Of a stretch of DNA of 64,000 nucleotides, positions 1 to 64,000 are shown piece after piece. The position numbers and the translations under genes are program-made. The DNA is from an uncultured bacterium (lineage in GTDB: Bacteria; Omnitrophota; Omnitrophia; Omnitrophales; Aquincolibacteriaceae), in NCBI GenBank assembly GCA_964562525.1, contig CAZLTL010000006.1, positions 31,187 to 95,186 on the forward strand. The letters are read 5' to 3'. A model generated the notes under the pieces. The model did no database searches. It worked only from the letters and a program-made list of their open reading frames with translations, and was not told where the DNA came from. Numbering within the stretch: position 1 is the first letter of the stretch; each line of letters begins with the position of its first letter.

Positions 1-144
1 AGTCCTCGAATTGGAAAAACAGCTCTCTCGGGGTATTATGTAGCTAATGGTTATTATCGATGCGGTATTTTGGTTGCGGTGTATGTCGGGGAGCTTTTGG
101 CACAGCTGATGCTGTCAAAACGGGTTCCTCAAAAGTTAAGGCCT
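1..144 (+). CDS. 3' fragment of an upstream gene running off the window start (47 codons, TAA at 142-144); hydrophobic C-terminal tail
   Basis: Frame 1 is open from position 1 to the TAA at 142-144 and translates to ...GILVAVYVGELLAQLMLSKRVPQKLRPFAVN. It ends 26 nt before the next gene's AGGAG ribosome-binding site. Confidence 0.35.
98..113 (+). promoter_or_regulatory. Possible sigma-54 type -24/-12 element (TGGCAC-N5-ATGCT) about 55 nt upstream of the response-regulator start codon
   Basis: The sequence tggcacagctgatgct has GG and GC at the canonical 12-nt spacing of the TGGCAC-N5-TTGCW consensus, with one mismatch in the -12 box. It lies inside the 3' end of the upstream ORF. Confidence 0.2.
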
Positions 145-169
145 TTTGCAGTAAATTAAAGGAGTTGGC

Positions 170-844
170 ATGAAAGTTTTGATTGTTGAAGACGAATTGA
201 AAATGTCGAGTTTTCTTGAACGTGGATTGAAAGAGGAAGGCTATGAAGTTACGGTCGCGGCCGATGGCGCGCGAGGCTGGCAGCTTGCCTCCGAATCGCA
301 TTATGACCTTTTTATTCTGGATTGGATGGTTCCGCAAATTTCCGGCGTGGAGCTTTGCCGTAAAATCCGTGAGTTGGGGGTCAAAGTTCCTATCATTGTT
401 CTTACCGCGAAAGATTCAACCGAAGACAAGGTTTCCGGATTGGATGCCGGTGCGGATGATTATGTGACCAAGCCTTTCAGCTTTGAAGAGTTGCTTGCGC
501 GTATCCGCGCTTTGATGCGTCGTCCCGCCAAAGTTCAGGAAGATACTCACTTGGAATCCGGTAAACTGAAGCTGGATCTTTTACGTCGGCATGTTTATAT
601 CGGTTCCGAGAAAGTCACGCTTTCTCAGAAAGAATTCAAGCTGCTTGAGTTTTTGCTGCGGAATAAAGAAAATCCGGTTTCACGAACCCAAATTGCGGAG
701 CAGGTTTGGGATCTGCAGTTTGATCCGATGAGCAACACCATCGATGTGTATGTTAACTTTTTGCGAAAGAAAGTGGATCCTGCCAAGTCGGGATGCCGGA
801 TTGAGACGGTACGCGGGATCGGCTACCGCCTGATTGATGCGTGA
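170..844 (+). CDS. OmpR/PhoB-family two-component response regulator (receiver plus winged-helix domain; CusR/CopR-like)
   Basis: The receiver domain is visible in MKVLIVEDE...DLFILDWMVPQISG...LTAKDSTEDKVSGLDAGADDYVTKPFSFEELLARIRALMRR, with the phospho-acceptor Asp in the LDWMVP context, followed by a C-terminal winged helix (VYIGSEKVTLSQKEFKLLEFLL). An AGGAG ribosome-binding site sits 11 nt upstream. Confidence 0.9.
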   Translation: MKVLIVEDELKMSSFLERGLKEEGYEVTVAADGARGWQLASESHYDLFILDWMVPQISGVELCRKIRELGVKVPIIVLTAKDSTEDKVSGLDAGADDYVTKPFSFEELLARIRALMRRPAKVQEDTHLESGKLKLDLLRRHVYIGSEKVTLSQKEFKLLEFLLRNKENPVSRTQIAEQVWDLQFDPMSNTIDVYVNFLRKKVDPAKSGCRIETVRGIGYRLIDA

Positions 845-936
845 GCGGTATGCTAGCTGTTTTATTTTTCTCTGGGCTTGTAGCCCAACCGGCAATTGAA
901 TTAAGCCATTTATAAATTGATTGGGGCTAAAGCGGT

Positions 937-2433
937 ATGATCCGTCTTCAATCAGTTAAAGTTAGGCTGACGCTTTGGTATGCGCTTGTCTTAAGCGTTT
1001 TTCTCGCCATTTTTTCATTCATGATGTACGCGGAGCTGGCCCGCGCGCTTTATCATGATGCCGAGAAAAATTTAGCTTGGTCGGTTCAAAAAGCGGAAGA
1101 AGCCCTTCAAGCGAAACTGACGGCTCAGCCGAAACTGCTTTCATCTCTTGCAAGGACCTCCCAAGAAGCACTTAAACCTTTTTCGCCGGAAACAGATCAA
1201 GCTCTTCGAAATATCATTTTAGAATGGGAAAAGCAGTCTCTTTTTTTGGCGCGCAGTCAGCACATGTTGCGGATTGTGAATTTTGCGCACGAGGATATTG
1301 TTTCGAATCTCAAAGAATGGGAAAAGGAAATTATCTTTCCCAACTTTGAGCGCGATTCTTTCTTTATGGAATCCGGCGCTTCTTATCAGACCATTCATTT
1401 CAAGAACAAACCTTTCCGTTTGTATTACAAAATGCTGCGAGTTGCGGGGAATCCCGTTGCCGTCGTACAGTCCGCCTACGCGCTTTACGAAACTGAAAAA
1501 ACACTCAAACAGCTTGCGGGGATGATCGCGATTGGTATTCCCTTGGCGGTGCTTTGCGCTTGCTTTGCGGGTTGGTTTTTGGCGCGCCGATTTTTTAAAC
1601 CTGTTGATAGCATGACGAAAGAAGCGAAGCAAATTACCGCCGCGCATCTGGATAGCCGTTTGCCGCGAACCTACATGGGGGATGAAATTGACCGTCTGGC
1701 CGAAACGCTGAATGAGATGATCGACCGTCTTGAGCATTCGACGCGCGCCATGCGTGAATTCAGCTCGGACGTTTCGCATGAGCTTAAAACGCCGCTGGCG
1801 ATTATTCGCGGCGAACTTGATTTGGCGGCGCGCAAGACTCGATCGCGCGAAGAAATTGATAAAATGCTCTTGGTGATCAGTGAAGAAACCGACGAAATGA
1901 TCCGATTGGTCAACGACCTGATGATTTTGGTGCGCAGTGATGCCCGTCAGCTCCGCTTAGATAAGCAGAATCTTCATCTTTTAGAAGTTTTGGAGCCGCT
2001 CGTGGAGCGTTTTCAGGAAAGAGCCCGGCAAAAAGGGATTAAGCTTATTTGGAGTCCTTTGGGGGATGGGGTAATTGAGGCGGATGAAGGCCATTTTAAG
2101 CGGGTGATGAATAATTTAATCGATAATGCTTTAAAGTTTACCGATACCGGCGGAGAAGTGATCGTGGCTTTAGGGCTGCAGGATGATATGGCGATCATTG
2201 AAGTCAAAGACTCCGGTATTGGAATCAGCCCTGAAAATCAGCCAAAAATTTTTATGCGGTTTTTCCGTGACGAATTGGCAAGGTCACGTGAGGGGTCCGG
2301 ATTGGGGCTCAGTATTGTGAAGGCGATTTGCGATGCTCATTTATGGCAAATTGGTTTAGAGAGTGTTCCCGGGCAAGGGACGCTCATTCGTCTTTTTATA
2401 CCCGTGACCCAAACGGCCACTTCATTGAGCTAG
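937..2433 (+). CDS. Sensor histidine kinase: two transmembrane segments flanking a periplasmic sensor domain, then HAMP, HisKA and HATPase_c domains
   Basis: The H-box is SHELKTPLAIIRGELDL. N and G boxes are visible (NLIDNALKFT, DSGIGISPE, GSGLGLSIVK). Transmembrane segments are at about aa 10-30 and 190-215. It lies immediately downstream of the regulator. Confidence 0.9.
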   Translation: MIRLQSVKVRLTLWYALVLSVFLAIFSFMMYAELARALYHDAEKNLAWSVQKAEEALQAKLTAQPKLLSSLARTSQEALKPFSPETDQALRNIILEWEKQSLFLARSQHMLRIVNFAHEDIVSNLKEWEKEIIFPNFERDSFFMESGASYQTIHFKNKPFRLYYKMLRVAGNPVAVVQSAYALYETEKTLKQLAGMIAIGIPLAVLCACFAGWFLARRFFKPVDSMTKEAKQITAAHLDSRLPRTYMGDEIDRLAETLNEMIDRLEHSTRAMREFSSDVSHELKTPLAIIRGELDLAARKTRSREEIDKMLLVISEETDEMIRLVNDLMILVRSDARQLRLDKQNLHLLEVLEPLVERFQERARQKGIKLIWSPLGDGVIEADEGHFKRVMNNLIDNALKFTDTGGEVIVALGLQDDMAIIEVKDSGIGISPENQPKIFMRFFRDELARSREGSGLGLSIVKAICDAHLWQIGLESVPGQGTLIRLFIPVTQTATSLS

Positions 2434-2473
2434 AATCCCTTTACTTTTTCGCTGGGAAGCCGATACTTGCCTT

Positions 2474-2830
2474 ATGGAAAACATACAGTCTCAGCTTATT
2501 AAGCCCTTCGTCGAGAAGATGGAAAAAGAGTGGCAAGCTCTTTACGACAAAATTAGCCAGGAAAAGTCGCAAGAGTCTGATAAGCTCCGCCCCGAAGTCG
2601 AAGACCATCTCGCCAAACTAAAAAAACTCCGCAGTAACGAAGAAATCTCCATGAAGTTATCCTCGACGGGAGAGGAAGCTATTCATGAATTTGTTCGGCA
2701 GTCTAAAATGGAATTTAGGGTGGCTGAGCGCCGCTGGCAACGACATATAGTGTCCCGTGAGCGAGTTAAAACCCGCGCTTCAAATCAATCCGCTAAGTTT
2801 TTGAGCCGCGAAACACCAACAAAAAAATAA
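2474..2830 (+). CDS. Hypothetical small hydrophilic, charged protein of 118 aa with probable coiled-coil character
   Basis: The ORF is intact and co-directional within the signalling cluster. No motif is recognised. Confidence 0.45.
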   Translation: MENIQSQLIKPFVEKMEKEWQALYDKISQEKSQESDKLRPEVEDHLAKLKKLRSNEEISMKLSSTGEEAIHEFVRQSKMEFRVAERRWQRHIVSRERVKTRASNQSAKFLSRETPTKK

Positions 2831-3012
2831 AAATCAAGCGGTTTTTTTTGTCGCCGCCTGGCTCGTCCTCTTTTTGCTTGCCAACGGAATACTTCATTGT
2901 AAGATAACGCCCAAGGTCGGCTGCTTTTTCTGTTATTTTCTATTTTTTTACATCTTTTTTACCGAGAGCCGTCCTCCCTTTATTACTTTTTTTGAGGGAA
3001 GGATTATCATTC

Positions 3013-4689
3013 ATGACGGTTTTAAACCGCGATCAAATTAGCGCTCGTTTGCTGAAGCGTGCTGAAGATTTTGGACGGGGATACCGCCAAAATTTGGCGT
3101 TGCTCGGACGGGTAGGGCTTGGCAAGACGAAGTTGATTGCCAAATTCACGGAAGCCGTCCGCGCGCGTGACTTTCCAATTCTCACAGTGCTCATTGATCT
3201 TGCGCCGGTTTCATCCAGCCAAATCACTTTTTATTGGATACGCTGCCTTTTATCTTCAGCGCTGCACTTACCGGACTCTTCTCTTGATGTTCTCTTGGAG
3301 ACTGCGGATGCCCAAGTTCCCAAAACGGCCAAAGCCGCGCGGCATATTTTAAAATTGTATAAGCAGGGCAATGCCGCTTTGGCCGTGCGCGAGTTGTTTG
3401 CTTTGAGCGGGCAATTAGCCGAAGAAACGGCTCGGAAAGTGGTTTTAATTCTGGATGAGTTTCTCGGTCTTGAGAAATTTGGGGTTCATGATGTTTATTC
3501 CATTTTCGGCAACCGGATGATGATGGAAAAAGAAGTTCTCTTTGTCGTGACCAGCTCGGAGTCCAAAAAATCCCGCGCTATTTTTTCAGAAAAACTCTCT
3601 TTGCTTTTCAGCAACTTTGAAACCATGGATTTACAGTCCTTCGGTTTTAAAGAAATGAATGTCCACATTGACGGACGAGCCTGCGCTTCTTACCTTTCTT
3701 TGCCGGCAAGGCGATTCTTGTTCCGTTTAACGGACGGGGAACCGCGTTATTTGGACGCGATGCTTCGCGCTTTAGATGATTTGGTTTGCACTGATCCGAA
3801 GCGTCAGCTGGGAATTGCCACTTTGTTTGAAACGGTTATGCGGGAAGTGCTTGAGTCGGATGGCCGTATTTCACTTTTGTTTCAAAAAAAAGTGGAGTCG
3901 CTTCCGCGGGGGCTTCGTGAGAGCGAGCATGTTTTGTCCGAAGCGGTGGCTTTGCTCAGCACGGGTCGTGTGAAGCCCGGTGCTTTAGCCGCTGCGCTGG
4001 GACTTAAAATTCCGGAAGCAAAGAAAATGATTACCCGCATGGAAGACGCAGGATGGCTGGTTTCAGGCGGAGCTTCTTATTCATTACGCGATCCGCTTTT
4101 CAGATTTTGGGCGCATGAAGTCTTGCTTCCAAACTGCCAGGGACAGCTTCTTGACGATAAAGCACGCCGCGGCCGCTGGATGCGTCTCTTAGGTTCTATT
4201 TATGAAATGGGATGTGAATCGGATTCCGCTAAAATTGTGACCCAGGTAGAGTCTTTGCTGAAGCAATTTCGCGCCGGAACAACGCAATTAGAAGGGCGCA
4301 AGGTTTACGGAGCCCATTTTCAGGAAATTGCCTGGTCGGTTGTGCAGGAGGGCTGCTGGAGTTTGCGGGCGATTTCGTCTAAAGAGAACCACTTTTATCT
4401 GGCTTCCTGCAGAGAGCTGACGGAAGCGGATATTGAGGAATTTAAAGCCTCCTCGGGCCGCCAAAAGAAGCGTGTTCGCCGGATTTTGGTCGTTGCGGGC
4501 GGGATTGAACAAAATGCCCGTCTTTTGGCCCAACAGTATAAAATGGATATCTGGGATTTGAGGTTCTTTAACCTCCTGCTTGATTTTTACGGCCTCTCTA
4601 AAATTATTGTGGAGAAACGTAATTCGTTGTGGGACAGCGACGGAGCGTGGGCAGGATCCGAAAGTTTGTTTAGTTCGGTTACACAATAA
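3013..4689 (+). CDS. P-loop NTPase (AAA/Arch_ATPase-like) with a large C-terminal domain of unknown function
   Basis: Walker A is LLGRVGLGKTKL and Walker B is KVVLILDEF. The track ORF starts at 2992, but that ATG lies inside the GAGGGAAGG Shine-Dalgarno-like sequence. The ATG at 3013 (MTVLNRDQ) is the better-supported start. Confidence 0.7.
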   Translation: MTVLNRDQISARLLKRAEDFGRGYRQNLALLGRVGLGKTKLIAKFTEAVRARDFPILTVLIDLAPVSSSQITFYWIRCLLSSALHLPDSSLDVLLETADAQVPKTAKAARHILKLYKQGNAALAVRELFALSGQLAEETARKVVLILDEFLGLEKFGVHDVYSIFGNRMMMEKEVLFVVTSSESKKSRAIFSEKLSLLFSNFETMDLQSFGFKEMNVHIDGRACASYLSLPARRFLFRLTDGEPRYLDAMLRALDDLVCTDPKRQLGIATLFETVMREVLESDGRISLLFQKKVESLPRGLRESEHVLSEAVALLSTGRVKPGALAAALGLKIPEAKKMITRMEDAGWLVSGGASYSLRDPLFRFWAHEVLLPNCQGQLLDDKARRGRWMRLLGSIYEMGCESDSAKIVTQVESLLKQFRAGTTQLEGRKVYGAHFQEIAWSVVQEGCWSLRAISSKENHFYLASCRELTEADIEEFKASSGRQKKRVRRILVVAGGIEQNARLLAQQYKMDIWDLRFFNLLLDFYGLSKIIVEKRNSLWDSDGAWAGSESLFSSVTQ

Positions 4690-4707
4690 TGGGATGGTCT
4701 TCGTAAG

Positions 4708-6309
4708 ATGAGTCAGAAACTGGCCGCTGCGAAAAAAAATCAAAGTGTTATTGAGAAGTATTTACTGACCCACACCGACTGGAATGAAGGGTTCCGCGAG
4801 TTCAGCCGCTTGATGAAACGGCCTGATTTTTGGATTTATATTGCCCCTTCTACTTCCGAATCCAAATTAATTCCTCTCGACCGCAAAGGATCGGCCTCTT
4901 CGCTTTCTGTGCTTCAAAGCGATAAAGCTTCAACGGGTGCATTTTTAAAAAAATTCGCGGATCAATGGCTTGAAAGTTCAGAGATGCGTAAACCCTTGCC
5001 CGCATTTTTCAGGACAAACCGCAGCCGGATGGGGCTGATGCTGGGGCTAAGCCATTTGGGTAATTACAAAGGCTTTATTTTCTTAACGGAGTTTTCCTCC
5101 GGCAATGAAATGCGGGTTCGTGGTGAGCTTGAACCCTATCTCAAGCCGTTTCAGTTTTTTGCGCAGGCTCAACTGGAAATTGCTTATAAAAACTTTGAAT
5201 TGAATAATTTTTATGAAACAGTGCATCCGCGCGCGTTGGCTTTGTCGACGATGCATTCGGTGCATCGCGTTATCAGCGCGTCTTTGCGCTTAAAAGACTT
5301 GCTGCCGCGGATCGGCCGCTTAAGTGCGCAGATTTTAAAAGCCCAAGGCTGTTCCATTTTGTTAATGGACGAAGATGGTCAGCATTTGATCCCGTTCTTC
5401 GCTTTGGGCGCTCATAAACGGTATGTTCATCACCACCGCGTTCGCGTTGGAAGAGGCGTGGAGGGACGGATTGCGGATACCGGCGAGTTTCGTCTTTCTC
5501 CCAGCTGCATCGGCGTGCCTTTTATTGAGCATGATGTCGTTGGTGTGATTATGCTTTGGGATAAAGTGGACGGACAGGCCTTTACGGCAACGGACCTTGA
5601 AATTCTCAAGTCTCTTTCTGAACAAGCGGTGGTTGCCATTAAAAACGCCCAGCTTTATGAGCGCACGGAAGAGTTGACCATGGGCAGTATCCGCACCATT
5701 ACGGGCTTACTTGAGCGTCAATTCGGTAAAGACCGATCACATCTTGAGCTTGTTGCCGAAATTAGTTTGGAAGTAGGACGCCAAATGGGATTGAGAGGCA
5801 ACGATATTGTGAATTTAGAACGCGGTATTTTACTTTTGGACGCGGGGCAGTTGGTGCACCCTGAATTGACGCTGGAAAAGAAAGAGCGGCTCAGTAAGAA
5901 AGAGTTTCAGGCATTGCGTTCGCTTCCGATTAAAGCCGCGAATTTACTCAAATCGATTTCTTCTTTGAAACCGGCTTTGCCGATTATTTTGTACCGCCAC
6001 GAAAGGTTTGACGGACGGGGTTATCCGGAAGGGCTGAAGGGCGAGCAAATTCCGATCGGAGCGAGGATTGTGTCTGTTGTGGATTCGTTTACGGCCATGC
6101 TTTCAAAAAGGCATTATCGGAGGCCAAAATCGGTTTTGGAAGCTTTGCATGAGATCGAACTGCATAAACTATCTCAGTTTGACCCTCAGGTTGTGGACAC
6201 CTTCTTGAAAGTTGTCAAAAACGATGTTATTTTAGGCAAAATTCAAAACTTGGCTTTGCGGGCCGGCAGTGAAATTCGACTGCCGGTTGCCATGAAGTCT
6301 GCGGAGTAA
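4708..6309 (+). CDS. Signalling protein with an N-terminal unknown domain, a GAF domain and a C-terminal HD-GYP-like domain carrying degenerate metal-ligand motifs
   Basis: The GAF region is ...GCSILLMDEDGQHLIP...VVGVIMLWDKVDGQAFTATDLEILKSLSEQAVVAIKNAQLYERTEEL. The HD-GYP signature is YRHERFDGRGYPEGLKGEQIPIGARIVSVVDSFTAM. The canonical LLHDIGK box reads ILLLDAGQL, so the His-Asp pair is absent. Confidence 0.8.
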   Translation: MSQKLAAAKKNQSVIEKYLLTHTDWNEGFREFSRLMKRPDFWIYIAPSTSESKLIPLDRKGSASSLSVLQSDKASTGAFLKKFADQWLESSEMRKPLPAFFRTNRSRMGLMLGLSHLGNYKGFIFLTEFSSGNEMRVRGELEPYLKPFQFFAQAQLEIAYKNFELNNFYETVHPRALALSTMHSVHRVISASLRLKDLLPRIGRLSAQILKAQGCSILLMDEDGQHLIPFFALGAHKRYVHHHRVRVGRGVEGRIADTGEFRLSPSCIGVPFIEHDVVGVIMLWDKVDGQAFTATDLEILKSLSEQAVVAIKNAQLYERTEELTMGSIRTITGLLERQFGKDRSHLELVAEISLEVGRQMGLRGNDIVNLERGILLLDAGQLVHPELTLEKKERLSKKEFQALRSLPIKAANLLKSISSLKPALPIILYRHERFDGRGYPEGLKGEQIPIGARIVSVVDSFTAMLSKRHYRRPKSVLEALHEIELHKLSQFDPQVVDTFLKVVKNDVILGKIQNLALRAGSEIRLPVAMKSAE

Positions 6310-6312
6310 AAA

Positions 6313-6492
6313 ATGGCAAAAGGCATTCAAATCAAAAAACCGGATCATGTGGCTGAAGCCAAGCCGATTTTGGAGCCCTTGGAACAAAATCAAGCACCGT
6401 TGATGTCGCCGCTCTTGTATTTGATGTTGATCGTTTCTTTTCCCGCTGCCCTTGTCGCGTTTTATTTTTTTATTCAGACTCGCTCCGCTTAA
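6313..6492 (+). CDS. Possible small (59 aa) tail-anchored membrane protein, below the ORF-track size cutoff
   Basis: The reading frame from ATG 6313 to TAA 6490-6492 gives MAKGIQIKKPDHVAEAKPILEPLEQNQAPLMSPLLYLMLIVSFPAALVAFYFFIQTRSA, with a single C-terminal transmembrane helix. It starts 4 nt after the previous stop codon. Confidence 0.3.
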   Translation: MAKGIQIKKPDHVAEAKPILEPLEQNQAPLMSPLLYLMLIVSFPAALVAFYFFIQTRSA

Positions 6493-6531
6493 ACGGCTGA
6501 GCGTGCTTCTGGTTTCTGACGTAATTGAAAA

Positions 6532-7002
6532 ATGATCCGCACTTTAAAGTTCCTTCTTATTTTTTTGTTGCTCGCCGTTTCTGCGTGGGTTGTTTTTATC
6601 AGCGCGTTACCCGTCCTTTTTATCCGGCAAATGGAGCATAAATACGCGATCATTTTGAAAGGGGAGCGCGATCTTGTGTTATTCACACCCCGGTTTAAAG
6701 TCAAAAATGCTTCTTTTGTTTGGAATGACAAAGTGGAATTGCTTCAGGGAAACTTTGACATTCAATTGGATCCGTTGGCGTGGATTCGTGACCGAGTTTG
6801 GGCCATGTCGCTTCAGGGGGACGGCTCCAAACTCCGCTTTTTAGGGGAGTGGCTAAAAAAAACGGGAGTCAGCGAAATTCAGACGACAAAGCTGCGGTTG
6901 GCGCTTGATTTTTACGACGGGGATATTCGTGAAATCCATCAGGTTGAAGTGGTCGCGCCGGATTATCAATTTCAAATTCAAAGCCGTGTCGTACCCCAAT
7001 GA
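6532..7002 (+). CDS. Hypothetical bitopic membrane protein with an N-terminal transmembrane helix and a periplasmic domain of about 120 aa. Its stop codon overlaps the murE start (ATGA) at the position where ftsL/ftsI normally sit.
   Basis: The N-terminal transmembrane helix is LKFLLIFLLLAVSAWVVFISAL. The 4-nt ATGA overlap indicates translational coupling to murE. Confidence 0.5.
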   Translation: MIRTLKFLLIFLLLAVSAWVVFISALPVLFIRQMEHKYAIILKGERDLVLFTPRFKVKNASFVWNDKVELLQGNFDIQLDPLAWIRDRVWAMSLQGDGSKLRFLGEWLKKTGVSEIQTTKLRLALDFYDGDIREIHQVEVVAPDYQFQIQSRVVPQ

Positions 7003-8456
7003 TGAATTTAGAGGGTTTGTTTCAAGCGCTGAATTGCATAGAGAAAAAAAATTGGAATGGGCAAGTTTGTCTCGGAAAAATCACGAAGGATTCGCGTCAA
7101 GTTCAGCTCGGGGATCTTTTCGTGGCTTGCCGCGGACCCCAATCCGATGGGCATGATTTTATTTCTGAAGTTATCGCTAAGGGCGCGGCTGCGGTTGTTT
7201 ATGAAAACGCGAACGTGATACTTCCTACCTCGGTTGTTGGGGTTCGGGTTCAGGATTGCCAGCAAATTTTTCCCGAACTATTGAAACGTGTTTATGACTT
7301 TCATTCCGATTCGTTGAGCCTGATCGGTGTGACCGGCACAAACGGAAAAACTACGATTACCCAGCTTTTTTATAAACTTTTGACATCCCACTTTAAAGCC
7401 GGCACGATCGGAACTTTGTCGTATGAACTTCCTTCCGGAAGCCGTGAGTCTGGAAATACCACACCAGGGCCTGAGACCTTAATTCCTTTATTGGCTGAGA
7501 TGGCTGAGCAAGGAGCAAAGTATGTCTCGATGGAAGTGTCTTCTCACGCGTTGGACCAAAAAAGGGTTGTTGGGCTTGATTTTGAATTGGCTGTTTTTAC
7601 TCAGTTGACTCAAGACCATTTGGATTATCACAAGAATTTAGAAGATTACTTTCAAGCCAAGCGTCGGCTTTTCGAGGAATATCAACCGAAGCATATGCTG
7701 ATCAATCGCGACTGTCCTTTTGGCCGGCGTCTGCTGGCGGAATTTCCGCGCGCGAAATCATTCAGCACCGAAGCCAAAGCGGATTATCAAGCCGTGAATA
7801 TTCAAGAGTCGCTTCATGGCTGTGACTTTGAATTAGCTTTTCGCGGAAAAAATATTCCGGTGCATATCCGGCTCCCATTACATTACAACATTTCCAATTG
7901 CACGGCAGTTTTGGCAGGGTTAGATCTATTGGGGCTCAAACTAGAAGACTATCTGCCGGTTTTGGCAACCATTCCTTTTATTCCCGGCCGCATGGAACGG
8001 GTTCCGCATCCTTCGATTCATTTTTTTGTGGATTACGCGCATACTCCCGACGCATTTGTGCAGGTGTTGAAACATGTGCGTCTGCAGAAACCGAAAAAAA
8101 TTATCACTGTTTTCGGCTGTGGCGGCGATCGTGACCGGACCAAGCGCCCCAAAATGACGCGGGCCGCGGCGGATGACTCGGATGTGCTTGTGATGACTTC
8201 CGACAACCCTAGGACTGAAAATCCCCAAACTATTATGGATGAAATGAAAGCCGGATTAACCGCGCATGACCTCAATAAAATTCAAATTGTGGAAGAGTTA
8301 GATAGAAAGAAAGCAATTTACCGCGCGGTCCAGGCAGCTCAGCCCGGCGACGCAGTTTTGATTTTAGGTAAAGGGCATGAAGATTATCAAATCATCGGTA
8401 AAGAAAAGCATCATTTCAGCGACCGCGAAACTGTTTTAGAAGCGTTGGGACAATGA
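6999..8456 (+). CDS. murE: UDP-N-acetylmuramoyl-L-alanyl-D-glutamate--2,6-diaminopimelate ligase (MurE)
   Basis: The Mur ligase P-loop is GVTGTNGKTT. The DNPR motif (TSDNPRTE) is typical of meso-DAP-adding MurE. It is in the canonical dcw position upstream of murF. Confidence 0.92.
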   Translation: MMNLEGLFQALNCIEKKNWNGQVCLGKITKDSRQVQLGDLFVACRGPQSDGHDFISEVIAKGAAAVVYENANVILPTSVVGVRVQDCQQIFPELLKRVYDFHSDSLSLIGVTGTNGKTTITQLFYKLLTSHFKAGTIGTLSYELPSGSRESGNTTPGPETLIPLLAEMAEQGAKYVSMEVSSHALDQKRVVGLDFELAVFTQLTQDHLDYHKNLEDYFQAKRRLFEEYQPKHMLINRDCPFGRRLLAEFPRAKSFSTEAKADYQAVNIQESLHGCDFELAFRGKNIPVHIRLPLHYNISNCTAVLAGLDLLGLKLEDYLPVLATIPFIPGRMERVPHPSIHFFVDYAHTPDAFVQVLKHVRLQKPKKIITVFGCGGDRDRTKRPKMTRAAADDSDVLVMTSDNPRTENPQTIMDEMKAGLTAHDLNKIQIVEELDRKKAIYRAVQAAQPGDAVLILGKGHEDYQIIGKEKHHFSDRETVLEALGQ

Positions 8457-9751
8457 ATCCATTTTCGATTGATACACGCACGATTCAATCGGGTGATCTT
8501 TTTATTGCTTTGGATGGAACCCAACAAAAAGGGTATTCGTTTTTGCCCGAAGCTTTCAAAAAGGGCGCCGCTTCAGCTTTATGCGCGGAAAGCTATCGCG
8601 CGCAAGTCTCTCCTGAATGGATTCAGCGGGTGAGGTTTGTTCCGGATCCCGTTTTGGAAATGGCAAATTTAGCGCGGGAGCATCGCAAGCAATTCGATAT
8701 TCCCGTGATCGGGGTTGTCGGTAGCGTGGGTAAAACATCCACCAAGCAGTTTCTGTCCTATTTGCTTTCAAGACATTTTAGAGTTTTAGCCACCACGGGA
8801 AATTTAAATAATCAGCTCGGTCTTCCGATGATGCTGAGCCGACTCAATCCAGAGCACCAAAAGGCTGTTTTGGAAATGGGCGCGGATCATGTGGGAGATC
8901 TTGCTAACTTAGTCAGCATTGCAGCGCCCGACAAGGCTGTTTTGACTCCCATTGCACCCGAACATTTATTGGGGTTTGGTTCTTTAGCGGGAGTTTATGA
9001 CGGAGAACTTGAGATTTTACTTTCACCTCGACTTAAAACAATCGTCACCGTCGCGGGCGACAAGGAGCTTGACCGCCGTTTGAGTGGATGGTCCGGAAAA
9101 GTGATTCGCGTTGGATTTTCCAAAGAAGCGGATGTGGTGATATCTGATGTTTGTATCGAAAACGGAAAGACTCTTTTCAGAGTTCAGGGTCAGCAGGTGA
9201 CTTTACCAACTACGGCATCCTTTTTGGCGCTAAATGCGGGGCTTGCCGCGGCTATGGCAGTTGAGGCGGGACTTCAGTTGTCGGATATTGGCGGAGAATG
9301 GAATCCGGAATTGCCGAAGGGGCGTTATGCCGCGCGTAATATCGCTCGAGATATTACGGTGATTGACGATACATACAACTCAAGTCCCAAAGCTTTTTCC
9401 GCCGCGTTGGACGCGTTTAAAAAAATAAATTTTAAACGAAAATGGATTATTTTTTCTGATATGCTTGAGCTGGGAGCGGAATCGGCGCATTGGCATGATG
9501 TTTTGGCGGAGGATATCGCTCAATCGGGTGTTCACGCCGCTTGGGCTTTCGGCACTGAAGCTAAACGAACGATTCATCGATTAGAAAAGCGGGCCGGCAC
9601 TATCAATAGCCGTTGGTTCCAGAATGCTGAAAGCTTGGCGGAAGAATTGGTGCTGTGCGTTGAACCCGGAGATGGAATTTTGTTTAAGGGGTCGCGCGGT
9701 ATGCGGGTTGAAAAAGTTTTAGAGATTTTAGAGAAAAAGATCGCTGTTTAA
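8453..9751 (+). CDS. murF: UDP-N-acetylmuramoyl-tripeptide--D-alanyl-D-alanine ligase (MurF)
   Basis: The Mur ligase P-loop is GVVGSVGKTSTKQ. It overlaps murE by 4 nt and sits in the canonical dcw order. Confidence 0.9.
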   Translation: MNPFSIDTRTIQSGDLFIALDGTQQKGYSFLPEAFKKGAASALCAESYRAQVSPEWIQRVRFVPDPVLEMANLAREHRKQFDIPVIGVVGSVGKTSTKQFLSYLLSRHFRVLATTGNLNNQLGLPMMLSRLNPEHQKAVLEMGADHVGDLANLVSIAAPDKAVLTPIAPEHLLGFGSLAGVYDGELEILLSPRLKTIVTVAGDKELDRRLSGWSGKVIRVGFSKEADVVISDVCIENGKTLFRVQGQQVTLPTTASFLALNAGLAAAMAVEAGLQLSDIGGEWNPELPKGRYAARNIARDITVIDDTYNSSPKAFSAALDAFKKINFKRKWIIFSDMLELGAESAHWHDVLAEDIAQSGVHAAWAFGTEAKRTIHRLEKRAGTINSRWFQNAESLAEELVLCVEPGDGILFKGSRGMRVEKVLEILEKKIAV

Positions 9752-9771
9752 GTTTTTTTACGGAGTCATCC

Positions 9772-10857
9772 ATGCTTTATTTTTTGCATCAATTTGCATC
9801 AGAATCGATTGTTTTTAACCTTTTTCGGTACATTACTTTCCGCGCTGCCGCTGCCGCGGTTTGCGCTTTTCTTTTCAGTTTGCTTTGGGGACCGCGCTTA
9901 ATTCAGGATTTAAAAGCCTTGAAAGCGATTGCTAATAACCAGCGCGAACACGCTGAGTCCATTCATCACCTTTATGCTGATAAGAAAAATATTCCGACCA
10001 TGGGTGGCGTGCTGATTGTGCTGAGTGTTCTGTTTTCTACTTTGTTTTGGGCGAATTTAACCAACCTTTATGTTTGGCTTTTGATCGCGGTTTTGATCGG
10101 ATTCGGCTTTGTAGGGTTTCTCGATGATTGGCTGAAACTGCGGTATCAGAATTCTAAGGGGTTGCATGGTCGGCTTAAACTTCTCGGACAAATTTTGACG
10201 GGGCTTTTAATTGCTTGGGTTTTGTATCACTCCGATACTTTTGGACGCATGCTTTACTTTCCATTTTTAAAGCAGCCGATTTTGAATCTTGGAATTTTGT
10301 TTATTCCTTTCGTGATTTTTGTTTTGGTCGGAACTTCCAACGCGCTCAATTTGACGGATGGTTTGGATGGCTTAGCGATTGGATGCGCGTTTTTTACGGC
10401 ATCGACATTCGCGGTATTAGCTTATGTGACAGGCCGCCAAGATTTTACGGCTTATCTTTCAATACCTTATTTACCGGGCGCGGGTGAAATCACCGTTTTT
10501 TGCGCCGCTTTGGCCGGAGCTTGCGCGGGGTTTCTTTGGTATAACGCTTATCCTTGTCAAATTATGATGGGCGATACTGGCTCCCTTTCGCTGGGCGGCG
10601 TCATCGGTACGGTGGCTGTCCTTTTGAAAAAAGAATTTGTACTTGTGATTGTCGGCGGTATTTTTGTTTGGGAAGCCCTTTCCGTGATTATTCAGGTGAC
10701 GAGCTTTAAGCTGACGGGGAAGCGAGTTTTTTTAATGTCGCCGTTTCATCATCATTTGCAGAAATTGGGATGGCCTGAGAATAAAATTGTAATTCGCTTC
10801 TGGATTATTGCTTTTATGCTCGCCATCGTCGGTCTCGCTACGCTGAAAGTCCGATAA
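9772..10857 (+). CDS. mraY: Phospho-N-acetylmuramoyl-pentapeptide transferase (MraY)
   Basis: The motifs NLTDGLDGLA and MGDTGSLSLGG and about 10 transmembrane helices are present. Confidence 0.95.
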   Translation: MLYFLHQFASESIVFNLFRYITFRAAAAAVCAFLFSLLWGPRLIQDLKALKAIANNQREHAESIHHLYADKKNIPTMGGVLIVLSVLFSTLFWANLTNLYVWLLIAVLIGFGFVGFLDDWLKLRYQNSKGLHGRLKLLGQILTGLLIAWVLYHSDTFGRMLYFPFLKQPILNLGILFIPFVIFVLVGTSNALNLTDGLDGLAIGCAFFTASTFAVLAYVTGRQDFTAYLSIPYLPGAGEITVFCAALAGACAGFLWYNAYPCQIMMGDTGSLSLGGVIGTVAVLLKKEFVLVIVGGIFVWEALSVIIQVTSFKLTGKRVFLMSPFHHHLQKLGWPENKIVIRFWIIAFMLAIVGLATLKVR

Positions 10858-10860
10858 AAA

Positions 10861-10895
10861 AATCAGAAATCAGAAATCAAAAATCAGAAATCAAA
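10861..10895 (+). repeat. Heptanucleotide tandem array (aatcaga/aatcaaa x5) immediately after the mraY stop, with a 10-bp inverted partner (tctgatttct) at 10958-10967
   Basis: The sequence reads directly as aatcaga aatcaga aatcaaa aatcaga aatcaaa. The reverse complement of agaaatcaga occurs 85 nt downstream. Confidence 0.85.
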
Positions 10896-10983
10896 GCCAT
10901 AACTTAGAATTCAAAGATGTTCGAGCATCTAAATGTATTTAATCTATGGTTCTGAGCTCTGATTTCTAAGCTCTAAACTTATT

Positions 10984-12237
10984 ATGAATAATCTTCCTCC
11001 GGATATCGGAAAAAATGTGGTCGTTCTTGGTTTGGGTGAAAGCGGCTATCAAAGCGCGCTTGAGCTTCAAAAGCTGGGTTTTGATGTTTTTGCCACGGAT
11101 AAATCCGATACGCAAATTTTAAGAGAACGGGTCGATGCTTTGTCACGGAAAGGCGTTCAAGCGGAATGCGGAAAGCATACTTTTGACCGCGTCCAGTCAG
11201 CTGACTGGGTTTTAATTTCTCCCGGTATTCCGCCGCAATCAGAAATTTATCAGGCGCTTTTAAAATGGAAAAAGCCGGTTTACAGCGAAATTGAAGCAGC
11301 CAGTTGGTTTTGCCCTTCAAAAAATATTGTTGCGGTGACGGGCTCATGCGGAAAAACTACCACCGTGACCCTCATTCAAAGAATTTTAAAAGAAGCCGGC
11401 CGTGATGTGGTGTTATGCGGCAATATCGGCAATCCTTGGATCGGAGAATTGTCCAAAATCAAGCCTGAAACTTGGGTCGTTTTGGAAGTCAGTTCTTTTC
11501 AGCTTAAACATTGCCGCAAATTCAAACCCCATATCGGAGTCTTGCTTAATATTCATGCCAACCATCTTGATTGGCATCCTTCTCTTGAAGACTATGCTCA
11601 TTCAAAGTTGAAAATATTTGAAAATTTAGTCAAGCATGACTGGATGCTGCTTCAACAATCAGATGAAAAGCAATATGGTCCGATTCGTTCTTCCTCGACC
11701 AAGCATTATTTAAACCCGGTTGGGCAGGAGAGTTTGCTTGAAAATGCCGCGCGCCAAGTTGCTGAAATTGCGGATATTTCGTTTTCGGTGGTGGAGCATG
11801 TGTTTCGCAACTTTGAAGGGCTTGAGCATCGGCTTGAAAAGTTTTGGGAAAGTGACGGCGTTCAAGCCGTGAATGATTCCAAGTCCACGACACCCGCTTC
11901 GCTCATTTGGGCTTTAGGGCGTTATCCTGATCAGAGTGTGGTCTTGATTACGGGCGGCAGAGTTAAAACGCCCTCTTTCGTGGAGTGTTTGCCCGCGCTT
12001 AAGGCGAAAGCAAAAAAAATTGTTGTGATCGGTGAAGCACAGCCTATGATGCTTCAAGAGTGGGCCGAGCTGAATCCTCATTCCGCCGAGTCGCTTGCCG
12101 CTGCTTGCAAAACCGCATTGGCTTCTGCCCAAAAAGGGGATACGGTCCTTTTTTCACCCGCTTGCTCCAGCTTCGACATGTTCAAAAGCTACATCGACCG
12201 CGGTAATCAGTTTAAATCCCTCATTCGCCAAAGATAA
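10984..12237 (+). CDS. murD: UDP-N-acetylmuramoylalanine--D-glutamate ligase (MurD)
   Basis: The N-terminal Rossmann region is VVVLGLGESGYQSALEL. The Mur ligase P-loop is VAVTGSCGKTTT. It follows mraY as in dcw clusters. Confidence 0.9.
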   Translation: MNNLPPDIGKNVVVLGLGESGYQSALELQKLGFDVFATDKSDTQILRERVDALSRKGVQAECGKHTFDRVQSADWVLISPGIPPQSEIYQALLKWKKPVYSEIEAASWFCPSKNIVAVTGSCGKTTTVTLIQRILKEAGRDVVLCGNIGNPWIGELSKIKPETWVVLEVSSFQLKHCRKFKPHIGVLLNIHANHLDWHPSLEDYAHSKLKIFENLVKHDWMLLQQSDEKQYGPIRSSSTKHYLNPVGQESLLENAARQVAEIADISFSVVEHVFRNFEGLEHRLEKFWESDGVQAVNDSKSTTPASLIWALGRYPDQSVVLITGGRVKTPSFVECLPALKAKAKKIVVIGEAQPMMLQEWAELNPHSAESLAAACKTALASAQKGDTVLFSPACSSFDMFKSYIDRGNQFKSLIRQR

Positions 12238-12434
12238 ACTGTTCCTTACTATTCTCAGACCTGTGATCTAGGATCTGAGCCTTCAATGCTATGATTTGCT
12301 ATAAATGCTAGCTGTTGCTATGCACAATGAATAAAAAGTCATTAAAGATAGCTGTAAATATTGTAATTATTTAATCTTCTAGGTAGCTTTCTATAGGAAG
12401 AACAGACTTTCTAATATGAAAAAAAACTAAATTC

Positions 12435-15400
12435 ATGAATAGAGTCCCGAGAATTTACAAGCTAATCGCAGTGTTTACCGCACTTTGCTTAGAGTGCACG
12501 TCCATCTCCATTCCCACTTTGCATGCTCAAACAGTTCCGCAAAATATTCTTTCTGTAAAAAAACTGAATCCTGAGATTCTTAAATTACCGGAAAAGTTTG
12601 GTGAGGTGGTGGAAAGCCATGCGGGAAATGGAAATGTGATTGTGGTGCAGGACGCGCACGCAATTCCGGATGCGCAGAAGAATATCGCGAATGTGATCAA
12701 GTATATGCAGCAAGAGTATGGCGTGGGAACCGTTGCACTTGAAGGTGCGAGCGGCGATCTCGATCCGCAAATCTTCCGCAGTTTTCCTGATAAGAAGCTG
12801 CTGCGAGAAGTGATGAACGGGTACATGAATTCGGGTGAAATCGCGGGCGGTACGGCTGCTGCGATTTTCGACGAAACCACAACGAAGTATGTCGGGGTAG
12901 AAGATTGGGATGTTTATGAAGAAGGTTTGGGGCTTTATCTCTCCGCGATGGATAAGACCGCAGCCATTGAAGCTCAGCTATCTGCTTTGCGTGAAAAGTT
13001 AAACAAGGAAAAAGAAGCGATTTATCCGCGGGCGTTACTTGAAGTTGATCACGAGATCGAAAAGTTTTATGAAAATGCCGCGCAGCTAACGGAACTGATT
13101 AAAGTGTTGGGAGCGATTCAAGCCCCTAAGGCAGGCAGTGAACTTGAAGCGGTGTGGAAGGAAGTTTCGAAAGCCCACAGTCCGGCGACCGGAGGCGAGA
13201 GAAAGGACATAGAGGTTCGTGCTTTAGCAGCGAAGGTCGAAAAGGTGTTAAAGAGCCCAGGGGCGGTGAAAGCGTTTAACAGCCGTAAACAAGAATGGAT
13301 GACAGGTCAGATCAGCGCAGAAGCCTTTGCACTCAATTTGAAAGAGTTTGCTGATCAAAGCGGACTTAATCTTGAGATGTCCTCCGATTTGCTCGGAATG
13401 GTACGAGACCAGCAAACGTTAAAGGGGCTTGAAGGAACCAAGCTGTTTCGGGACTTAGAGATTTATATCCGTGAAGTGAAGATGCAGTTAACGCAAAGAC
13501 AACAGACGGATGTTTCGGTTAGCGGTGTGAATGCTGAGATGTCAGCGATTCGGGCGTTGGATGAACGGACGAATTCACTGCGTGTATTAACGAAGCTATC
13601 AAAACTTGAGTTGTCCCGCCAAGAGTGGACGAATTTATCGGGGAATTTGGTGTTTGAGGCCTTTGCGGCATTGGGATTAAAACAAGAAGACTTTCTGTTC
13701 CACCTCGCTTTTTATCTGAATGCTGAAGAACGCGACCAAATCTTTTTCGATAATCTCAAAGCTTCGGTCACCGGCCTCCGGCCTTCCGTGATTGTGGCCG
13801 GTGGTTTTCACGCGGAAGGAATCACGAGCCGCCTCAAAGAGGCGGGAATGGGCTATGCGCTTGTGATGCCGAAGATCAATCACATTCCTGAAAATAACTC
13901 GTACAAAGCGCAGATGCGCGGGGAAGTGTCGTGGAAAGATTATTTTGAAGTTGAGAACGGTCGCATCCATCTTTACAAGGCGTTTGTGCGCGCAACGCGC
14001 GACAAGCTTGTCGCAGACCGGAGACCGGAGGTCGGAGGGCAGAGTGACTCAGAGCTCCGGACCCCGGACTTAGGCCTATTAAAAGCTTGGCGCGATCAAA
14101 TCATCCGTGATTTATCGGATATGGGGAAGGTGAATCGCGCGGCCTGGTACACACGGTTTATGGATGAAGTGGTGGACGAAAGCCTGAAGCACACCGATGC
14201 CGACAAGCTGATGATCAAAGTCGACAATTTTATCCGCGGTTTGCGCGGACTTGAGAAGAACAATCAAATTGATCAGGCAAATATAGCGGATTTACTCAAG
14301 GCAAGTATGGCGTCACCTGCTGTTACTTCCCCAGCTGTTGTCGGTACCCCGCTGTCGTTTCCGGTTAATCCCGCAAGTGAAGTTACCATGCAAGAAGCAT
14401 GGGCTAGCGTCCGGGAGTCTCTTCCTGTCGCCATAATTAATGCTTCTCCAGCAGATAATACGCAGTTGCAAGAGCAGGTGACGACGATTCAGGCAAATGA
14501 GCCAATTAATTACAGTGGACTCTCAGCTGAGTTTGATGCAGCAGCTATTAAGCAAACGGCCTTACTTAGCAATTTGGTTCGGCGGGTCTCAAGTATTACC
14601 GATGCAGATTTGGAGTATGAGTGGAATGAAATGGGACGACTTCTTCGTTTGGTGAACGGGATGAAAGGAGAGCCCGACCCGCGAGATCCGGAAGCAATTT
14701 TTGGTTCTGAAGAGCGCAATTTTAAACTACCGGTTGCAATGCGTTCCAAAATTGTGCGCAGTTTGAGTGAGCGAATTCAGTTTAAGTTGGCATGGACGCA
14801 TGCTGTAAATACATTTTTGAACGATGCTGAAGGTGTATCCAAGTTGGCAAGCCGGGCTGCCCCTGCATTAAGAGAGAGTAATGATGAGGGCGCGGCTGTT
14901 GAATTTGAAGTTTTGTCTCCTGGACAATTAACGGACGAAGAATTCTACCGTACTCTTTTGGGCGACAACGGAACCGTGAGCAATGGGTTGATTGGTTCGG
15001 GAAATTTAGTAGCAGCTTTTCGACTTGTTACTCAGAAAATGGCCGTCATGATCAAGGCCGGACCCGAAGGAGTTCCCGGTGGATCAAGAGAGCTAATCAA
15101 GCGCGTTCATGCCTTAGATGGAGTCGCTAAAATGATCCGCGATGAAATTACAACAATGCAGCGCTCCGAAGCGCGGGTTAATGAAAATGCGCCGACAGAT
15201 CAGGCGGCACGGGAGGAAGCGCTTGCAACTGATGAGAAGCTGAAAAGGCTTGATGTCACGACTTTCTTTAAAGAGATCCTTAAATCGGAATGGAAGTGGT
15301 TGTTGGTTGGTTTTGTTTTATTAATTTTGAGCACCATGCTCTACGACTTAGTCGCTGTTACTACGGTCGCGCAATTTTTTTTAAAATCTCTGGGGGTGGG

Positions 15401-18400
15401 TGTTGGTTTCTCTTGGGGTGCGATTTTGCTGTTCAATCCTTTGACAGTGCTTACCCATGAATTAGGGCATTTTCTAACCTACCGATTAGTTGGCGGTAAA
15501 TCCGATAACACGTTTGGTTTTAATAGGCACTCCTACTTTTTCAATGCAGATGACATATATAAACTCCCCATATGGAAAGTTCGGATTGTGGATATGGGTG
15601 GGCTTGTGATCAACACAGCTATTTTTGCCACAATTGGTCTTATTTCGTATCTTACTTTGGGCGCGACCCCTGTTCTTATTGCTCTCGCTGGACTTCAACT
15701 TGCTGAATTTATAATGGCTTCCGGTGATTATGAGAAATTCTTCAATGCCAGAGGGTATCAGGCTTTGAGCCTTGATATTGCAAAGTTTCAGGAAGAGATC
15801 AAAAATTACAAACCTGAATTTCATGCAGATGGCACGCGAATATCGGCTGAAGCTGATCGCCCTTTGGATGAGCAAACTCAACGCGAAGCACGGGTGGATA
15901 AAACAGAAGAGGCTTTGAGAAGTGGGGCGTTAACAGTTGAAGGGAAAACGGCGGTTTTTGGCCCTCAGGCGAATAAAGATTTTGCGATAGGAGTAAGCCC
16001 GGAAGTTTCATTTGTGGATTTAGATAAAGCCGATTTTGTAACGAAAGCAGAAACATTTCTCTTTCAATCGCTTTTCTTTGCGGCGGCTTTTTTAAAAATC
16101 CCTGTTGGGAAAGAGCAGAAATTAAATACTTACAAGGAAGTATTTGAAGCGCTTCAAAATGCCAAAGCCGCGGTCAAAAATGCCGGTGGCTTAAGCTTGT
16201 ATGCTGCCCAAGAAAAATTAAAAGAAGCCCAAGCTGAAAAAGATGAGTTTGTGGCTGAAGCTCAAAAGAGAGGTTTTGCCGAGTTTTTGCTTCCGGGTGG
16301 AATTCTAAGCCGCCGCATGGAGATTTTTGTTCCCAATGAAAATCAGCGCGAACGGCTTTTAAAGTATTTAACCTTAACTTTTGTAGGGCAAAGTAAGGAA
16401 TCGCTGCTCTCAGACATTCTGAAAGTGCAGCAAAAATTAGGAGTCACTTTTGATCCGGCGGTTCTTGAGCAGCTTTTAGCCGAGTTTGAATCAAAGCGCA
16501 GCTTCATGTTTCCCGGGGGAGTTTTTGCCGGGAAAATGGATGCAGAGATTCAAGATATTTTTGGTCAATTTATTCAGGTGAAAGTTTTAAGTCAAACCCA
16601 AAGTGTTTCAAGCCCCTCAGTTGGAAATATTCAGCTCAATCTTTCAGGTGCGTTGGTTATGGGGGCAGGCCAATCTGAAGTCGCTGTGGATTGGGATCAA
16701 GTTTTACAGTCAGGAGAATTGGCTCCGGCATGGTCTGAAGCTTTTACTGCACAGCTCAAGAAGGCGCTCATCTTTAAAGATGGGAAACTGCGTGTGTTTA
16801 ATCTCGGGACAGGCGACCCCACCCCGTTTAGCCAGAATCAAGATTACACACATATGGCATTTATTGTGAATGGGAAAATGATTGTTACCGATCCGTCCAT
16901 TCGCAGTATTCGTAATCTTGAGCGTTTGGGATTTTTGGAAAAAGTTGAGGCAATTCATCTGACCCATGTTCACTTTGACCATGTAGGTGGCATTTTAGAT
17001 ATAGCGCGCCGTAAACTCAAAAAATCGGAATCCTTGCCTAAGCTTAAGCTGGTTATGCCGACTGTTGTTGCGCTGCAACTCGAAAGAACTCTTGCTTATA
17101 ACTTTTCCACGATGGCTGATGATTCAAATTATGATTTCAGCCAGCTTGCGCTGGTCAGCGAACTTTTCGATTATCGGGGACCTGAGAAAATCAATAAAAC
17201 GATAGAAATTTCCCAATTACAAGAATCTGCAGAGTTTAAAGGTGTTCAAATTGAACTTGCACCAACGTTTGGACACCCGATTCCAACCTACGGAGTCAAA
17301 TTGATTACTCAAGAGGGTTTGAAGATAGCCTATTTGTCCGATTCAGTGATGCCAACCCCAACGATTAAAGCAGCGGATGGAAAGGCAATCCCTAATCCTC
17401 GATATTCGGAGTTTGTAAGTTACTATGCGGATTCAGATATATTGATTGCTGAAAATGGCGTGCCGGGCGTGCATATTACTCCCGAGCAGCTTGCCGAGGC
17501 TTTCCCTGAGCATATTAATAACGGAACTCTGTTTACTGTTCATTCGTCGGGTCCCCAAGCTCAAAAAGGGTTAATTCGATTTATGCCGGGCATGATCTTG
17601 TCTCCGCTTCAATCGAATCAAAGAAAGCAAGATGTTCAGCAAAGTGCAGCGACGCTCATTGAGAATGAAGCTATTCGAGATTTTTTAAAGTTAAATTTAG
17701 AGTTAGCCCAAGAACTTTCGAGTATGGGAACGAAGGTTTCATTTTCTGAGGGGGAAGTTCTTTTTCAGCAAGGCAACCCGGTTTATGACTTTGATCATGT
17801 TTATATTTCTTTATCCGGCGAAACAATCGTTGAGGGGCCCGGTGCAAAGCGGCTTCCTTCGATTGGAGCTGGGAGATTAATCGGTGAAATGGCGCTTTTG
17901 ACTAAGGCTTTGACGCAAGAACAATATGACCAGATCATGGTAGCCATCGGGAAGGGTAAGGATACGGCAGCGCTCGATTTTTTTGGGAGAGTGACTTACG
18001 ATTTGGTAATCGAAGGGCAGCCTCCTTATCGCATTGTGAATCCAAGTTTTGACTTAGAAATAGAAGCGAAGGAATTGACGGAGGATCAAAAATCAAAGTT
18101 AAAGCCTGTCTTTGATATTGCAAAGTCAGGTAAACCCATTCCGCGATCGGTAACGGTTCGGGCAGGTGCGGGAGCAACTTATTTAGCGATTCCCAAAGAT
18201 GCTTTTTTACAGTTTTTAACACGAATTGATGCGTCAAAAATCGATTCGAGTCGACAAGCATTCATTTCAGCTATTTACGCACAAATTGGCATCAATCTTG
18301 ATTCTCGAAAAAAGATGAGTGAGTTAGCCACTCCCACTCAGAACGAAACAGATGTGGTAAAGGCATCAGCTGATACGTCAGTTCGCTCCGAAGCGCGCGC

Positions 18401-21400
18401 GGATGTTGAATGGTTTAACTGGCGCGTGGACAAACAAGGCAATCCAGTTTCGAATGCCGGGCCTATGAGCGAGCTTGTCACTTTGAATGTTGGTGACAGT
18501 ATCTACTTTGAGGTTCCAAAAAATAAGCCGGGTTTGATCGACTATTACTACCAAGTCGGAATGGAGGGCGAGAATTTTACTTTTCAGCGCTATGAACAAA
18601 GCGGGTCTGTTGCTCAACCTGCTGGTAAGAAAATCGAAATTCCCCGATCACTGCAAACGGATAAGGCCGCTAAAAACAGTGATAACTATCTATTTAGTTT
18701 TCAAGTTAATAATGGAAAACTAATGGTGAGTTCAGGCCAGAAATATGGCTTGCTAAAAAGTAAGGTTAAAAAAGACGGAGCGATTGGTGATAGTAAACCG
18801 AGCGTGCGACGAAAAAAATTTGACGATGCCGCTCGGTCTTATCGTGAAGCATTATCAAAAACAGATTTCCCCAGGTTGAGAAGTTTGTCAGCTGAATTAG
18901 ATGAAAAAATGGACGAAATTTTGGGGGTGGCTACGAATGGTTTATTTCTAATACCGCTTGGTTGGCTTGAAGGACGAATCAAAGAAATGGATGCGGGGTT
19001 GCGTCGAATTGAGAGACATGAGTTATCGGGTCAGGGTAAAGAAGCTTTGGGCTGGGCGATGCAGGTGCTGACGGAACAAATCAATCATTTTCGAAATTCT
19101 GTTGTTGCTGTTAATTTAGAACTCAATCTTTTGACCCAAGGAGAGAAAATTAATTACGATGTTTTTAGTGAGTTGATAGAGAGCTTTCTTCAAACCAACA
19201 GCTTATTTGCATTATCTCAAGAGTTGAATGTTCGCATGCAGTCCTACCCTGAGACAATTGAGTTCAGTTTAAAAAATGTCGATGCCGATTCAAAGATTTC
19301 TGCGCTTAAAAGGCGAATTTTCGATTATGGGCAAGCAACGGCTACTTTGACGCGTCTTGAAGACGCTCGAATATTTTTTGAGAACAGCTGGAAATTGTAT
19401 GATGATCTTGTTGGGTTGATTCAGCAAATGGCATTAGAAATTCAAAGACGTGATGAAACCGAAATGACGATTGAAAGAGGTGCTGAGGCAGCAAAAGAAC
19501 AGCGCAATCAGCTTTGGCGGAGTATTGATTATTATGAAGTGCTAGGTGTTTCTCGAGATGCTTCTCTAGGGGACATAAAAAATGCTTATCGCAGTTTAGT
19601 TCGCGCGGGTAATCATCCGGATAAGGTCGCAGGCGACTCTGCTACGCTAAAAGCAGCTGAAGAGAGATTTAAAGAAATAGGACCGGCATATGAGGTCTTA
19701 AGTAATGAAGTAGACCGCGCTGAATATGACAAAATTCATTTTGCCCGTTCCGAAGCTCGTTCGGTAGACTCAGGGCAAGCGCGGGACTCGTATGAGCGCT
19801 ACAAGCTTTTATCAGGGACTTTGGCAGATTTACCTGACCCTGTATTTGTCAACGATGGGGAAACGATTACTTTGCGGATTCCGCATGATGAAGTCGAAGG
19901 TAGTCAGCCCGAGCTTGATCTTTTGGTTGTATTCAAAAAATTTAATGGGAAGGTGTTTTTTGCCCACCTAGATTCATTTTCAGACTTATCAATGCTTGAT
20001 GAATATTACCGTTCTGCTGATCCTCTTCAGGAAGGTTCTCGAATCAAATGGGAAGAGGTGAACGAGACTTCAGAAGTTGAGATTATAGGTCGTGAGGAGG
20101 AAATGGATAGTGAGGGTACCAAGGTCAAGATTGTTTTTAGTGAACAGGGTTTTACGATTGCCAATGCCTCGATCTCGGATGTTTATTATTTTGAGGGTAA
20201 GCCCGGTCCGGAAATTATTGCTTCCGCTCTTCGGGATAGTTATCTTTCAAGTGCGAGCACAGGTTTGCCCATAGCCACCGAGCCAATTTTTATTGCCGGG
20301 GAGGATGCAACTGAAATTTTTAACTTGGTCACTGAGTTTATTAATCAGGGTCCGTATGTTCCTGCTGCAGGCGAAACCGCTCTCTACACAAAGGTGAAAC
20401 AACAAATTAGGTTGATTACCGAAAGAACCGGCGAAAAGTATCGATTCAACCCGATGATTCAAATAAATGCCTTAAGTGATACTTATAGAGCTTTAAACAA
20501 TTTTCTCATGAATCGATTTACTGACCTGGAAGGCTTGGAAAAAGGTGTGGTCATTCTCAAGCGAATTCCTAATCTTGAGAAGCTGATCGAAGTTTTAAGA
20601 CATTTAATATCAGCTTACGAGCTGGCTTTTAATCACCTTGAGAATTCAACTATTGAGATCGAGGTGGATGAAAAAGAAAACCATCGGCGTCATGCCTTGC
20701 AAATGCTGGTTGAGTTAAAAAAGATTGTTAATTCATATGATTCAATTCCTCCTGCCGAACGACCGCGGGCTGAAATCCAAGGAGAAGTTCGAATGGCAAG
20801 GTTGCCCAGCCAAAAAAACTTTTCCGAGTTCATTTCTTACAATGGCGATAAAATTCCACTTTGGGCAATTAAAAGAATTTATCTGCCGGATAATAGGGTT
20901 ATTCAATTTGGTGAGATTTCTCAGGCTAATAACGAGGATGGTGTGTATGATCGGGAGGATCGCACGAGAGACGTTAGGAATGCCTTGTCACCATTTCCAG
21001 AGAGTGCGGAGATCGTTTTTGAGCTGCAAGATGGCGTTTTATTAAAGCGAATTTTGGAAGCGGAAGAGTATGAGACGATAACGGCAGTCTATCCGGTTGA
21101 TTTTGACCCCAAAGAATTTAGCAGGCTTCCGCACGGAATAGATTTACCGGAGCGGCGGTTTATAAATGCAGTTAACGTGAACGGGTTTATTACCACCCTT
21201 TATGAGTTGGAATCTCTTTTGCCTGAGACTGGGTTAGCCGGCAGGACAGTGACTTTTTTCTATTCCGCGAATAACCATCTTCAAGCCTTCAAAATCAGTG
21301 ATGAAGCTAAACCTCAGTCTGAGCAATATGTTTACTCTCAGTTTCGAAATTCAAGCAATGTTCAGCCTATGTCCGCGCCTTTTTCTGCTCAGGAAACTCA

Positions 21401-23033
21401 AGAAATTGCAAAAAAGGATTTGGTTGACCTATTTGCGGATCTCTTTAATCGCCGTGCGTTGACCTCCGCGCAGAGGGTGGTTCCGTTGAGCGCGCTTATT
21501 CTTCAATTTTTGGCTGTCTCGCTTAACGCTAAGGCTGTTTCAGATTGGGCTCAGGAAGGCAAAGTTCCGCTGTTTGAAGTTGAGTTGGCGAACGAACAAA
21601 CCATTTCATTCAGCGGGCTTAATCCTGCTTTACATCACGATGATGCCGTGCGGATTGAAAGACTGCTATCTCAGATTGACGGGGGATTGGATGCCGCTTC
21701 TTTTCGAATTGTTTTGGCGCCTGCTGGACCGGCTACCCAGTCGAATCAAGCGGGGCAATTTTTTGATCGACCCGGGCGTGGTTTGGATGAGTTCAATGCC
21801 TGGCATAAGTTATCTGATGTCTTGGAACTGTTTTTTCTGTCAGTGGGCGAAACTGGCAAAGACAAGAAATTGGATGCTGCGTCAAAACAAAAACTTTTAG
21901 ATAAACTCGCCGTGCTTGTTGAGGCGATAGCCATGATTCATCCTTCAGTAACAGGAAGTGAAATTTATCATACTTTATATGCTGTCATGGATGCTTCAAT
22001 GTTTAGGGCTAAAAAACTAGATACAGGCAGCAGAATCAATGTTTTGATTAATTTGGCGCGCCAAATCAGAGCCGCTGCGCCTCAAGATCCTCAACAGAGC
22101 ATTTATGTGCAAGGTGAGTTTGAATCAAAATTAAAGACCCCAAACTTAGATCTAAATGAATTGGCAAAAGAGACTGCCCGCTCCGAAGCCCGTTCGGCAG
22201 ACTCAGGGCAAGCGCGGGAGGCTGAGGCGGTTGCGGGAGATGTGTTTGGCTTTTTTAAATCGCCCGCGGATTATTCTGCAGACCAGATAAATACTTTGGC
22301 AGATGAAATTGATACATTGGCTGATAAACAAGGGCTTGATGTTTTTGTGAATCTCTTGCGATCGATAGCTCGAGACTTAGCTGTCGTTAGTGTTCAGGGG
22401 AGCGAAAATATTTTAAGCAAAGAAGCGACAAGTTTTGCCGTGAAACTTTTTGTTGGACGCATGATGGCAGCAAAGCGGCAGTCGACTTTAATAGATGTAA
22501 AAATCGAGAAGCCAACCATTGCTTTAGCATTAAAATTGAATGATGCCCAAAAAGCTTCTCTGGGAGATAAGTTGTCCAGCGAATTGGCTGAAATTCTGGG
22601 TGCGGTTCAGATTGAGGCCAAAGATTTTAAAGAATTAGGTGCGTTTTTTAAGAGCGTAGGGGTTTTAGTGACAACGATTGATCCCGATCTAGCAAACGCA
22701 GTTGTATTAGAAAGTTTTGGTGCGGATTGGAGTGGTTTACCTGCCGTGGGTGTCTTAGAAGAATCGCAGCAATTTGATTCGGAGTTAGAAGGGATGCGTA
22801 TTTATTTGCAGCTTTTGATCGCGGCTTATTTAGCTCGGAGCTTTCCGGATAAGAAAGTAATTTTGACACCCGAGATTGTTGGCGAGATTAATAAGCTGCT
22901 GTTTCAATCTGATGCAGGGCAAGAAGGAATTGTGCAGATACAAAATGGTCAGTTAGTTGTTAAACGAAGCAGTCTGCTGGCATATATTCAAACCTTATTC
23001 GCGGCGCAATCTGCCGTTGCAGTCGCCGCGTAA
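12435..23033 (+). CDS. Giant multi-domain membrane protein (3532 aa): signal peptide, conserved extracytoplasmic N-module, transmembrane cluster carrying HExxH, MBL-fold domain, cNMP-binding-like domain, J-domain and a long C-terminal region. It is inserted between murD and ftsW.
   Basis: This is an uninterrupted 10.6-kb ORF. It has a cleavable-looking signal peptide ([32 protein letters not shown]). Its N-module is paralogous to the two other giant ORFs, and several internal motif matches are listed separately. Confidence 0.85.
12531..13880 (+). other. Shared N-terminal module of giant 1 (motifs QDAHA at 12648-12662, LEGA, and AGGFHAEG at 13797-13820); possible Tiki/TraB/GumN-like fold
   Basis: It aligns by eye with the N-modules of the 1141-aa and 4733-aa ORFs, for example [32 protein letters not shown] versus HIQDAHA..VIKYLNTNYGFKTILVEGAASELDP. 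The xAH...E...GxxHxxG pattern resembles the TraB/GumN signature, which is an inference. Confidence 0.5.
15291..15740 (+). other. Transmembrane cluster in giant 1 carrying an intramembrane HExxH motif (HELGH at 15456-15470) of site-2-protease (M50) type
   Basis: The sequence [24 protein letters not shown], flanked by hydrophobic helices, resembles the RseP/SpoIVFB HEFGHF motif context. Confidence 0.4.
16790..17550 (+). other. Metallo-beta-lactamase-fold domain in giant 1 (HxHxDH at 16956-16991)
   Basis: The MBL motif 2 is a strong match ([12 protein letters not shown]). Downstream there are GHP and D/H positions ([22 protein letters not shown]). Confidence 0.6.
17700..17910 (+). other. cNMP-binding (CAP-family)-like domain in giant 1
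   Basis: The sequence [53 protein letters not shown] matches the G-E-x-F-x-Q-G ... F-G-E-x-A-L-L beta-roll pattern. Confidence 0.45.
19527..19733 (+). other. DnaJ-type J-domain embedded at about aa 2365-2433 of giant 1 (HPD at 19614-19622)
   Basis: The sequence [69 protein letters not shown] shows canonical helix II, the HPD loop and helix III. Confidence 0.8.
19743..19786 (+). repeat. Intragenic 44-nt near-identical direct repeat, copy A; copy B is at 22176-22219 (40/44 identical). Both encode ARSEARS(V/A)DSGQAR, and a shorter related copy is at about 18384-18404.
   Basis: The sequence gcccgttccgaagctcgttcggtagactcagggcaagcgcggga is compared with gcccgctccgaagcccgttcggcagactcagggcaagcgcggga. 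Both contain the internal palindrome ccgaa-N5-ttcgg. Confidence 0.8.
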
Positions 23034-23065
23034 TCTTTTCCTTATCAGCACCACAAGTCCCGGGT

Positions 23066-23107
23066 TGGTTTTGGTCGTTGGTCTCTAGTCGTTAGTCTTT
23101 AGTCTGT
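23066..23107 (+). repeat. Degenerate heptanucleotide tandem array ((a/g)gtc(g/t)(t/c)t x5-6) ending about 10 nt upstream of a TATTAT -10-like box and 16 nt before the ftsW ATG
   Basis: The sequence reads directly as ggtcgtt ggtctct agtcgtt agtcttt agtctgt ggtatta tctgctcc ATG. Confidence 0.7.
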
Positions 23108-23122
23108 GGTATTATCTGCTCC

Positions 23123-24229
23123 ATGTCACGCGAAGGCCGTCTTCTTTTTTGGGCTTCTTTTATCCTTGTCGGATTTGGTTTGGTCATGGTTTATAGCTCC
23201 AGCGCCGTTGTTGCTGCTGAGCAATACAAACATGCTTCCTATTATCTGACACGCCAGGCTTTATTTGCCGGTTTGGGAGTAATGGCTTTCTTTCTCGTTG
23301 CCTCCATTCCGCTGAGTTTTTATAAAGATCACGCGCGCACAATTATGTTTTGCGCCATCGGACTGACTTTGCTTGTCTTCGTTCCTGGTTTGGGCCGTTC
23401 AGCGGGTGGTGCGCGCCGCTGGATTACTTTGGGCGGATTTAATATTCAGCCCGCTGAGTTTGTAAAGCTGGCTGCTTGTATTTATTTAGCCAACTACTTA
23501 TCCCGAAAAGTAACCGTCGTTCAAAAGGGAACTTTAAGTGTTTATATTCCACCCGCAATTTTGATCGGATTGGTGTGCCTCTTGGTTTTGGTTCAGCCCG
23601 ACTTGGGTTCTTTCGCTTTTCTTGTGATTTTGACCAGTTTGGCATTTTTCGTGACTGGTCTTCCGGTCCGCTTCGTTGCTATTGCTTTGGGTGTTTTGAT
23701 TCCTGCGTTTTATTTCCTGATTGTGCGTGTGCCTTATCGTATGAAGCGCCTCGAAGCCTATCTTAATCCTTGGGATGATCCGCAAGGCAAAGGTTTCCAG
23801 ATTATTCAGTCTTTGCTTTCTTTTGCTTTGGGCGGAACCACCGGTGCGGGGCTTGGGCAGGGAACTCAGAAACTTTATTATCTGCCGTCAGGGCACAATG
23901 ACTTTATCTTTGCTGTAATCGGCGAAGAGTTGGGGCTTTTCGGGACTTGTTTTGTTTTGGCCGCTTTTTTGGTGATTTTTTACGCCGTCGTGAAGATCGC
24001 TTCCCGGCGTCAGCAGATTTTTGAAAAACTTCTCGTTTTGCTTTTAGGCTATTACCTCGTTATTCAAGCGATGATTCATATGATGGTGTGCACCGGTTTA
24101 GTCCCTACAAAAGGCTTGCCGCTTCCTTTCATTAGTTATGGTGGCAGTGCTTTAATTGCGAATATGGTGGCGGTGGGGTTGATTATTGCGTGTGACAGAC
24201 ATACCCGAGTCGAATGGAAACCGCAATAA
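23123..24229 (+). CDS. ftsW: Cell-division / peptidoglycan glycosyltransferase FtsW (SEDS family)
   Basis: It is a 10-transmembrane SEDS protein (GLVMVYSSS ... PTKGLPLPFISYGGSA). It occupies the dcw position between murD and murG. Confidence 0.88.
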   Translation: MSREGRLLFWASFILVGFGLVMVYSSSAVVAAEQYKHASYYLTRQALFAGLGVMAFFLVASIPLSFYKDHARTIMFCAIGLTLLVFVPGLGRSAGGARRWITLGGFNIQPAEFVKLAACIYLANYLSRKVTVVQKGTLSVYIPPAILIGLVCLLVLVQPDLGSFAFLVILTSLAFFVTGLPVRFVAIALGVLIPAFYFLIVRVPYRMKRLEAYLNPWDDPQGKGFQIIQSLLSFALGGTTGAGLGQGTQKLYYLPSGHNDFIFAVIGEELGLFGTCFVLAAFLVIFYAVVKIASRRQQIFEKLLVLLLGYYLVIQAMIHMMVCTGLVPTKGLPLPFISYGGSALIANMVAVGLIIACDRHTRVEWKPQ

Positions 24230-24233
24230 CCCG

Positions 24234-25340
24234 ATGAAGACGATTGTTGTTTTTTCTGGTCCGTCGGGGGGGCATTTATTTCCGGCGCAGGCATTTGCGG
24301 AAGTTGCTCATGCGGAATCTGCTGATTTTAAAATTATTTTGGTGACCAGCGTTCGGGCTCGGGGACTTTGCGCAAAATTTCCTGCGGATATTTTTTCTGA
24401 AATTATTTATCTCCCGGAATTCGGCTCGCCGATTGGCTTTTCCTGGGCCGGCTTCAAGGCGCTGCTCAATATTCCCGTTGCGATGGTTCAAAGCTGGATT
24501 TTGCTTTCTCGTTTAAAACCGGATTTGTGCGTTGGCTTTGGCAGTTTCGTTTCGTATTTTGGGATGCTTTTCGCTGCATGGCGGGGAATTCCGACTTTAA
24601 TTCATGAACAAAATCAAATGCCTGGCAAAGCAACGCGCATGCTGCAAGGGTGGGTCAAAACCGTCGCAGTTTCATTTCCTGAAACGCATTTTCGTAAAAA
24701 ACCACACGAAGTGATTGTGACCGGGTTGCCAATTAGGCGTGCAATTCGAGAAAACCGCATTGATTTTGACAAAAAACAAGGGCATCCGTTCACGGTTTTG
24801 GTTTGTGGCGGCTCGCAAGGTTCGGCTTTTTTAAACCGGGCGGTTCTATCCGCATTTTCTGGTTTTTCCGCTGAAGAACGTGCGAAATTTGCCGTTATAC
24901 ATATCACGGGAAATTCGGCTGAAAATTTGGTTCGCGAAACTTACGCGAAGTTAGGGATTTCCGCCGAAGTTTATTCCTTCTTTGAAAAAATGCACGTTTT
25001 GTACAACCGGGCGAATATGGCTGTTTCAAGGGCAGGAGCCAATAGCTCGTTTGAACAGGCTTTGTACGGTATTCCAACGGTGTTCATTCCGTATCCTTTC
25101 GCGGAAGGGCATCAAAATGATAATGCAAAGTACTTTGTTGATCATGGTGCAGCAATCATAGTGCCTCAGGATGAGCAGGCTGGTAAGCAAGTCGGGGCTT
25201 TGATTCAGGCTTGGTCTGAGCGGTCGGCTGAATACCATGAGGCGGTCAAAAAAATGATCTCGGTGAGCTTTGAAAATGGGGACATTCGTCTCTGGAATAT
25301 TGCCAAAAATATGTTAAAACTTAACACATGCAATTCTTAA
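24234..25340 (+). CDS. murG: Undecaprenyl-PP-MurNAc-pentapeptide UDP-GlcNAc transferase (MurG)
   Basis: The N-terminal motif is GGTGGH-like (SGPSGGHLFPA) and the C-terminal motif is VSRAGANSSFE. The track ORF begins at 24186, but the MKTIVVF start at 24234 avoids overlap with ftsW. Confidence 0.88.
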   Translation: MKTIVVFSGPSGGHLFPAQAFAEVAHAESADFKIILVTSVRARGLCAKFPADIFSEIIYLPEFGSPIGFSWAGFKALLNIPVAMVQSWILLSRLKPDLCVGFGSFVSYFGMLFAAWRGIPTLIHEQNQMPGKATRMLQGWVKTVAVSFPETHFRKKPHEVIVTGLPIRRAIRENRIDFDKKQGHPFTVLVCGGSQGSAFLNRAVLSAFSGFSAEERAKFAVIHITGNSAENLVRETYAKLGISAEVYSFFEKMHVLYNRANMAVSRAGANSSFEQALYGIPTVFIPYPFAEGHQNDNAKYFVDHGAAIIVPQDEQAGKQVGALIQAWSERSAEYHEAVKKMISVSFENGDIRLWNIAKNMLKLNTCNS

Positions 25341-26740
25341 ATTCGGAATATCAAAATTTGTTCGGAAAAGTCCGCTCAGTTTACCTTGTCGGTATTGGCG
25401 GAGCGGGTATGAGCGGGTTAGCACGCATCTTAAAAACACAGGGTTTTGATGTTTCAGGCTCTGACCGCAAAGCGACTCCCATTCTTGAGCAATTACAGGC
25501 CGAAGGCATTCAGATTCATGTCGGTCAGCAATCTCCTGGATTTACGCAAACAGACTTGGTGATTTATTCGACGGCCATTGCTCCCGACCATATTGAAATG
25601 AAGCAGGCCCGTGAAAAGGGAATTCGCACCTGTCATCGCGCTGAAGCTTTAGCCGCAGTGTTCAACCAAGCTGAAACGTCGATTGCGATTACCGGAACGC
25701 ATGGCAAAACAACCACTTCCGCGATGGTTTCATTTTTACTCGCCAAGCTGGGTAAGTCCCCAACGAGTTTTGTCGGCAGTGAAATGCTGAATTTTGGAAG
25801 CAATGTTTTATCCGGTTCCGCGAATAATTATTTTGTTGCGGAAGTGGATGAAAGCGATCGGACGCATGAGCTTTTTTCTCCGAATTACGCGATTATTACC
25901 AATCTGGAAATGGATCACCACGAGAGTTATGAATCGATGGAAGTGCTTGGCGATTCATTCCGAAAATTTTTAAGCCGTTTTCATTTTCCGGGGCTCGCAG
26001 TGCATTGCGGTGATGACGCTTTTCTGCATCAGGTGGTTAAAAGCTCCGGTAAACCCAGCCTGAGTTACGGCCTTCAGCCGCAAAATGATTTTTCGGCCCG
26101 TAATATTGAGTTTCGCTCTTTCGGATCCGAGTTTGACTGGTATGAGGGAGATTTCTTTCTGACGCGTGTTCGGCTTTCAATACCGGGCGTTCATAATATT
26201 TATAACTCGATGGGTGCGCTGATTGTGTGCCTACAGCTGGGATTTGATCTCGAAGCTTTAAAAGCCGCCATTTTTGAATTCCGCGGAACTCGCCGCCGCC
26301 TCGAAATAAAATATGACTGTGATGCGATGACGGTTGTGGATGATTATGCGCATCACCCGACGGAAATTACGGCTTCATTGCGGGCGCTTCAGTCTTCGGG
26401 CCGGAAAGTTTTGACAGTGTTTCAGCCGCATCGTTATTCGCGTGTTCGGCATCTCTTTAAAGAATTTGCCGGCGCTTTGGGTGAAGCGCAGGAAGTGTAT
26501 CTGACTGATATTTATGCCGCGGGCGAGCAGAATCCTGATAACGTCAGTATTCAAATGATTTACGAAGAAGCGCAGAAACACGGCATTCATCGAATTACGA
26601 TGGTGAAAAAACAAGATTTGGTTCCAACCTTGCTTCGGCGGCGTGTTGCCAACGAAGTGATTGCTTTTTTAGGCGCGGGAGATATTGGAGAAGTAGCGGA
26701 TGAATTTGTCAGCAGTTACCGATCTCAAAATCAGGCGTAA
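25328..26740 (+). CDS. murC: UDP-N-acetylmuramate--L-alanine ligase (MurC)
   Basis: The N-terminal Rossmann region is VYLVGIGGAGMSGLA. The Mur ligase P-loop is IAITGTHGKTTT. Confidence 0.92.
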   Translation: MQFLNSEYQNLFGKVRSVYLVGIGGAGMSGLARILKTQGFDVSGSDRKATPILEQLQAEGIQIHVGQQSPGFTQTDLVIYSTAIAPDHIEMKQAREKGIRTCHRAEALAAVFNQAETSIAITGTHGKTTTSAMVSFLLAKLGKSPTSFVGSEMLNFGSNVLSGSANNYFVAEVDESDRTHELFSPNYAIITNLEMDHHESYESMEVLGDSFRKFLSRFHFPGLAVHCGDDAFLHQVVKSSGKPSLSYGLQPQNDFSARNIEFRSFGSEFDWYEGDFFLTRVRLSIPGVHNIYNSMGALIVCLQLGFDLEALKAAIFEFRGTRRRLEIKYDCDAMTVVDDYAHHPTEITASLRALQSSGRKVLTVFQPHRYSRVRHLFKEFAGALGEAQEVYLTDIYAAGEQNPDNVSIQMIYEEAQKHGIHRITMVKKQDLVPTLLRRRVANEVIAFLGAGDIGEVADEFVSSYRSQNQA

Positions 26741-27611
26741 TGTCGCTCTTTCCGGTTTTGTAACCATGCAAACCGGGGGACGCGCGAATTATTTCGCGGA
26801 ACCGACCGCGACAGAGGATTTGTCTGCCGTTTTGAGCTGGGCGCAGGAGGAAAAGATTCCTTACTTTATTTTGGGTAAGGGATCTAATGTTGTTTTTGAT
26901 GACGAGGGTTTTGACGGCTTGATTATTTCGATGCTGCGTTTCCGCAGTGAAGACCTCCGGCGCGAAGGTAATGAAGTGATCGCGGGCGCGGGTGTTCATC
27001 TTTACCGCTTGGCGAAGTATTGCTGTAATCAGGGACTTGCCGGGGGCGAGTTTTTTGCGAATATTCCGGGCACGGTGGGCGGAGCGGTTTATATGAACGC
27101 GGGATTTAGCCGTATTGCCGGTAAGAAAAATGAAACCGCTGATGTTTTAAAAGAAGTTCGTCTTCTTGACGCGCACGGTAAGGAAAAGCTGTATAAGCGT
27201 GATGAATTGGTTTTTGAATACCGCAAGTCGAAGCTTCCGCCCAAATCGTTTGTTGTTGAAGCGCGCTTTGGCTTTCAGCCCGGAACTCAGGCGGAAATCA
27301 CCGCTGAGATGCAGGCTAATTTTGATTACCGCAACACCAAACAAGATTTAAAGTTTCCGAGCTCCGGATCCATTTTTAAAAACCCTTCGCCGCCTTCGCC
27401 TTCCGCAGGTTTATTGATTGATCGAAACGGTTTAAAGGGCAAGCGTGTCGGCGGTATGATGGTTTCTGAAAAGCATGGAAATTATTTCATCAATGTGGGA
27501 AAGGGGACATGCCGCGATTTAAAAACCCTCATTGAAGAAGTTCAGACTGTCATTTTTGTTTCTGAAGGAATTCGGCTCGAACCCGAAGTCCGTATTATCG
27601 CTTCCAAGTAA
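26700..27611 (+). CDS. murB: UDP-N-acetylenolpyruvoylglucosamine reductase (MurB)
   Basis: The FAD-binding domain is visible (TMQTGGRANYF ... ILGKGSNVV) and the C-terminal MurB domain is present. It overlaps murC by 41 nt. Confidence 0.85.
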   Translation: MNLSAVTDLKIRRNVALSGFVTMQTGGRANYFAEPTATEDLSAVLSWAQEEKIPYFILGKGSNVVFDDEGFDGLIISMLRFRSEDLRREGNEVIAGAGVHLYRLAKYCCNQGLAGGEFFANIPGTVGGAVYMNAGFSRIAGKKNETADVLKEVRLLDAHGKEKLYKRDELVFEYRKSKLPPKSFVVEARFGFQPGTQAEITAEMQANFDYRNTKQDLKFPSSGSIFKNPSPPSPSAGLLIDRNGLKGKRVGGMMVSEKHGNYFINVGKGTCRDLKTLIEEVQTVIFVSEGIRLEPEVRIIASK

Positions 27612-27621
27612 TTTATTTTTT

Positions 27622-28542
27622 GTGAATTTATCCTCTTATAAGATTGGCGTACTCATGGGCGGTTTTTCATCCGAGCGCCCGATTTCGATTAAATCCGGAA
27701 CGGCTGTTCTTGAATCTATGAAACGCAGCGGTCTTCGGGCCGTTGCGATTGATCCCCGCGCAAAAAACTTCGATAAAAAATTAGCCCAGGTGGACGCTGT
27801 TTTTATCGCGCTTCACGGCGAATTCGGTGAAGACGGACAAATCCAGCAAATTCTTGAAAAGAAAAAAATTCCTTACGCGGGCTCGCAGACGGTGGGTATG
27901 CGAATCAGCTTTGATAAGCTCAAAACGAAGCAGATTTTAAAGCGCAAAGGGTTGCCGACACCGCCTTTTTGGATTCTCACCAAGTCGAATTGGAAGCGAA
28001 TTGCTTCAAAAATTCAGGGTTCTTTTTTTATTAAACCTCTTACGGAAGGTTCCAGTGTCGGAGTTGAACTGATTGAAAGTTTTGAAAAAAATGCCGATAT
28101 TATCCGGAAGTCGGTAGCGCGCTATGGAAAAATTCTGGCGGAAGCGAAGGTCACGGGGCGGGAAGTGACAGCGGGAATTTTGGGCAGTAAAAAGCTTCCC
28201 GTTGTTGAGATTCGGACATCCCGGGCTTTTTATGATTACACGGCTAAGTACACTCCCGGGCACACAGAATATGTGACGGAACATGGGCTTCCGGAGAAAC
28301 AGGTTAAACGCATTCAGAATACCGCGCTGAAAGTCTTTAAAGCTTTGAAGATGCGGGATTTTGGCCGCGTCGATATGATGTTGGATGAGCAGGGGCGGCC
28401 TTTTGTTTTGGAAGCGAACAGCATTCCGGGCTTAACCGCCATGAGCTTGCTGCCGAAAGCCGCTCAAAAGGCGGGCATTTCGTTTGATGAACTTATTTTG
28501 ACAATTATTGGCATGGCCGCGAAACGGCTTAAGAAAAAATAA
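27622..28542 (+). CDS. ddl: D-alanine--D-alanine ligase (Ddl). The start is probably the GTG at 27622 or the ATG at 27655, because the ATG-defined track ORF overlaps murB.
   Basis: The N-terminus is KIGVLMGGFSSERPISIKSG, typical of Ddl, followed by an ATP-grasp domain (EGSSVGVE ... LEANSIPGLT). Confidence 0.85.
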   Translation: MNLSSYKIGVLMGGFSSERPISIKSGTAVLESMKRSGLRAVAIDPRAKNFDKKLAQVDAVFIALHGEFGEDGQIQQILEKKKIPYAGSQTVGMRISFDKLKTKQILKRKGLPTPPFWILTKSNWKRIASKIQGSFFIKPLTEGSSVGVELIESFEKNADIIRKSVARYGKILAEAKVTGREVTAGILGSKKLPVVEIRTSRAFYDYTAKYTPGHTEYVTEHGLPEKQVKRIQNTALKVFKALKMRDFGRVDMMLDEQGRPFVLEANSIPGLTAMSLLPKAAQKAGISFDELILTIIGMAAKRLKKK

Positions 28543-28586
28543 ATACGAGGAGCTCCGACTGCGGTTTGCGGGAGTGGGATTGAAAA

Positions 28587-29429
28587 ATGGCTAAACGAAA
28601 AAACAATGTTTCAACTCGAAAAAAGTTTAAATGGGGTTCGCTTTATGACTGGGTGCCCAGCGCGCTTGTGCAATCCTTCGCATGGGTTGTCTTAATTTTG
28701 TTTTTGGCGGGCTCAGGGATGGGCGTTCGCGAAATGCTTTATGCTGACCCTGCTTTGCAATTGCGCCAAATCAAGGTTTATCCTCCTGACGCGATGTCGA
28801 TGGCGAAATTGGAATCTTTGCAGAAGAAATACTTCGGTCAAAACACGGCTGAAATTGATTTAAAAGCCATATCGAAAGATTTGGAAACCGACCATCAAAT
28901 ACTCAAAGCGGAAGTCCGCCGCGATTTACCCAATCAGCTTGAAATTCATGTTGAGCGCCGCGTACCTTTTGCCTCGGTTCATTTCGGTCGCAACGGTAAA
29001 TGGGCCCTGGTTTCGCGCGACGCGGTTGTGATTGATTTGATCCAACAGCCGTCCGAAGGGTTGTACGTAGTTGAAGATGATTTGCTGGCGAGCCAAAAAC
29101 CTAAAGTGGGATTGAGATTGTCGCGCGACATTTTAGATTTAGTCCGCACGACGGACGCATTTAAGAAACATCCCGCGGTGCAGAATGAGAAGATCAATTC
29201 AATTCAAATGCTGCCGAATGACGCGGCCATTTTGAACCTGAGTGATCTGTATTTAAAAGTCAGCTTGAATGATCCGGATCCGTCGGAAGCTTTCAGTAAA
29301 TTTCAATATTTACTTGAAACGGAGAGCCGTGCCGTGATCGAATATGTCGATTTGAGATTTAACCGCGTTATTTTAAAGCGCAAAGCAGAAAAAAAAGAAG
29401 ATGAACCCCGGCGAAATAAGAAAAGGTAA
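28587..29429 (+). CDS. ftsQ: Cell-division protein FtsQ/DivIB (transmembrane helix plus POTRA domain)
   Basis: It has a short cytoplasmic N-terminus, one transmembrane helix (AWVVLILFLAGSG), then a POTRA-like region (LRQIKVYPPD...LEIHVERRVPFASV). It is in the dcw position after ddl. Confidence 0.75.
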   Translation: MAKRKNNVSTRKKFKWGSLYDWVPSALVQSFAWVVLILFLAGSGMGVREMLYADPALQLRQIKVYPPDAMSMAKLESLQKKYFGQNTAEIDLKAISKDLETDHQILKAEVRRDLPNQLEIHVERRVPFASVHFGRNGKWALVSRDAVVIDLIQQPSEGLYVVEDDLLASQKPKVGLRLSRDILDLVRTTDAFKKHPAVQNEKINSIQMLPNDAAILNLSDLYLKVSLNDPDPSEAFSKFQYLLETESRAVIEYVDLRFNRVILKRKAEKKEDEPRRNKKR

Positions 29430-30645
29430 GTCGATTGTCGTTTATATTGGCGGCAGGCGCATTGTCGCAATTTTAGGTTCGACTGATGCTGCGGTACCCA
29501 GTGTTTTACGTTTTCAGGAGCGCAAATTTCCCGACGGCTTAACGAACGGTCTCGTTACTAACTTACAAAACGCAACCAACTCCATTGAAAAGGTGCTGAG
29601 CGATTTAGCACCTCTTTCTGAATTGGAAAAGACGCCCGTTTACGTTGTTTTGGGAAACGCGTCTTTGCGCCAGCATCGCTTTGAAAGTTCCCAATATTAT
29701 TCTGCAACACGCACGATTACTGCGGAGGATGTGCGCGCGGTGATTCAGCAAACTCGCAGCGTCGCGACTTTGCCCTTAGCGGAGACTGTTCTTACCGCGT
29801 TGCCGGAATCATTCGTGGTAAATGATATGGGGGGCGTTAAAAATCCGATTGATTTGGAAGCCCAAAGACTGGGCGCTCAGGTGCAATTGTTTTCCATGGA
29901 TTATCAAAGTCTCCGCAATATTGTCAAAATATTCGAAGGCTTGGACCTTGAGGTGAAAGGTTTTTTTCCTAAGACTCTGACTGTTTCTGAAGCGGTTCTG
30001 AAGCCGGAACATAAACAGAATGGGTCGGTTGTGATCGATATTTCCGACCGTTCCACCGAGGTGATGGTTTGGAAAGATCAAAAGCTGGTTGTCTCTAAAT
30101 TTATTCCCGTCGGAGGAAGCTGGCTGACTGAAAAGATATCCTCCCGCTATAAGCTTGACCCCGCGGCCGCGGAAAGTTTGAAAGAGAAATATGGTTCTGT
30201 CGACAGCGATATCAAGGCAGATGAACTTATTCCGCTTTGGTCAAAGTCGGAGCAGTCGCGTGAGATGATCCGCCGGGGCGATTTTCAAGCTGTTTGGCTT
30301 GAGCTTGTTAAAGAGTGGATGACTTTGATTCATAAAGAAGTGGAACAAGTACTCAACGAAGCGAATGTTTTTCATCCGGAGACTTTCTTTACGGGAGGCC
30401 CGGTTCAAATGGACGGTTTTTTAGAGTGGATGCAGCGTGAGTTTAAAATAGAGGGGAAGATAGGCCTTTCTCATCAGCTGGATACGACGCCTGAAATTCT
30501 TCGCAGCCCGGTTTTGGTGCCTGCCTTAGGAATGCTGCATTGGATTGATTATTTTAAGCGGGAACTCGAACCGCTTTATGTTCCGCGCGGCGTTCTTGAA
30601 AAATCTATTTTGACAGCGAAGACTTGGTTCGCGAATTACTTTTAG
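29401..30645 (+). CDS. ftsA: Cell-division protein FtsA (actin-like ATPase)
   Basis: The N-terminus SIVVYIGGRRIVAILG is the phosphate-1 loop. The size and position after ftsQ are as expected for FtsA. Confidence 0.75.
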   Translation: MNPGEIRKGKSIVVYIGGRRIVAILGSTDAAVPSVLRFQERKFPDGLTNGLVTNLQNATNSIEKVLSDLAPLSELEKTPVYVVLGNASLRQHRFESSQYYSATRTITAEDVRAVIQQTRSVATLPLAETVLTALPESFVVNDMGGVKNPIDLEAQRLGAQVQLFSMDYQSLRNIVKIFEGLDLEVKGFFPKTLTVSEAVLKPEHKQNGSVVIDISDRSTEVMVWKDQKLVVSKFIPVGGSWLTEKISSRYKLDPAAAESLKEKYGSVDSDIKADELIPLWSKSEQSREMIRRGDFQAVWLELVKEWMTLIHKEVEQVLNEANVFHPETFFTGGPVQMDGFLEWMQREFKIEGKIGLSHQLDTTPEILRSPVLVPALGMLHWIDYFKRELEPLYVPRGVLEKSILTAKTWFANYF

Positions 30646-30667
30646 AGTCTACTTTTTTGGAGCTTTC

Positions 30668-31285
30668 ATGAAAAAAAATATCATAGCTTTAAATTCATTA
30701 CTTTTAATCATTGCCATGTCTTTTTCGATGCCGGGATCGGCGCAGGAGCTTTCAGCCCAGCAAGGGGTCGAAGCCTTTTTGAACACGATTCGTTCAATGG
30801 ATTTTCCCGTTAAAGATGCCGCGCTGCATGATCAGAAAACTCAGCAGGCCGCGGCCTTTCTCGATCTTCAGGCTATGGGGCAGAAAGCTCTCGGCGCGAA
30901 TTGGACCGCAATGACCGCGGATCAGCAGAAGCAATTTATGGAATTGCTTTGGAAGCTGATTGAAAACATTGCTTATCCGCGCACCAAGAGTTTTTTAGGC
31001 GAGCAGAAAATTACTTATACCGATACAAAACAAGTTGAGCAGGGCGCCGAAGTGTCCAGCTTGGTGCATGATAGTGAAGCCGCGCTGGATGTTCCGATTG
31101 TTTATCATCTCTACCAAGACGGCACGCAATGGAAAATCAAAGATATTTTTATGGACGGTGTTTCCATGACAGAAGATTTGCAGTATCAATTCGATAAAAT
31201 GATCCAAGATGGATCCATCCAAACGCTGCTGGACCGCATGAGTGAACGTTTAGTTCAGGCTCAAAAAGAAACAACGGGCGCTTAA
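30668..31285 (+). CDS. MlaC/Ttg2D-family periplasmic lipid-binding protein (HpnM-like) with signal peptide
   Basis: The signal peptide ends ...MPGSAQE. The family-typical C-terminal block is WKIKDIFMDGVSMTEDLQYQFDKMIQDGSIQTLLDRM. Confidence 0.7.
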   Translation: MKKNIIALNSLLLIIAMSFSMPGSAQELSAQQGVEAFLNTIRSMDFPVKDAALHDQKTQQAAAFLDLQAMGQKALGANWTAMTADQQKQFMELLWKLIENIAYPRTKSFLGEQKITYTDTKQVEQGAEVSSLVHDSEAALDVPIVYHLYQDGTQWKIKDIFMDGVSMTEDLQYQFDKMIQDGSIQTLLDRMSERLVQAQKETTGA

Positions 31286-31287
31286 TT

Positions 31288-33684
31288 TTGTCCCGCCGCT
31301 TTAGTTTTGTTCATAGTCAGGCGCGGTTAATCAACCGCTATGCTTTCGGAATTTTATTGGCGCTCACGCTCGTCACGGTTCTTTTGTTCCCGGCTGCCGC
31401 TCAATTAAAAATCAAAGCCAATTTTCTGTCTCTTCTTCCTTCCTCAGCGGCTAGTGTCAAAAGTCTCGAAAAACTCATCGATAAAATCGGCGGAACGAGC
31501 TACATCATCGTCGCTGTCGAATCGGAAGATGAAGAAAGCGCGCGGATTGCGGCGGAAAAGCTGGCGGCTGCGGCGAAGTCTTTTGATCAGGTTGAGTCAG
31601 CTGACAACCGAAGCAGTATTCCCGAATATGCCAAGCGGCATATGCTTTTTTTTAGCCTGGAAAGTTTAAAAAAATTTGAGAAAGAGATTCAGAGCTTTAT
31701 TGATTTTCAGCGCCGTAAAAACAGCCCTTTTTCATTGGACTTGATTCAGGAAGATGAGCCGAAAGTTGATGCGGACGCGCTCGATTTTGAAGAAAAAGTT
31801 TACAGTATCGGTGCCTTTCCAAAAAATGAGAGCGGAACGGCGATGCGGATTGTTTTGATTAAGCCGCATTTTCAAGTCGGAGACTTTGTTCCTTCCAAAC
31901 AAATGTTTGACCGGATTGATACTGCTTTTGCCGAAATCGCGCGGATGGTTCCGGAACCGGTGACCTATGGAATCACGGGGCCTTACAAGACCCGTTACGA
32001 TGAATACCATACCATTACTCAAGATTTGAAACTGACAACCGGCGTGACTTTGTTTTTAATCGGCGTTTGCCTTATTTTAGGGTTTCGGACTTTGCGGTCG
32101 CTTTTATTGGGATTTTTGCCTTTGGGCATTGGGATGGTTTGGATGTGCGCGTTTGCCACTTTTGCCGTGGGGTATCTCAACTTGATTTCCGGTTTTCTGC
32201 TCGGAATTATGACAGGGATGGGGATTGACTATAGTTTGCATATGTTGGTCGATTTGGAAGAGGAGCGTTCCAAGACGAAAAGCACATATAAAGCCGTTGA
32301 GCGCACCATCCGCTCTCTCGGAATGCCGCTTTTTACAAGTGTTTTAACTACGGTTATCGCTTTTTTGACGCTGACGATAAGTGGTTTTGAGGGTTATCGC
32401 CATTTTGGATTGATTGCGGGGGTGGGGTTGGTACTTTGCGCTGTTACCATTTTTTATGGATTACCCAGTCTTTTGGTGGTGGGCGAAAAATTCAAATTAT
32501 TCCGCTGGAACGGAACTCCTTCGAGCATGCATTTGCGCGAACCGCGTCGTGGGCCCGTGTTAGTCATTGCCGGAGCGGGAATTCTTTTCTCTATTATTTG
32601 CTTTTTCCAATTACCTCGGGTTCAATTCGAGTTTGACTTTACCAAACTTCAAGAGCGCGATGCGCCCGCTATGGATCTCGCGCAAAGAATCGGTGATCAT
32701 TTCGGAGTAGTCCTTAATCCGGTTGCTATTCTGACGCCCAATCTTGAGCGTGCGGGAGAGGTTTCAAAGCGGATCAATGAACACGTTGCCGCGAATTCTA
32801 ACAGCCATATCGATTTTTCGGCCTCGCTCATGACCCAGGTTCCTAAGCAGCAGGAAGAAAAAATCGTAGTTCTGCAGTCCATCCGTTCGAAATTGGATCG
32901 CTATAACCGGCTGATTCAGTCCTTGGATGCGGATACCCGAAAAAAAATATCGGATTTGCGTGAACAGCTTGAACCGGAAATTTTGACTTTGGACCGTTTG
33001 CCGGAGACCGTGAAAGAACAGTATGAAGGCAAAACAGGCGAGCTTTCCGCCGTTTTTGTTTATCCGAATCAGAGCATTATGGATGGACGATTCGCGCAAA
33101 AATTTGTCAAAGAAGTGGAAAGCTTGAATTTACCGTCCGATGTCGAGCTTGCCGGAGAGCCCATGATTTATGTCGAAATTTTGTCGATGCTCGAGCGTGA
33201 CACACCACGCGCGGTGGGGCTGAGCTTGATCGTGATCATTGTATTGCTTTTTATTCACTTCCGAAATCCTTTGGACGTGATGTGGGTTTTGCTTCCGATT
33301 TTAACCGGGTTTCTCTGGATGTGCGGCACCGCGGCCATTTTAGGAGTGAACTTCAACTATATGAATATGTCGATTTTGCCCTGCATTTTGGGTGTGGGTA
33401 TTGATAGCGGTGTTTATATTTTTCACCGCTATAAAAAAGAGAAAAAATCAACGATGGCTCAAATTCTGGATAAAACCGGAAAAGCCGTCATTTTGTCTTC
33501 ACTAACCACGATGTGCGCGTTCGGCAGTTTGTTCTTGGCGAAGCATCAGGGGATGTCGTCCATGGGGGCGCTGGGGTTTATTGGATTTGGCTGCTGTATG
33601 CTGGCATCGGTGGCTTTTGTCCCGGCGCTGATGGAAATATTAGCGATGAAATATTGGCGCCCTTTCGGACATTCCGTGAAATAG
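31288..33684 (+). CDS. MMPL/RND-superfamily membrane transporter (HpnN-like lipid exporter)
   Basis: It has two 6-transmembrane bundles, each preceded by a large loop, which is the typical MMPL architecture. It starts 3 nt after the MlaC-like gene. Confidence 0.75.
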   Translation: MSRRFSFVHSQARLINRYAFGILLALTLVTVLLFPAAAQLKIKANFLSLLPSSAASVKSLEKLIDKIGGTSYIIVAVESEDEESARIAAEKLAAAAKSFDQVESADNRSSIPEYAKRHMLFFSLESLKKFEKEIQSFIDFQRRKNSPFSLDLIQEDEPKVDADALDFEEKVYSIGAFPKNESGTAMRIVLIKPHFQVGDFVPSKQMFDRIDTAFAEIARMVPEPVTYGITGPYKTRYDEYHTITQDLKLTTGVTLFLIGVCLILGFRTLRSLLLGFLPLGIGMVWMCAFATFAVGYLNLISGFLLGIMTGMGIDYSLHMLVDLEEERSKTKSTYKAVERTIRSLGMPLFTSVLTTVIAFLTLTISGFEGYRHFGLIAGVGLVLCAVTIFYGLPSLLVVGEKFKLFRWNGTPSSMHLREPRRGPVLVIAGAGILFSIICFFQLPRVQFEFDFTKLQERDAPAMDLAQRIGDHFGVVLNPVAILTPNLERAGEVSKRINEHVAANSNSHIDFSASLMTQVPKQQEEKIVVLQSIRSKLDRYNRLIQSLDADTRKKISDLREQLEPEILTLDRLPETVKEQYEGKTGELSAVFVYPNQSIMDGRFAQKFVKEVESLNLPSDVELAGEPMIYVEILSMLERDTPRAVGLSLIVIIVLLFIHFRNPLDVMWVLLPILTGFLWMCGTAAILGVNFNYMNMSILPCILGVGIDSGVYIFHRYKKEKKSTMAQILDKTGKAVILSSLTTMCAFGSLFLAKHQGMSSMGALGFIGFGCCMLASVAFVPALMEILAMKYWRPFGHSVK

Positions 33685-33700
33685 CTGTTTAAGAAACAGC
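33684..33700. terminator. Small stem-loop (gctgttt-aag-aaacagc) overlapping the convergent stop codons of the MMPL gene and the minus-strand lipoprotein gene; possible bidirectional terminator
   Basis: A 7-bp perfect inverted repeat with a 3-nt loop is followed by cttcattttctcttc. It is weak and AT-rich. Confidence 0.2.
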
Positions 33701-34165
33701 CTTCATTTTCTCTTCTAGCAAGTCGAGCTCATTCAGTAAAACATTATAAGCAACCTGCACGGAACCATCGGGATACTTGACCAAAAGCAGTTCTTTTTTA
33801 CCTTCCGATCTTAGAACGTATTTTTTAAGAAAAGTGCGCGTGTCCTGACCTTTTTCATAACGGTTCCGGACAAGCCACATTCCGCCGCGATACGCTTCAA
33901 CCCAGCTATACCAGTTACCATCGTAGTAATACTGTAAATCTTTCGGGGCCTCTTTAAGACGTTGAAAGAAGTATTGCTGCTCCTGCACCGGACCTCGTTG
34001 GCTTTGGGCGAAGGTTTTAAACGCTTCGGTGTTTTCAATCGGGACCGGTCCTAAATAGACTTTGCTGCCTTCCGGGGTGACACCCTTGAGGTAAGGAGTT
34101 GTGGCGCAAGCGGTCAGTCCCGCAATAAAGATCAAAGTTAAAATGGAACGTATTGAAAGTTTCAT
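33689..34165 (-). CDS. Hypothetical lipoprotein (signal peptide with LTAC lipobox)
   Basis: The N-terminus is MKLSIRSILTLIFIAGLTAC. No domain is recognised. Confidence 0.6.
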   Translation of the reverse strand: MKLSIRSILTLIFIAGLTACATTPYLKGVTPEGSKVYLGPVPIENTEAFKTFAQSQRGPVQEQQYFFQRLKEAPKDLQYYYDGNWYSWVEAYRGGMWLVRNRYEKGQDTRTFLKKYVLRSEGKKELLLVKYPDGSVQVAYNVLLNELDLLEEKMKAVS

Positions 34166-34324
34166 GATTAAAGCCCTCAGGGTTGATATTCGGCATTATA
34201 AAAGAGGACAACAGCAGCACCAAGCCCAAAAAAGAAATAGAAAAAGCTGCGGTGACTGCTTGTCCGTGTTGGATTGTCCCGATATAATCACGGCTCATTC
34301 TTCTAATTTGAAAGGGCTTTTTTT

Positions 34325-35416
34325 ATGTCATCCACTTCCGCTGCTGTTCGTCGGTTACCTTTACACGCCCGTCATGTAGAGAAAAACGCCCGTATCGGCC
34401 AATTCGGTAATTGGGAAGTTCCGCTTTATTACACCAGCATTCTTCAAGAGCATCATGCCGTCCGTCAAAAGGCGGGGGTGTTTGATATTTCGCATATGGG
34501 CGAGTTTTTTGTTTCCGGCCCCGCGGCTTGCGAGTATCTCAATAAAATTTTACCGCGTTCGATTGAAAAAATGCTGCCGGGTCAGGCATGGTATGTGCCA
34601 CTTTTAAATGATCAGGGTGGTTTGGTTGACGACATCATTGTTTACGCCAAAGCTCATAATGATTATTTAGTGATTGTGAACGCGGGCAATGTAGATAAAG
34701 ATCGCGCTTGGTTTGAAAAAAATTTGATCCCCGGTGTTACTTTTAAAGATCGTTCGGATGAATTTGGGTTGCTCGCGATTCAGGGGCCTGCCAGTGTTGC
34801 CGTGCTTCAAGATGCGTTCGGGCAATTTTATATCGGCTTAAAAAATTATTCTTTTGCTTCTTTCGGCGGAGGCATGATTGCGCGCACGGGCTACACGGGG
34901 GAAGACGGCTTTGAAATTATGGTGCCCACGGCGAAGCTGGATGAAATCTGGCAAACTCTCATGCGTGCCGGCGCAAAACATGGATTGGTACCGGTCGGGT
35001 TCGGCGCACGCGATACTTTGCGTCTTGAAGCCGCCATGCCGCTTTATGGGCATGAATTGAACGATGAAATCTCACCCGTTGAAGCCGGGCTTTCGATGTT
35101 TATTGATTGGATGAAAACGGGCGATACGGCTCGCGCTCAAATGAATGCGATTAAGCAGGCCGGCCCTAAGCGTAAACGGGTTGGGTTTGAGTTAGTTGGG
35201 CGTGGTATTGCGCGCGAAGGAGCCGAAGTGACCGTCAACGGCCAAAAAGTGGGCTGGGTGACGAGCGGAGCCCCTTCGCCGACGCTTGGGAAGACGATTG
35301 GCATGGCTTATGTCTCGGCGGATTTAGCGGTTTTAGATGGAGTTATAGATATTATGATTCGTGGCTCGGCCGTGCCAGCTAAAATCGTAAAACTTCCATT
35401 TTACAAACGCAAGTAA
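34325..35416 (+). CDS. gcvT: Glycine cleavage system aminomethyltransferase (T protein)
   Basis: Conserved GcvT blocks are present (GVFDISHMGEF, ARTGYTGEDGFEI) and it lies in an operon with gcvH/gcvP. Confidence 0.9.
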   Translation: MSSTSAAVRRLPLHARHVEKNARIGQFGNWEVPLYYTSILQEHHAVRQKAGVFDISHMGEFFVSGPAACEYLNKILPRSIEKMLPGQAWYVPLLNDQGGLVDDIIVYAKAHNDYLVIVNAGNVDKDRAWFEKNLIPGVTFKDRSDEFGLLAIQGPASVAVLQDAFGQFYIGLKNYSFASFGGGMIARTGYTGEDGFEIMVPTAKLDEIWQTLMRAGAKHGLVPVGFGARDTLRLEAAMPLYGHELNDEISPVEAGLSMFIDWMKTGDTARAQMNAIKQAGPKRKRVGFELVGRGIAREGAEVTVNGQKVGWVTSGAPSPTLGKTIGMAYVSADLAVLDGVIDIMIRGSAVPAKIVKLPFYKRK

Positions 35417-35435
35417 TGGAATATAATCTGCGTCT

Positions 35436-35467
35436 CTGCGCTACCCGTAGCGCGGTTTACTCGTTTT
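35436..35467 (+). terminator. Stem-loop (ctgcgctac-cc-gtagcgcgg) followed by a T-rich tract between gcvT and gcvH; possible attenuator or terminator
   Basis: A 9-bp stem read directly from the sequence is followed by tttactcgtttt. Confidence 0.3.
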
Positions 35468-35504
35468 AATTCCTTTTGTTTTTTACGGCTTATAAGGAGC
35501 TTTC

Positions 35505-35894
35505 ATGAACTTTCCTGAAAATTTGAAATACACCAAAACGCATGAATGGATTTCCGTGAACGGCTCTACGGCCAAAGTCGGAATTACCGAGTACGCACAA
35601 AAAGAAATTTCAGACGTGGTGTTTGTGGAGTTGCCTAAAGTTGCTTTCGGAGCCATCAAAGAAAAAGGCGCTGCGGTAGTTGAGTCCGTGAAAGCAGCTT
35701 TTGATATTTATGCTCCCGTGTCAGGCACGGTGACCTCGATCAATAAAGAACTCGAATCGAACCCCGGACTTGTTAATCAAGATTGCTATGGCACGGGCTG
35801 GTTCTTTGAAATGCAGTTGTCGGATCCCGCTCAAGTCAACACTTTGATGTCTGCCAAAGATTACGCCGCGCATATTCAAAGCGCTGCGCATTAA
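35505..35894 (+). CDS. gcvH: Glycine cleavage system H protein (lipoyl carrier)
   Basis: The lipoyl-lysine motif is ESVKAAFDIYAP. Confidence 0.92.
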   Translation: MNFPENLKYTKTHEWISVNGSTAKVGITEYAQKEISDVVFVELPKVAFGAIKEKGAAVVESVKAAFDIYAPVSGTVTSINKELESNPGLVNQDCYGTGWFFEMQLSDPAQVNTLMSAKDYAAHIQSAAH

Positions 35895-35906
35895 TCGGGC
35901 GGGTTT

Positions 35907-37244
35907 ATGCAATACCATCCGATTACTGCCGACGACGAAGCAAAAATTCTTGAGGCCGCAGGCGTTGCTTCTTTCGATGATTTAGTCAAAGGCATTCCTG
36001 CATCTCTGCGCAATCCCAAGTTGAATTTGCCTGCGGGCATGAACGAGATGGATGTTCAAAATCTCATCCGCTCATTTGGCACTAAAAATCAATCCACTAA
36101 AACTGTTTCTTCGTTTTTAGGCGCAGGCAGTTATGAGCATTTTGTACCTTCTGTGGTTTTTGAAATTCTCGCGCGCAGCGAATTTTTAACCGCGTATACG
36201 CCTTATCAGCCGGAAGCTTCACAGGGAACTTTGCAGGCTGTTTTTGAGTACCAAAGTTTGATTGCTGAATTGACCGGCTTGGATGTTTCCAACGCGTCGC
36301 ATTATGACGGAGCGACGTCGCTCGCCGAAGCCTGCATTTTAGCCGCGCGCCATACAGGGAAGAGCCGCATTGTTGCCGCGTCTTCTCTTCATCCGGATTA
36401 CCGCGAAGTCTTGGAAACTTATCTTTTATCCGCTTCATTTCAACTTGATTCTTTTGCTTATCAAGCCAATTTGTCTTTGGATCGTGCCGCGCTTTTAAAA
36501 TCGCTTACGCCGGATACTGCAGCTGTTGTGATTCAAACTCCGAATTATTTTGGAATTGTTGAAGATCTGACCGGTCTTGCGGATGAATTACACGCGAAAG
36601 GGATTTTGCTGATTCTTGCTTCTAACCCGATTTCCATGGGCGTCTTGAAAACTCCGGGCGAATGGGGCGCGGATATTGCGGTGGGCGAAGGTCAGCCTTT
36701 GGGTGTGCCAATGAGCTATGGCGGACCGTACTTGGGTTATTTTGCCGTAACGAAAGAATTGATGCGTAAAATTCCGGGACGCATCGCAGGTTTAACCGAA
36801 GACTCCAACGGCAACCGTGCCTTTGTTTTGACGCTTCAGGCGCGCGAGCAGCATATTCGCCGTGAAAAAGCGATGTCCAATATTTGTACAAACCAAGCTT
36901 TGATCGCACTTGCGGCCACGGTTTATATGACATTGATGGGTAAGGCCGGTATTCGCGAAGTAGGCGAACTTAATTTGGACCGCGCAAATTATTTGCGCGA
37001 ACAAATTTCGAAAATTAAAGGCTTCCGTGTTGATTTGACACAGCCCATTTTCAATGAATTTGTGGTGACAGCTGATAAACCGTTTGCCGAGATCGAAGCA
37101 ACCATGCTTAAAAAAGGATTTTTTGTCGGTGTTCCCCTTGAGAAACATTTTCCGCAGCTGAAAAACTCTTTTTTGGTTTGCGCGACGGAAACGAAATCGA
37201 AAGCTGATTTGGACGCTTTTGTGGAAGGGTTGAAACAATGTTAA
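35907..37244 (+). CDS. gcvPA: Glycine dehydrogenase (decarboxylating) subunit 1
   Basis: It is of N-terminal-half P-protein type and sits directly upstream of subunit 2. Confidence 0.88.
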   Translation: MQYHPITADDEAKILEAAGVASFDDLVKGIPASLRNPKLNLPAGMNEMDVQNLIRSFGTKNQSTKTVSSFLGAGSYEHFVPSVVFEILARSEFLTAYTPYQPEASQGTLQAVFEYQSLIAELTGLDVSNASHYDGATSLAEACILAARHTGKSRIVAASSLHPDYREVLETYLLSASFQLDSFAYQANLSLDRAALLKSLTPDTAAVVIQTPNYFGIVEDLTGLADELHAKGILLILASNPISMGVLKTPGEWGADIAVGEGQPLGVPMSYGGPYLGYFAVTKELMRKIPGRIAGLTEDSNGNRAFVLTLQAREQHIRREKAMSNICTNQALIALAATVYMTLMGKAGIREVGELNLDRANYLREQISKIKGFRVDLTQPIFNEFVVTADKPFAEIEATMLKKGFFVGVPLEKHFPQLKNSFLVCATETKSKADLDAFVEGLKQC

Positions 37245-38734
37245 TCTCAAATGACTCCCGTCTCAGTTTTGAAAAAAGCCGTCCCGGCCGTCGCGGAGCT
37301 TTGTTGCCGACCGACCGATTAACGCAAAGCAAATTACCGCAGAATTTGAAGCGAGCCACACCGCTCGCTTTTCCTGAAATCTCTGAACCCGAAGCGATGC
37401 GCCATTTTGTTAATTTGTCGCGCAAGAACTTTTCTATCGATACTCATTTTTATCCGCTTGGAAGCTGTACGATGAAGTACAACCCTAAGGTGAATGAATG
37501 GGCGGCACGCCACCGTAAATTTGCATCATTGCATCCGCTTCAGCCGATTTCCACTGTGCAGGGCATGCTTCGTACCATGGTTGAACTTGAAGAAGGTTTG
37601 ATGACCATTGCCGGCATGGACCGTTTTACTCTTCAGCCTGCGGCTGGTGCGCACGGTGAATTAACCGGTTTGATGATTGTGCATGCATACCACAAAGCTC
37701 GCGGCGATAATCATCGCCGTAAAGTTTTGGTTCCTGACTCCAGTCACGGCACGAATCCAGCGACTGCGGCTTTAGTGGGTTATGAAGTGGTGCAAATGAA
37801 ATCCAATGAACGCGGCCGTTTGTCGGTAGCCGAACTCGAAAAACATTTGGATGATAATGTTGCGTGTTTAATGCTTACTAACCCTAATACGCTAGGGCTT
37901 TTTGAAGAAGATATTTTGGAAGTCGCCAAACGCGTGCATGCCAAGGGTGGTTTGCTGTATTACGACGGAGCGAATTTAAACGCTCTTCTTGGTTTGGCGC
38001 GTCCCGGCGATATGGGTTTTGATATCGTGCATATCAATTTGCATAAAACTTTTTCCACTCCGCATGGCGGCGGCGGTCCCGGTTCAGGTCCTGTCGGTGT
38101 AAAAAAGCATTTGATTCCATTTTTGCCGCATCCTTTGGTTGAGAAAAAAGGGGATTCGTATGTTTTTTCCGAAAAGTCACCGCAATCAATCGGCCGCGTG
38201 AAAGCGTTTCATGGCAATGCCGGAACTTTATTACGCGCTTTTGTTTATCTCCGTTCGCTTGGCTTGGAAGGAATCAAAAAAACCGGCCGTGACGCGGTTT
38301 TGAACGCGAATTATGTGCGTGTGAAACTGCGCGATTCTTTTAAACCCGCGGTGGATGAGCCTTGTATGCATGAATTTGTTTTGACCTTGAAGCCCGAACA
38401 AGCCGCTCAGCATCTGCATGCGTCTGATATCGGTAAGCGCCTTTTGGACTATGGGTTTCACGCGCCGACGGTTCATTTTCCGCTCGTGGTTCCGGATTCA
38501 ATTATGATTGAGCCGACGGAATCGGAAAGCTTAGAAACTTTGGATAATTTCATCACGGCTATGAAAGAGATTGCCGATGAAATTGCAAATGAACCGGATA
38601 AGGTTCGTTTGGCGCCGCATCATTTGCCGATTCGCCGTCCCAATGAAGTTCTCGCGGCTCGCAAGCCGATTTTGACCTACAAGGATTATCTGCGCGAGAA
38701 CGCTCCGGCGGAGCCCGCTGTTTTAGCGAAGTGA
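37238..38734 (+). CDS. gcvPB: Glycine dehydrogenase (decarboxylating) subunit 2 (PLP-binding)
   Basis: The N-terminus is SFEKSRPGRRG. The PLP-lysine region is HINLHKTFSTPHGGGGPG. Confidence 0.9.
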   Translation: MLISNDSRLSFEKSRPGRRGALLPTDRLTQSKLPQNLKRATPLAFPEISEPEAMRHFVNLSRKNFSIDTHFYPLGSCTMKYNPKVNEWAARHRKFASLHPLQPISTVQGMLRTMVELEEGLMTIAGMDRFTLQPAAGAHGELTGLMIVHAYHKARGDNHRRKVLVPDSSHGTNPATAALVGYEVVQMKSNERGRLSVAELEKHLDDNVACLMLTNPNTLGLFEEDILEVAKRVHAKGGLLYYDGANLNALLGLARPGDMGFDIVHINLHKTFSTPHGGGGPGSGPVGVKKHLIPFLPHPLVEKKGDSYVFSEKSPQSIGRVKAFHGNAGTLLRAFVYLRSLGLEGIKKTGRDAVLNANYVRVKLRDSFKPAVDEPCMHEFVLTLKPEQAAQHLHASDIGKRLLDYGFHAPTVHFPLVVPDSIMIEPTESESLETLDNFITAMKEIADEIANEPDKVRLAPHHLPIRRPNEVLAARKPILTYKDYLRENAPAEPAVLAK

Positions 38735-39462
38735 CGACTTGGAATCTTTTTCCAACTTTGTCGGCGCCAATGCCGCTGCAAATGGCGATCGACCGTCTTC
38801 TATTTGAGCAACATCATCGTGGTTGCGCCGACGGCGCAGAGCCAAGACCCATACTGCGTATTTTTTATTCGTCTGAGCCTTGGTGCTCGGTGGGATATGC
38901 CGCTGAAAAGAAATCAGGTTATTTTTTAGAATCTTCCCGGCATGCGCTTCAAACTTTGCCGGTTTGCCGAAGAGTGACGGGAGGCGGAACCGTGATACAC
39001 GGACAAGATCTCATTTTTGCTCTTTGCGCACGCAAAGAAGACGACCCGGTCAAATTTGAAAGTGTTGAAACCAGCTACCGCCATTTGCATGAAGCCGTCA
39101 AAATTGCTTTTGAAAAGCTGGGCATGAAGCCTGAGTTTTATCGCGATCAGCGTCTACAAACGGGCCGCGATTGTTTCTTGTTTCCTGTCGAAACTGATTT
39201 GCGTTTGGAGGGAAAAAAGATTGCCGGTGGTGCTCAGAAACGATCGGGGACAGTGTTTTTACATGAAGAGTCGATTCAGCCGCCCGAGGAAATTTCGCTC
39301 GTCAAACTGGAAGCGGAAATTCTCAATGCTTTTGAAAATTATTTTAACATTAAAATGGAACGAATTTTGATTGATCCCGAGCTCATCGCGGAAGCGGAAA
39401 AAATTGCACCCGATTCTGTACTTAAGGTCTCCGAGCTCAATATTTGGAATTCCGCGGTATAA
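38731..39462 (+). CDS. Lipoate/octanoate-protein ligase family protein (BPL/LplA/LipB catalytic domain), probably lipoylating GcvH
   Basis: It is translationally coupled to the gcv operon, and a BPL_LplA_LipB-like core is visible (GGGTVIHGQDLIF ... KIAGGAQKR). Confidence 0.6.
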   Translation: MTTWNLFPTLSAPMPLQMAIDRLLFEQHHRGCADGAEPRPILRIFYSSEPWCSVGYAAEKKSGYFLESSRHALQTLPVCRRVTGGGTVIHGQDLIFALCARKEDDPVKFESVETSYRHLHEAVKIAFEKLGMKPEFYRDQRLQTGRDCFLFPVETDLRLEGKKIAGGAQKRSGTVFLHEESIQPPEEISLVKLEAEILNAFENYFNIKMERILIDPELIAEAEKIAPDSVLKVSELNIWNSAV

Positions 39463-39467
39463 ATTCC

Positions 39468-41564
39468 ATGAGTGATTTGCTTAAGAACTTAAATCCGGCT
39501 CAGTTTGAGGCCGTGACTTGGCCTAAAGACAAACCGCTTTTGATTGTCGCCGGCGCCGGCAGCGGCAAAACCCGTATTTTGACTCATCGCATTGCTTGGC
39601 TTATCCAACAGGGGGTTCCGGCTTACAGTATTTTGGGTGTTACTTTTACCAATAAAGCTGCCAAAGAAATGCAAAGCCGCATTGAACGGCTCGTTTCCCA
39701 ACGGGTTTGGATCAGCACTTTCCACAGTACTTGCCTTAAAATTTTACGTATGGATGGTGCGGCTATTGGAATAGACCCACTCTTTACGATTTTGGATGAA
39801 CAAGATCAGCTTTCGAATATCAAGGAATGTCTGGCAGCTTTGCAAATGAATGAAAAGCAAGTTCATCCCAAAGCCGTGCGCGAGCGCATTCAGCGTGCTA
39901 AAGATTATGTGATTGGTCCGGCGCAATATCGTGCGGATGCCCAAGAGTATTTTGAAGAGCAAGTTGCCAAAGTCTACGCGCTGTATGAGCAACGCCTTGA
40001 AAAACAAAAAGCACTCGATTTTGGTGATTTGATTATGCGTACGGTGCTTTTGTTTCAGCAGGCACCGCAAGTTTTGGAAGCATGGCGTTCCCGTTTCCGC
40101 ACGGTGTTGATTGATGAGTATCAGGACACGAACCATGCGCAGTATAAGCTGATTCACTTGATCGCTTCGGCAACCAATCAAATTACTGCGGTGGGTGACC
40201 CGGATCAATCGATTTACTCTTGGCGAGGGGCGGATATTCAAAATATTTTACGATTTGAACATGATTATCCGGGCGCGGGTCATATCCGCATGGAACAAAA
40301 TTATCGCTCGAGCCCCGTTATTTTGGATTCGGCGAACACTTTGATTCGAAACAATGTGAATCGTAAGCCGAAAGAACTTTGGACGGAGCGGAAAGATAAT
40401 GATCCGATTGAAGTTTATCAGGCATCGGATGAAATGGATGAGGCGCAGTTTGTCGCGGGAAGGGTACAAGCTTATCGCCGTGAGGGAATTGAGCTTGCGC
40501 ATCAGGTTATTTTCTATCGTACGCATGCCCAGTCGCGTGCGATTGAAGACGTGCTGATGAAAATGAATATTCCGTACAAGATTGTGGGCGGTGTACGTTT
40601 TTATGACCGTAAAGAAATCAAAGATATTGTGGCTTATCTCAAAGTGATTGCGAATGCCGCCGATGAAACGAGTCTTAAACGCATTATCAATGTGCCCGCG
40701 CGCGGCATTAGCAAAAAAACCGTCGAAGAAATTGAAGAGTTGGCTCGTATTTCGAATGTGAGTTGGGATGCCGCTTTGCGCCGAGTGAATTCGATTCCGG
40801 ATTTAATGCCTAAAGCTAAAAAAGCTGTAACGAGTTTGGTTTATTGGCTTGATAGCATGCGCTCGAAGCATCAGCTGATCACCTTACGAGCTTTGGTTGA
40901 AAAGATGTTGCAGGACACGGGCTACTTATCCGCTCTGGAAGCCGAAAAAACGTCCGAGTCTTTGGCTCGCATTGAAAATATCGAAGAATTTTTTAGTGTT
41001 ATTGACCACTTTGAAGAATCTTACATCGCATCCGGCGGTGCTTCCGAGCTTGATAAGAATATGCCGATGAATAATCCTGCTGAACAAAAAGAACTGTTGC
41101 CGCCTCCTTCCAAGCTGCACGCTTTTTTGGAACAAATTTCTTTGGTGACGGATTTAGACAAATGGGAAGCCGGCACCAATGCCTTAACTATGATGACTTT
41201 GCATACCGCGAAAGGTTTGGAGTTTCCGGTGGTGTATATGGTTGGTTTGGAAGAGGGGATTTTTCCGCATAATAATTCGATGGGTGCTGACACCGAAGAA
41301 CTCGAAGAAGAACGCCGTCTTTGCTATGTCGGCATGACGCGCGCGGAGAAAAAACTGCATTTGTCATTTGCGAATTGCCGCCGTCTGTTTGGTTCGATTC
41401 AGCACAATTTGCCTTCCCGCTTTCTAACAGAAATTCCAACCGAGCATATTCATTCCGCATCCGGTATGCGTTCCACTTACGGCTCTAAATCATCCTCTTT
41501 TCGCGATGAACTTGTCGCCGAAGATATTTTCGACGATCTCCAAATTCCCGACTTCGACAACTAA
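39468..41564 (+). CDS. uvrD: ATP-dependent DNA helicase, UvrD/PcrA/Rep family
   Basis: Motif I is AGAGSGKT, motif II is LIDEYQDTN, and motifs V-VI are TLHTAKGLEFPVV...YVGMTRA. The ATG at 39468 (MSDLLKNL) is the likely start; the track ORF starts earlier at 39444. Confidence 0.9.
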   Translation: MSDLLKNLNPAQFEAVTWPKDKPLLIVAGAGSGKTRILTHRIAWLIQQGVPAYSILGVTFTNKAAKEMQSRIERLVSQRVWISTFHSTCLKILRMDGAAIGIDPLFTILDEQDQLSNIKECLAALQMNEKQVHPKAVRERIQRAKDYVIGPAQYRADAQEYFEEQVAKVYALYEQRLEKQKALDFGDLIMRTVLLFQQAPQVLEAWRSRFRTVLIDEYQDTNHAQYKLIHLIASATNQITAVGDPDQSIYSWRGADIQNILRFEHDYPGAGHIRMEQNYRSSPVILDSANTLIRNNVNRKPKELWTERKDNDPIEVYQASDEMDEAQFVAGRVQAYRREGIELAHQVIFYRTHAQSRAIEDVLMKMNIPYKIVGGVRFYDRKEIKDIVAYLKVIANAADETSLKRIINVPARGISKKTVEEIEELARISNVSWDAALRRVNSIPDLMPKAKKAVTSLVYWLDSMRSKHQLITLRALVEKMLQDTGYLSALEAEKTSESLARIENIEEFFSVIDHFEESYIASGGASELDKNMPMNNPAEQKELLPPPSKLHAFLEQISLVTDLDKWEAGTNALTMMTLHTAKGLEFPVVYMVGLEEGIFPHNNSMGADTEELEEERRLCYVGMTRAEKKLHLSFANCRRLFGSIQHNLPSRFLTEIPTEHIHSASGMRSTYGSKSSSFRDELVAEDIFDDLQIPDFDN

Positions 41565-41846
41565 CCACACTTGGCTACGGGTGGTGGGACCAATTTAATT
41601 CTGCATTAGTTTATTTATTTTTACCCGGAATTGGTTTAAATAATAAATATATTATTTAAATGCATATCTCTTCCTCAGAATGCCTTCGATCTTCGCAATC
41701 ATGTACGCAAAAAATACTCCTGACCTGATTTGTAAGATCGAGACTGTCTTTATATAGCAAAAACTATCATTTATGACTTTAAAATTGCTTTAAAAAACTT
41801 TAATGTTAAATTTATTTTAGGTGAGGAGTGTATAGAGAAAAAAACT

Positions 41847-44800
41847 ATGAGATCAGTTAAGCACAAAAGTAAACGGTGGGTAGCGCTTGGAGCGTGTATT
41901 TGCTTTGTTGCCACGCTCTTTCCCGACGCTCATGCCGCGCTGCCTTCGATTGACATGGCGGTTAAGGCCGAAACTCCTCGTGTTCTTAATATTGACATTC
42001 CCACTGAATTAGCCACAGTCGATGAGTGGTATCAGGCTCCTTCAAAATCCAAGCCGAAACTGATTGTGCATATTCAGGATGCTCACGCGAATTATGAAGC
42101 TCAAACCAAGATTCGTGATGTGATTAAGTATCTCAATACGAATTACGGTTTTAAAACAATTCTCGTTGAAGGCGCGGCAAGTGAGCTGGACCCGAATATT
42201 CTTAAGCTTTTTCCGGATCAAGACCGCAATTTAAAACTTGTCGACGAGCTTGCCAAAATCGGTGAGGTCACCGGCGCGGAAATGTTTTTGGTTGAAAACA
42301 GTGATGCCGCAAAAGGGATGGGGATTGAGAAGCCGGAGCTTTATCGCAAGAATTTTGACGCGCTTCAAAAAGTTTATTCCGAAGATGAGTTTGTCAGCGG
42401 ATTTTTCGAAGCTTATGAAAAAAAATTAGGACAAATTTCATCGCGAAGTTTTGGCCCGCGCATGATCCAAGCTTTGGCCGAATGGCGTAAATTTGAGAGC
42501 GGGCATCGTGATTTTTTACCATTTGTATCTAAGCTGGCGGAGCTTTCCAAGAAAGTTTTAGAGATGGATCTCGGTGTTCTTTACTCGCAGATTGAGTGGC
42601 CGCAATTAACACGTTTGTTGGTTCTGCAGCGTGTTGAAAAAGAATTAGAGCAGACTCATGACAGACGACCAACGACTGACGTCGAAGAAGGTGCTCAGCG
42701 TTCAGCCCTTAGTGTCAAACAACAAGCGGAACTGGAAAAACAGAACATCATCGATTTGATGAAAGTTGCTCAGTCGCCGGAAGGATTGATTCGAGGACTG
42801 GAGAACTTTAATGAGAAATCAGCTAATCTCAACCGCATTGGATCTTCCGAAGTTCGCCAGGCAAGTGCGCCGCGCGCTTTGATGGAGGCGTTGGTGGAAG
42901 AGGGTGCTAAGTTCGGTTTGAACATTCGCGATTATCCTGCTTTTGCCAAATACGCTGGCTATTTGATTCTTCGCGGCGAAATTGTGCCCGCAGAGTTATT
43001 TGAAGAAATTAAAAAGCTATTTGACCTCATTCTTGAATCTCTCGTGAAAGAAGCACCTTCTGCAGCAATGGAGTCAACGGATGATTTAGCCGCTCGCAAA
43101 CGTCTGCTTTTACTGCATCGTGATGAAATGCTGGCGCGCAAACTCCTTAAGCTTGAATTAACCCACGACGAGTGGCTGGCGGTGCTGAATAGACAAGATC
43201 GCTTTTATCCTGATGATTTGAATCGCCGTATGCTTGAACAACTGGGACAAAATACCCGAGTTAAAGAAACCGGCGGGGAAGAAGCCTCGCAAATGAAAAA
43301 ACTCAATGAAGCCTTTCGTGCCGCATTCACTTTCTATTCCGCTGCGGTGAATCGTGACACTTTCTTCTTTCAGCGTACGCAAGAAGTTTTAGCGCAAACC
43401 GACAAAGCCATTTTGATTACCGGAGGTTTTCACGCGGAGGGAATGAAGTATTTCTTTAGAAAATATGACATCAATTACGGAACTCTCACTCCACGCATTA
43501 CCCAAGAGTTCACCAACGAACAATACCGTAAGGTGATGATGACCGGCGTCGAGAAAAACAAAGCGGAGATTACGCAGCAGCTACAGGAAGGATCTTCAGC
43601 GGTGGAGGAGAGCGACACTCCAAAGTCTAAAAAAGCTGCGAAAGAAAACTATCTTGGTGCGGAAAGTCTTATTGATCCTCTAAGTGATGGTTTAGTTGGT
43701 GGGACAAGATCTGAAGTGCGGAGAAATATAGTTCAAATGTTAGCGGTTTCATTGGGCTTACCGAAAATTCAACAAGAAACCTCTTTAGCTGCGCCCGCGC
43801 AGGTGGCCGTTTCACGTCAGCCGAGATCGATCGCAGTACGATTCGAAAGTGTTTCTGCTCCTCAGGGCTTTTTATCTGTCCTAGAGGGGCAGCGAGCTTT
43901 AATTGGTGCGGGTATTGGGATTTTTGGTCTGGTTGCAGCGTATTTAGCCGCGTTATCCTCTCCAATTTTGTTGATTCTGGCGATTCCTTTTACTGCCAGT
44001 GGAATGATTTATGGATTCGATCAATATTTTAAAGCGCAATATTTGATTTCGAATGCCACCAAAGCCGGAAGTGTTGAATTAACCGATAGGCTTGCTACTT
44101 CTAGTCAAACAGAGGTTCCAGTTGTTGTGCAGCGAACGGAGGTTGCGCAAGTGGATGCGGAGCCGCTCACTTTCACTTCTGTTTTAACAGAGTTGGAAGT
44201 TGAAAGAGCGAAGTCTGAGCCAGATGCAGCGCGTTTGGCTGATTTGGTTGCCCAGTTGGTTGATTTAGCCGGTGACATTGAAGAGGCTAAACAAGCTCAG
44301 AATGTACTACGAGATTTAAGAGTTAAATACAAGAATCAGTTGAATCCGTCGCAATCAACCAACCTGATCATGAAAGTAGCACAACTCGCTGTGAAGTTGA
44401 ATCAATTCCAACAAGCTCAAAAATTATATGAGAGGGAGGAGATTGTTGTAACAGCGAAAGCTCCGCGCGAAGCTATTTTTGCAGCTCTTTCTCCGGAGGA
44501 CAGAGGGATTTTAAAGAGGATGGCGTTTGATGATTTAGAGAATCAAATTATTGACGCAAAAGACTTGTCCGCATCGCAAGCTGTGGCTATTTTGATTACT
44601 TACGGATTTATTTCCGATAAGGACCGCAATGCCGCCAAAAACTTAGCGATATTGGCTTCACTGGCTGTCACCAAGATTGCGCCTCAAAGGGTTTCGGAAT
44701 TGGCGGAAATGGTACGAGCCTTTTTCCCGGAAATGGTCTCATCGGACTTGGGTTATTTAGGCCGAATTATTGATGCGAATGGCATCGGAAACAAGTTAGA

Positions 44801-45272
44801 TACGATGCGGATGCAAGCTGTTTTAAATCCAAAAATGGAATTTGAAGTTGTTGTGTTTGGAGAGCGCGGCCCGATGGTTGAAGATAAGGCTCTTTCTAAT
44901 TTGCGTATTCGTTATGCCAAAGATTTTAATTCAGCTGCTAGTTTAGTTACCAGCAAAGGCGCTATGGAGAAATTTAAAATAGGCACCAAAGTATTGATGG
45001 TTGTGCCGGAAGGTAAAGATTTTAGAAAACTAGCTTCTCAGCTCAACTTGCAAATTGTTCAGGAAGAAAATAACCATGAGAAAAATTTAGAGGCGAGTGT
45101 TGCTATGGTTGTTGGAGCTCAGAATCTTGCCAGAAATGTTGAGGCATCCGTTGATGAGGACGGTATTGAAAAAGCAGGCAAGAACTGGCGCATTACAAAG
45201 CCCTCTTTATCAAGGCTAAAGGATATTTGGCAAAGGTTTCAAGCTGCTTTGCAGGTTATGCAATCAGCGTAA
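41847..45272 (+). CDS. Large secreted/membrane-anchored protein (1141 aa): signal peptide, shared N-module, central transmembrane hairpin and C-terminal coiled-coil region. It is a paralogue of the giant ORFs.
   Basis: The signal peptide is MRSVKHKSKRWVALGACICFVATLFPDAHA. QDAHA is at 42075-42089 and GGFHAEG is at 43422-43442. The transmembrane hairpin is LIGAGIGIFGLVAAYLAALSSPILLILAIPFTASGMIYGF. It is very similar to the 4733-aa ORF over the first 550 aa or so. Confidence 0.85.
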   Translation: MRSVKHKSKRWVALGACICFVATLFPDAHAALPSIDMAVKAETPRVLNIDIPTELATVDEWYQAPSKSKPKLIVHIQDAHANYEAQTKIRDVIKYLNTNYGFKTILVEGAASELDPNILKLFPDQDRNLKLVDELAKIGEVTGAEMFLVENSDAAKGMGIEKPELYRKNFDALQKVYSEDEFVSGFFEAYEKKLGQISSRSFGPRMIQALAEWRKFESGHRDFLPFVSKLAELSKKVLEMDLGVLYSQIEWPQLTRLLVLQRVEKELEQTHDRRPTTDVEEGAQRSALSVKQQAELEKQNIIDLMKVAQSPEGLIRGLENFNEKSANLNRIGSSEVRQASAPRALMEALVEEGAKFGLNIRDYPAFAKYAGYLILRGEIVPAELFEEIKKLFDLILESLVKEAPSAAMESTDDLAARKRLLLLHRDEMLARKLLKLELTHDEWLAVLNRQDRFYPDDLNRRMLEQLGQNTRVKETGGEEASQMKKLNEAFRAAFTFYSAAVNRDTFFFQRTQEVLAQTDKAILITGGFHAEGMKYFFRKYDINYGTLTPRITQEFTNEQYRKVMMTGVEKNKAEITQQLQEGSSAVEESDTPKSKKAAKENYLGAESLIDPLSDGLVGGTRSEVRRNIVQMLAVSLGLPKIQQETSLAAPAQVAVSRQPRSIAVRFESVSAPQGFLSVLEGQRALIGAGIGIFGLVAAYLAALSSPILLILAIPFTASGMIYGFDQYFKAQYLISNATKAGSVELTDRLATSSQTEVPVVVQRTEVAQVDAEPLTFTSVLTELEVERAKSEPDAARLADLVAQLVDLAGDIEEAKQAQNVLRDLRVKYKNQLNPSQSTNLIMKVAQLAVKLNQFQQAQKLYEREEIVVTAKAPREAIFAALSPEDRGILKRMAFDDLENQIIDAKDLSASQAVAILITYGFISDKDRNAAKNLAILASLAVTKIAPQRVSELAEMVRAFFPEMVSSDLGYLGRIIDANGIGNKLDTMRMQAVLNPKMEFEVVVFGERGPMVEDKALSNLRIRYAKDFNSAASLVTSKGAMEKFKIGTKVLMVVPEGKDFRKLASQLNLQIVQEENNHEKNLEASVAMVVGAQNLARNVEASVDEDGIEKAGKNWRITKPSLSRLKDIWQRFQAALQVMQSA

Positions 45273-45280
45273 TGTTGTTA

Positions 45281-45314
45281 CCCCCATCCCGGATCCCGTA
45301 TCTGGGATGGAGGG
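45281..45314 (+). terminator. GC-rich stem-loop immediately after the giant-2 stop; about 11-bp stem with no U-tract, so a structural or terminator element of uncertain type
   Basis: The sequence cccccatcccgga tcccgta tctgggatggaggg shows pairing ccatcccgga/tctgggatgg with one G-U pair. Confidence 0.3.
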
Positions 45315-45437
45315 AGCATTGGCGAGCAGAATATAACAGAGGGAAGCGTTTCTAATGGCTGTAGGAATGTTTGTTTGATTTACAAATTTTAATAATGTAT
45401 TGTTCTCAGAAAATTATAGAGGTTTATAAAGGTTTTA

Positions 45438-48400
45438 ATGCGTAACTCGTCCTGGCTTAAATTCACCGCTGGTGTATTTACGTTTCTTTTCGTTTTAAAC
45501 GACATTGGGCAAGCTGCGCCTGCGCTTGACTTTGCGGCGTCGTTGCGTTCAGAAATTCCGCGCGTATCCCATATTGAAATTCCACCTGAAATGGCAACTC
45601 TGGAAGATTGGTATGAATCGCCGAACGTAGGAGATACGCGGCTTATGCTTCACATTCAAGATGCTCACGCTCAGCCTGAAGCGCAAGCACGAATCCGTGA
45701 TCTCATCCACTATTTAAATAAACAGTATGGTTTTAAAACAGTTTTTGTTGAAGGTGCAGCGGAACAACTTGATGTGAAGTGGCTGCATCCATTTAAAAAT
45801 TCTGAACAAAACAAAAAGTGGATTGAAGAAAAAACATCTTCAGGCGAAATGTCGGGCGTTGATTTGGCATTGCTTGATGGCGTTGCCGGGCTCAAGGCTT
45901 TGCCAATTGAAACAATTGAAGGCTATCGGGATGGTTATCAAAAACTGCACGCGGTTTATACCGCTGAACCAGAGGTGAACGAGTTTATTAATTTTTTTGA
46001 CTCCAAGCTCGATTCAGCGGCATCCAAGATTTTGAATGAAAAAACAAGACGTATTCTTTCTGAGTGGAAAAAGTTTGAGTCTGGACATCGTGATTTTCTG
46101 CCTTTTGTTGAAAAATTAGCCGCGCTTGCGAAAGAGGATCTCAAGCTTGATTTAGACGCTCTCTACTCCCAAATCGAATGGCCACAACTGAGTCGGCTAC
46201 TTGTTCTTCAGCGAGTTGAGAAAGAACTCGCTGAAGCGGTGCCGACAGGGCAAAGGTCAAAAGTCAAAGGTCAAAGCCATAACTCAAAGCCGGTTAGCTG
46301 GAGAGAACAAGCGCTCGATGAAAAGGAAATAGTTCTCAATTTGCTAAAAGACGAACAAGCTAGCTCGGGATTGATCCATGGTCTCGAGCGGTTTGACGAG
46401 AAACATCTCAACTTAAACCGTATTACTGTCGGCGATGGAAGGCAATTTTCGAGCCCGCGCGCTTTAGTTGAGCAGTTAGTTGAAGAAACTCGCAAATTTG
46501 AGATTGATTTGCGAGATTATCTCGCTTTTTTGAAATACGCCGGATATTTGATTTTACGCGGCGAACTTCAGCCTTCTTTGCTTTTCAAGGAAATAGAGCG
46601 CCTTTTTGAGAAATTCCTCGAGAAGACTAACGACCCTTCGGCTGAGCTCAGGGCAAGCCAACGACTAACGACTAACGCCGGAGAAGATGTTCAGCGTGAA
46701 GCGCAGAGCGTTAAGCTGATCGAGATCTACCGCGATTCATTTCTTTTAAAAAAGTTGCTTAATCTTGAGCTTTCTCGCGAGGAGTGGCGAAAAGCGCTTG
46801 CGAAGCGGGAGGAGCTTGAACCGCAAAAGATTTTAGGGAGACTAAAGAATCTTGGAGCCGCGGTCCACGGTCCACGAGCCACGGCAAACGAAAAAAAGAT
46901 CACGAATCTTGAACCTCGAACTACGGAAAATCAGGACGTGGAGCGCACGTTTGAGAATGCCTTTGATTTTTATGATGCCGCGTTAGCGCGTGAAGATATT
47001 TTCTTTGAGAAAATTAGTTCGTCTTTGGCTCAAAACGATAAAGCGATTTTGATAACGGGCGGTTTTCATAGCGAAGGAATGAATGCGTTTTTTCGTGAAA
47101 AAGAAATTTCTTACGGAACCTTAACGCCGCGTATTACCAATCTTGCGCCCACTTCTTTGTACCGCAGCGCGATGATGCAAGCGACAAATTTGTCTAAAGT
47201 TTCGTCTCAGCCCACCCCAGCCTTGGCACAGCCGCTCGAGACTATTGCCGCCATGACTGCTTTGAGCGTGGTTGCAGTTCGTTCTGAAAGCCGACTTCAG
47301 ACTGAAGCTGCCGATTTTGTTCAATGGGTTGAGGATTTGAAATTAGTTCGGGATCCAAATAATGCCGCTGAAATCGAAACTGTTTTGCTTCGCCATCGAG
47401 ATCTTTTTAAGCATAGACCCGATGAATTTCCTGAAGAGTCGGTTAGCTTTCGCGGAAGAAATTTGCAGAAGATTCCTTCTCGTTTGATTCATCAGCTTGA
47501 TCTTACTTGGCTTAATGGCCGAAATTCTGATGCCAAACCGATTACAAGAAATGACTTGTTTCAGTTGGTATTTGACCGGCCTTTGGATGAAAACGAAGCT
47601 AAGGGGTTTGCCGGGTATGACAACATACAAAGTTTGCGTGATTTGTTCTATTTTTTGATTACTAAAGAGCATGGCAGAAGTTTGCAGCTTTTTGCAGAGC
47701 AGTATTTTGCTTTGGACTCCGGACAACGAGAGCTTTTTTTGGAGCAAGCATTTGATATTCATCAAATTACTCAGTATTTGATGGGGCAGATGGCTCGTAA
47801 CGATGATTATGAAGTTTCTGATGAGATTTTAACGGCTTACGCGAAAGCATGGCCAATTGTCATTCAATTTGGAGAGGCAGAGCTTCAATCGGGCGGGATA
47901 TTAAAGCGGTTAAAGACCGTTCCGGATTTGCCGGTTGACATCGATTTGCGCTCAAATCAGGATTCGGGGCAAGAAGTAATTTTAGAAGATTGGGAGCGAG
48001 CCCTTTTGCTGCTTGAGAACTATGTTGAGATCGGAGATGAGTCGATTGATACTCAAATCGGAGTGGTTTCATTGGGATTAAGGAGTTTGGCGGGGGATCA
48101 GGCAACGGAGGTTCGCTGGTCTCGTGCATCATCACTGGAACGGGCTGTGGCAGTTCGTCTGGAAGGAACTTTGCCTCTATCTCGCGAGGAAGCGAATCGA
48201 TATTTGCGATGGCTTGAAGTTGCGGATAGCGATTTGAATGGATTGGATCAAGCCAAACTTTTTGAGCCGAATCGTCTGGTCTTGATCGGCAAAATTGCCA
48301 GTTTGCGTGAACAGATAGTTGCTCGTCAGCTGCAGTCTGAATCTCGAGAGGATGAGCGTGATAGGGGAATGGCTCGATCAGAATTACGTACCGTTGAAAT

Positions 48401-51400
48401 TGACGGAGTCACTGCGAACTGGGAAATTGTGGAAAACCTGCTGCTGGGAGACCCCGGAAAATTTGATGCGGCATTCGAGTTTGAAAAAGACGAAGAGGTT
48501 TACTTAAAAATAAAACCCGCCAACTTCAAACAGCAGCAAGATTTGACTGAAGCGGGTTTTGAGTCTGAAAATCCGAATTGGGTTAAGAGTTTAGTGGATG
48601 ATGCGCAGCTGCTTACTTATGTGGTTGGAGCTCAGCCCAAGATCCGTGCTTATCTTGTCCAAGATAAATCAAGAAATACGACCGGCTTAAATCAAATCGA
48701 GTTTGATGCGGGCGGAGTTGTTCGGCCGAAGGGTGATAAGGGTATTTCTGCAAGCCGGTTGAATGAAGCTGGCCAACTAATTACTTTTATACCGCAGGTT
48801 TTTGTTTTAACGAAAGCCGGAGTTTTGCCCGGCAGATTTAAAACTTTATCAGAAAAAGATGAAATAGAACGTGTTGCGGCTGAAAGATTGGCTGCTGAGC
48901 AAGAAAATCTGCGGGCAGTTCAGCGTTCAACTGCCGCATTAAAAGAAATTCAAGACCGCATGAGTGCGCTCGCGGCATCGATGGAAAGTGAGTCTGCGTG
49001 GTCTTTTGTTCCTCAAAGCATTCCTAATATTGATCGTGAGGAAATTGCGGATAGCGATGACCTTAAGTTGATTCGAGCGCGCAGTCAGATGATTTCTGAA
49101 GATTTGAATTCTTTACGAATAGCTTGGCAGCAGGCGACGGATACACAAAAGAAATGGGACAGGCTGCTCCGAGATTGGGCTTCTGCTTACGATAAAATCA
49201 ACAAAGAAAGCAGTAAGCTTGCCGGCTTAAATTTTCAATCGATTGCGGTGAATCTGCAAAGCCGCCGTGAGGCATTGAATAAAATAGAAACGTATCTTGA
49301 AAGTTTGGTCAGAATAATGGGCTCGTTTCAAGCCAAAAAAGCTGAATTTGAAAGCAAATTACAGGCTGAGAAAGAAAGAAAAAGAGCGGAAATAGAGCGA
49401 GTTCGGTTCGAATCTTCTCAGAGGCGTGGTGCTTTTTGGGATAGGGTTAACCGTTGGGGGCCGTTTGGTTTGATCGCTTTTGCTGCAATGGCTCTGATTT
49501 GGTTTTTGGGGATACGCGAAAAAACTGTCGCACCTGAAGTTCGTTTGTCGCAACCGGAAATGATGGATTATTCTTTACAGGGCTTGCCCCAAGGGATTTT
49601 GGACGCAATGCAGCGAAATCGGCAGAATTTGAAATGGACCCCGCAAGAGGTTCTTTTACAGCTGCAGACTCTTATATCAAAGCATGTCACAGATGAGCTG
49701 GATTTGGGGCCAATGACAATTGCTGGTTTTCCAAAAGATTTCGATCAGCTTGAAGTTGTAAACCCGCCCAAGGATGCTTACTCGATTGTTATTCCGGGAG
49801 TGCAATTTTACCAAGCCGAGTTCATTCCGAAGCTGAATAACAAACCGATTAAGCAATTTCAGCAAATGGTTGTTTCAGTAGAAACAGTTCGCGGTGCGAA
49901 AGTATTTTATGCACAAGATACGATTGTGCAGGTGGGCGAATGGCTGCTTTCTTTAGCGGGCGATTCGATTTCTTCAGCGGAGAGTTTGCGGATGGGTGCC
50001 TACATTGCCCAGGAGTTTGCCGGCACCACCTTTGGTTTAGAGCAAATTGATCATTGGCTTGCGAAAAACGGTGCCTCGCAGGCTCCGAGTCCATTGCTGC
50101 GAGGGCAAGTCGATTTGCCGGTAACGTATTTTATCGCTAAAGAACTTGAGGGATTGCTGTCATCAGACTCTCCGTTTGTTGAGCCGTTTCGGGAGCTGGA
50201 GAAGCAATTAAACGGAGGGCAGGGGAATGTTTCCGCTTCCGGTAAGATTTTGACAGCACTCATAATCAGCGTTTACGCAGACTCTAAGCTCTATCTTGAA
50301 AAAATTAGCGTGGATGAGCAAAAGAAAATATTTGATGCATTATCAAGAGAGCTTGTCCCGCTGGTAAATCAGAATGGCGTTGGCGTTGAGGTTGCGGCGC
50401 TTGAGCGCCTGCGCGGTTCGATCACTTTTCGAATGGCGTCGCAAACTCAAATGCTTTCGGCAGGTTTAAGAAATGGTTCAATTACCTCCGAACAAGCAGT
50501 CTTGCTGTGGAATCAGCTGATGGGGTTGGAGGAGGAAAACATTTTAGCGATTGTTGGATATTTAAATCAGAAAAATATTCCTCAGGCCGCCAAGCTTTCT
50601 GGGTTTGTCAAAAGTTACTTTGAGAATGCCCGTGCTCTTAGCCAAGACCCTGATGGGGTAAGGTATATTCGCGAGCAAGTTGAATTAAGAATGAGAATGG
50701 GAACAGAGCTACTGCACAAATCTGAGCAGACAAAACCGGCCGGTCGTTCTGAAATGCGGGAGTTTGGTGAGCTGGTTGAACGTGTTATTTCGCACACTCA
50801 TTCGGATGGTGCGAACAAAGATCAACGGAAAAACCTTGTTGATTTTTTTAGGATGATGTCGCGAGGATATCAGCAAGAGTTTCTTGCGGAGCTTCAGCAT
50901 CAAGCGCAAGGACAGCCTGCAAGGAAAAAAATAAAAATTGTTTTAAGTCATGAAAATCCTGACCCCGACGCGATCATTAGCGTGATCGGCGAAGCATACG
51001 CTCAGTGGGCGGCATTAAGCGATCAAGAAAAAGATAAAACCTTGGTGATGCCTTTGCTTTACGGCGAGGTTCCGGCAAACACCTTGTATTTGATTCAAAT
51101 GCTGGAACGTCTGCTTAAGAATGATACGGTTCCGGATGAACAGGAATATGGCGGAATGCTCATGCTTCGTGGTCCACCTGCAATTTCTGGAAAGACGGCT
51201 CCCGGAACGATTCTAGATTTATTACTTATAATTAGCACTAACGCTTCTCAGCAGGACTTATTTCAGCCGTCCGGAGCGATAGAGCTAACCTTGATCGATT
51301 TTAACCCTTCTATTGCTCCAAAAGATTTGGATCCTCTTATGCCTGCGATTGTCCGAACCCTGGATCATCACATCCAAAATGTTGAAAAAGCACCGAATAT

Positions 51401-54400
51401 GACTGCGGAGGAAACTTTTATTTTTAAGAATGGCTCAGCCTCAACATTAGCCGCATTGCGCGCCGCAGGCTTAGGGACATACTTAAGTCGCTCAGATTTA
51501 TTTACGCAGCAAAATGTTTCGGCCAATTCTTTTGCAGAGGAACGCGAAAAAATGGAATCAGCTATGTCGGCAATTCCACTGCCGTTACGCCTTTTGTTCT
51601 TGCTGGCAATCATGATTGATACCGATAACTTTAAAAACGACAGTACGGTTAAACCTGTTGATATTTTGGTTTATGAGAGTTTACAGAAGTCTTTATCCGC
51701 CGGGCTGGTTTCCTTTTCTGAATTGATTCCTTACCGTGATCTTATTAAAGATTTTTTGTCGAATTATCACCTCAAAAAAGATTTTTTGCAGGATGATTCC
51801 GCTCGTTCAGTCGCAGAGGTCGATGCTCACAATCGCAAGGCCCTCGTGGACTTAATTTTAAAAGGGGATAAGAAGAAATTTCTCACAGCGGATGGGCAGC
51901 CTTTTCTTTTTTCGAGCATTGATCTTTCTTCTGTTTCTGACCTTCCGAGGATTCGTACTGTGCTTGAACTTGCCCTTCAGGATGTGTTTAACCAAGTTAT
52001 TCGTAATTATGGAACAGGTCAAGATGGCAGCTCAGCTGGGGCGGAGCAATATGCTTTTGTCGTAGTTCGTTTTGCTTTTTGGGGCGATCAAAAGGTTGAA
52101 ATTCACACCATGCGAAAAAACTTAACCGCAAATCAACCGGGGATAGATGGGCAGGCTTTGGCAAACTTTATGCAGGCCGCGATGACGACGAATGGCCAAC
52201 CACCCCTTTCAGGCACTTCGCACAAACATGGTTTTGTTTTGCTCCCGGCGACATGGATGCAGCGTAAGCAACTTTCCGGTTTATTGGAAAATTATAAAAA
52301 CCCTGAAAAAGAGACTCGCCGTTCTGAAAGCCGCGCCGGTTATATTTCGAGAAGAACTGCGATTTTTGGGGGATTGATGGCATTGTCCTCTTATTTTGTT
52401 CCTTCGTCATTAGTGGCAGAGCAAAATGCGCAAAAATGGCGTGATGGCGAAAGGCTCATGCACGGTTTAGGCGCTTGGGGTGTTGTCGCGGGCGAGTACG
52501 GCGACACCGATGCTAGTCACATGATTTATCGCGGCCAATCTTTATCTGAAATTAAAATTAGTTTTGATACAAGACGAGGACATGCTCCGCAGGCCGTAAG
52601 CATCAATGCGAATGGCGCCATTCGCGGGCATGCGGTGCAACCAGGAAGAAACGACGGTCTTGCCTCTACTTTTTATCTTCTTCGGTATCACGATGAAAAG
52701 GGCGTTTTACATGACAGCGCTTTGATTCAGAAATTGTTAGGAGTTAAAACACAAGAAGGAAAGCTTGTGTTGGATGTTGAGTTAGGCGACCGCGAAAAGG
52801 GTGCCTCCCGTTGGAAGACTATGAATGCCCAAATTGTTATTTATCCTCCCGATCGTGTTGATGGGACGTTGCGGATGGATATCCACCGCTCTGCTCCTCA
52901 GGGTTTGAAAGTGTCTCAAGAAAAATTAGGTTTAATGGAAGGTCTCATGACGGAATTTATCGCTACGAACCATAGCGGTGCGGATTCTGACTTTGATGGC
53001 AGAGAGTATTCAGATGCTCAGGCAGCTCAATTTTATGATGACAAAGGAAAACTTGTTCTCGATCGAGATTTGAAAAAGGCGCGTGATGAGGTTCCTTCTG
53101 ATTCGGGTTTCAGACTTATAACCGCGGAAGGGGATGATTGGATGCCGAAGAAAATAGGGGGTATAGCGGCTTTTGCGGTGGTAAGTGAAAAACATTCACC
53201 GGCGCACCAATTTAAGCGCATGCCTATTCCTCCGACGATGTTGGTTGTGCCGCATCAAGGATTTTATTTGGCATCAGGTGCGGTGACTTATCGGAAAGGC
53301 GAAACCAATTTTAATTCGGATAATGTGAATGTTACGGTTCAACCCGAAGATGTTGAGGCGGCTTTAAGTAAACCATCATCGGTTTCGGTTTTCTTTATGC
53401 CCGGCGCGACACCTGAATCAGAGAAGCGTATTCCGGCTATGATTCAGTCTGTGCGTCGCTCCGAAGTTCGAGGGGATCAGGACAGGCAATTGGGTGGAGC
53501 AATTTCATTTCCGATTATTATTGGTTTGCTAGGTTCGTTCACCGCCGGCGTTTATGTTTCGATGCTTACACCCGCAATCGCCGGACTCGCTGCGGCGGCC
53601 CTATTCTTTTTACCGATTTATGCTGGCGCACGCTTTTTTTGGCGGACGGTTGTGGAGGGAAAGAATTTTCCATTTCAAAATCTTCAAGACGCCTTTTTGT
53701 GGGAATCGAAACTATTGGCACGCGTTTTATCAAAGAATTGGTCTGAGATTAAACTTTGGATTTTTATGCGAAAAACGCTTTCCGCCGAAGAGATGAGGAA
53801 TCAATTTGATGAGCTCAGCTCTTGGGGGTTAATCCAATCGGACGTGGATGCTTCCTTTTCGGATTCTAAAGATTCTCTCAAGATTCGATTTAAGCTTTTA
53901 AGCTTAGATTCGGAAGAATCGGCCGCAACATCGTCTCATAGCTTGAGTATATCGCGCATTTTTGCCGATGGTGAGCGCGTTTATTTTGAATATTACGATG
54001 ATTCACAATCTCCGGCACGCTACCGCTATCGTATTTTTGATCAAAGCAATTTAAAGAGTGCTGCCGAAGATTTAAGCGCAAACGACTATCGCGCCCAATA
54101 TCGTTCAATTGCCGCACTACATCGATCTGTTCCAACAAGTTTTCTGGATGTCATGAATGATCATAATGAGAGCCCGAGACGCTGGAGCCTTTTGTTTTAT
54201 CCGCTTGTGATTGCGTTTGCAGTATTTGCAGGCTATCAGTATGTGGGAGCTGATGTGATGGACTGGATTTCGCTCTGGCATGATGTGCGATCATCTTATG
54301 TGAAGTTGTTATCGCCGCTTTCCGTTGAAGCGGTGATGGGTATTGGGGTTTTATCTTTGGCAGGTATTGTTCTAGCTTTATTCATTGTTGATCGGGTTTT

Positions 54401-57400
54401 TCTTTTTCTTCAAACATTGATATTTATGATTGCCTCGCTTCCGGCAACTTTGGTCTATGCACTTATTTATTATTCGCGCGTTCCCGATTTAATTTATTTT
54501 GCGTTTTCAAAAAGTGGCAAGCTCAAGCCGACACTTCTGAATAAGCTGGTTAATTTATCGGTTGGTTTGGATGAAATGGAACCCGAGGAACCTGAGTTCG
54601 GAGAAGAGGAAAAATCTGCCCTGATTCGTGAGCAAATAACTCAAACACTTTCAAGTTACGAGATTGGCGTTGATGATCAAATTACTTATTTTGGGAATGA
54701 TCGCCGCTTGGCAAATGAGTTGGCAGCATTTCAGCCCGATACCTATGTTGTTATTTCTCCTGAAAGTGAAAATCTCTCCCAAATTGAAATTGATTTAACG
54801 GCCCCATTTGATGGCGAGGGCATTTGGGAAAGAGCGACCGATAAAACAATTGTTTTTTTTGATGATCACGCCCAAGAAACATTTACCTTTGTGAATGAAT
54901 TGGATTTTAGCCGCGACCAGGTTGTGATTATCGACCCGGACGTTGAAGTGACTTGGGATGAACTGAATGCCTTTTTAACTCAGACGACAGGGACTGGTCT
55001 GATCGTTGGTCATCGCAGTTCCTTTCCGGAAAACTGGGAAAATTTGCTGGGGGATGACGAGCGTTTTGAGGTGCTTGAGGCTGATGATATTGTCACTATT
55101 CACATGAACGATATCAATCGTTCTGAAACACGTTTACAAAAAGCATCATTGCAAATCGTTGACGCGCTTCAAGGCTACGCAAATTGGCTTTCAACATCAG
55201 AGTATGATTTAAGCGCTTCCGCGGTGCGCAAGCAACCTCAACGACTGCGTGAAATAGGTGCTTTTATGGTTTTAGGCAATCCGGATGCTAAAACATTTAT
55301 TGAGTTTGCTAAAGGCTGGTATGAGATTGCTCAAAAAGTTCAGCGCCAAATTCCGATTGTCATAGCCGGAGGCATTGGCAGGGGAACAATAGGTTTGATT
55401 GATACGACGCTTGAGCACTATAGGCAATTAGGACGTTTGAATCCCGCAGAGGAAAAACTTTTGCTCAAAATGCGTTCTCAGGTTGAAAGTTATCTTGAAG
55501 CGAAGGCGTCTGCCGCGATTGCCCGATCAAAACAGCCTGAACATCCCGGTGTGACGGAAAAAAATGTCATCATGTTTATTTTTGCCAAAGAAGGTGTTGG
55601 GCGTTTTGCGTCTCAGCCAGGCAAAGTCGAAGCTTTTGACCCCAGACAGAATTACACCGGGGCTCCGGTGTATTTTGAAAATGGAAACTCGACAAACACT
55701 CCTGAGAACTTTGAGTTTTCCAAGCCTGTTTTTGAATCATTGGTTCAAGAGGGTTTGATTCTGCCTAATCAGAAAACTGTCATTGTGACCGAACCCGCGC
55801 TTTTGGCGAGAATTAAACCTACTTTGCTTTATGTTGCAAAGGAAAAGGGCTGGCAAGGAGATATGAATTGGCCGCGCGCGCGGGTTTATCCGCTTGATTT
55901 AAAAAAGCTGTTTAAGCCGAATAGCATGACTGCGGAAAACGCACAGCGGTTGCTGGATAAAATTCTTTATTGGGCCGGGCCCTCTAAGCGCATGATCGAA
56001 ATGTTTCCCGACTCCGCAAAGAATGTGAGTGAGCTTAAAAAATATGCAGACCAGTATTGGGGGGCTATTTCTGATGGCGGGCTTGACTTTAAAGTGCCCG
56101 TAGAAAAGCTGCGTGAGCGCGTGCCTGAGTACTCAGCTGCGGAAGGCTTGATTCAATCCACATTGATGGCAACCGATGAGTTTCTAGATGCTTTGAGTGA
56201 AGCCAGTTACAAAATTGAATTCGATACGTTGAACCGCACTTTTACGGTCACCGCCCGATCTGAGTCGCGAATGCTTGGAAAAGATAGTTTAATCACCACC
56301 GCAAAAATGACTTTTGAGAATGCTTTGGCCATGGTGAAGCGACGCGGTTCGGATGCGATTACAGATGAGACAGTGAGATTAGCCGAAAACTATCATCGTA
56401 CCCCAGAAGCATGGATCATTGCGAATGAAGAGGAACGCCGCTATGCCGAGCGGCTCTCTTCGATGACTTTGGCGGAAATGAAGGAACATGCTGAAGACAA
56501 AACAAATCCGATTTACGGAGAATTAAACAAATACCGAGGCTTCGATTCAATTGTCAATTATCTCAGTAACGTTCAGGCCCGTCGCGGCGGACAATCGCTT
56601 TCCATTGCGCAACGCTGGATCGATATCCTTACCCAAAGTAACCCGGAAGTTATGGCACAATTTTTTGAGGGTGACCCCGATAATAAGGCGTTGCAAAACT
56701 TGCGTTTTTACCGAGCGTTTTTGCGTGAAATGATTTACCGTTGGGACACCAATGAGAAACCGCGTTCCGCAGAATTGTTTAATGCTCGTTCCGAAATGCG
56801 TTTAGCGGACGAAGATCGCGCTGCCCTTGAGCAATCACTTTCGGAGCTGATGAAATATTTGTCGCAAGGACGCGTTTACCGCATGACACCGGGAATGAAA
56901 GCCTTTGAAATGGACGAGTCATCACGGCCAATGGCTTGGGATGAAATCGCTAATTTGCCTGAGGACTATTTGCCGGATGCAGTTTTATATTTTGGCAGCC
57001 GTGATGATCAGGTTCCGCAGCTTTCGATACCGGTTTTACAAAAAATGATCGCGCGTAAACCTGATTTGAAGATTGTGACCACCGGCAAATGGAGTGATAC
57101 GCATACGGAACTGGCCGGAAACTTCAAAGATGAGTCCGGCGCGCGGATTTCCGAGGCTGAGCATTTTGCCCGCATTCTCGAAAGAGAGTTGGCAATTCAA
57201 GTCGAGCGCGAATCCAATTCAACCAATACCGGACAAAATATTTCGATGGGGCGGGAAAAGTTGACCCAAGCCGGAGTTGATACAAAAAATATTAAACTAT
57301 TGGTTGTCGCTCAGCCGGCGCATCAGCGCCGTGTCGGCGCTTCGGTGTTGAAGCAATGGCTGAAGCCCGAAGAGCTTGCGGGAGGAGACTATCAATTGCA

Positions 57401-59639
57401 TGTGATTTCGGCAACACCGCGAGAGTTAGAGAAAAAAGATATCGAGATGCTCACGGATGATGAGCTTTTGGCGTTAACTGAGATTGCTTTGGGGGAAATC
57501 AAGCGAATTTATAATTATCCCGCTTCCGGATTTACGGTGCCTGTGGATGTTCCTGCGGAAGTGAATGGGGCTGAAACCAATTTAAATCTGCTGGTGGCAA
57601 AAGTCGGAAGACTGAGTCAGCGTGCTGAGCTGCCCAAGCCGACGCTTGATTTTGAATCTTTAAAGACCGAGGTTAATCAAGGCACTTATAACGCGCTTTC
57701 CGATATTCGTGACGCAATTCAAACGACGAATCTGCCTCTCGAAATGATTCTTTTTGGGTCTTATGCGGATGGGTATCAAATATCCGGCAGCGATTTAGAT
57801 TTAATGTTTAATGCCTCCATCCGCGGGTATGAGTCACAGGCAGAATCTGTCAGTCGTCGAATCATAGATCATTTGATGCAGCTTGGTTATCGGTTTGATT
57901 TGAAGCATCATGCTGCGGGCGGTGTGCTGCCATCCGTTATGCATACGACGCCCGCTGATTTTGTTGAGGCGCGCGGTCCCGGAAAATTTTTCCGTAAGGA
58001 AGAAAATAAAACCGCGTGGATTGTTTCTGCTTCTTCCGTCCGCCGCATTAATTTATTGAACGGCGATGTTCAGATTTATCAGTTTGCCCGCTCCGAAATG
58101 CGGGATGTGCCCAATTGGAAGGCGCTCGGTGCGGCGGAACAAGTTAAAACGCTTTTGTATCCCGGCAGCGGAGTTGATTTTTCCGCGGGATTGAGTTTAG
58201 CGCTGCAGCTGCCGAACCTGACTGATATTTATTATGTTGATCCCGCGTATTCAAGCCAGCAATTGCCTGAACGAAAGGCTGAAAAAGGTTATCACTATTA
58301 TCTTTATGATATTTTGGCGAATGTGGATTCGCGATATTTCTTTTCTGCCCGTGAACCGTTCTCAATGGAGGAAATTATAGCGTTTCAAAAGCAATTTGCT
58401 CAAACCGGTAAGGTCGCTATACCTATTATCTTGCCTGATTCGGGCGGACGAACGATCAATATTCATCTTGTCGCAAGTCTGTTTGAGACGGGATTTCAGT
58501 CCAAAATAGGTATTCCGGAGCAGGTTGATTTTATTCTTGTGAAAAACCCGGGTACGAATCGTCGATTGAGCCAAGAGCCTTCTTATTGGAATCAAGTTGT
58601 TGAATCTGTGCAGCCGAATGGAATTGTGGCGGTGACTTTTGCCGAGATTCCGGGTCAGGGAGTTGATTTTAAGCCGGTTCGTGATGCTCTTGGCGAGCCT
58701 CTTTTTAAATCAAGTGAATTTTCGGGACAAGGTTTGGTTTGGGCGGGACAGTGGGTTGTTTATCAGAAAAAAGACACCCGGACTGAGATTCGACGGTCAG
58801 AATTAACATTGGGAACTCGGATACAGGTACCAACTCCTGAGTTATCCCCAGCTTTTGAGAAGGTGTATGAAGCGTTGATGCTGAAGTTGAATGAACTGAC
58901 TACTGTCGAAGAAACGGCGGCGGTGATTGCTTATGGCTTTACAAACTCATCCCTCGGCCGCGAAAAGCAAGTTGCTATGTTAACTGCCCTCGTAGGACTT
59001 ATCGGCGTGAGCCGTTTCGAGATAATACAGAAGGTGATGCGTGAAAAGCATGCCGATGCTTGGGGCCGCCTGCAATCCATGGTTCGCTCGCCATCTAAAA
59101 ACCGTGTCATCTATCGAACGATTGATGCGGCGCAATTATCCGATGCGAAACTTCGTGAAGCATTGTTGAACGGAATGAAAGCCGTGTGGCTTGTGAACCC
59201 CAATCAAAAATTTCATTTACTTGCGGATGCCGATGTTTCGCAAGACGTTTTGAATCGGTTGGATTCAGATGTTAAGTCTTGGAAGTCTCAACTCGAAATC
59301 AAAGCGGATAATTTTGGTATTCAAGCTCGCGCTGATTTTGCTCTAAAGGCGAATGCGGATAGTTTTGTTTTTAGTACGACACGAGAAGAATTGCTCAATG
59401 ACCGCATGGCTTTGCCGGTGCATGAGTCTTTTTCGCAAAATGAACCTGATTATCTTGAAGCCGCGATTTTAGCTTTGGCAAATCTAGCTCAACAAGGTTC
59501 GCTGGTTGATCGCTTACTGCCCGGATTTGAGCAAGAGGGGGTAGGGCGTTATAAGTTAACCAATAATAGTCTTGTTCTTTATCTTGAAACAATTTTGGCT
59601 GATATCGAAGCGCTTCTGGCAACAGCCCAATCCGCTTAG
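45438..59639 (+). CDS. Giant multi-domain membrane protein (4733 aa): signal peptide, shared N-module, transmembrane helix, DHH/NrnA-like [15 protein letters not shown] domain, 6-transmembrane cluster, DUF218-like block, nucleotidyltransferase motif and further unassigned regions
   Basis: This is an uninterrupted 14.2-kb ORF. The signal peptide is MRNSSWLKFTAGVFTFLFVLNDIGQAAPA. Its N-module is paralogous to the other two large ORFs. Confidence 0.85.
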   Translation: MRNSSWLKFTAGVFTFLFVLNDIGQAAPALDFAASLRSEIPRVSHIEIPPEMATLEDWYESPNVGDTRLMLHIQDAHAQPEAQARIRDLIHYLNKQYGFKTVFVEGAAEQLDVKWLHPFKNSEQNKKWIEEKTSSGEMSGVDLALLDGVAGLKALPIETIEGYRDGYQKLHAVYTAEPEVNEFINFFDSKLDSAASKILNEKTRRILSEWKKFESGHRDFLPFVEKLAALAKEDLKLDLDALYSQIEWPQLSRLLVLQRVEKELAEAVPTGQRSKVKGQSHNSKPVSWREQALDEKEIVLNLLKDEQASSGLIHGLERFDEKHLNLNRITVGDGRQFSSPRALVEQLVEETRKFEIDLRDYLAFLKYAGYLILRGELQPSLLFKEIERLFEKFLEKTNDPSAELRASQRLTTNAGEDVQREAQSVKLIEIYRDSFLLKKLLNLELSREEWRKALAKREELEPQKILGRLKNLGAAVHGPRATANEKKITNLEPRTTENQDVERTFENAFDFYDAALAREDIFFEKISSSLAQNDKAILITGGFHSEGMNAFFREKEISYGTLTPRITNLAPTSLYRSAMMQATNLSKVSSQPTPALAQPLETIAAMTALSVVAVRSESRLQTEAADFVQWVEDLKLVRDPNNAAEIETVLLRHRDLFKHRPDEFPEESVSFRGRNLQKIPSRLIHQLDLTWLNGRNSDAKPITRNDLFQLVFDRPLDENEAKGFAGYDNIQSLRDLFYFLITKEHGRSLQLFAEQYFALDSGQRELFLEQAFDIHQITQYLMGQMARNDDYEVSDEILTAYAKAWPIVIQFGEAELQSGGILKRLKTVPDLPVDIDLRSNQDSGQEVILEDWERALLLLENYVEIGDESIDTQIGVVSLGLRSLAGDQATEVRWSRASSLERAVAVRLEGTLPLSREEANRYLRWLEVADSDLNGLDQAKLFEPNRLVLIGKIASLREQIVARQLQSESREDERDRGMARSELRTVEIDGVTANWEIVENLLLGDPGKFDAAFEFEKDEEVYLKIKPANFKQQQDLTEAGFESENPNWVKSLVDDAQLLTYVVGAQPKIRAYLVQDKSRNTTGLNQIEFDAGGVVRPKGDKGISASRLNEAGQLITFIPQVFVLTKAGVLPGRFKTLSEKDEIERVAAERLAAEQENLRAVQRSTAALKEIQDRMSALAASMESESAWSFVPQSIPNIDREEIADSDDLKLIRARSQMISEDLNSLRIAWQQATDTQKKWDRLLRDWASAYDKINKESSKLAGLNFQSIAVNLQSRREALNKIETYLESLVRIMGSFQAKKAEFESKLQAEKERKRAEIERVRFESSQRRGAFWDRVNRWGPFGLIAFAAMALIWFLGIREKTVAPEVRLSQPEMMDYSLQGLPQGILDAMQRNRQNLKWTPQEVLLQLQTLISKHVTDELDLGPMTIAGFPKDFDQLEVVNPPKDAYSIVIPGVQFYQAEFIPKLNNKPIKQFQQMVVSVETVRGAKVFYAQDTIVQVGEWLLSLAGDSISSAESLRMGAYIAQEFAGTTFGLEQIDHWLAKNGASQAPSPLLRGQVDLPVTYFIAKELEGLLSSDSPFVEPFRELEKQLNGGQGNVSASGKILTALIISVYADSKLYLEKISVDEQKKIFDALSRELVPLVNQNGVGVEVAALERLRGSITFRMASQTQMLSAGLRNGSITSEQAVLLWNQLMGLEEENILAIVGYLNQKNIPQAAKLSGFVKSYFENARALSQDPDGVRYIREQVELRMRMGTELLHKSEQTKPAGRSEMREFGELVERVISHTHSDGANKDQRKNLVDFFRMMSRGYQQEFLAELQHQAQGQPARKKIKIVLSHENPDPDAIISVIGEAYAQWAALSDQEKDKTLVMPLLYGEVPANTLYLIQMLERLLKNDTVPDEQEYGGMLMLRGPPAISGKTAPGTILDLLLIISTNASQQDLFQPSGAIELTLIDFNPSIAPKDLDPLMPAIVRTLDHHIQNVEKAPNMTAEETFIFKNGSASTLAALRAAGLGTYLSRSDLFTQQNVSANSFAEEREKMESAMSAIPLPLRLLFLLAIMIDTDNFKNDSTVKPVDILVYESLQKSLSAGLVSFSELIPYRDLIKDFLSNYHLKKDFLQDDSARSVAEVDAHNRKALVDLILKGDKKKFLTADGQPFLFSSIDLSSVSDLPRIRTVLELALQDVFNQVIRNYGTGQDGSSAGAEQYAFVVVRFAFWGDQKVEIHTMRKNLTANQPGIDGQALANFMQAAMTTNGQPPLSGTSHKHGFVLLPATWMQRKQLSGLLENYKNPEKETRRSESRAGYISRRTAIFGGLMALSSYFVPSSLVAEQNAQKWRDGERLMHGLGAWGVVAGEYGDTDASHMIYRGQSLSEIKISFDTRRGHAPQAVSINANGAIRGHAVQPGRNDGLASTFYLLRYHDEKGVLHDSALIQKLLGVKTQEGKLVLDVELGDREKGASRWKTMNAQIVIYPPDRVDGTLRMDIHRSAPQGLKVSQEKLGLMEGLMTEFIATNHSGADSDFDGREYSDAQAAQFYDDKGKLVLDRDLKKARDEVPSDSGFRLITAEGDDWMPKKIGGIAAFAVVSEKHSPAHQFKRMPIPPTMLVVPHQGFYLASGAVTYRKGETNFNSDNVNVTVQPEDVEAALSKPSSVSVFFMPGATPESEKRIPAMIQSVRRSEVRGDQDRQLGGAISFPIIIGLLGSFTAGVYVSMLTPAIAGLAAAALFFLPIYAGARFFWRTVVEGKNFPFQNLQDAFLWESKLLARVLSKNWSEIKLWIFMRKTLSAEEMRNQFDELSSWGLIQSDVDASFSDSKDSLKIRFKLLSLDSEESAATSSHSLSISRIFADGERVYFEYYDDSQSPARYRYRIFDQSNLKSAAEDLSANDYRAQYRSIAALHRSVPTSFLDVMNDHNESPRRWSLLFYPLVIAFAVFAGYQYVGADVMDWISLWHDVRSSYVKLLSPLSVEAVMGIGVLSLAGIVLALFIVDRVFLFLQTLIFMIASLPATLVYALIYYSRVPDLIYFAFSKSGKLKPTLLNKLVNLSVGLDEMEPEEPEFGEEEKSALIREQITQTLSSYEIGVDDQITYFGNDRRLANELAAFQPDTYVVISPESENLSQIEIDLTAPFDGEGIWERATDKTIVFFDDHAQETFTFVNELDFSRDQVVIIDPDVEVTWDELNAFLTQTTGTGLIVGHRSSFPENWENLLGDDERFEVLEADDIVTIHMNDINRSETRLQKASLQIVDALQGYANWLSTSEYDLSASAVRKQPQRLREIGAFMVLGNPDAKTFIEFAKGWYEIAQKVQRQIPIVIAGGIGRGTIGLIDTTLEHYRQLGRLNPAEEKLLLKMRSQVESYLEAKASAAIARSKQPEHPGVTEKNVIMFIFAKEGVGRFASQPGKVEAFDPRQNYTGAPVYFENGNSTNTPENFEFSKPVFESLVQEGLILPNQKTVIVTEPALLARIKPTLLYVAKEKGWQGDMNWPRARVYPLDLKKLFKPNSMTAENAQRLLDKILYWAGPSKRMIEMFPDSAKNVSELKKYADQYWGAISDGGLDFKVPVEKLRERVPEYSAAEGLIQSTLMATDEFLDALSEASYKIEFDTLNRTFTVTARSESRMLGKDSLITTAKMTFENALAMVKRRGSDAITDETVRLAENYHRTPEAWIIANEEERRYAERLSSMTLAEMKEHAEDKTNPIYGELNKYRGFDSIVNYLSNVQARRGGQSLSIAQRWIDILTQSNPEVMAQFFEGDPDNKALQNLRFYRAFLREMIYRWDTNEKPRSAELFNARSEMRLADEDRAALEQSLSELMKYLSQGRVYRMTPGMKAFEMDESSRPMAWDEIANLPEDYLPDAVLYFGSRDDQVPQLSIPVLQKMIARKPDLKIVTTGKWSDTHTELAGNFKDESGARISEAEHFARILERELAIQVERESNSTNTGQNISMGREKLTQAGVDTKNIKLLVVAQPAHQRRVGASVLKQWLKPEELAGGDYQLHVISATPRELEKKDIEMLTDDELLALTEIALGEIKRIYNYPASGFTVPVDVPAEVNGAETNLNLLVAKVGRLSQRAELPKPTLDFESLKTEVNQGTYNALSDIRDAIQTTNLPLEMILFGSYADGYQISGSDLDLMFNASIRGYESQAESVSRRIIDHLMQLGYRFDLKHHAAGGVLPSVMHTTPADFVEARGPGKFFRKEENKTAWIVSASSVRRINLLNGDVQIYQFARSEMRDVPNWKALGAAEQVKTLLYPGSGVDFSAGLSLALQLPNLTDIYYVDPAYSSQQLPERKAEKGYHYYLYDILANVDSRYFFSAREPFSMEEIIAFQKQFAQTGKVAIPIILPDSGGRTINIHLVASLFETGFQSKIGIPEQVDFILVKNPGTNRRLSQEPSYWNQVVESVQPNGIVAVTFAEIPGQGVDFKPVRDALGEPLFKSSEFSGQGLVWAGQWVVYQKKDTRTEIRRSELTLGTRIQVPTPELSPAFEKVYEALMLKLNELTTVEETAAVIAYGFTNSSLGREKQVAMLTALVGLIGVSRFEIIQKVMREKHADAWGRLQSMVRSPSKNRVIYRTIDAAQLSDAKLREALLNGMKAVWLVNPNQKFHLLADADVSQDVLNRLDSDVKSWKSQLEIKADNFGIQARADFALKANADSFVFSTTREELLNDRMALPVHESFSQNEPDYLEAAILALANLAQQGSLVDRLLPGFEQEGVGRYKLTNNSLVLYLETILADIEALLATAQSA
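45516..47150 (+). other. Shared N-module of giant 3 (QDAHA at 45657-45671; GGFHSEG at 47058-47078)
   Basis: Near-identical blocks are shared with giant 2, for example KFESGHRDFLPFV.KLA, LYSQIEWPQL.RLLVLQRVEKEL, RDY.AF.KYAGYLILRGE and AILITGGFH.EGM. Confidence 0.55.
50940..51640 (+). other. DHH-family [15 protein letters not shown] (NrnA-like) domain in giant 3
   Basis: Motif I-II is VLSHENPDPDAIIS (NrnA has H-x-NPD-x-DA), motif III is TLDHH at 51363-51371, and motif IV is AIMIDTDNF (NrnA has GIxTDTGNF) at 51615-51632. Confidence 0.55.
53494..54480 (+). other. Cluster of about six hydrophobic transmembrane helices in the middle of giant 3
   Basis: Examples are ISFPIIIGLLGSFTAGVYVSMLTPAIAGLAAAALFFLPIYAG, WSLLFYPLVIAFAVFAGYQYV, and VMGIGVLSLAGIVLALFIVDRVFLFLQTLIFMIASLPATLVYALIYY. 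Confidence 0.6.
57070..57360 (+). other. Possible DUF218 (YdcF/SanA/ElyC-like) block in giant 3
   Basis: STNTGQNISMGREKL is compared with the family S.NT.ENA motif, and LLVVAQPAHQRRVGA with the family VTS..HM.RA motif. The match is weak and speculative. Confidence 0.25.
57700..57830 (+). other. Minimal nucleotidyltransferase (polymerase-beta superfamily) motif in giant 3
   Basis: EMILFGSYADGYQISGSDLDLMF fits the hG[GS]-x(9-13)-Dh[DE]h pattern (G at 57756, DLD at 57792-57800). Confidence 0.45.
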
Positions 59640-59651
59640 TCTTATCGCGAC

Positions 59652-60320
59652 TTAAGCTTTCAGAGTTCTGAGACGGGCTTCCATTTTGCGTTGGGTCATC
59701 ATGTCGCCTTTTTTATCCGCGACCGCGATACCTTGCTTGTAAATTTCGACAGCTTTTTCTTGATTGCCCAAAGCTTCCCACGCTTGTCCTAAACCATAAT
59801 AGGAAGAGGAGTGATCGGGGTCTACTTGAACCGCCTTCTCAAACGTTTGGCGGGCGAGATCTTTTTTATAGGCGTCAAGGTAAGCGTTTCCCAAACTGAA
59901 ATAACCCAATACATCATTAGGATCGAGCTCAATCACTTTTTTGAAACGCTCAATTTTTTCGAAATTATCGTTGGCAGCCGGTTCAACCTGAGGTTTTAAC
60001 CCTGCGGCTTGGCGCCAGCCCAGCGTAGCGGCCTTGGCTTGGGCTTCCTCAGCCTCAGGAATCTTACCCTGGCGCATGAGGCAGCGAGAGAGGTTGGTAT
60101 AAGCCATGACGGCATTGGGATTGATTTTGAGCCATTCGGCGATGATTTGAACGGCTTCGCTGATTTTGTCTTGATTGATTAAAATAACTGCAAGCGCTTC
60201 GTACCCGTTTTCAAACTTGGAATCAATTTCAATTGTATGCGAAAGTTTTTTACAGGCTTCTTCGGTTTGACCATTTTTGAAGTGGAGAAGTGCTTGCTTG
60301 AATAATTCTTCTGGTTTCAT
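59652..60320 (-). CDS. Tetratricopeptide-repeat (TPR) protein
   Basis: Multiple 34-residue TPR-like units are present (...YFSLGNAYLDAYKKDLARQTFEKAVQVDPDHSSSYYGLGQAWEALGNQEKAVEIYKQG...). It is convergent with giant 3. Confidence 0.75.
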   Translation of the reverse strand: MKPEELFKQALLHFKNGQTEEACKKLSHTIEIDSKFENGYEALAVILINQDKISEAVQIIAEWLKINPNAVMAYTNLSRCLMRQGKIPEAEEAQAKAATLGWRQAAGLKPQVEPAANDNFEKIERFKKVIELDPNDVLGYFSLGNAYLDAYKKDLARQTFEKAVQVDPDHSSSYYGLGQAWEALGNQEKAVEIYKQGIAVADKKGDMMTQRKMEARLRTLKA

Positions 60321-60388
60321 GGCGTAAGTATAACAGCTGTGTCTATGGGATGTTATTTAAGGGGGATTCTCTGATATAATTCTCGCTT

Positions 60389-61162
60389 ATGAAATCAGCC
60401 AAAAAAGACGCTTCAGCTTGGGTTGCTATTCCGATTTCTTGCATCACTTGGGCGGGGGCGGTTATTTTTACCATCCTCTATGTTTTGATCGGATTTATTG
60501 TTTTTTTTCCGATCACGCTCATTCAGCGTGATTTGTCGCGCCGGTTAATTCATTGGAGTGCAATTCTTTGGGCGCGATCTATTATTGCTATCACGCCGGT
60601 TTGGAAAATGCAGGCAGAGGGGATTACGAATATCGATCCCAAAAAAACCTATTTGATTGTCTGCAATCACCAAAGCATGCTCGATATTTTGATTGTCGCA
60701 GCGAAATTACCGGTATTGTTTAAGTTTTTGGCGAAGAAGGAGTTGTTCGATATTCCGGTTTTGGGCTGGCATATGAAGCTGGCAAAATATATTCCTGTCG
60801 ATCGCTCCAACCGCACCAGCCGCCATCAAGCTTTAGTTGATTTATCGGATTGGCTGAAAAAAGGTGCCAGCGTACTCTTTTTTCCCGAAGGAACGCGCAG
60901 TTTAGACGGCGAGATTCACGAGTTTCGCGCAGCCGCTTTTAAAATTGCGCGCGATGCCGGTGTGGAAATTTTACCCGTGGTGGTGGACGGAACAGGCGAT
61001 GCTTTACCGAAACATTCTTGGCTTTTGAAAAAGCACGTTGAGTTTCAATTAAGTGTGCTGCCGTCGATTGATATGAAGGCTGTTTCCGACGATGAAATGG
61101 ATGCTGTGAAGGATCGCGTGCGCGAAAGCATGATCGCAAAACTGAAAGAACTCCGTGCTTAG
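60389..61162 (+). CDS. plsC: 1-acyl-sn-glycerol-3-phosphate acyltransferase (PlsC/LPLAT family)
   Basis: The HX4D motif is CNHQSMLD, the FPEGTRS motif is present, and there is an N-terminal transmembrane helix. Confidence 0.8.
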   Translation: MKSAKKDASAWVAIPISCITWAGAVIFTILYVLIGFIVFFPITLIQRDLSRRLIHWSAILWARSIIAITPVWKMQAEGITNIDPKKTYLIVCNHQSMLDILIVAAKLPVLFKFLAKKELFDIPVLGWHMKLAKYIPVDRSNRTSRHQALVDLSDWLKKGASVLFFPEGTRSLDGEIHEFRAAAFKIARDAGVEILPVVVDGTGDALPKHSWLLKKHVEFQLSVLPSIDMKAVSDDEMDAVKDRVRESMIAKLKELRA

Positions 61163-61907
61163 ACTGTTGACGCTCAACACTTGGCAGGAGCGCGGTCCCT
61201 GGCGCGAACGTTGGGAATTAATTTTTGCCGGACTCAAATTTTATTTGCCTGATATTGTCGCTTTTCAGGAAGTCTTTAACATGGATTGGGCGGATGAAAT
61301 TCAGAAACGTAGCGGATTTCCTTATTTATCCAAGAGTGGACAAAACTCCGGGCTCATTTTTCTATCCAAGCATCCCATATTAAAATCTGAGTGTCTGACT
61401 TATAAAACAAAATCACCGAATGAAGACTACAACCGCTACGCGCATTTCGTGCTGTTCCAAGTCGGGCGTCAAAGGATTGCAGTGTTCAACACCCACCTTT
61501 CATGGCTTTTGCCCGAAGATGATATTCGATTAGGGCAAACGCGCGAATTACTTGGGTTTATGCGTCAAAAATCACGGCGTTGGCTTGGTTTAGGGGGCAG
61601 TTACCCTTCCTTTCTCACGGGAGATTTGAATTCTGACCCGAATAAGCCTTCCGTGGAAGCCGTCAAAAAGATAATGACAGACACTTATGCGGAACTTAAC
61701 CCAGGGCAGCCGGGTATCACTTGGGATTATAAGAATCCCTTTGCTGAACGCGCGCGCGATCGCATGCCTGAGCGCAGGCTGGATTACATTTTTACCCGCG
61801 GCATGAAAGGGAAGACCAAAAGCTCGGAAATCGTCTTTAATCAGCCGGACGCGAATGGCACTTTTCCGTCCGATCATTTGGGCGTGATGACGGAGATACA
61901 GTTATGA
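61155..61907 (+). CDS. Endonuclease/exonuclease/phosphatase (EEP) family protein
   Basis: EEP motifs are present: LRLLTLNTW, TGDLNSDP and PSDHLGV. It overlaps plsC by 8 nt. Confidence 0.75.
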   Translation: MLRLLTLNTWQERGPWRERWELIFAGLKFYLPDIVAFQEVFNMDWADEIQKRSGFPYLSKSGQNSGLIFLSKHPILKSECLTYKTKSPNEDYNRYAHFVLFQVGRQRIAVFNTHLSWLLPEDDIRLGQTRELLGFMRQKSRRWLGLGGSYPSFLTGDLNSDPNKPSVEAVKKIMTDTYAELNPGQPGITWDYKNPFAERARDRMPERRLDYIFTRGMKGKTKSSEIVFNQPDANGTFPSDHLGVMTEIQL

Positions 61908-63028
61908 CAGACCGGAGACCGGAGGCCGTAAGATCGGGCGGCGCTAAAGAGTATCAGCGGATTAAAAAAACGCTTTCGCTAGTTCATTTATTTTTAACGC
62001 CCGCGTTATTGGCTTTGTGGATTTTTACTCCGCTCTCCATCATGGTACAAGAGTTCGCAGTGTCAGCTTCGGATATTGCTTTCTTGCAAGTTGCTTTGTT
62101 TTTTCTTCTTTTTTCTTTGTTCTTTTTTATTATTGATTTGCCTTTGTCGTTTTATTCTGGGTTTGTAATTGAGCACCGCTTTCAGGTTTCTAATTTAACT
62201 TTCTTAGGTTGGCTGCGCGAAAATGGGAAACGCTCCTTACTTTCATTTGTTTTCTCGCTGGTGTTAATTCAGGGATTGTATTTTTTGATTGAGCGCCGTA
62301 CTTCAGATTGGTGGTTATGGGCTTGGGCGGCTTATGCCGGCGTGAGTTTTATTATGGGCAAGCTTTTTCCGGTATTTATCGTGCCGCTTTTTTATAAATA
62401 TCAGCCTTTGCCCGAAGGTGAGTTAAAAGACAGAATCTTGGCGTTGCTTAAACGGTTTGGGTTGCCGGCTGCGAATCTTTTTTCAATTAATTTAAGCAAG
62501 ACAACTAAAAAAGCGAATGCGGCTTTTATGGGGTTAGGGAAAACGAAGCGTGTTGTGTTGAGCGATACTTTACTTGAGAATTTTACTCCCGCCGAAATCG
62601 AGCAAGTAGTCGCGCATGAGCTTGGACATTTTAAACATCAGGACATCTGGAAACAGCTTGGGTTGGGACTTTCTATTTCTTTGATTTGTTTTTATCTTGG
62701 GTACCAGGGTGTTGAAAATATGCTTTCGGTTGCCGGGCTTGAGACAGCGGCGGATGTGGCGGGGTTACCGCTTTTGATGCTGATTTTTTTGGGTGTGTCT
62801 TATGTCAGTATGCCAATTACGAATGGCTTTTCGCGGAGCTGTGAATTCGCGGCGGATCGGTTTGCCTTGGATGCTTGTCGCGATCGCGATACGTTTATTT
62901 CAATGATGAATAAGCTGGGAAAACTCAATTTGTCGGACCCCGATCCTGCGCCATGGTATGAGTTTATTTTTTACAGTCATCCTTCGAATAAGAAAAGAAT
63001 CGCTGCTGCGCAGAGTTGGAAATCATGA
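61904..63028 (+). CDS. Membrane zinc metalloprotease, M48 (Ste24/HtpX-like) family
   Basis: There are multiple N-terminal transmembrane helices, then VVAHELGHFKHQD (HExxH) and the third-ligand motif SRSCEFAADRFA (ExxADxxA). Confidence 0.75.
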   Translation: MTDRRPEAVRSGGAKEYQRIKKTLSLVHLFLTPALLALWIFTPLSIMVQEFAVSASDIAFLQVALFFLLFSLFFFIIDLPLSFYSGFVIEHRFQVSNLTFLGWLRENGKRSLLSFVFSLVLIQGLYFLIERRTSDWWLWAWAAYAGVSFIMGKLFPVFIVPLFYKYQPLPEGELKDRILALLKRFGLPAANLFSINLSKTTKKANAAFMGLGKTKRVVLSDTLLENFTPAEIEQVVAHELGHFKHQDIWKQLGLGLSISLICFYLGYQGVENMLSVAGLETAADVAGLPLLMLIFLGVSYVSMPITNGFSRSCEFAADRFALDACRDRDTFISMMNKLGKLNLSDPDPAPWYEFIFYSHPSNKKRIAAAQSWKS

Positions 63029-64000
63029 AATTAAAACGAAGTAGATGCAATAATCTTTTGAGTGCATGGACAGTCTTGGGTCTATTGTCTTTGGTCTGTT
63101 GTCCCGCGCTTTGCGCTGCGGAACAAAGTTTTGCCGAGAAACGTGAGCAAACCCAATATGAACGCCGTCTCCAGATGCTGGCTCAGCGTTATCAGCGTGC
63201 GCCTGCCGGAACCGTGGACTTTCCGCAAGAGCTGATGGCTGTTGATTACATCAATGAAGGTTATAAGCTTTTTGAAAAAAATCAATATGACTTAGCGCTC
63301 AAAGCCGCACAAGAAGCTCTGAAATATGACAAAAAAAGCCCCGTTGCGCATGAGTTGAGCGGAGATGTTTATTATTTGCGGCAAGATCTCACCAAAGCGA
63401 ATGAGCATTACCGCGAAGCGTTTAAATTGGAACCTGTTTCCCGGCTTAAAGATAAGCTTGAAAAATTAGGCAGGGAAACAAATGTTGAACAAAGTTTTGA
63501 AACGGTGGAAGAAGAGCATTTTCTAATTAAATATAACGGTAACCAAAGCGATTATGAGGGCTTTGAGCTCAAAACGATGCTGCGTGAAACCTACTTAGCC
63601 ATCGCCAAAGAAATTGCGCATTATTTGAATCATAAAACGACCGTCCTTTTTTATGACGCGGGAAACTTTCATTCTGTTGCGAATTTATCGCATTGGATTG
63701 GCGGGCTTTACGACGGAAAAGTCAGGCTCCCGGTTCATCCGCGGGGATTCGGGGAAAAGCAATTGCGCGCGGTGGCGCGGCACGAATTAACCCATGTGTT
63801 TTTGGATGACTTGGGTAAAAAGAAAACTCCGGTTTGGCTGCATGAAGGATTCGCCGTGTATCAGCAGAATAAAGTCGAGCCTTTGCCTGCGTCGTCGCTT
63901 TTTGTTTTACGGGATGAGAAAAACCTCATTCCTCTGCATAGTCTTTTCAATTCAGCGACATTTGAAAGCCACAAAAATGATGAGGCCTGGATGAGTTTGT
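63025..64000 (+). CDS. Partial CDS running off the window end (not in the ORF track): signal peptide, TPR-like region and peptidase-MA-like HExxH...HEGxAxY domain
   Basis: Frame 1 is open from ATG 63025 (ATGA overlap with the M48 stop) to position 64000 with no stop codon. It translates to MKLKRSRCNNLLSAWTVLGLLSLVCCPALCAAEQ...ARHELTHVFLDD...WLHEGFAVYQQ. Confidence 0.6.
   Translation, partial: MKLKRSRCNNLLSAWTVLGLLSLVCCPALCAAEQSFAEKREQTQYERRLQMLAQRYQRAPAGTVDFPQELMAVDYINEGYKLFEKNQYDLALKAAQEALKYDKKSPVAHELSGDVYYLRQDLTKANEHYREAFKLEPVSRLKDKLEKLGRETNVEQSFETVEEEHFLIKYNGNQSDYEGFELKTMLRETYLAIAKEIAHYLNHKTTVLFYDAGNFHSVANLSHWIGGLYDGKVRLPVHPRGFGEKQLRAVARHELTHVFLDDLGKKKTPVWLHEGFAVYQQNKVEPLPASSLFVLRDEKNLIPLHSLFNSATFESHKNDEAWMSL

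Follow-up and report, generated by a model that had tools for sequence, protein, structure and literature searches.

A fast-changing giant gene of an Omnitrophota-wide protein family separates murD from ftsW in some members of one genus

In a 64,000-nucleotide stretch of an uncultured Omnitrophota genome (hereafter the window), a giant gene of 10.6 kb lies within the division and cell-wall (dcw) gene cluster and holds murD and ftsW 10.9 kb apart. This giant gene is a paralog in a very large Omnitrophota-wide family of proteins of 2,000 to more than 4,000 residues. We posit that it is probably a fast-changing, lineage-specific accessory gene occupying a tolerant gap upstream of the promoter that belongs to ftsW itself. 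The locus is laid out as follows:

6999-8456, + strand: murE (open reading frame list, Pfam)
8453-9751, + strand: murF (open reading frame list, Pfam)
9772-10857, + strand: mraY (open reading frame list, Pfam)
10984-12237, + strand: murD, closing the upstream dcw block murE-murF-mraY-murD (Pfam Mur_ligase_M, Mur_ligase_C, MurD_N)
12238-12434, + strand: left spacer of 197 nt, GC 0.31 vs 0.457 for the whole window
12435-23033, + strand: giant ORF of 3,532 aa with an ATG start; the N-terminal head comes after a signal peptide or anchor, and a modular body that varies comes next
23034-23122, + strand: right spacer of 89 nt, GC 0.46
23123-24229, + strand: ftsW, first gene of the downstream dcw block (Pfam FTSW_RODA_SPOVE, E 3e-101)

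Downstream of ftsW follow murG, murC, murB, ddl, ftsQ and ftsA in that order, all on the + strand (open reading frame list, Pfam). A preliminary description of this DNA had placed an AT-rich 197-nt spacer, a 3,532-residue frame and an 89-nt spacer between murD and ftsW on a single strand, and these coordinates proved exact; the heptad repeats it reported in the right spacer were recovered as a period-7 array (23070-23105; 5.1 copies, 75% matches), with a low TRF score of 37. The giant ORF is not a chance frame, given that 3,532 codons would stay open by chance with a probability of ~1e-89 and that the N-terminal domain shows a dN/dS of 0.13-0.17 against its ortholog. Exact-sequence look-up returned no record for the giant protein or for P0023, and an Rfam search of the whole window found no RNA families, so that the spacers contain no known riboswitch or leader.

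Close relatives, taken as those with a MurD identity of 72% or more, include both occupied and empty versions of the locus, the latter with murD and ftsW contiguous. The giant gene does break an otherwise canonical adjacency, as first described. A large gene follows murD in five lineages (the window, L163, L082, L168 and L003), with ftsW out of view in L003, L082 and L168, where the contig or fetched stretch stops inside the large frame; murD leads directly into ftsW in three close lineages (L004, L164/L165 and L166/L167) and in the outgroup L005. In a tree of MraY and MurD, the window, L163, L082 and L168 form one clade, and L003, which carries the gene, is sister to L004, which lacks it, each with 100% bootstrap support. 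Placement of the giant gene is stable in at least four species, with a flanking-gene dS of 0.5-0.9. In L003, murD is separated from the giant gene by a strong hairpin and by a Phd/PIN toxin-antitoxin pair in convergent orientation.

One or both junctions of the insertion are reproduced by five independent assemblies, and the giant gene is therefore not a chimera. L163, from another sample and species, carries both junctions on a single 36.6-kb contig, running from murF, mraY and murD through a 3,501-aa ortholog to ftsW and on to the MMPL gene; L162, which is 98.8% identical to window positions 22190-29347, spans the junction between the giant gene and ftsW; and the junction with murD is present in other species (L082, L168 and L003). 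The spacers are also conserved across species. An artificial fusion of unrelated contigs at murD and ftsW, which the preliminary description had named as a possible refutation, thus has a negligible probability, even though the assemblies of this clade do break nearby (UBA2337 contig L002 stops 283 nt after mraY) and L162 itself begins within the giant gene.

Transcription signals in the spacers differ between the window and its relatives. Neither spacer of the window holds an intrinsic terminator, with none convincing after murD or after the giant gene, which makes read-through into one long transcript possible; scans of both spacers for consensus promoters and terminators gave nothing above shuffled expectation. 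This lack of convincing terminators and of consensus promoters counts against reading the giant gene as an accessory gene. In L004, murD has a terminator hairpin, one arm of which is similar to a weak hairpin at 12254-12279 of the window (-12.2 kcal/mol, z -1.1, no U tract); the right spacer of the window contains what looks like a remnant of its 3' arm and U tract. The hairpins that follow murD reach -30 kcal/mol (z -3.8) in L004 and -36.8 kcal/mol (z -6.1) in L003. A block at 12305-12434, conserved in the window, L163, L082 and L003, probably provides the giant gene with its promoter and 5' leader, and includes two elements:

12305-12321, + strand: conserved element ATGCTAGCTGTTGCTAT in the left spacer
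12361-12377, + strand: conserved element TTGTAATTATTTAATCT in the left spacer

At the other end of the insertion, the heptad array is followed by a TATTAT box (23110-23115), with 7 nt between it and the ftsW ATG. The same order of heptads, TATAAT, 7-8 nt and ATG precedes ftsW in L004, L164 and L166, all of which lack the giant gene, and within the window it occurs at 3 of 24 starts, those of ftsW and of two divergent operon-start genes only. The heptads and -10 box are likely the promoter of a leaderless ftsW transcript, and likely older than the insertion. As ftsW has its own -10 box in genomes both with and without the giant gene, we infer that the site is permissive and that the giant gene and ftsW would be transcribed independently. 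A leaderless ftsW promoter with period-7 repeats, as these patterns suggest, would be an unusual layout worth mapping.

The giant protein is built from a head that defines its family and a body of unrelated modules, with the following features:

12531-14354, + strand: N-terminal head domain, aa ~33-640, the only part common to the whole protein family
15162-15176, + strand: RSEAR motif 1, aa 910-914, at a module boundary
15294-15719, + strand: transmembrane cluster, aa 954-1095, with HELGH at aa 1008 (hydropathy, motif scan)
16845-17915, + strand: MBL-fold hydrolase, aa 1471-1644, then cNMP-binding domain, aa 1768-1827 (Pfam)
18384-18398, + strand: RSEAR motif 2, aa 1984-1988, at a module boundary
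19527-19730, + strand: J domain, aa 2365-2432, HPD intact (Pfam, NCBIfam)
19746-22219, + strand: apparently exchanged cassette, aa ~2438-3262, 2,474 nt or 2.47 kb (blastn, dS, repeats, BLASTP)

Metagenomic relatives of the head domain number more than 441, and the head is 20-75% identical to its counterparts in 22 database proteins and at 80 metagenomic loci. In the 80 loci examined a large open frame begins with the head; the median length of complete frames is 2,686 aa, with many above 3,900 aa. Wherever the source organism of a homolog is named it is Omnitrophota, the remainder being nameless or labelled 'bacterium'. The giant ORF belongs to this family, as it begins with the ~600-aa domain and carries the residues that are invariant (Q72-D73-A74-H75, E103 and R433) or nearly invariant (G456-G457-F458-H459) in the alignment. 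The window holds a second paralog (41847-45272), followed by a 4,733-aa gene. Upstream sequence of 1.5 kb or more was available at 57 metagenomic family loci, and a murD or other dcw neighbour was seen at one of them, L082. The giant gene of L001, which lies downstream of a head-domain protein, was considered as a candidate and is unrelated to the window's giant gene. Structure modelling suggests that the head has an EreA/ChaN/TIKI/TraB-like, hydrolase-like fold; a Foldseek comparison of the model with the PDB gave no significant matches, a profile search of the PDB gave no family matches, and Pfam searches of 18 members at E up to 1 matched neither the TraB/GumN nor the ChaN families. The locus defines, by way of its head domain, a very large and unannotated Omnitrophota protein family.

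Of the J-domain, protease and MBL parts first ascribed to the protein, the J domain and the MBL fold stand on profile matches, and the protease on a HELGH motif with a weak, sub-cut-off match. The J domain scores 63.4 bits against PF00226 (cut-off 27.8) with NHPDK in the sequence, and belongs to module 3 (aa 1989-2437). The MBL fold scores 23.9 bits against PF00753 (cut-off 22.7) and falls just under the cut-off for PF12706 (26.1 vs 27), with HVHFDH present; the ortholog in L163 scores 35 bits. The MBL and cNMP-binding region is 48% identical in L163, and its weak PDB matches are glyoxalase II and Apyc1. The transmembrane cluster resembles a membrane-embedded HExxH metalloprotease: HELGH lies in a transmembrane helix, no profile of the Site-2 or YydH type matches above cut-off, and the segment weakly matches the YydH/LiaK HExxH protease family (NF058609; 25.1 bits vs a cut-off of 225, E 1.2e-5). 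The middle third (aa 1101-2439) had no match at E <=1e-3 in a word-indexed database, and its homology is known from the L163 ortholog alone.

Comparison with relatives reveals a mosaic, fast-changing body. In the L163 comparison, dN/dS is 0.32 for the giant gene and 0.01-0.10 for its neighbours, including MurD (91% identical, dN/dS 0.057) and FtsW (98.6% identical, dN/dS 0.018). Identities to L163 by module are, in order, 69%, 48%, none, 97% and 38%; module 3 has no counterpart in that ortholog, from which the J domain is absent. The gene at the same site in L082, the closest species, shares only aa 1-646 (~650 aa) with the window, at 75% identity, and encodes a NUDIX domain instead of the MBL, cNMP-binding and J domains. 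The cassette is 98.3% DNA-identical to L163, compared with ~86% for the flanking dcw genes (blastn), its dS is 0.01-0.02 vs 0.5-0.9 in the flanks (around 0.7 for the flanking dcw genes), and its module is 97.4% identical over 806 aa (module-wise BLASTP). Its edges coincide exactly with two 41-nt repeats encoding ARSEARSxDSGQAR (19746-19786 and 22179-22219). These patterns indicate a recent exchange of the cassette. Such near-identity could in principle arise as an assembly artefact of the Logan contig L163, but the identity is 98.3% rather than 100%, L163-type sequence lies on both flanks of the cassette, and the L163 linkers differ from those of the window. An AlphaFold model of aa 2439-3249, built on a 3-sequence alignment, had a mean pLDDT of 38.9 and was unusable.

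The modules are separated by a pentapeptide, R-[SA]-E-x-R. Large Omnitrophota ORFs are ~90-fold enriched in its stricter form, RSE[AV]R, with 115 occurrences in frames of at least 800 aa, none in frames of 300-799 aa and 10 in 1.85 million aa of short frames; within the window, the general form occurs 14 times in three large ORFs and never in the other 112,294 aa (frames <800 aa). Positions R1, E3 and R5 are strict and the flanks show no conservation, spacing is on the scale of domains (median ~400 aa), and the motif falls at domain boundaries, for instance 5 residues past the J domain. It occurs in bodies fused to the head domain or encoded beside a head-domain gene, and L001 carries a lineage-specific variant, RAE[VAI]R.

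These properties would fit a self-processing polyprotein, in which cleavage at R-[SA]-E-x-R, by the head acting as a TIKI/RRSP-like protease or by the HExxH segment in the membrane, frees separate enzymes and the dcw placement merely supplies growth-linked expression. We consider this reading possible, though on balance unlikely. The boundary positions, strict R, E and R residues with unconserved flanks, domain-scale spacing, association with head-domain genes and the L001 variant all favour it, as do the modelled hydrolase-like fold of the head with its invariant H75, E103 and R433 and nearly invariant H459. Cleavage of Omnitrophota giant proteins was also proposed earlier by West-Roberts et al. 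(bioRxiv 10.1101/2023.11.21.568195), who gave no cleavage points and stated that this missing information blocked analysis. Against it, prediction places the head outside the membrane, and most of the sites, being past the transmembrane cluster, may be cytoplasmic; codon identity among the four sites of the giant gene indicates that some copies are related by descent; and the motif might alternatively serve as a structural linker or for binding, or be a relic related to recombination. Neither that preprint nor 10.64898/2026.06.07.730766 mentions the head domain, R-[SA]-E-x-R, murD, ftsW or dcw. Self-processing concerns the function of the protein and is compatible with an accessory-gene explanation of the gene's position. 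A broader proposal, which we regard as rather improbable, is that R-[SA]-E-x-R is a processing signal of large and giant Omnitrophota proteins, read by the head in cis or from an adjacent gene, that doubles as a module-exchange boundary, the gene being a hypervariable, growth-expressed effector polyprotein in a protected essential-operon slot. A pentapeptide that splits huge Omnitrophota proteins into modules is in any case a directly testable cleavage-point candidate.

The favoured explanation, that of an accessory gene in a tolerant gap, would operate as follows. The dcw cluster of the genus would already have been divided between murD and ftsW: as in the relatives, a terminator-like hairpin would end murD, and ftsW would start from its own heptad/TATAAT promoter, implying a leaderless mRNA. 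A gene placed between hairpin and promoter would leave both dcw blocks undisturbed, and the same gap appears to have been used by the toxin-antitoxin pair of L003. The giant gene would bring its own conserved upstream region, and its product would follow the family build of a signal peptide and conserved EreA/ChaN/TIKI-like head, then modules divided by R-[SA]-E-x-R (here a protease-like membrane segment with HExxH, the MBL hydrolase followed by the cNMP-binding domain, then the J domain, plus two orphan modules), with the linker motifs as points of module exchange. We infer a role for the protein that is outward-facing or directed at a host or prey. Retention at the site through a dS of 0.5-0.9 could reflect a positional benefit, which counts against the accessory-gene reading.

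The preliminary description had instead drawn from position a link between the giant protein and envelope growth. In its full form, the giant gene would be a functional, co-transcribed member of the division and cell-wall operon whose J, protease and MBL parts act on the envelope, and we judge this to be quite improbable. A single strand, short spacers that in the window lack an intrinsic terminator, and a position kept in at least four species are all as expected of such a member, and the signal peptide, transmembrane segments and protease-like motifs do suggest an envelope protein. The link is nevertheless left unsupported by the absence of the gene from three close lineages and the outgroup L005, by the rarity of dcw genes beside family members (murD at 1 of 57 loci), and by the J, MBL and cNMP-binding modules not being conserved at the site, where L082 has NUDIX only and L163 no J domain. 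The -10 box of ftsW is conserved regardless of the insertion, the giant gene has its own upstream block, and in L003 the convergent toxin-antitoxin pair and strong hairpin intervene. A gene's place inside a conserved operon says little about what the gene does when that place is a transcription-unit boundary, and the murD-ftsW gap holds different cargo in sister species.

Recent acquisition from a foreign source, whether as cargo of a phage or mobile element or by transfer from another phylum into the dcw cluster, is in our view very improbable. It would accord with the AT-rich left spacer, the variable presence of the gene in close relatives, the recent cassette exchange and a GC3 of 0.415 (0.37-0.41 in the 3' two-thirds) vs 0.44-0.52 in neighbouring genes. 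The skew in composition that the preliminary description proposed to check is a mild signal only, and the window's two other large genes are equally low (0.416 and 0.423). Every organism-named homolog is Omnitrophota, and phage origin was rejected because viral contigs hold no relatives. Pfam found no integrase, transposase or recombinase domains in the flanking genes of the cluster, and a search for target-site duplications or terminal repeats found only one 7-mer shared between the spacers, about the chance expectation. Within the gene-carrying clade, moreover, N-terminal divergence broadly tracks that of host genes. Well-documented cases of a hypervariable, probably accessory gene within the dcw cluster are rare, and this one offers both empty and occupied alleles in close relatives.

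Compared with the canonical dcw cluster, the order from murE to ftsA is the same in the window and all relatives. Conservation of dcw order has been stressed previously, extending even to MurD-FtsW fusions (PMC10214165). The window differs in that murD and ftsW, adjacent in the canonical order, are 10.9 kb apart in part of one genus; in addition, mraZ, rsmH, ftsL and ftsI were not seen upstream of murE, and ftsA is followed by mlaC and the MMPL gene, not ftsZ. The giant genes of Omnitrophota (Archaeovorin-type and Dockerin-type; 10.1101/2023.11.21.568195) and the long proteins of 10.64898/2026.06.07.730766 come from the same phylum as the window and share with its giant protein great length, membrane association, multiple enzymatic domains with scant detectable homology, and protease-like domains near the N-terminus with suspected processing; NUDIX is shared by the L082 version only. 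Those genes exceed 90 kb and encode proteins of >30,000 aa (West-Roberts et al. 2023, bioRxiv 10.1101/2023.11.21.568195), in contrast to the 3,532 aa found here, which is about ten times shorter and below that size class. A Pfam search of the giant protein found only DnaJ, cNMP_binding and MBL, and no SecA-DEAD, C39, S8, glycosyl hydrolase, glycosyltransferase or dockerin domains.

The EreA/ChaN/TIKI/TraB superfamily comprises erythromycin esterases, ChaN, HopBA1, RRSP and TIKI; the head has no sequence-profile match to it, carries a ~280-residue helical insert between its two halves, and reads QDAH where the first motif of the superfamily is GxxH. MARTX proteins are modular toxins with exchangeable effector domains (RRSP among them), RTX repeats and an autoprocessing cysteine protease domain. 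The giant protein may be likened to them in its great size, its secreted or membrane nature and its assembly from enzymatic modules unrelated to one another, which appear to be swapped whole between strains by recombination, and RRSP is among the structural neighbours of the modelled head; it differs in its linker motif and in having neither RTX glycine-rich repeats nor a cysteine protease domain (Pfam). Genomic islets, as hot spots of accessory genes, offer a further parallel. Although the present site lies inside the dcw cluster, normally among the most order-conserved loci, and in the window has no integrase, tRNA or att-like repeats, it shares with islets a presence/absence polymorphism at a fixed position between conserved genes and alternative cargo in the same gap, either the giant gene or the Phd/PIN pair of L003.

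The giant open reading frame of 3,532 aa lies within the division and cell-wall (dcw) gene cluster, between murD and ftsW and on the same strand. The murD–giant spacer is 197 nt long (GC 0.31) and the giant–ftsW spacer 89 nt (GC 0.46; window mean 0.457), the latter holding a weak period-7 array at 23070–23105 (TRF). The preliminary description of this frame, its two spacers and the heptad array proved correct in every detail, and the chance probability of an open frame of this length is about 1e-89.

Genes of the dcw locus in the window, with source of annotation
6999–8456, forward strand: murE (ORF list, Pfam)
8453–9751, forward strand: murF (ORF list, Pfam)
9772–10857, forward strand: mraY (ORF list, Pfam)
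10984–12237, forward strand: murD (ORF list, Pfam)
12435–23033, forward strand: giant ORF, 3,532 aa (ORF list)
23123–24229, forward strand: ftsW (ORF list, Pfam)
Downstream of ftsW, ending at 30645, forward strand: murG, murC, murB, ddl, ftsQ and ftsA (Pfam)

The encoded protein has an N-terminus resembling a signal peptide, Pfam matches to an MBL fold, a cNMP-binding domain and a J domain, and a HELGH motif within a cluster of transmembrane segments. GC3 is about 0.50 in the part encoding the N-terminal EreA/ChaN/TIKI-like head domain (12435–14835) and 0.37–0.41 thereafter (14835–23033); it is 0.416 and 0.423 in the window's two other large genes and 0.44–0.52 in ordinary genes. The 7-mer TTCCTTA stands 4 nt past the stop codons of both murD (12242–12248) and the giant gene (23038–23044). 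By chance the two spacers should have one 7-mer in common, but the identical offset is curious and the pair may record how the insertion came about.

Window MraY shares 99% identity with its counterpart in Candidatus Omnitrophica bacterium UBA2337, with Omnitrophota MAGs as the next relatives. An assembly chimera at murD/ftsW, which the preliminary description named as a refuting outcome, is excluded, as the junctions recur in independent assemblies. More specifically, the metagenomic contig L163 (Logan SRR22388275, 36.6 kb) carries murF-mraY-murD-[3,501-aa ortholog]-ftsW-...-ftsA-mlaC-MMPL on a single contig, L162 (Logan ERR15459718) matches window 22190–29347 at 98.8% identity and spans the giant gene/ftsW junction, and a homologous large gene directly follows murD in the related loci L082, L168 and L003.

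A comparison of lineages with MurD at least 72% identical revealed the giant gene after murD in five (the window, L163, L082, L168 and L003), while murD is followed directly by ftsW in three others, with spacers of about 120 nt (L004), 27 nt (L164/L165) and 110 nt (L166/L167). The gene is also missing from the more distant L005. The locus is polymorphic for giant-gene presence among close relatives. In a neighbour-joining tree of MraY and MurD, L166, lacking the gene, is at the base, and the carriers L163, L082 and L168 form a clade with the window (100% bootstrap). Its sister group comprises L164, without the gene, and a pair (100% bootstrap) of L004, without, and L003, with it. This pattern calls for either two gains (alternatively, a single gain plus lateral transfer) or a single gain plus two losses.

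The L004 murD–ftsW spacer contains a perfect hairpin with 12-bp arms and a short U tract (−30 kcal/mol, z −3.8). Compared with this hairpin, giant-gene carriers have a sequence resembling one arm after murD, and one resembling the other arm, with a U tract, after the giant gene. These split arms suggest that the insertion sits within a former murD terminator, albeit on a short similarity. In L003 (GFS_2494) a 17-bp hairpin (−36.8 kcal/mol) immediately follows murD, and a Phd/YefM antitoxin and PIN-domain toxin pair (12555–13296, minus strand) lies convergent to murD, between it and the giant gene.

Elsewhere in the cluster, upstream of murE, mraZ, rsmH, ftsL and ftsI are absent, their place being taken by a conserved 156-aa ORF (6532–7002, without Pfam match), a GAF-HD protein, an AAA protein and a two-component system. 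After ftsA come mlaC and an MMPL/RND-type transporter gene rather than ftsZ (window 29401–33684; L163 20856–24483; L164 13357–16894). The window's murE and murF (6999–9751) are separate ORFs with a 4-nt overlap; L003 (7109–9976) and L004 (1506–4355) encode a natural MurE-MurF fusion in one ORF of 949–955 aa.

The body of the giant protein is a mosaic with fast turnover. L082 shares 98.9% (MraY) and 87% (MurD) identity with the window, but its giant protein has only aa 1–646 in common (75%), the remaining 3,300+ residues being unrelated and containing a NUDIX domain. Flanking dcw genes of the window and L163 are 88–99% identical (dS 0.53–0.94, dN/dS 0.01–0.10), and overall identity in the giant gene is 62%, at a dN/dS of 0.32. 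Taking RSEAR motifs as module boundaries, identity to L163 is 69% in the head, 48% in MBL+cNMP, 97.4% in an 806-aa module and 38% in the C-terminal module; the J-domain module has no counterpart in L163, and two L163 modules are missing from the window protein. For the C-terminal 1,093 aa, a set of 1.84 billion representative proteins contains only six relatives. A 2,474-nt cassette (window 19746–22219, L163 11184–13657) is 98.3% identical at the DNA level in a surrounding operon of about 86% identity (dS ~0.7), and its edges coincide exactly with two 41-nt repeats encoding ARSEARSxDSGQAR. The L162 contig also starts within the second repeat, at 22190. In our reading, an entire module was recently exchanged between lineages; less probably, the near-identity is an assembly artefact in L163.

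Transcription signals bear on whether the giant gene is expressed with its neighbours. No intrinsic terminator was found in either window spacer and murD is followed by a weak hairpin (z −1.1), so read-through across both, and hence co-transcription with the dcw genes, is possible. Two independent signals argue for separate control, as judged from sequence conservation. Four species share a conserved block of approximately 130 nt before the giant ATG, including ATGCTA-N5-TTGCTA and TTGYAATTATTTAATCT, and the adjoining coding sequence diverges faster than this block. The other signal is a TATAAT/TATTAT box ending 7–8 nt before the ftsW ATG in every genus member, the three lineages lacking the giant gene included, and preceded by 4–6 heptad repeats of species-specific sequence but constant period, which in L164 extend into the 3' end of murD.

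Heptad repeats and ftsW −10 box
Window, 23070–23122
L004, ~6920–6976
L164, ~6885–6920
L166, ~4700–4746

This box geometry occurs at 3 of 24 gene starts in the window, the other two being operon starts, a divergent pair of an acyltransferase gene (60389) and a TPR gene (60320, minus strand). This suggests that ftsW has a leaderless transcript from its own, unusual repeat-containing promoter, with which a 10.6-kb gene, or the toxin-antitoxin pair of L003, could be tolerated upstream without harm.

The giant gene is part of a huge family whose members are not bound to dcw clusters. Database homologs cover only the first ~650 aa (20–42% identity), all from Omnitrophota or unnamed metagenomes, and a metagenome scan with the homolog alignment yielded >441 head-domain relatives; a search of viral contigs found none. 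In the 80 metagenomic loci fetched and examined, the head domain always begins a large open frame (median of complete frames 2,686 aa, many beyond 3,900 aa), several contigs bearing two copies. Upstream sequence of 1.5 kb or more was available at 57 family loci, of which 1 (L082) has a dcw gene nearby. The window itself holds a second locus, a 1,141-aa head-domain paralog (41847–45272; QDAH...EGA and GGFHAEG blocks 28–29% identical), downstream of which comes a 4,733-aa ORF (45438–59639) with no Pfam domain above threshold. Further large genes also follow a head-domain protein in the related locus L001 and on the contig of database protein P0001. J domains also recur in L147 (20768–21019), L124 (9232–9423) and L156/L157 (15893–16084), several kb past the head-domain match; if they share an ORF with the head, the J domain would be a reused family module rather than a peculiarity of the dcw-embedded copy.

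A further feature of these proteins is the pentapeptide R-[SA]-E-x-R. RSEAR occurs four times in the giant protein, each at a domain boundary (15162, 18384, 19746, 22179). Across 81 Omnitrophota loci (L082–L161 and L001), RSE[AV]R was found 115 times in frames of at least 800 aa (48 per 100,000 aa, ~90-fold enriched), never in frames of 300–799 aa, and 10 times in 1.85 million aa of shorter ones. Strict residues stand at positions 1, 3 and 5, position 2 accepts S or A, and position 4 accepts V, L, M, A, T, I, S or Q; flanks are unconserved and spacing is domain-scale. The serine codons differ across lineages, indicating selection on the protein level. Within the window, the general pattern occurs four times in the giant ORF, once in 41847–45272 (at 43707) and nine times in 45438–59639, with none in the other frames <800 aa (112,294 aa). 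Motif-bearing loci include L001, whose giant gene encodes 11 RAE[VAI]R and one RSELR in 3,279 aa, L003, L082 and L163, and 44 of the 81 scanned. The pentapeptide may signal processing, binding or a recombination boundary. It is mentioned neither by West-Roberts et al. (bioRxiv 10.1101/2023.11.21.568195), according to whom the cleavage points of Omnitrophota giant proteins are not known, nor in a complete-genome preprint (10.64898/2026.06.07.730766); processing at the motif is a hypothesis we consider rather unlikely.

The preliminary description had linked the protein to the envelope-growth machinery by its position, a link left unsupported by the gene's absence from close relatives, the single dcw-associated locus among 57 and the mosaic body. 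Our best reading is that the giant gene is hypervariable and accessory, encodes a member of a modular protein family specific to Omnitrophota, and would have come to occupy a boundary that already existed within the dcw cluster. An outward-facing or partner-directed role is favoured by the hydrolase-like head and signal peptide, by the swapping of modules and by the predatory or parasitic lifestyle reported for Omnitrophota (West-Roberts et al., bioRxiv 10.1101/2023.11.21.568195).

Follow-up and report, generated by a model that had tools for sequence, protein, structure and literature searches.

A putative minimal site-2-protease-clan module within a giant Omnitrophota protein encoded among cell-division genes

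Does a block of membrane helices partway along a very long bacterial protein carry the chemistry of a site-2 protease (S2P)? The question is raised by a giant open reading frame (here referred to as giant 1) on a 64,000-nucleotide stretch of DNA (the window) from an uncultured Omnitrophota bacterium. S2P-clan enzymes are known as free-standing membrane proteins whose targets are other proteins or the precursors of peptides; a clan copy midway in a multi-domain giant protein would put this chemistry in a new context, one that adjoins cyclic-nucleotide-type and chaperone-recruiting domains within a cell-division gene cluster. If active, such a module would offer a handle on how the long proteins of Omnitrophota are anchored and perhaps cut.

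Architecture of giant 1

Giant 1 lies in a dcw cluster of division and cell-wall genes, with murE, murF, mraY, murD, ftsW, murG, murC, murB, ddl, ftsQ, and ftsA as neighbors. Its main features outside the membrane block are as follows.

12435-23033, + strand: giant ORF of 3,532 aa in the dcw cluster, flanked by murD (10984-12237) and ftsW (23123-24229)
12435-12527, + strand: predicted Sec-type signal peptide, read from the sequence (aa 1-31; MNRVPRIYK, a hydrophobic core, then PTLHA before Q)
12567-14372, + strand: conserved exported N-terminal domain (aa ~45-646)
16845-17366, + strand: metallo-beta-lactamase (MBL)-fold domain (aa ~1471-1644), HVHFDH present
17736-17915, + strand: cyclic-nucleotide-binding domain (core aa 1768-1827; cNMP_binding 30.0 bits, cut-off 27.5)
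19527-19730, + strand: J domain (aa 2365-2432; DnaJ 63.4 bits), HPD intact, RSEAR directly after

The signal peptide has an n-region/h-region/AxA layout that is the same in all 11 family-member N termini inspected. The exported N-terminal domain is common to giant 1, giant 2, ORF 41847, and 25 Omnitrophota proteins, with Q72-D-A-H75 and E103 invariant and G456-G-F-H459 nearly so; its AF2 model from a 27-sequence alignment reached a pLDDT of 81.6, and a Foldseek search against the PDB gave no significant match. The MBL-fold domain scored 23.9 bits with Lactamase_B (above the cut-off), 26.1 bits with Lactamase_B_2, and a weak 19.2 bits with Apyc1. No PDZ or CBS domain was found in a whole-protein Pfam scan at E values up to 1. 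The closest relative has its giant gene at the same murD-ftsW position; the part that it has in common with giant 1 is the exported N-terminal domain only, and the S2P-like module is missing from it.

A separate observation concerns the motif RSExR, which recurs at domain junctions across the protein family of giant 1 (44 copies versus 0.8 expected) and may be a more general lead than the module. In giant 1 it takes the form RSEAR.

15162-15176, + strand: RSEAR (aa 910-914), 45 residues upstream of the membrane block; nearby, the GC content falls
18384-18398, + strand: RSEAR (aa 1984)
19746-19760, + strand: RSEAR (aa 2438), part of an extended 14-residue motif
22179-22193, + strand: RSEAR (aa 3249), part of an extended 14-residue motif

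The HELGH motif and its membrane block

A preliminary description of this DNA had reported HELGH amid four to five hydrophobic helices and a resemblance to the M50/S2P motif HEFGHFxxARxxG. Both observations were borne out: HELGH ends a hydrophobic helix in the protein's only membrane block, where hydropathy allows four or five helices, and the resemblance is real in comparison with Escherichia coli RseP. The segment 15291-15740, translated in the frame of ORF 12435-23033, gives aa 953-1102, and HELGH is the sole HExxH in the 3,532 residues (~0.04 copies expected from composition).

15291-15482, + strand: hydrophobic block 1 by hydropathy (aa 953-1016), two or possibly three helices, the last ending HELGHFLTY
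15456-15470, + strand: HELGH (aa 1008-1012), in which H1008 and H1012 would be zinc ligands and E1009 the catalytic residue
15483-15584, + strand: loop (aa 1017-1050) with 6 K/R, aligning to the part of M50 proteins that lies between HExxH and PLGG (in RseP, the GFG beta-hairpin region)
15585-15659, + strand: putative TM3 (aa 1051-1075), whose DMGG aligns with PLGG of RseP-type proteins
15669-15719, + strand: putative TM4 by hydropathy (aa 1079-1095), short at 17 residues, within the DUF3267 alignment (aa 1004-1099)
15726-15728, + strand: D1098, candidate third zinc ligand, 90 residues past H1008

On the Kyte-Doolittle scale, aa 955-1006 are continuously hydrophobic, and hydrophobicity runs on through HELGH to Y1016 (two or three helices); a second block, aa 1051-1095, comprises two helices split by GATP. 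Beyond the signal peptide and the blocks at aa 953-1095, no segment of giant 1 scores at least 1.6, and by this measure aa 953-1095 is the protein's only predicted membrane anchor. The hydrophobic stretch aa 986-1016 closes with HELGH, which precedes R1017 by eight residues (the RseP spacing is H22 to R30). At the other end of the module, D1098 lies three residues beyond the hydrophobic part of TM4, and P1079 is the only proline within aa 1046-1120. Single-sequence AF2 predicted helices at aa 954-985 and 990-1018 with low confidence (module pLDDT 51), and Foldseek with this model returned nothing meaningful.

Relationship to protease families

The best-scoring family was NCBIfam NF058609 (YydH/LiaK epipeptide maturation metalloprotease), which matched aa 956-1081 with profile positions 55-182 of 246 (E = 1.9e-7). 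The 126 matched residues take in both helices that lead up to HExxH as well as the loop and TM3; the alignment ends before TM4, and the score of 31 bits is below the equivalog cut-off of 225. Pfam DUF3267 (PF11667) matched aa 1004-1099 over 91 profile positions (4-94 of 108; E = 1.1e-3) at 19.8 bits, below the gathering cut-off of 27.1; on this profile even TmcP, a member validated by experiment, reaches no more than 26.5 bits. As controls, we used sequences that share helices, composition, and HELGH with the module. None of nine matched NF058609 (eight segment-wise shuffles keeping HELGH plus the reversed sequence), and none of seven matched DUF3267. The Peptidase_M50 profile (PF02163), proposed in the preliminary description as a check on its assignment, gave 14.1 bits (E = 0.03; gathering cut-off, 27.2) over 31 residues, and one of six HELGH-keeping shuffles came close to the real score (13.1 bits, E = 0.06). 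The module reaches the curated cut-off of none of PF02163, PF11667, and NF058609. The nearest families are the minimal peptide-maturation proteases YydH/LiaK (EpeP) and DUF3267 (TmcP) rather than RseP/SpoIVFB. The earlier assignment to an intramembrane metalloprotease of site-2-protease type survives as likeness to the clan that extends beyond the motif, while membership in canonical M50 does not. We consider it likely that the module is truly homologous to the S2P clan.

We then mutated the query in silico. H1008A abolished both Pfam matches (DUF3267 and PF02163), and changing HExxH to AAxxA cost 14.4 of the 31 bits on NF058609, leaving 16.6 bits over an unchanged alignment span. Shuffling the loop (aa 1017-1050) alone eliminated the NF058609 match, and shuffling TM3 removed 12.3 bits. 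The substitutions G1028A/F1029A, G1055A/G1056A, and N1060A took off 3.7, 3.3, and 2.6 bits, respectively, and the cost of mutating R/GG was also within 2.6-3.7 bits. D1098A lowered the DUF3267 score by 3.3 bits and shortened the alignment to profile position 78, an effect not seen upon mutation of E1091, E1100, or R1106; P1079A did not change the DUF3267 match. These losses show which elements the profile matches draw on: HExxH, the FGF/DMGG loop, TM3, and D1098, the last of which behaves like the conserved Asp of the DUF3267 profile. The LDG-type second M50 motif, which the preliminary description had suggested looking for in the later helices, is not present: NxxPxxxLDG is absent from aa 1051-1120, and writing it in with D1098N/K1101P/R1106D left PF02163 at 14.2 bits with an alignment that was not extended.

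A tblastn search of a plasmid collection gave 11 weak matches, 6 of them annotated as M50, S2P, or RseP. Alignments to a Chondrinema M50 protein (32% over 122 aa) and a Sphingomonas RseP (35% over 63 aa), which are the basis of the loop assignment, have HExxH, G-K-x-x-N, FGF, WK, and GG in the same order. The RseP loop between HExxH and PLGG has functional roles. In the Sphingomonas alignment, over a possible counterpart of the GFG...PLGG beta-hairpin region, TFGFNR pairs with SIGFGR and a 12-residue stretch of the module pairs with WKIGWLPLGGYV. Smith-Waterman z scores of 5.5-7.8 against 300 shuffles are inflated by the choice of targets as best matches, and E. coli RseP, which was not so chosen, gave a z score of 1.0. 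In one pairwise alignment R1106, not D1098, occupies the canonical Asp position. When 1.84 billion representatives were searched exhaustively with phmmer, the only match was giant 1 itself. No homologue of the module turned up there or in word-indexed and metagenome scans, and giant 1 forms a singleton cluster holding the identical protein only. The module is a sequence orphan among the databases searched, which leaves nothing to learn from conservation and limits its practical value for now.

TmcP and the DUF3267 family are minimal four-helix S2P-clan leader peptidases; 88% of DUF3267 members have four transmembrane helices, and both H68 and D158 of TmcP are needed for cleavage (bioRxiv 10.64898/2026.05.31.729130, PMC13252029). 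The module resembles them in having a transmembrane helix that ends in HExxH, an Asp at +90 (H1008 to D1098 and H68 to D158 both span 90 residues), two helices between, and no PDZ or CBS domain; no conserved distal proline was evident where one is expected. DUF3267 proteins are small, stand-alone, and encoded in peptide-maturation operons, whereas the module is an internal segment of a giant protein encoded among cell-division genes. Near giant 1 there is no gene for a precursor peptide, a transporter, or an escort protein. YydH/EpeP is the epipeptide maturation metalloprotease of the Bacillus subtilis epeXEPAB operon (PMC7026026, PMC12871923); unlike the setting of YydH/EpeP and LiaK, that of giant 1 includes no radical-SAM epimerase, precursor peptide, or ABC transporter. 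With RseP, SpoIVFB, and mjS2P the module has in common HExGHFxxxRxxG, followed by a putative FGF strand and a putative hydrophobic strand ending in GG, as in RseP between HExxH and PLGG; it differs from them in a PF02163 match no better than a shuffle and in the lack of NxxPxxxLDG and of PDZ and CBS domains.

Topology, proposed mechanism, and competing explanations

Hydropathy is compatible with four or five membrane passes in aa 953-1095. The K/R counts in successive flanks and loops (6, 1, 6, 0, and 2) suggest that the HExxH loop is on the cytoplasmic side, as in known S2Ps, and a cytoplasmic location of the C-terminal part is favored by its HPD, HxHxDH, and cNMP motifs, which are intact. 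Four passes behind a Sec signal peptide would place both large flanks of giant 1 outside the cell, so the earlier proposal of a cytoplasmic C-terminal portion conflicts with a plain four-pass topology and holds only if the chain crosses the membrane an odd number of times. The most economical topology would have five passes, with three helices in aa 955-1016 and two more in aa 1051-1095, so that the active site would be cytoplasmic together with the 2,400 residues at the C-terminal end; this reading requires three helices within 62 residues.

On balance, aa ~953-1100 probably make up a minimal and strongly diverged zinc metalloprotease domain that acts within the membrane and belongs to the site-2-protease clan (MEROPS clan MM), of the four-helix type of DUF3267/TmcP and YydH/EpeP and not that of RseP/SpoIVFB. 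Its core elements follow the clan in order and spacing, with HExxH closing a helix, then a basic loop with FGF...DMGG, a third helix, a short fourth helix, and Asp at +90. Zinc would be bound by H1008, H1012, and D1098, E1009 would activate water at the membrane-cytoplasm interface, and the module would serve as both membrane anchor and peptide-cleaving unit, placed between the exported N-terminal domain and the cytoplasm-type domains (MBL fold, cNMP-binding, and J domain). Judged from sequence, the chance that the module is catalytically active is about even; that it cleaves its own polypeptide, as the preliminary description had suggested, is speculative and unlikely.

Loss of activity is the most substantial competing explanation, although we regard it as rather unlikely: the module could be a degenerate pseudoprotease whose S2P-like fold is kept only as a membrane anchor or scaffold. 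The missing canonical third-ligand motif and its proline, the short TM4 with D1098 outside its hydrophobic part, and the Arg at the Asp position in one alignment would all fit, as would the occurrence of an orphan module in a tail that changes fast, resembles a set of cassettes, and has a wholly different counterpart in the nearest relative. Against this, all three of H, E, and H are preserved, an Asp occupies the conserved DUF3267 position with the spacing of active TmcP, and the loop and TM3 motifs, which form the substrate-binding region in S2Ps, are retained. A third possibility, that the module is an ordinary multi-pass anchor in which HExxH arose by chance, is highly improbable and already largely refuted by the controls. 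Every family score is below its curated cut-off and spurious profile matches are common in hydrophobic segments, but HExxH is hardly expected even once in the whole protein, neither NF058609 nor DUF3267 matched any control, roughly half of the score on NF058609 comes from outside HExxH and is sequence specific to the loop and TM3, and the weak tblastn matches are enriched in M50 and S2P genes.

We also considered a canonical, RseP/SpoIVFB-like M50 protease that frees the cytoplasmic MBL/cNMP/J portion by regulated intramembrane proteolysis. The HEFGHFxxARxxG-like motif and the FGF/GG loop do align with RseP-type proteins, and there is the weak PF02163 match; that match, however, is confined to 31 residues and reproduced by a shuffle, the NxxPxxxLDG motif is missing and does not extend the alignment when added, PDZ and CBS domains are lacking, and the E. 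coli RseP z score is low. To our knowledge, no S2P that cleaves in cis has been described, and the known substrates are separate proteins. These points make the canonical assignment improbable, in contrast to the minimal four-helix type favored above. On a broader proposal, giant 1 would be one of a family of modular polyproteins in Omnitrophota that has not been described before (a Sec signal peptide, a conserved ~600-aa exported head, and swappable cassettes separated by RSExR), and its S2P-like cassette would anchor the chain in the membrane and cut it there, freeing the cyclic-nucleotide-sensing MBL/cNMP cassette and the J-domain cassette in the cytoplasm. This would make regulated intramembrane proteolysis self-contained in one polypeptide, and we consider it a long shot.

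Omnitrophota proteins of >30,000 aa carry soluble C39 (cysteine) and S8 (serine) peptidase domains, and self-cleavage has been raised as a possibility for such giant proteins (bioRxiv 10.1101/2023.11.21.568195). Giant 1 is similar in having a protease-type domain inside a very long protein with a signal peptide and transmembrane helices, but its module would be an intramembrane metalloprotease, whereas theirs are soluble cysteine and serine peptidases. Neither that study nor a second paper on Omnitrophota giant proteins mentions an intramembrane metalloprotease module.

The preliminary description had also listed two HExxH proteases at the end of the window. The gene at 63025 does encode HELTH followed by LHEGFA; in the 325 aa that the window covers, however, TPR repeats are all that Pfam detects, which makes the peptidase-MA-like label one of motif alone. 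The gene at 61904 is an M48 peptidase gene as described, matching Peptidase_M48 (E = 5e-34) and M48_N, with HELGH at aa 238.

A membrane block with one HExxH motif

Translation and hydropathy analysis bore out the preliminary description's placement of HELGH within hydrophobic helices of giant 1, the long protein that this Omnitrophota bacterium encodes between murD and ftsW. Comparison with the RseP motif indicated that the likeness of this region to the M50/site-2-protease (S2P) HExxH motif is real. The relevant features lie within one unbroken ORF.

12435-23033 (+): giant 1, 3,532 aa
15291-15740: the module, aa 953-1102, a membrane block
15456-15470: HELGH, aa 1008-1012

HELGH is the sole HExxH in giant 1, whose His and Glu content predicts ~0.04 copies. 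By hydropathy, giant 1 has one membrane block, that of the module; elsewhere the N-terminal signal peptide alone exceeds a Kyte-Doolittle value of 1.6, and the maximum over aa 30-950 is 1.14. Within the module, a hydrophobic stretch (TM1 and TM2) is unbroken from aa 955 to 1006 and runs on through HELGH to Y1016. This is followed by a basic loop of 34 residues and two hydrophobic segments, aa 1051-1075 (TM3) and aa 1079-1095 (TM4), parted by GATP. TM4 has only 17 residues, and D1098 lies just beyond its hydrophobic part.

Relationship of the module to the site-2-protease clan

We compared the module with protein family profiles. The Pfam Peptidase_M50 model covered 31 residues at 14.1 bits (cut-off 27.2), and one of six shuffles that kept HELGH and the per-helix composition reached 13.1 bits, indicating that this match adds no information beyond the HELGH motif. 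Two other profiles matched over longer stretches. NCBIfam NF058609 (YydH/LiaK family epipeptide maturation metalloprotease) matched aa 956-1081 (E = 1.9e-7, 31 bits), while none of eight segment-wise shuffles, nor the reversed sequence, gave a match. Pfam DUF3267 ("putative zincin peptidase") matched aa 1004-1099 (E = 1.1e-3, 19.8 bits, 91 of 108 profile positions), and none of its seven controls did. DUF3267 has been described as a minimal four-helix branch of the site-2-protease clan (2026 preprint, bioRxiv 10.64898/2026.05.31.729130, PMC13252029). In its member TmcP, which matches mjS2P structurally, H68 of HEYMH and the distal D158 are required for leader-peptide removal in the membrane (PMC13252029). 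Even TmcP reaches no more than 26.5 bits with the Pfam DUF3267 model, so low scores are normal for this branch. Of the proposed intramembrane metalloprotease module, homology to the site-2-protease clan is thus well supported by profile similarity (NF058609 and DUF3267), while the specific M50 assignment is not supported.

Pairwise comparisons were made with individual M50/S2P proteins. A tblastn search of 72,556 plasmids with the module gave weak matches only (E of 0.2 to 9); 6 of the 11 matching records are genes annotated as M50, site-2 protease, or RseP, and Pfam confirms three of these genes as Peptidase_M50 or M50B. The module is 32% identical to a Chondrinema M50 protein over 122 residues, in an alignment that spans HExxH, G-K-x-x-N, FGF, AD, KL-x-WK, GG, and LxINTxIF. 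It is 35% identical to a Sphingomonas RseP over 63 residues, with TFGFNR opposite SIGFGR and a 12-residue module segment opposite WKIGWLPLGGYV. Smith-Waterman comparisons scored above all 300 segment-wise shuffles, with z values of 5.5 to 7.8 that are inflated because the targets were picked as best matches; E. coli RseP, which was not picked in this way, gave a z of 1.0. One weak M50-type match, on a Staphylococcus haemolyticus plasmid (L002 1471-3165), is a "site-2 protease family protein" whose gene lies immediately 5' of a type 2 lantibiotic precursor gene and lanM, a further case of a small S2P-type protease associated with peptide maturation.

The profile alignments were probed by mutating query residues or shuffling segments and noting the change in profile score.

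Profile scores of the module after query mutation or shuffling
DUF3267, baseline: 19.8 bits
DUF3267, H1008A: match gone
DUF3267, D1098A: −3.3 bits, alignment shortened to profile position 78
DUF3267, E1091A/D, E1100A/D, P1079A, R1106D: change within ±0.7 bits
DUF3267, D1053A: +3.1 bits
NF058609, baseline: 31.0 bits
NF058609, HExxH to AAxxA: 16.6 bits, alignment span unchanged
NF058609, loop aa 1013-1050 shuffled: match lost
NF058609, TM3 shuffled: 18.7 bits
NF058609, TM2 shuffled: 25.1 bits
NF058609, TM1 shuffled: 29.8 bits
NF058609, G1028A/F1029A: 27.3 bits
NF058609, G1055A/G1056A: 27.7 bits
NF058609, N1060A: 28.4 bits
NF058609, R1017A/G1020A/G1021A: 27.5 bits

The effect of D1098A indicates that D1098 sits at a conserved position of the DUF3267 profile, and its spacing from H1008, 90 residues, equals that between H68 and D158 of TmcP. 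Query mutations gave no support to E1091, E1100, or R1106 as third zinc ligands. The losses in the NF058609 score indicate that this similarity is based on HExxH, the loop after it, and TM3; HExxH, the following loop, and the third helix are the core-forming parts of S2P enzymes.

The second, LDG-type M50 motif to which the preliminary description had looked, NxxPxxxLDG, is absent from the module. Writing it in (D1098N/K1101P/R1106D) did not extend the M50 alignment, and one pairwise alignment places R1106 at the canonical Asp position. A Pfam scan found no PDZ or CBS domain in giant 1. Run exhaustively against 1.84 billion representatives, phmmer returned only giant 1 itself, as a singleton, and one spurious match (an insect-type chitin-binding repeat protein with a summed score, rejected on inspection). 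With the module as query, word-indexed searches for homologues came back empty at both E limits, 0.01 and 10, as did a PDB sequence search, and a metagenome scan with giant 1 aa 901-1300 returned no relative. A single-sequence AF2 model of aa 921-1142 was unusable (pLDDT of 51), and Foldseek found no meaningful match to it. By sequence, the module is an orphan in the searches made.

Topology and possible activity of the module

Each of the 11 N-termini inspected in the family has the textbook form of a Sec signal peptide and an AxA-type end, so the head domain, the conserved N-terminal ~600 aa of giant 1, is exported. K/R counts of 6, 1, 6, 0, and 2, taken in order along the membrane block from flank through loops to flank, place both the C-terminal flank and the loop that follows HExxH in the cytoplasm; to our knowledge, this loop is cytoplasmic in all characterised S2Ps. 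Intact HPD (J domain), HxHxDH (MBL domain), and cNMP-binding motifs also argue for a cytoplasmic location of the C-terminal part of giant 1. Four simple passes after an exported head would contradict the predicted cytoplasmic loop and C-terminal flank. Five passes, three of them within aa 955-1016, would reconcile all of these points but would be tight.

The best-supported reading is that the module is a divergent minimal S2P-clan domain. Zinc would be held by H1008, H1012, and D1098, with E1009 as general base on the cytoplasmic side, and the S2P-like domain would also anchor giant 1 in the membrane. The main rival reading is a pseudoprotease that serves only as an anchor. Catalysis, substrate, and self-cleavage are inferred for this domain, and self-processing of giant 1, which had been suggested to release its cytoplasmic MBL/cNMP/J-domain portion, is not supported. 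The nearest relatives cut leader peptides off membrane-associated precursors. Genes for a precursor, a transporter, or a modifying enzyme are absent from the neighbourhood of giant 1, which makes a peptide-maturation role unlikely for the module.

Conserved head, variable tail, and the RSExR motif

The 10.6-kb giant gene interrupts, in the orientation of its neighbours, a division and cell-wall cluster (window 6999-30645) that is standard in other respects, with the order murE, murF, mraY, murD, giant gene, ftsW, murG, murC, murB, ddl, ftsQ, ftsA. The gaps beside it are 198 and 89 nt; scanning the gene and flanking sequence for promoters and terminators gave nothing above chance, with no terminator-like site in these gaps. 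In the closest genome found, UBA2337 (MurD 89% identical), a giant ORF also directly follows murD. Over its first 646 residues this ORF shares 75% identity with giant 1 (window 12435-14372 versus L004 1418-3370), and at least 2,600 residues beyond them are without similarity to giant 1 and lack the HExxH membrane module. RelA/SpoT-like and NUDIX segments suspected by eye in this tail had no Pfam match at E up to 1e-3 and were dropped. In a more distant relative (L005; MurD 77% identical), ftsW directly follows murD. From these comparisons, the tail appears to be swapped between close lineages.

The head domain occurs in 25 further proteins, which, where the source is named, come from Omnitrophota/Omnitrophica or only a "bacterium," and it occurs three times in the window.

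Head domains and RSExR copies
12567-14372: head domain of giant 1; RSEAR at aa 910 (15162-15176), 1984 (18384-18398), 2438 (19746-19760), and 3249 (22179-22193)
41847-43700: head domain of ORF 41847-45272; RSExR at aa 621
45438-47400: head domain of giant 2 (45438-59639); nine RSExR copies
UBA2337 giant ORF (L004): RSExR at aa 1172, 1188, and 2811

The module was found in none of the 25 other head-domain proteins or the two window paralogues, pointing to a conserved exported head and a variable tail that includes the module. GC content falls from ~0.48-0.51 in the head domain and linker to ~0.42-0.44 in the rest of the giant gene, with the shift at nt 15000-15300, near the first RSEAR and just before the module.

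In the head domain, Q-D-A-H75 and E103 are invariant and G-G-F-H459 is near-invariant. The domain had no match in Pfam, NCBIfam, or a profile search of PDB sequences. Its AF2 model is good (pLDDT of 81.6), and Foldseek against the PDB gave nothing significant; the highest-probability matches were 3b55 (probability 0.21) and HopBA1 5t09 (0.28), both members of the EreA/ChaN/Tiki superfamily. The DAH...E...GGFH motifs would fit a tentative kinship of the head domain with that superfamily.

Each of the four RSEAR copies in giant 1 lies at an apparent domain junction, and two are extended to ARSEARS[VA]DSGQAR. RSExR occurs 44 times in 29 head-domain proteins versus 0.83 expected, with no copy in 10,365 residues of other window genes, and in most cases the first copy falls within aa 615-720, just C-terminal of the head domain. 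No paper came up when the literature was searched for the string RSEAR itself. RSExR goes with the head domain and not with the S2P-like module, which is present in giant 1 only, and it looks like a candidate motif for junctions or processing across the family. The motif gives reason to test whether these long proteins are polyproteins, and it makes the module less necessary as a processing enzyme.

Giant 2 (4,733 aa), whose N terminus is paralogous to giant 1, carries roughly eight hydrophobic helices grouped into several blocks. It lacks HExxH, and its sole match is a weak one to a nucleotidyltransferase, near aa 4090. The gene at 63025-63999, which runs past the window end, encodes a signal peptide and TPR repeats followed by HELTH and LHEGFA. 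Its description as peptidase-MA-like holds for this soluble zincin-like motif pair but not at the family level, as no peptidase family matched in the 325 aa within the window. Downstream of the module, the MBL-fold domain of giant 1 matches anti-Pycsar Apyc1 weakly (19 bits, far under the cut-off) and adjoins the cNMP-binding domain (window 16845-17915); as a pair, one domain could hydrolyse cyclic nucleotides and the other sense them.

What the first reader, a model, noticed from the sequence alone, without database searches (positions are those of the whole stretch)
16790..17910. Metallo-beta-lactamase fold followed by a cNMP-binding-like domain in giant 1
[12 protein letters not shown] is a strong HxHxDH MBL signature. 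About 230 residues later a CAP-type beta-roll pattern appears ([12 protein letters not shown]...[12 protein letters not shown]). A nucleotide-sensing domain next to an MBL hydrolase, plus the J-domain further downstream, indicates a regulated cytoplasmic enzymatic portion. These modules are normally separate small proteins.
Basis: partly seen in the sequence, partly recalled or inferred. Interest (0 to 1): 0.55.

Follow-up and report, generated by a model that had tools for sequence, protein, structure and literature searches.

The report
Cyclic-nucleotide [17 protein letters not shown] cassette in giant protein
A 3,532-residue protein of an uncultured Omnitrophota bacterium carries a real, intact enzyme cassette: a zinc-type [17 protein letters not shown] fused to a cyclic-nucleotide sensor, the design of the slime-mould cGMP/cAMP-stimulated [18 protein letters not shown], here built as a swappable module of a variable giant protein that probably leaves the cytoplasm.

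Summary
ORF 12435-23033 (+, 3,532 aa) holds a metallo-beta-lactamase (MBL) domain (aa 1449-1722) with every metal-ligand motif. These motifs are conserved in all members of a ~27%-identical family that span them. A complete cyclic-nucleotide-binding (CNB) domain follows (aa 1747-1959). It looks truncated to Pfam only because a ~72-aa structured insert splits its phosphate-binding cassette. A J-domain with HPD lies downstream.

MBL+CNB is not an odd meeting of separate proteins. The cassette aligns collinearly with a Dictyostelium purpureum protein labelled 3',5'-cGMP [17 protein letters not shown], of GbpA/GbpB architecture (hhalign 99.1%), and with bacterial ~945-aa MBL+2xCNB proteins (99.6%). 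Its closest solved folds are Apyc1, ElaC/RNase Z-type proteins and YhfI. The most likely function is a cyclic-nucleotide-gated cyclic-nucleotide [17 protein letters not shown].

"Cytoplasmic" is doubtful. Most full-length family members start with a Sec-type signal peptide and have no, or an apparently even number of, transmembrane segments before the cassette.

The new points are context. The ~830-aa cassette recurs in giant proteins of PVC-group bacteria, flanked by RSExR motifs. The gene sits between murD and ftsW in three related genomes. One of these replaces the cassette region with unrelated sequence and carries NUDIX, 2H and DnaJ domains elsewhere.

Verdict: new variant of a known kind.

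The parts
12435..23033 (+). Giant ORF, 3,532 aa, uninterrupted. Identical to database protein P0007.
   Evidence: Orthologue P0010 (3,501 aa) is 69% identical over aa 1-644, 48% over aa 1168-1988 and 78% over the C-terminal HSP.
12435..12527 (+). Sec-type signal peptide (MNRVPRIYK + hydrophobic core + TLHA|Q). The homologous position in P0010 reads LARA|E.
   Evidence: By inspection; hydrophobic segment aa 10-29. No dedicated signal-peptide predictor was available.
12528..13994 (+). Family N-terminal domain (~490 aa), shared with both other large proteins of the window and with P0010, P0012-15 and P0019. Invariant H(QDAH), EGA, R and GGFH.
   Evidence: AF2 model pLDDT 79, but no PDB fold match and no PDB sequence match.
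15162..15176 (+). RSEAR motif 1 (aa 910-914).
15291..15716 (+). Membrane cassette with about four hydrophobic segments and HELGH (nt 15456-15470). Membrane-embedded zincin-like. Absent from orthologue P0010.
   Evidence: Pfam DUF3267 15.8 bits. NCBIfam YydH/LiaK metalloprotease 25 bits, E 1e-5. Hydropathy. Absence in P0010.
15879..15893 (+). QREAR, a degenerate RSExR motif just upstream of the cassette. It corresponds to RSESR at aa 1394 of P0010.
15996..16778 (+). Pre-MBL domain (aa 1188-1448, helical plus a beta subdomain). Part of the conserved cassette. From about aa 1276 it is also homologous to the bacterial MBL+2xCNB proteins.
   Evidence: hhalign query columns 89-625.
16779..17600 (+). 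MBL-fold [17 protein letters not shown] domain (aa 1449-1722). Motif residues: D1486 (16890), HVHFDH (16965-16982), H1614 (17274), D1636 (17340), ENGVPGVH (17451-17474), H1703 (17541).
   Evidence: Pfam. Conserved motifs. Foldseek top hits Apyc1 7u2r/7u2s, E 4e-10, TM-score on target 0.70-0.73. Coordinates.
17613..17663 (+). Linker helix between the MBL and CNB domains. It lies within the stretch that aligns collinearly with the Dictyostelium homologue.
17673..17912 (+). CNB domain, N-terminal part: beta-roll strands 1-6 and the phosphate-binding-cassette helix, with G1817-E1818.
   Evidence: Pfam cNMP_binding 2-58/89. G and E invariant.
17913..18128 (+). About 72-aa structured insert inside the phosphate-binding cassette. 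Helices plus a beta hairpin, pLDDT 73-89. Present in all family members that span this region (65-82 aa in the four measured).
18129..18311 (+). CNB domain, C-terminal part: P1903-R1904-S1905 (the phosphate-binding Arg, invariant), strands 7-8 and the B/C helices.
18384..18398 (+). RSEAR motif 2 (aa 1984-1988). The homology block with P0010 ends exactly here (P0010 RSEAR at aa 2226).
19527..19730 (+). J-domain (aa 2365-2432), HPD at nt 19614-19622. This cassette is absent from orthologue P0010.
   Evidence: Pfam DnaJ 63.4 bits. NCBIfam DnaJ models cover the N-terminal J part only. Absence in P0010.
19746..19760 (+). RSEAR motif 3 (aa 2438-2442), within [15 protein letters not shown]. Sequence identity with P0010 resumes exactly here.
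22179..22193 (+). RSEAR motif 4 (aa 3249-3253), within [15 protein letters not shown].
23004..23030 (+). C-terminal tail AQSAVAVAA. Similar tails (…QSA, …IQSAA, …IQRAA, …IKSSA) end most family members.

Best explanation
Nt ~15894-18383 encode one self-contained ~830-aa cassette. It consists of a pre-domain, a binuclear-metal MBL-fold [17 protein letters not shown] of the RNase Z / class II PDE lineage, a linker helix, and a single CAP-type cyclic-nucleotide-binding domain.

The cassette most likely hydrolyses 3',5'-cyclic mononucleotides to 5'-NMPs. Its activity is probably switched by the same or a related cyclic nucleotide binding to the CNB domain, which is the logic of the Dictyostelium cNMP-stimulated [18 protein letters not shown] GbpA/GbpB.

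Shown here:
- Both domains are present, and their catalytic and ligand-contact residues are conserved.
- The fold is as stated.
- The cassette is homologous to a protein of GbpA/GbpB architecture across both domains.
- The cassette is modular.

Inferred:
- The substrate.
- Activation by ligand.
- What the ~72-aa insert in the phosphate-binding cassette does.

The giant protein that carries the cassette is a polymorphic, signal-peptide-bearing multi-cassette protein of an Omnitrophota bacterium. The cassette therefore probably does not work in the producer's cytoplasm, but the place of action is unresolved.
For: 1. Domains and motifs. Pfam finds both domains. D1486, HxHxDH 1511-1516, H1614, D1636, E1673/H1680 and H1703, together with the phosphate-binding-cassette G1817-E1818 and R1904, are invariant or nearly invariant across 12 cassettes at 24-51% identity. 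They are also conserved in the 7-sequence alignment with more distant proteins.

2. Fold. The AF2 model has pLDDT 82.9 and pTM 0.83. The best PDB matches are Apyc1 (7u2r/7u2s, E ~4e-10). Further hits include the ElaC homologue 1zkp, RNase Z/ELAC2, a PhnP-family diphosphatase, YhfI (6kns) and a cAMP-bound MBL protein (7e3w). The C-terminal part matches PKG and PKA-R CNB domains (E 4e-5 to 1e-4). Apyc1 and YhfI are class II MBL-fold enzymes that cleave cyclic mononucleotides (PMC9117128).

3. Family link. A profile of the cassette retrieves P0027 at E 2e-9. P0027 is Dictyostelium purpureum XP_003290560, labelled '3',5'-cyclic-GMP [17 protein letters not shown]', and has MBL + 2 CNB. hhalign gives 99.1% probability, E 6e-19, over 388 collinear columns running from before the MBL domain to the CNB phosphate-binding-cassette helix. 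Against the bacterial ~945-aa MBL+2xCNB proteins it gives 99.6%, E 9e-25, 486 columns. GbpA/GbpB are activated by cNMP binding to CNB domains downstream of the MBL catalytic domain (PMC11988041).

4. The CNB domain is complete. Removing the insert restores a full-length PF00027 match in the window protein and in 4 homologues (40-56 bits).

5. The cassette is a unit. 14 proteins match the whole ~800 aa at E<1e-30. They include a stand-alone 867-aa protein and giants of 3,501-7,620 aa.
Against: - No enzymology exists for any member of this cassette family.
- Apart from an N-terminal-only match to Lactamase_B just above its cut-off (23.9 against 22.7), MBL subfamily models all score below their cut-offs: Lactamase_B_2 26.1 against 27, Apyc1 19 against 50, RNase Z 13 against 293.
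- RNase Z / ElaC structures are nearly as good fold matches as the cyclic-nucleotide PDEs, so a nucleic-acid or other phosphodiester substrate cannot be excluded.
- The cassette has one CNB domain, not the two of GbpA/GbpB.
- Its phosphate-binding cassette is split by a ~72-aa subdomain that could block or re-purpose the pocket.
- If the cassette is exported into the periplasm, it is unclear where a cyclic-nucleotide ligand would come from.
- No nucleotide cyclase was seen near the gene.
Confidence: 0.6

Rival explanations
1. The MBL domain is an RNase Z / ElaC-like nuclease, or another [17 protein letters not shown] acting on RNA, DNA or nucleotide-sugar or lipid-linked phosphodiesters. The CNB-like domain is an allosteric or protein-binding module that no longer reads a cyclic nucleotide.
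For: - ElaC homologue 1zkp and human ELAC2 complexes are among the top fold matches (E 3e-8 to 1e-6).
- The cassette has the LIxE...H(I/S)T and terminal VHS motifs typical of the RNase Z lineage (motif knowledge from memory).
- The phosphate-binding cassette carries a large insert.
- The gene lies inside the cell-wall/division cluster.
Against: - The best matches are cyclic-mononucleotide PDEs.
- Homology to a protein of GbpA/GbpB architecture runs through both domains and the linker.
- The Gly-Glu and Arg that contact ribose and phosphate in CNB domains are invariant across the family despite ~27% overall identity. This is hard to explain if nucleotide binding had been lost.
- RNase Z models score far below threshold (13 against 293 bits).
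Confidence: 0.2
2. The segment after the membrane region is cytoplasmic, and the MBL-CNB-J part is a regulated enzymatic portion that works in the producer's own cytoplasm, for example as a feedback PDE of its own cNMP signalling, tethered at the membrane or division site.
For: - CNB domains and J-domains are cytoplasm-typical. J-domains need Hsp70 and ATP (general knowledge).
- The more distant bacterial MBL+2xCNB relatives P0002-6 have no signal peptide.
- P0011 (7,620 aa) starts with a P-loop motif and has no hydrophobic segment.
- The transmembrane count in the window protein is only a hydropathy estimate; if it were odd, the cassette would be cytoplasmic.
Against: - Orthologue P0010 and relatives P0001, P0013, P0014 and P0015 have a Sec-type N-terminus and no credible membrane segment before the cassette.
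- The window's extra membrane cassette has about four segments. This keeps both flanks on the same side, as expected for an insertion into a topologically uniform protein.
Confidence: 0.35
3. The MBL domain performs non-phosphodiester chemistry (beta-lactam, acyl-homoserine lactone, thioester/glyoxalase II or sulfatase).
For: Weak sequence hits to glyoxalase II (7l0b, E 1e-4, N-terminal 55 residues only), to an arylsulfatase, and to B3 lactamase / AidB models at 12-18 bits.
Against: - All these hits cover only the HxHxDH neighbourhood.
- Whole-domain fold and profile comparisons place it with the RNase Z / class II PDE lineage.
- The E...H(IT) motif is characteristic of that lineage.
- Fusion to a nucleotide sensor argues for a nucleotide substrate.
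Confidence: 0.04
4. The cassette is a decayed, non-functional remnant inside a rapidly shuffling giant gene.
For: The cassette is less conserved between orthologues (48%) than the termini (69% and 78%).
Against: - All catalytic and ligand-contact residues are conserved across cassettes from different PVC lineages.
- The predicted fold is confident and compact.
- The reading frame is uninterrupted over 10.6 kb.
Confidence: 0.03

Closest known systems
Dictyostelium GbpA (PdeD) / GbpB (PdeE), class IIb cNMP-stimulated cNMP [18 protein letters not shown]
   Same: - An MBL-fold catalytic domain is followed, through a conserved linker, by a CAP-type CNB domain.
- The cassette aligns collinearly with a D. 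purpureum protein of this architecture (MBL + 2 CNB, labelled 3',5'-cGMP [17 protein letters not shown]) over 388 columns covering both domains (99.1%).
- All MBL motifs align.
- The known logic is that the substrate or a related cNMP binds the CNB domains and activates hydrolysis (PMC11988041).
   Different: - One CNB domain instead of two.
- A ~72-aa structured insert splits the phosphate-binding cassette.
- Bacterial (PVC group) rather than amoebozoan.
- Embedded as a cassette in a 3,532-aa signal-peptide-bearing protein rather than a free cytosolic enzyme.
- Only about 24% identity.
Bacterial ~945-aa MBL + 2xCNB proteins (P0002-P0006; one is labelled 'CRP-like cAMP-binding protein'); uncharacterised
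   Same: Pre-domain + MBL + CNB-A are homologous over 486 columns (99.6%), with the same motifs.
   Different: These proteins have no signal peptide, carry a second canonical CNB domain, have no insert in the phosphate-binding cassette, and are stand-alone.
Apyc1 (phage anti-Pycsar) and B. subtilis YhfI, class II MBL-fold cyclic-mononucleotide [18 protein letters not shown]
   Same: - Apyc1 is the best solved-structure match for the catalytic domain (TM-score on target 0.70-0.73).
- HxHxDH di-zinc chemistry (PMC9117128).
- Pfam PF23023 gives the strongest precomputed hit for several relatives.
   Different: - Apyc1 and YhfI are ~240-aa single-domain dimers without a sensor domain.
- The window protein scores 19 bits against a cut-off of 50 for PF23023.
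- No evidence here for an anti-defence role.
RNase Z / ElaC
   Same: Same MBL sub-lineage by fold and by the E...H(S/I)T and terminal H motifs.
   Different: Profile scores are far below threshold. No tRNA-related context. Fused to a CNB domain.
Polymorphic toxin/effector proteins and the giant proteins described for Omnitrophota (10.1101/2023.11.21.568195; 10.64898/2026.06.07.730766)
   Same: - A conserved N-terminal part with interchangeable downstream cassettes among close relatives.
- The host phylum is known for giant genes and a host-dependent or predatory lifestyle (PMC10066038).
   Different: - In the window protein and P0010 the C-terminal ~1,100 aa are also conserved, so the variable cassettes are internal.
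- Neither giant-gene paper mentions lactamase, cyclic-nucleotide or DnaJ domains.
- No immunity gene or dedicated secretion system was identified next to the gene.

Membership tests
Metallo-beta-lactamase superfamily (Pfam Lactamase_B / Lactamase_B_2) | HxHxDH motif | tested here: met
   H1511-V-H1513-F-D1515-H1516. Invariant in A2, nearly invariant in A3.
Metallo-beta-lactamase superfamily (Pfam Lactamase_B / Lactamase_B_2) | Downstream metal ligands (His, Asp, His) and upstream Asp | tested here: met
   D1486, H1614, D1636 and H1703 are invariant or nearly invariant and align with the same residues of the Dictyostelium PDE homologue.
Metallo-beta-lactamase superfamily (Pfam Lactamase_B / Lactamase_B_2) | Alpha-beta/beta-alpha sandwich fold | tested here: met
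   The AF2 model (pLDDT mostly 86-96 in this domain) matches many solved MBL-fold proteins at probability 1.00.
Metallo-beta-lactamase superfamily (Pfam Lactamase_B / Lactamase_B_2) | Score above the curated Pfam cut-off | tested here: inconclusive
   Lactamase_B 23.9 against 22.7 (passes, N-terminal part only). Lactamase_B_2 26.1 against 27 (just fails).
GbpA/GbpB-type (class IIb) cNMP-stimulated [18 protein letters not shown] | MBL catalytic domain homologous to that of GbpA, directly followed by a CNB domain | tested here: met
   hhalign 99.1%, E 6e-19, 388 collinear columns against D. purpureum XP_003290560, which has the GbpA/GbpB architecture.
GbpA/GbpB-type (class IIb) cNMP-stimulated [18 protein letters not shown] | Two tandem CNB domains after the catalytic domain | tested here: not met
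   Only one CNB domain. Relatives P0002-6, P0021, P0022, P0027 and P0035 each have two matched stretches.
GbpA/GbpB-type (class IIb) cNMP-stimulated [18 protein letters not shown] | Hydrolysis of cAMP/cGMP and activation by cNMP binding | not testable with these tools
   Needs enzyme assays.
CAP/CNB domain family (PF00027) | Eight-stranded beta-roll with flanking helices | tested here: met
   The model's secondary structure fits a beta-roll. Foldseek hits PKG and PKA-R CNB domains with TM-score on target 0.6-0.73. Pfam 30.0 against 27.5.
CAP/CNB domain family (PF00027) | Phosphate-binding-cassette residues Gly-Glu ... Arg-(Ser/Thr) | tested here: met
   G1817-E1818 and R1904-S1905. G, E and R are invariant in the family.
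CAP/CNB domain family (PF00027) | Short, contiguous phosphate-binding cassette (about 14 residues) | tested here: not met
   A 65-82-aa insert lies between the cassette helix and the Arg in the window protein and the four homologues measured. Excising it raises the Pfam match to full length.
CAP/CNB domain family (PF00027) | Binding of a cyclic nucleotide | not testable with these tools
   Needs binding assays or a structure.
Apyc1 (PF23023) | Score above the curated cut-off (50 bits) | tested here: not met
   19.2 bits, profile positions 19-92 only. Apyc1 is nevertheless the best structural match.
RNase Z (TIGR02651 / NF000801) | Score above the curated cut-off | tested here: not met
   13-16 bits against 250-293.
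J-domain (PF00226) | Profile match and HPD tripeptide | tested here: met
   63.4 bits, full profile 1-63, HPD at aa 2394-2396. No DnaJ zinc-finger or C-terminal domains; NCBIfam matches cover the J part only.

The most novel reading that the evidence does not exclude
The murD-ftsW giant may be a Sec-exported, polymorphic multi-effector protein of a host-dependent or predatory Omnitrophota cell. On this reading its interchangeable cassettes (MBL-CNB [17 protein letters not shown], J-domain, and NUDIX and 2H domains in a sister genome) are separated by RSExR motifs that serve as processing or junction sites. The cassettes would act in another cell's cytoplasm. There the cNMP-gated [17 protein letters not shown] would sense and erase the victim's cyclic-nucleotide messengers, possibly including immune signals, as phage Apyc1 does. 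The J-domain would recruit the victim's Hsp70.
Probability: 0.15. Interest if true: 0.85.

Novelty: new variant of a known kind. Interest (0 to 1): 0.55.

Why it matters
If the biochemical reading holds, the cNMP-stimulated MBL-fold [17 protein letters not shown] design would extend to a defined bacterial clade. In the literature searched here it was found described only for Dictyostelium. The bacterial variant has a single sensor domain whose phosphate-binding cassette carries a conserved inserted subdomain, which makes it a natural experiment in how CNB domains gate an enzyme.

The context matters more. The cassette is one of several cassettes, most of them nucleotide-directed enzymes, that are swapped in and out of a giant, signal-peptide-bearing protein at a fixed chromosomal site in Omnitrophota. 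This phylum has no cultured members and its giant proteins are largely uncharacterised. The locus gives a concrete, testable handle (cassette boundaries, motifs, candidate activities) on what at least one class of these giants does. It also allows a test of whether nanobacteria interfere with the nucleotide signalling of their hosts.

Tried and rejected
- Homologue search with the whole 3,532-aa protein timed out.
- Exact look-up of the giant in the contig index found nothing, although the protein is in the representative library as P0007.
- The word-index search with the 12-sequence cassette alignment returned nothing at E<=1e-10, which cost the last such search.
- Rfam found no RNA families in the window.
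- Promoter and terminator scans around the gene gave counts no higher than shuffled sequence, so there is no evidence for a separate transcription unit.
- N-terminal family domain: I suspected a Tiki/TraB/ChaN-like fold from the H...EGA...R...GGFH pattern (from memory). A confident-enough model (pLDDT 79) found no PDB fold match (best E 0.24), and the profile found no PDB sequence match. That idea is therefore unsupported.
- The remaining regions searched against PDB sequences (aa 1989-2364 and 2443-3532) gave no hits.
- PADLOC gave only weak generic CNB similarity to Pycsar/TIR effector models (17-18 bits). I do not count this as evidence for a defence or anti-defence role.
- The BFVD viral fold search gave two unnamed MBL hits and nothing informative.
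- A DNA-level repeat as the cause of the RSEAR motifs is rejected. The codons differ at synonymous positions (GCG/GCA/GCT/GCC, CGG/CGC/CGT), so conservation is at the peptide level.
- The hydrophobic stretch at P0010 aa 2265-2283 is probably not a membrane segment, because it has acidic flanks.
Full report
**What is there**

The finding lies inside a single uninterrupted ORF, 12435-23033 on the + strand, coding for 3,532 aa.
- [12 protein letters not shown] at aa 1508 (nt 16956).
- [12 protein letters not shown] at aa 1770.
- [12 protein letters not shown] at aa 1811.

Pfam on the whole protein reports:
- DnaJ: aa 2365-2432, 63 bits.
- cNMP_binding: aa 1768-1827, 30.0 bits against a cut-off of 27.5, but only profile positions 2-58 of 89.
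- Lactamase_B: 23.9 against 22.7.
- Lactamase_B_2: 26.1 against 27.
- Weak Apyc1 and DUF3267 (zincin) matches.

**Relatives**

A word-index search with aa 1401-1986 found one protein, P0001. It has 867 aa and its own signal peptide, and it aligns with giant aa 1189-1928 at 29% identity. A profile of the two sequences, run against 1.8 billion representatives, found 14 proteins matching the whole ~800 aa at E<1e-30. These are:
- The window protein itself (P0007, identical).
- An orthologue, P0010 (3,501 aa).
- Proteins of 1,137 to 7,620 aa.
- Three fragments.

One cluster contains a protein annotated in Candidatus Orphnella occulta, which belongs to Omnitrophota. A scan of reference genomes found nine loci in MAGs labelled Planctomycetia, Verrucomicrobiota or Limisphaerales.

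Across 12 cassettes at 24-51% identity the following residues are invariant, or missing only where a fragment lacks the region:
- D1486.
- H1511, H1513, D1515, H1516.
- H1614.
- D1636.
- E1673 and H1680 (within [12 protein letters not shown]).
- H1703.
- In the sensor domain, G1817-E1818 and R1904.

**The sensor domain is complete but split**

In the window protein and in all relatives that span the region, a 65-82-aa stretch (measured in the window and four homologues) lies between the phosphate-binding-cassette helix ([10 protein letters not shown]) and the Pro-Arg-Ser that normally follows within a few residues. I deleted aa 1827-1898 in silico. The Pfam match rose from 30 bits (profile 2-58) to 43.4 bits over profile 2-87 of 89. 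Four homologues behaved the same way, at 40-56 bits. The domain runs on to about nt 18311.

**Structure**

An AlphaFold2 model of aa 1188-1960, built with the 12-sequence alignment, has pLDDT 82.9 and pTM 0.83. The insert is predicted as a folded helices-plus-hairpin subdomain with pLDDT 73-89.

Against the PDB:
- The best matches are Apyc1 (7u2r/7u2s, E ~4e-10, TM-score 0.70-0.73 on the target).
- Further hits include a Bacillus anthracis ElaC homologue, ELAC2/RNase Z, a PhnP-family enzyme, MBLBt2, YhfI and a cAMP-bound MBL protein.
- The C-terminal part matches PKG and PKA regulatory-subunit CNB domains.

Apyc1 and YhfI are class II, MBL-fold enzymes that hydrolyse cyclic mononucleotides (PMC9117128).

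**Family assignment**

The fusion is not unusual in itself. Dictyostelium GbpA and GbpB are class IIb [18 protein letters not shown]. In them, an MBL catalytic domain is followed by two CNB domains whose occupancy activates hydrolysis (PMC11988041).

- The cassette profile retrieves P0027 at E 2e-9. This is a Dictyostelium purpureum protein labelled 3',5'-cyclic-GMP [17 protein letters not shown], with MBL + 2 CNB.
- A profile-sequence alignment with it is collinear over 388 columns, from the beta subdomain before the MBL domain, through all MBL motifs and the linker, to the CNB phosphate-binding-cassette helix (99.1%, E 6e-19).
- Bacterial ~945-aa proteins with MBL + 2 CNB align over 486 columns, including part of the pre-domain (99.6%).

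The cassette is therefore a divergent branch of this family. It has lost, or never had, the second CNB domain, and it has gained an insert in the first.

**Most likely mechanism**

The cassette is most likely a binuclear-metal [17 protein letters not shown] that opens 3',5'-cyclic nucleotides, gated by nucleotide binding to its CNB domain.
- Shown: the domains, their conserved residues, the fold, the homology.
- Inferred: the substrate, the activation, the role of the insert.

The main rival is an RNase Z-like nuclease with a re-purposed CNB domain. This is weakened by the invariance of the ribose- and phosphate-contact residues.

**Where it works**

- The giant begins with a Sec-type signal peptide, and so do most full-length relatives.
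- P0001, P0010, P0013, P0014 and P0015 have no credible hydrophobic segment between that peptide and the cassette.
- The window protein has an extra membrane cassette (aa 953-1094, with HELGH). It shows weak similarity to DUF3267 and to YydH/LiaK membrane metalloproteases. It has about four hydrophobic segments, an even number, which keeps both flanks on the same side.

Sequence thus predicts export. Yet CNB and J domains normally work in a cytoplasm. I could not resolve this. It either means that the hydropathy-based topology is wrong, or that the protein acts in another cell.

**The carrier protein is modular and polymorphic**

Compared with its orthologue P0010, the window protein is 69% identical over aa 1-644, 48% over the cassette, and 78% over the C-terminal HSP. 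True identity in that last block begins at aa 2438. The stretches in between are unrelated. P0010 lacks the membrane-zincin cassette and the J-domain cassette and has other sequence instead.

Three of the four homology breakpoints fall on a pentapeptide, RSExR:
- The cassette is flanked by QREAR/RSEAR in the window, by RSESR/RSEAR in P0010, and by RSELR on both sides (the downstream copy ~250 aa beyond the cassette) in P0013.
- Identity with P0010 resumes exactly at RSEARS(V/T)[12 protein letters not shown].
- RSExR occurs 14 times in the 9,406 aa of the three largest proteins of the window and never in the other 10,365 aa. Shuffling gives a mean of 0.17 and a maximum of 2.
- Its codons vary at synonymous sites, so conservation is at the peptide level.

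**Genomic setting**

The window comes from an Omnitrophota bacterium. Its MraY and MurD cluster at >=90% identity with proteins of 'Candidatus Omnitrophota bacterium' MAGs.

The giant gene lies between murD and ftsW, inside an otherwise canonical division/cell-wall cluster: murE, murF, mraY, murD, [giant], ftsW, murG, murC, murB, ddl. The same position is occupied in the orthologue's contig and in a third, closely related genome.

In that third genome the gene is 7,346 aa. It shares only the first 646 aa (75% identity) with the window protein, at least within the 3,250 aa held here. Its precomputed Pfam annotation is NUDIX, 2H-SAK and DnaJ, with no MBL or CNB. Other family members are not in such clusters.

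Neither paper on Omnitrophota giant genes that I checked mentions lactamase, cyclic-nucleotide or DnaJ domains.

**Verdict**

- It is wrong that the fusion is unusual.
- It is probably wrong, or at least unproven, about the cytoplasmic location.

The cassette is a new variant of a known kind (a [17 protein letters not shown] of GbpA/GbpB architecture). What makes it worth following is its role as one interchangeable cassette, alongside other nucleotide-directed enzyme cassettes, in a polymorphic giant protein of a phylum thought to be host-dependent or predatory (PMC10066038; 10.1101/2023.11.21.568195).

Noticed in passing
window 6999-28542; L012; L016-L018: The giant gene is inserted between murD and ftsW in an otherwise canonical division/cell-wall cluster (murE, murF, mraY, murD, [giant], ftsW, murG, murC, murB, ddl). 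The position is conserved in three related Omnitrophota genomes, while the gene's length (3,532 / 3,501 / 7,346 aa) and internal content differ.
   Followed up: partly
window 15162, 15879, 18384, 19746, 22179 (giant 1); 43707 (1,141-aa ORF); ten sites in 45438-59639 (giant 2): The pentapeptide RSExR occurs 14 times in the three largest proteins and never in the other ORFs (shuffle mean 0.17). It coincides with homology breakpoints between orthologues and flanks the MBL-CNB cassette in three proteins. Codons vary at synonymous sites. It may be a processing or junction motif. It was not mentioned in the passages retrieved from the two Omnitrophota giant-gene papers, but it was never searched for directly.
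   Followed up: partly
window 23004-23030, 45240-45269, 59607-59636; C-termini of P0001, P0008-13, P0019: The three large window proteins and most cassette-family proteins end in a similar small-residue tail (…AQSAVAVAA, …LQVMQSA, …LATAQSA, …KAIQSAA, …SIQRAA, …AIKSSA). This may be a C-terminal sorting or recognition signal.
   Followed up: no
window 12528-13994, 41847-43600, 45438-47200: All three large proteins share an N-terminal ~500-aa domain after a signal peptide (giant 2 against the 1,141-aa protein: 43% identity over ~580 aa; giant 1 against both: 21-29%). Invariant residues are H(QDAH), EGA, R and GGFH. The AF2 model has pLDDT 79 but finds no fold or sequence match in the PDB.
   Followed up: partly
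L016 11503-21254 (GCA_035436425.1, DAOMWF010000002.1): The sister genome's giant at the same locus (7,346 aa) carries NUDIX, 2H-SAK and DnaJ domains (precomputed Pfam) and no MBL-CNB cassette. NUDIX and 2H, like the MBL-CNB cassette, are nucleotide-directed enzymes. Only the first 3,250 aa could be read here.
   Followed up: partly
window 15291-15716: A membrane cassette of about four hydrophobic segments with HELGH. It shows weak similarity to DUF3267 and to YydH/LiaK epipeptide-maturation metalloproteases. It is present in the window protein but absent from its orthologue. If RSExR sites are cleaved, this cassette is a candidate in-cis protease.
   Followed up: no
window 45438-59639 (giant 2, 4,733 aa): Weak, sub-threshold Pfam hits to a Pol-beta-type nucleotidyltransferase (aa 4088-4124, E 0.005) and to the DHH [15 protein letters not shown] family (E 0.16). 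These hint that this giant may also carry nucleotide-directed cassettes.
   Followed up: no
window 4708-6309: A GAF + HD_5 (HD-GYP-like) protein lies just upstream of the mur genes. It is another putative nucleotide-second-messenger phosphohydrolase in the same neighbourhood, and it is conserved in the sister genome (L016).
   Followed up: no
L013 64-780 / L014 13-780: On the contig of cassette-family member P0014, a separate small (238-255 aa) stand-alone MBL protein with an Apyc1 Pfam hit lies ~7 kb upstream, next to bAvd-like and MazG-like genes.
   Followed up: no
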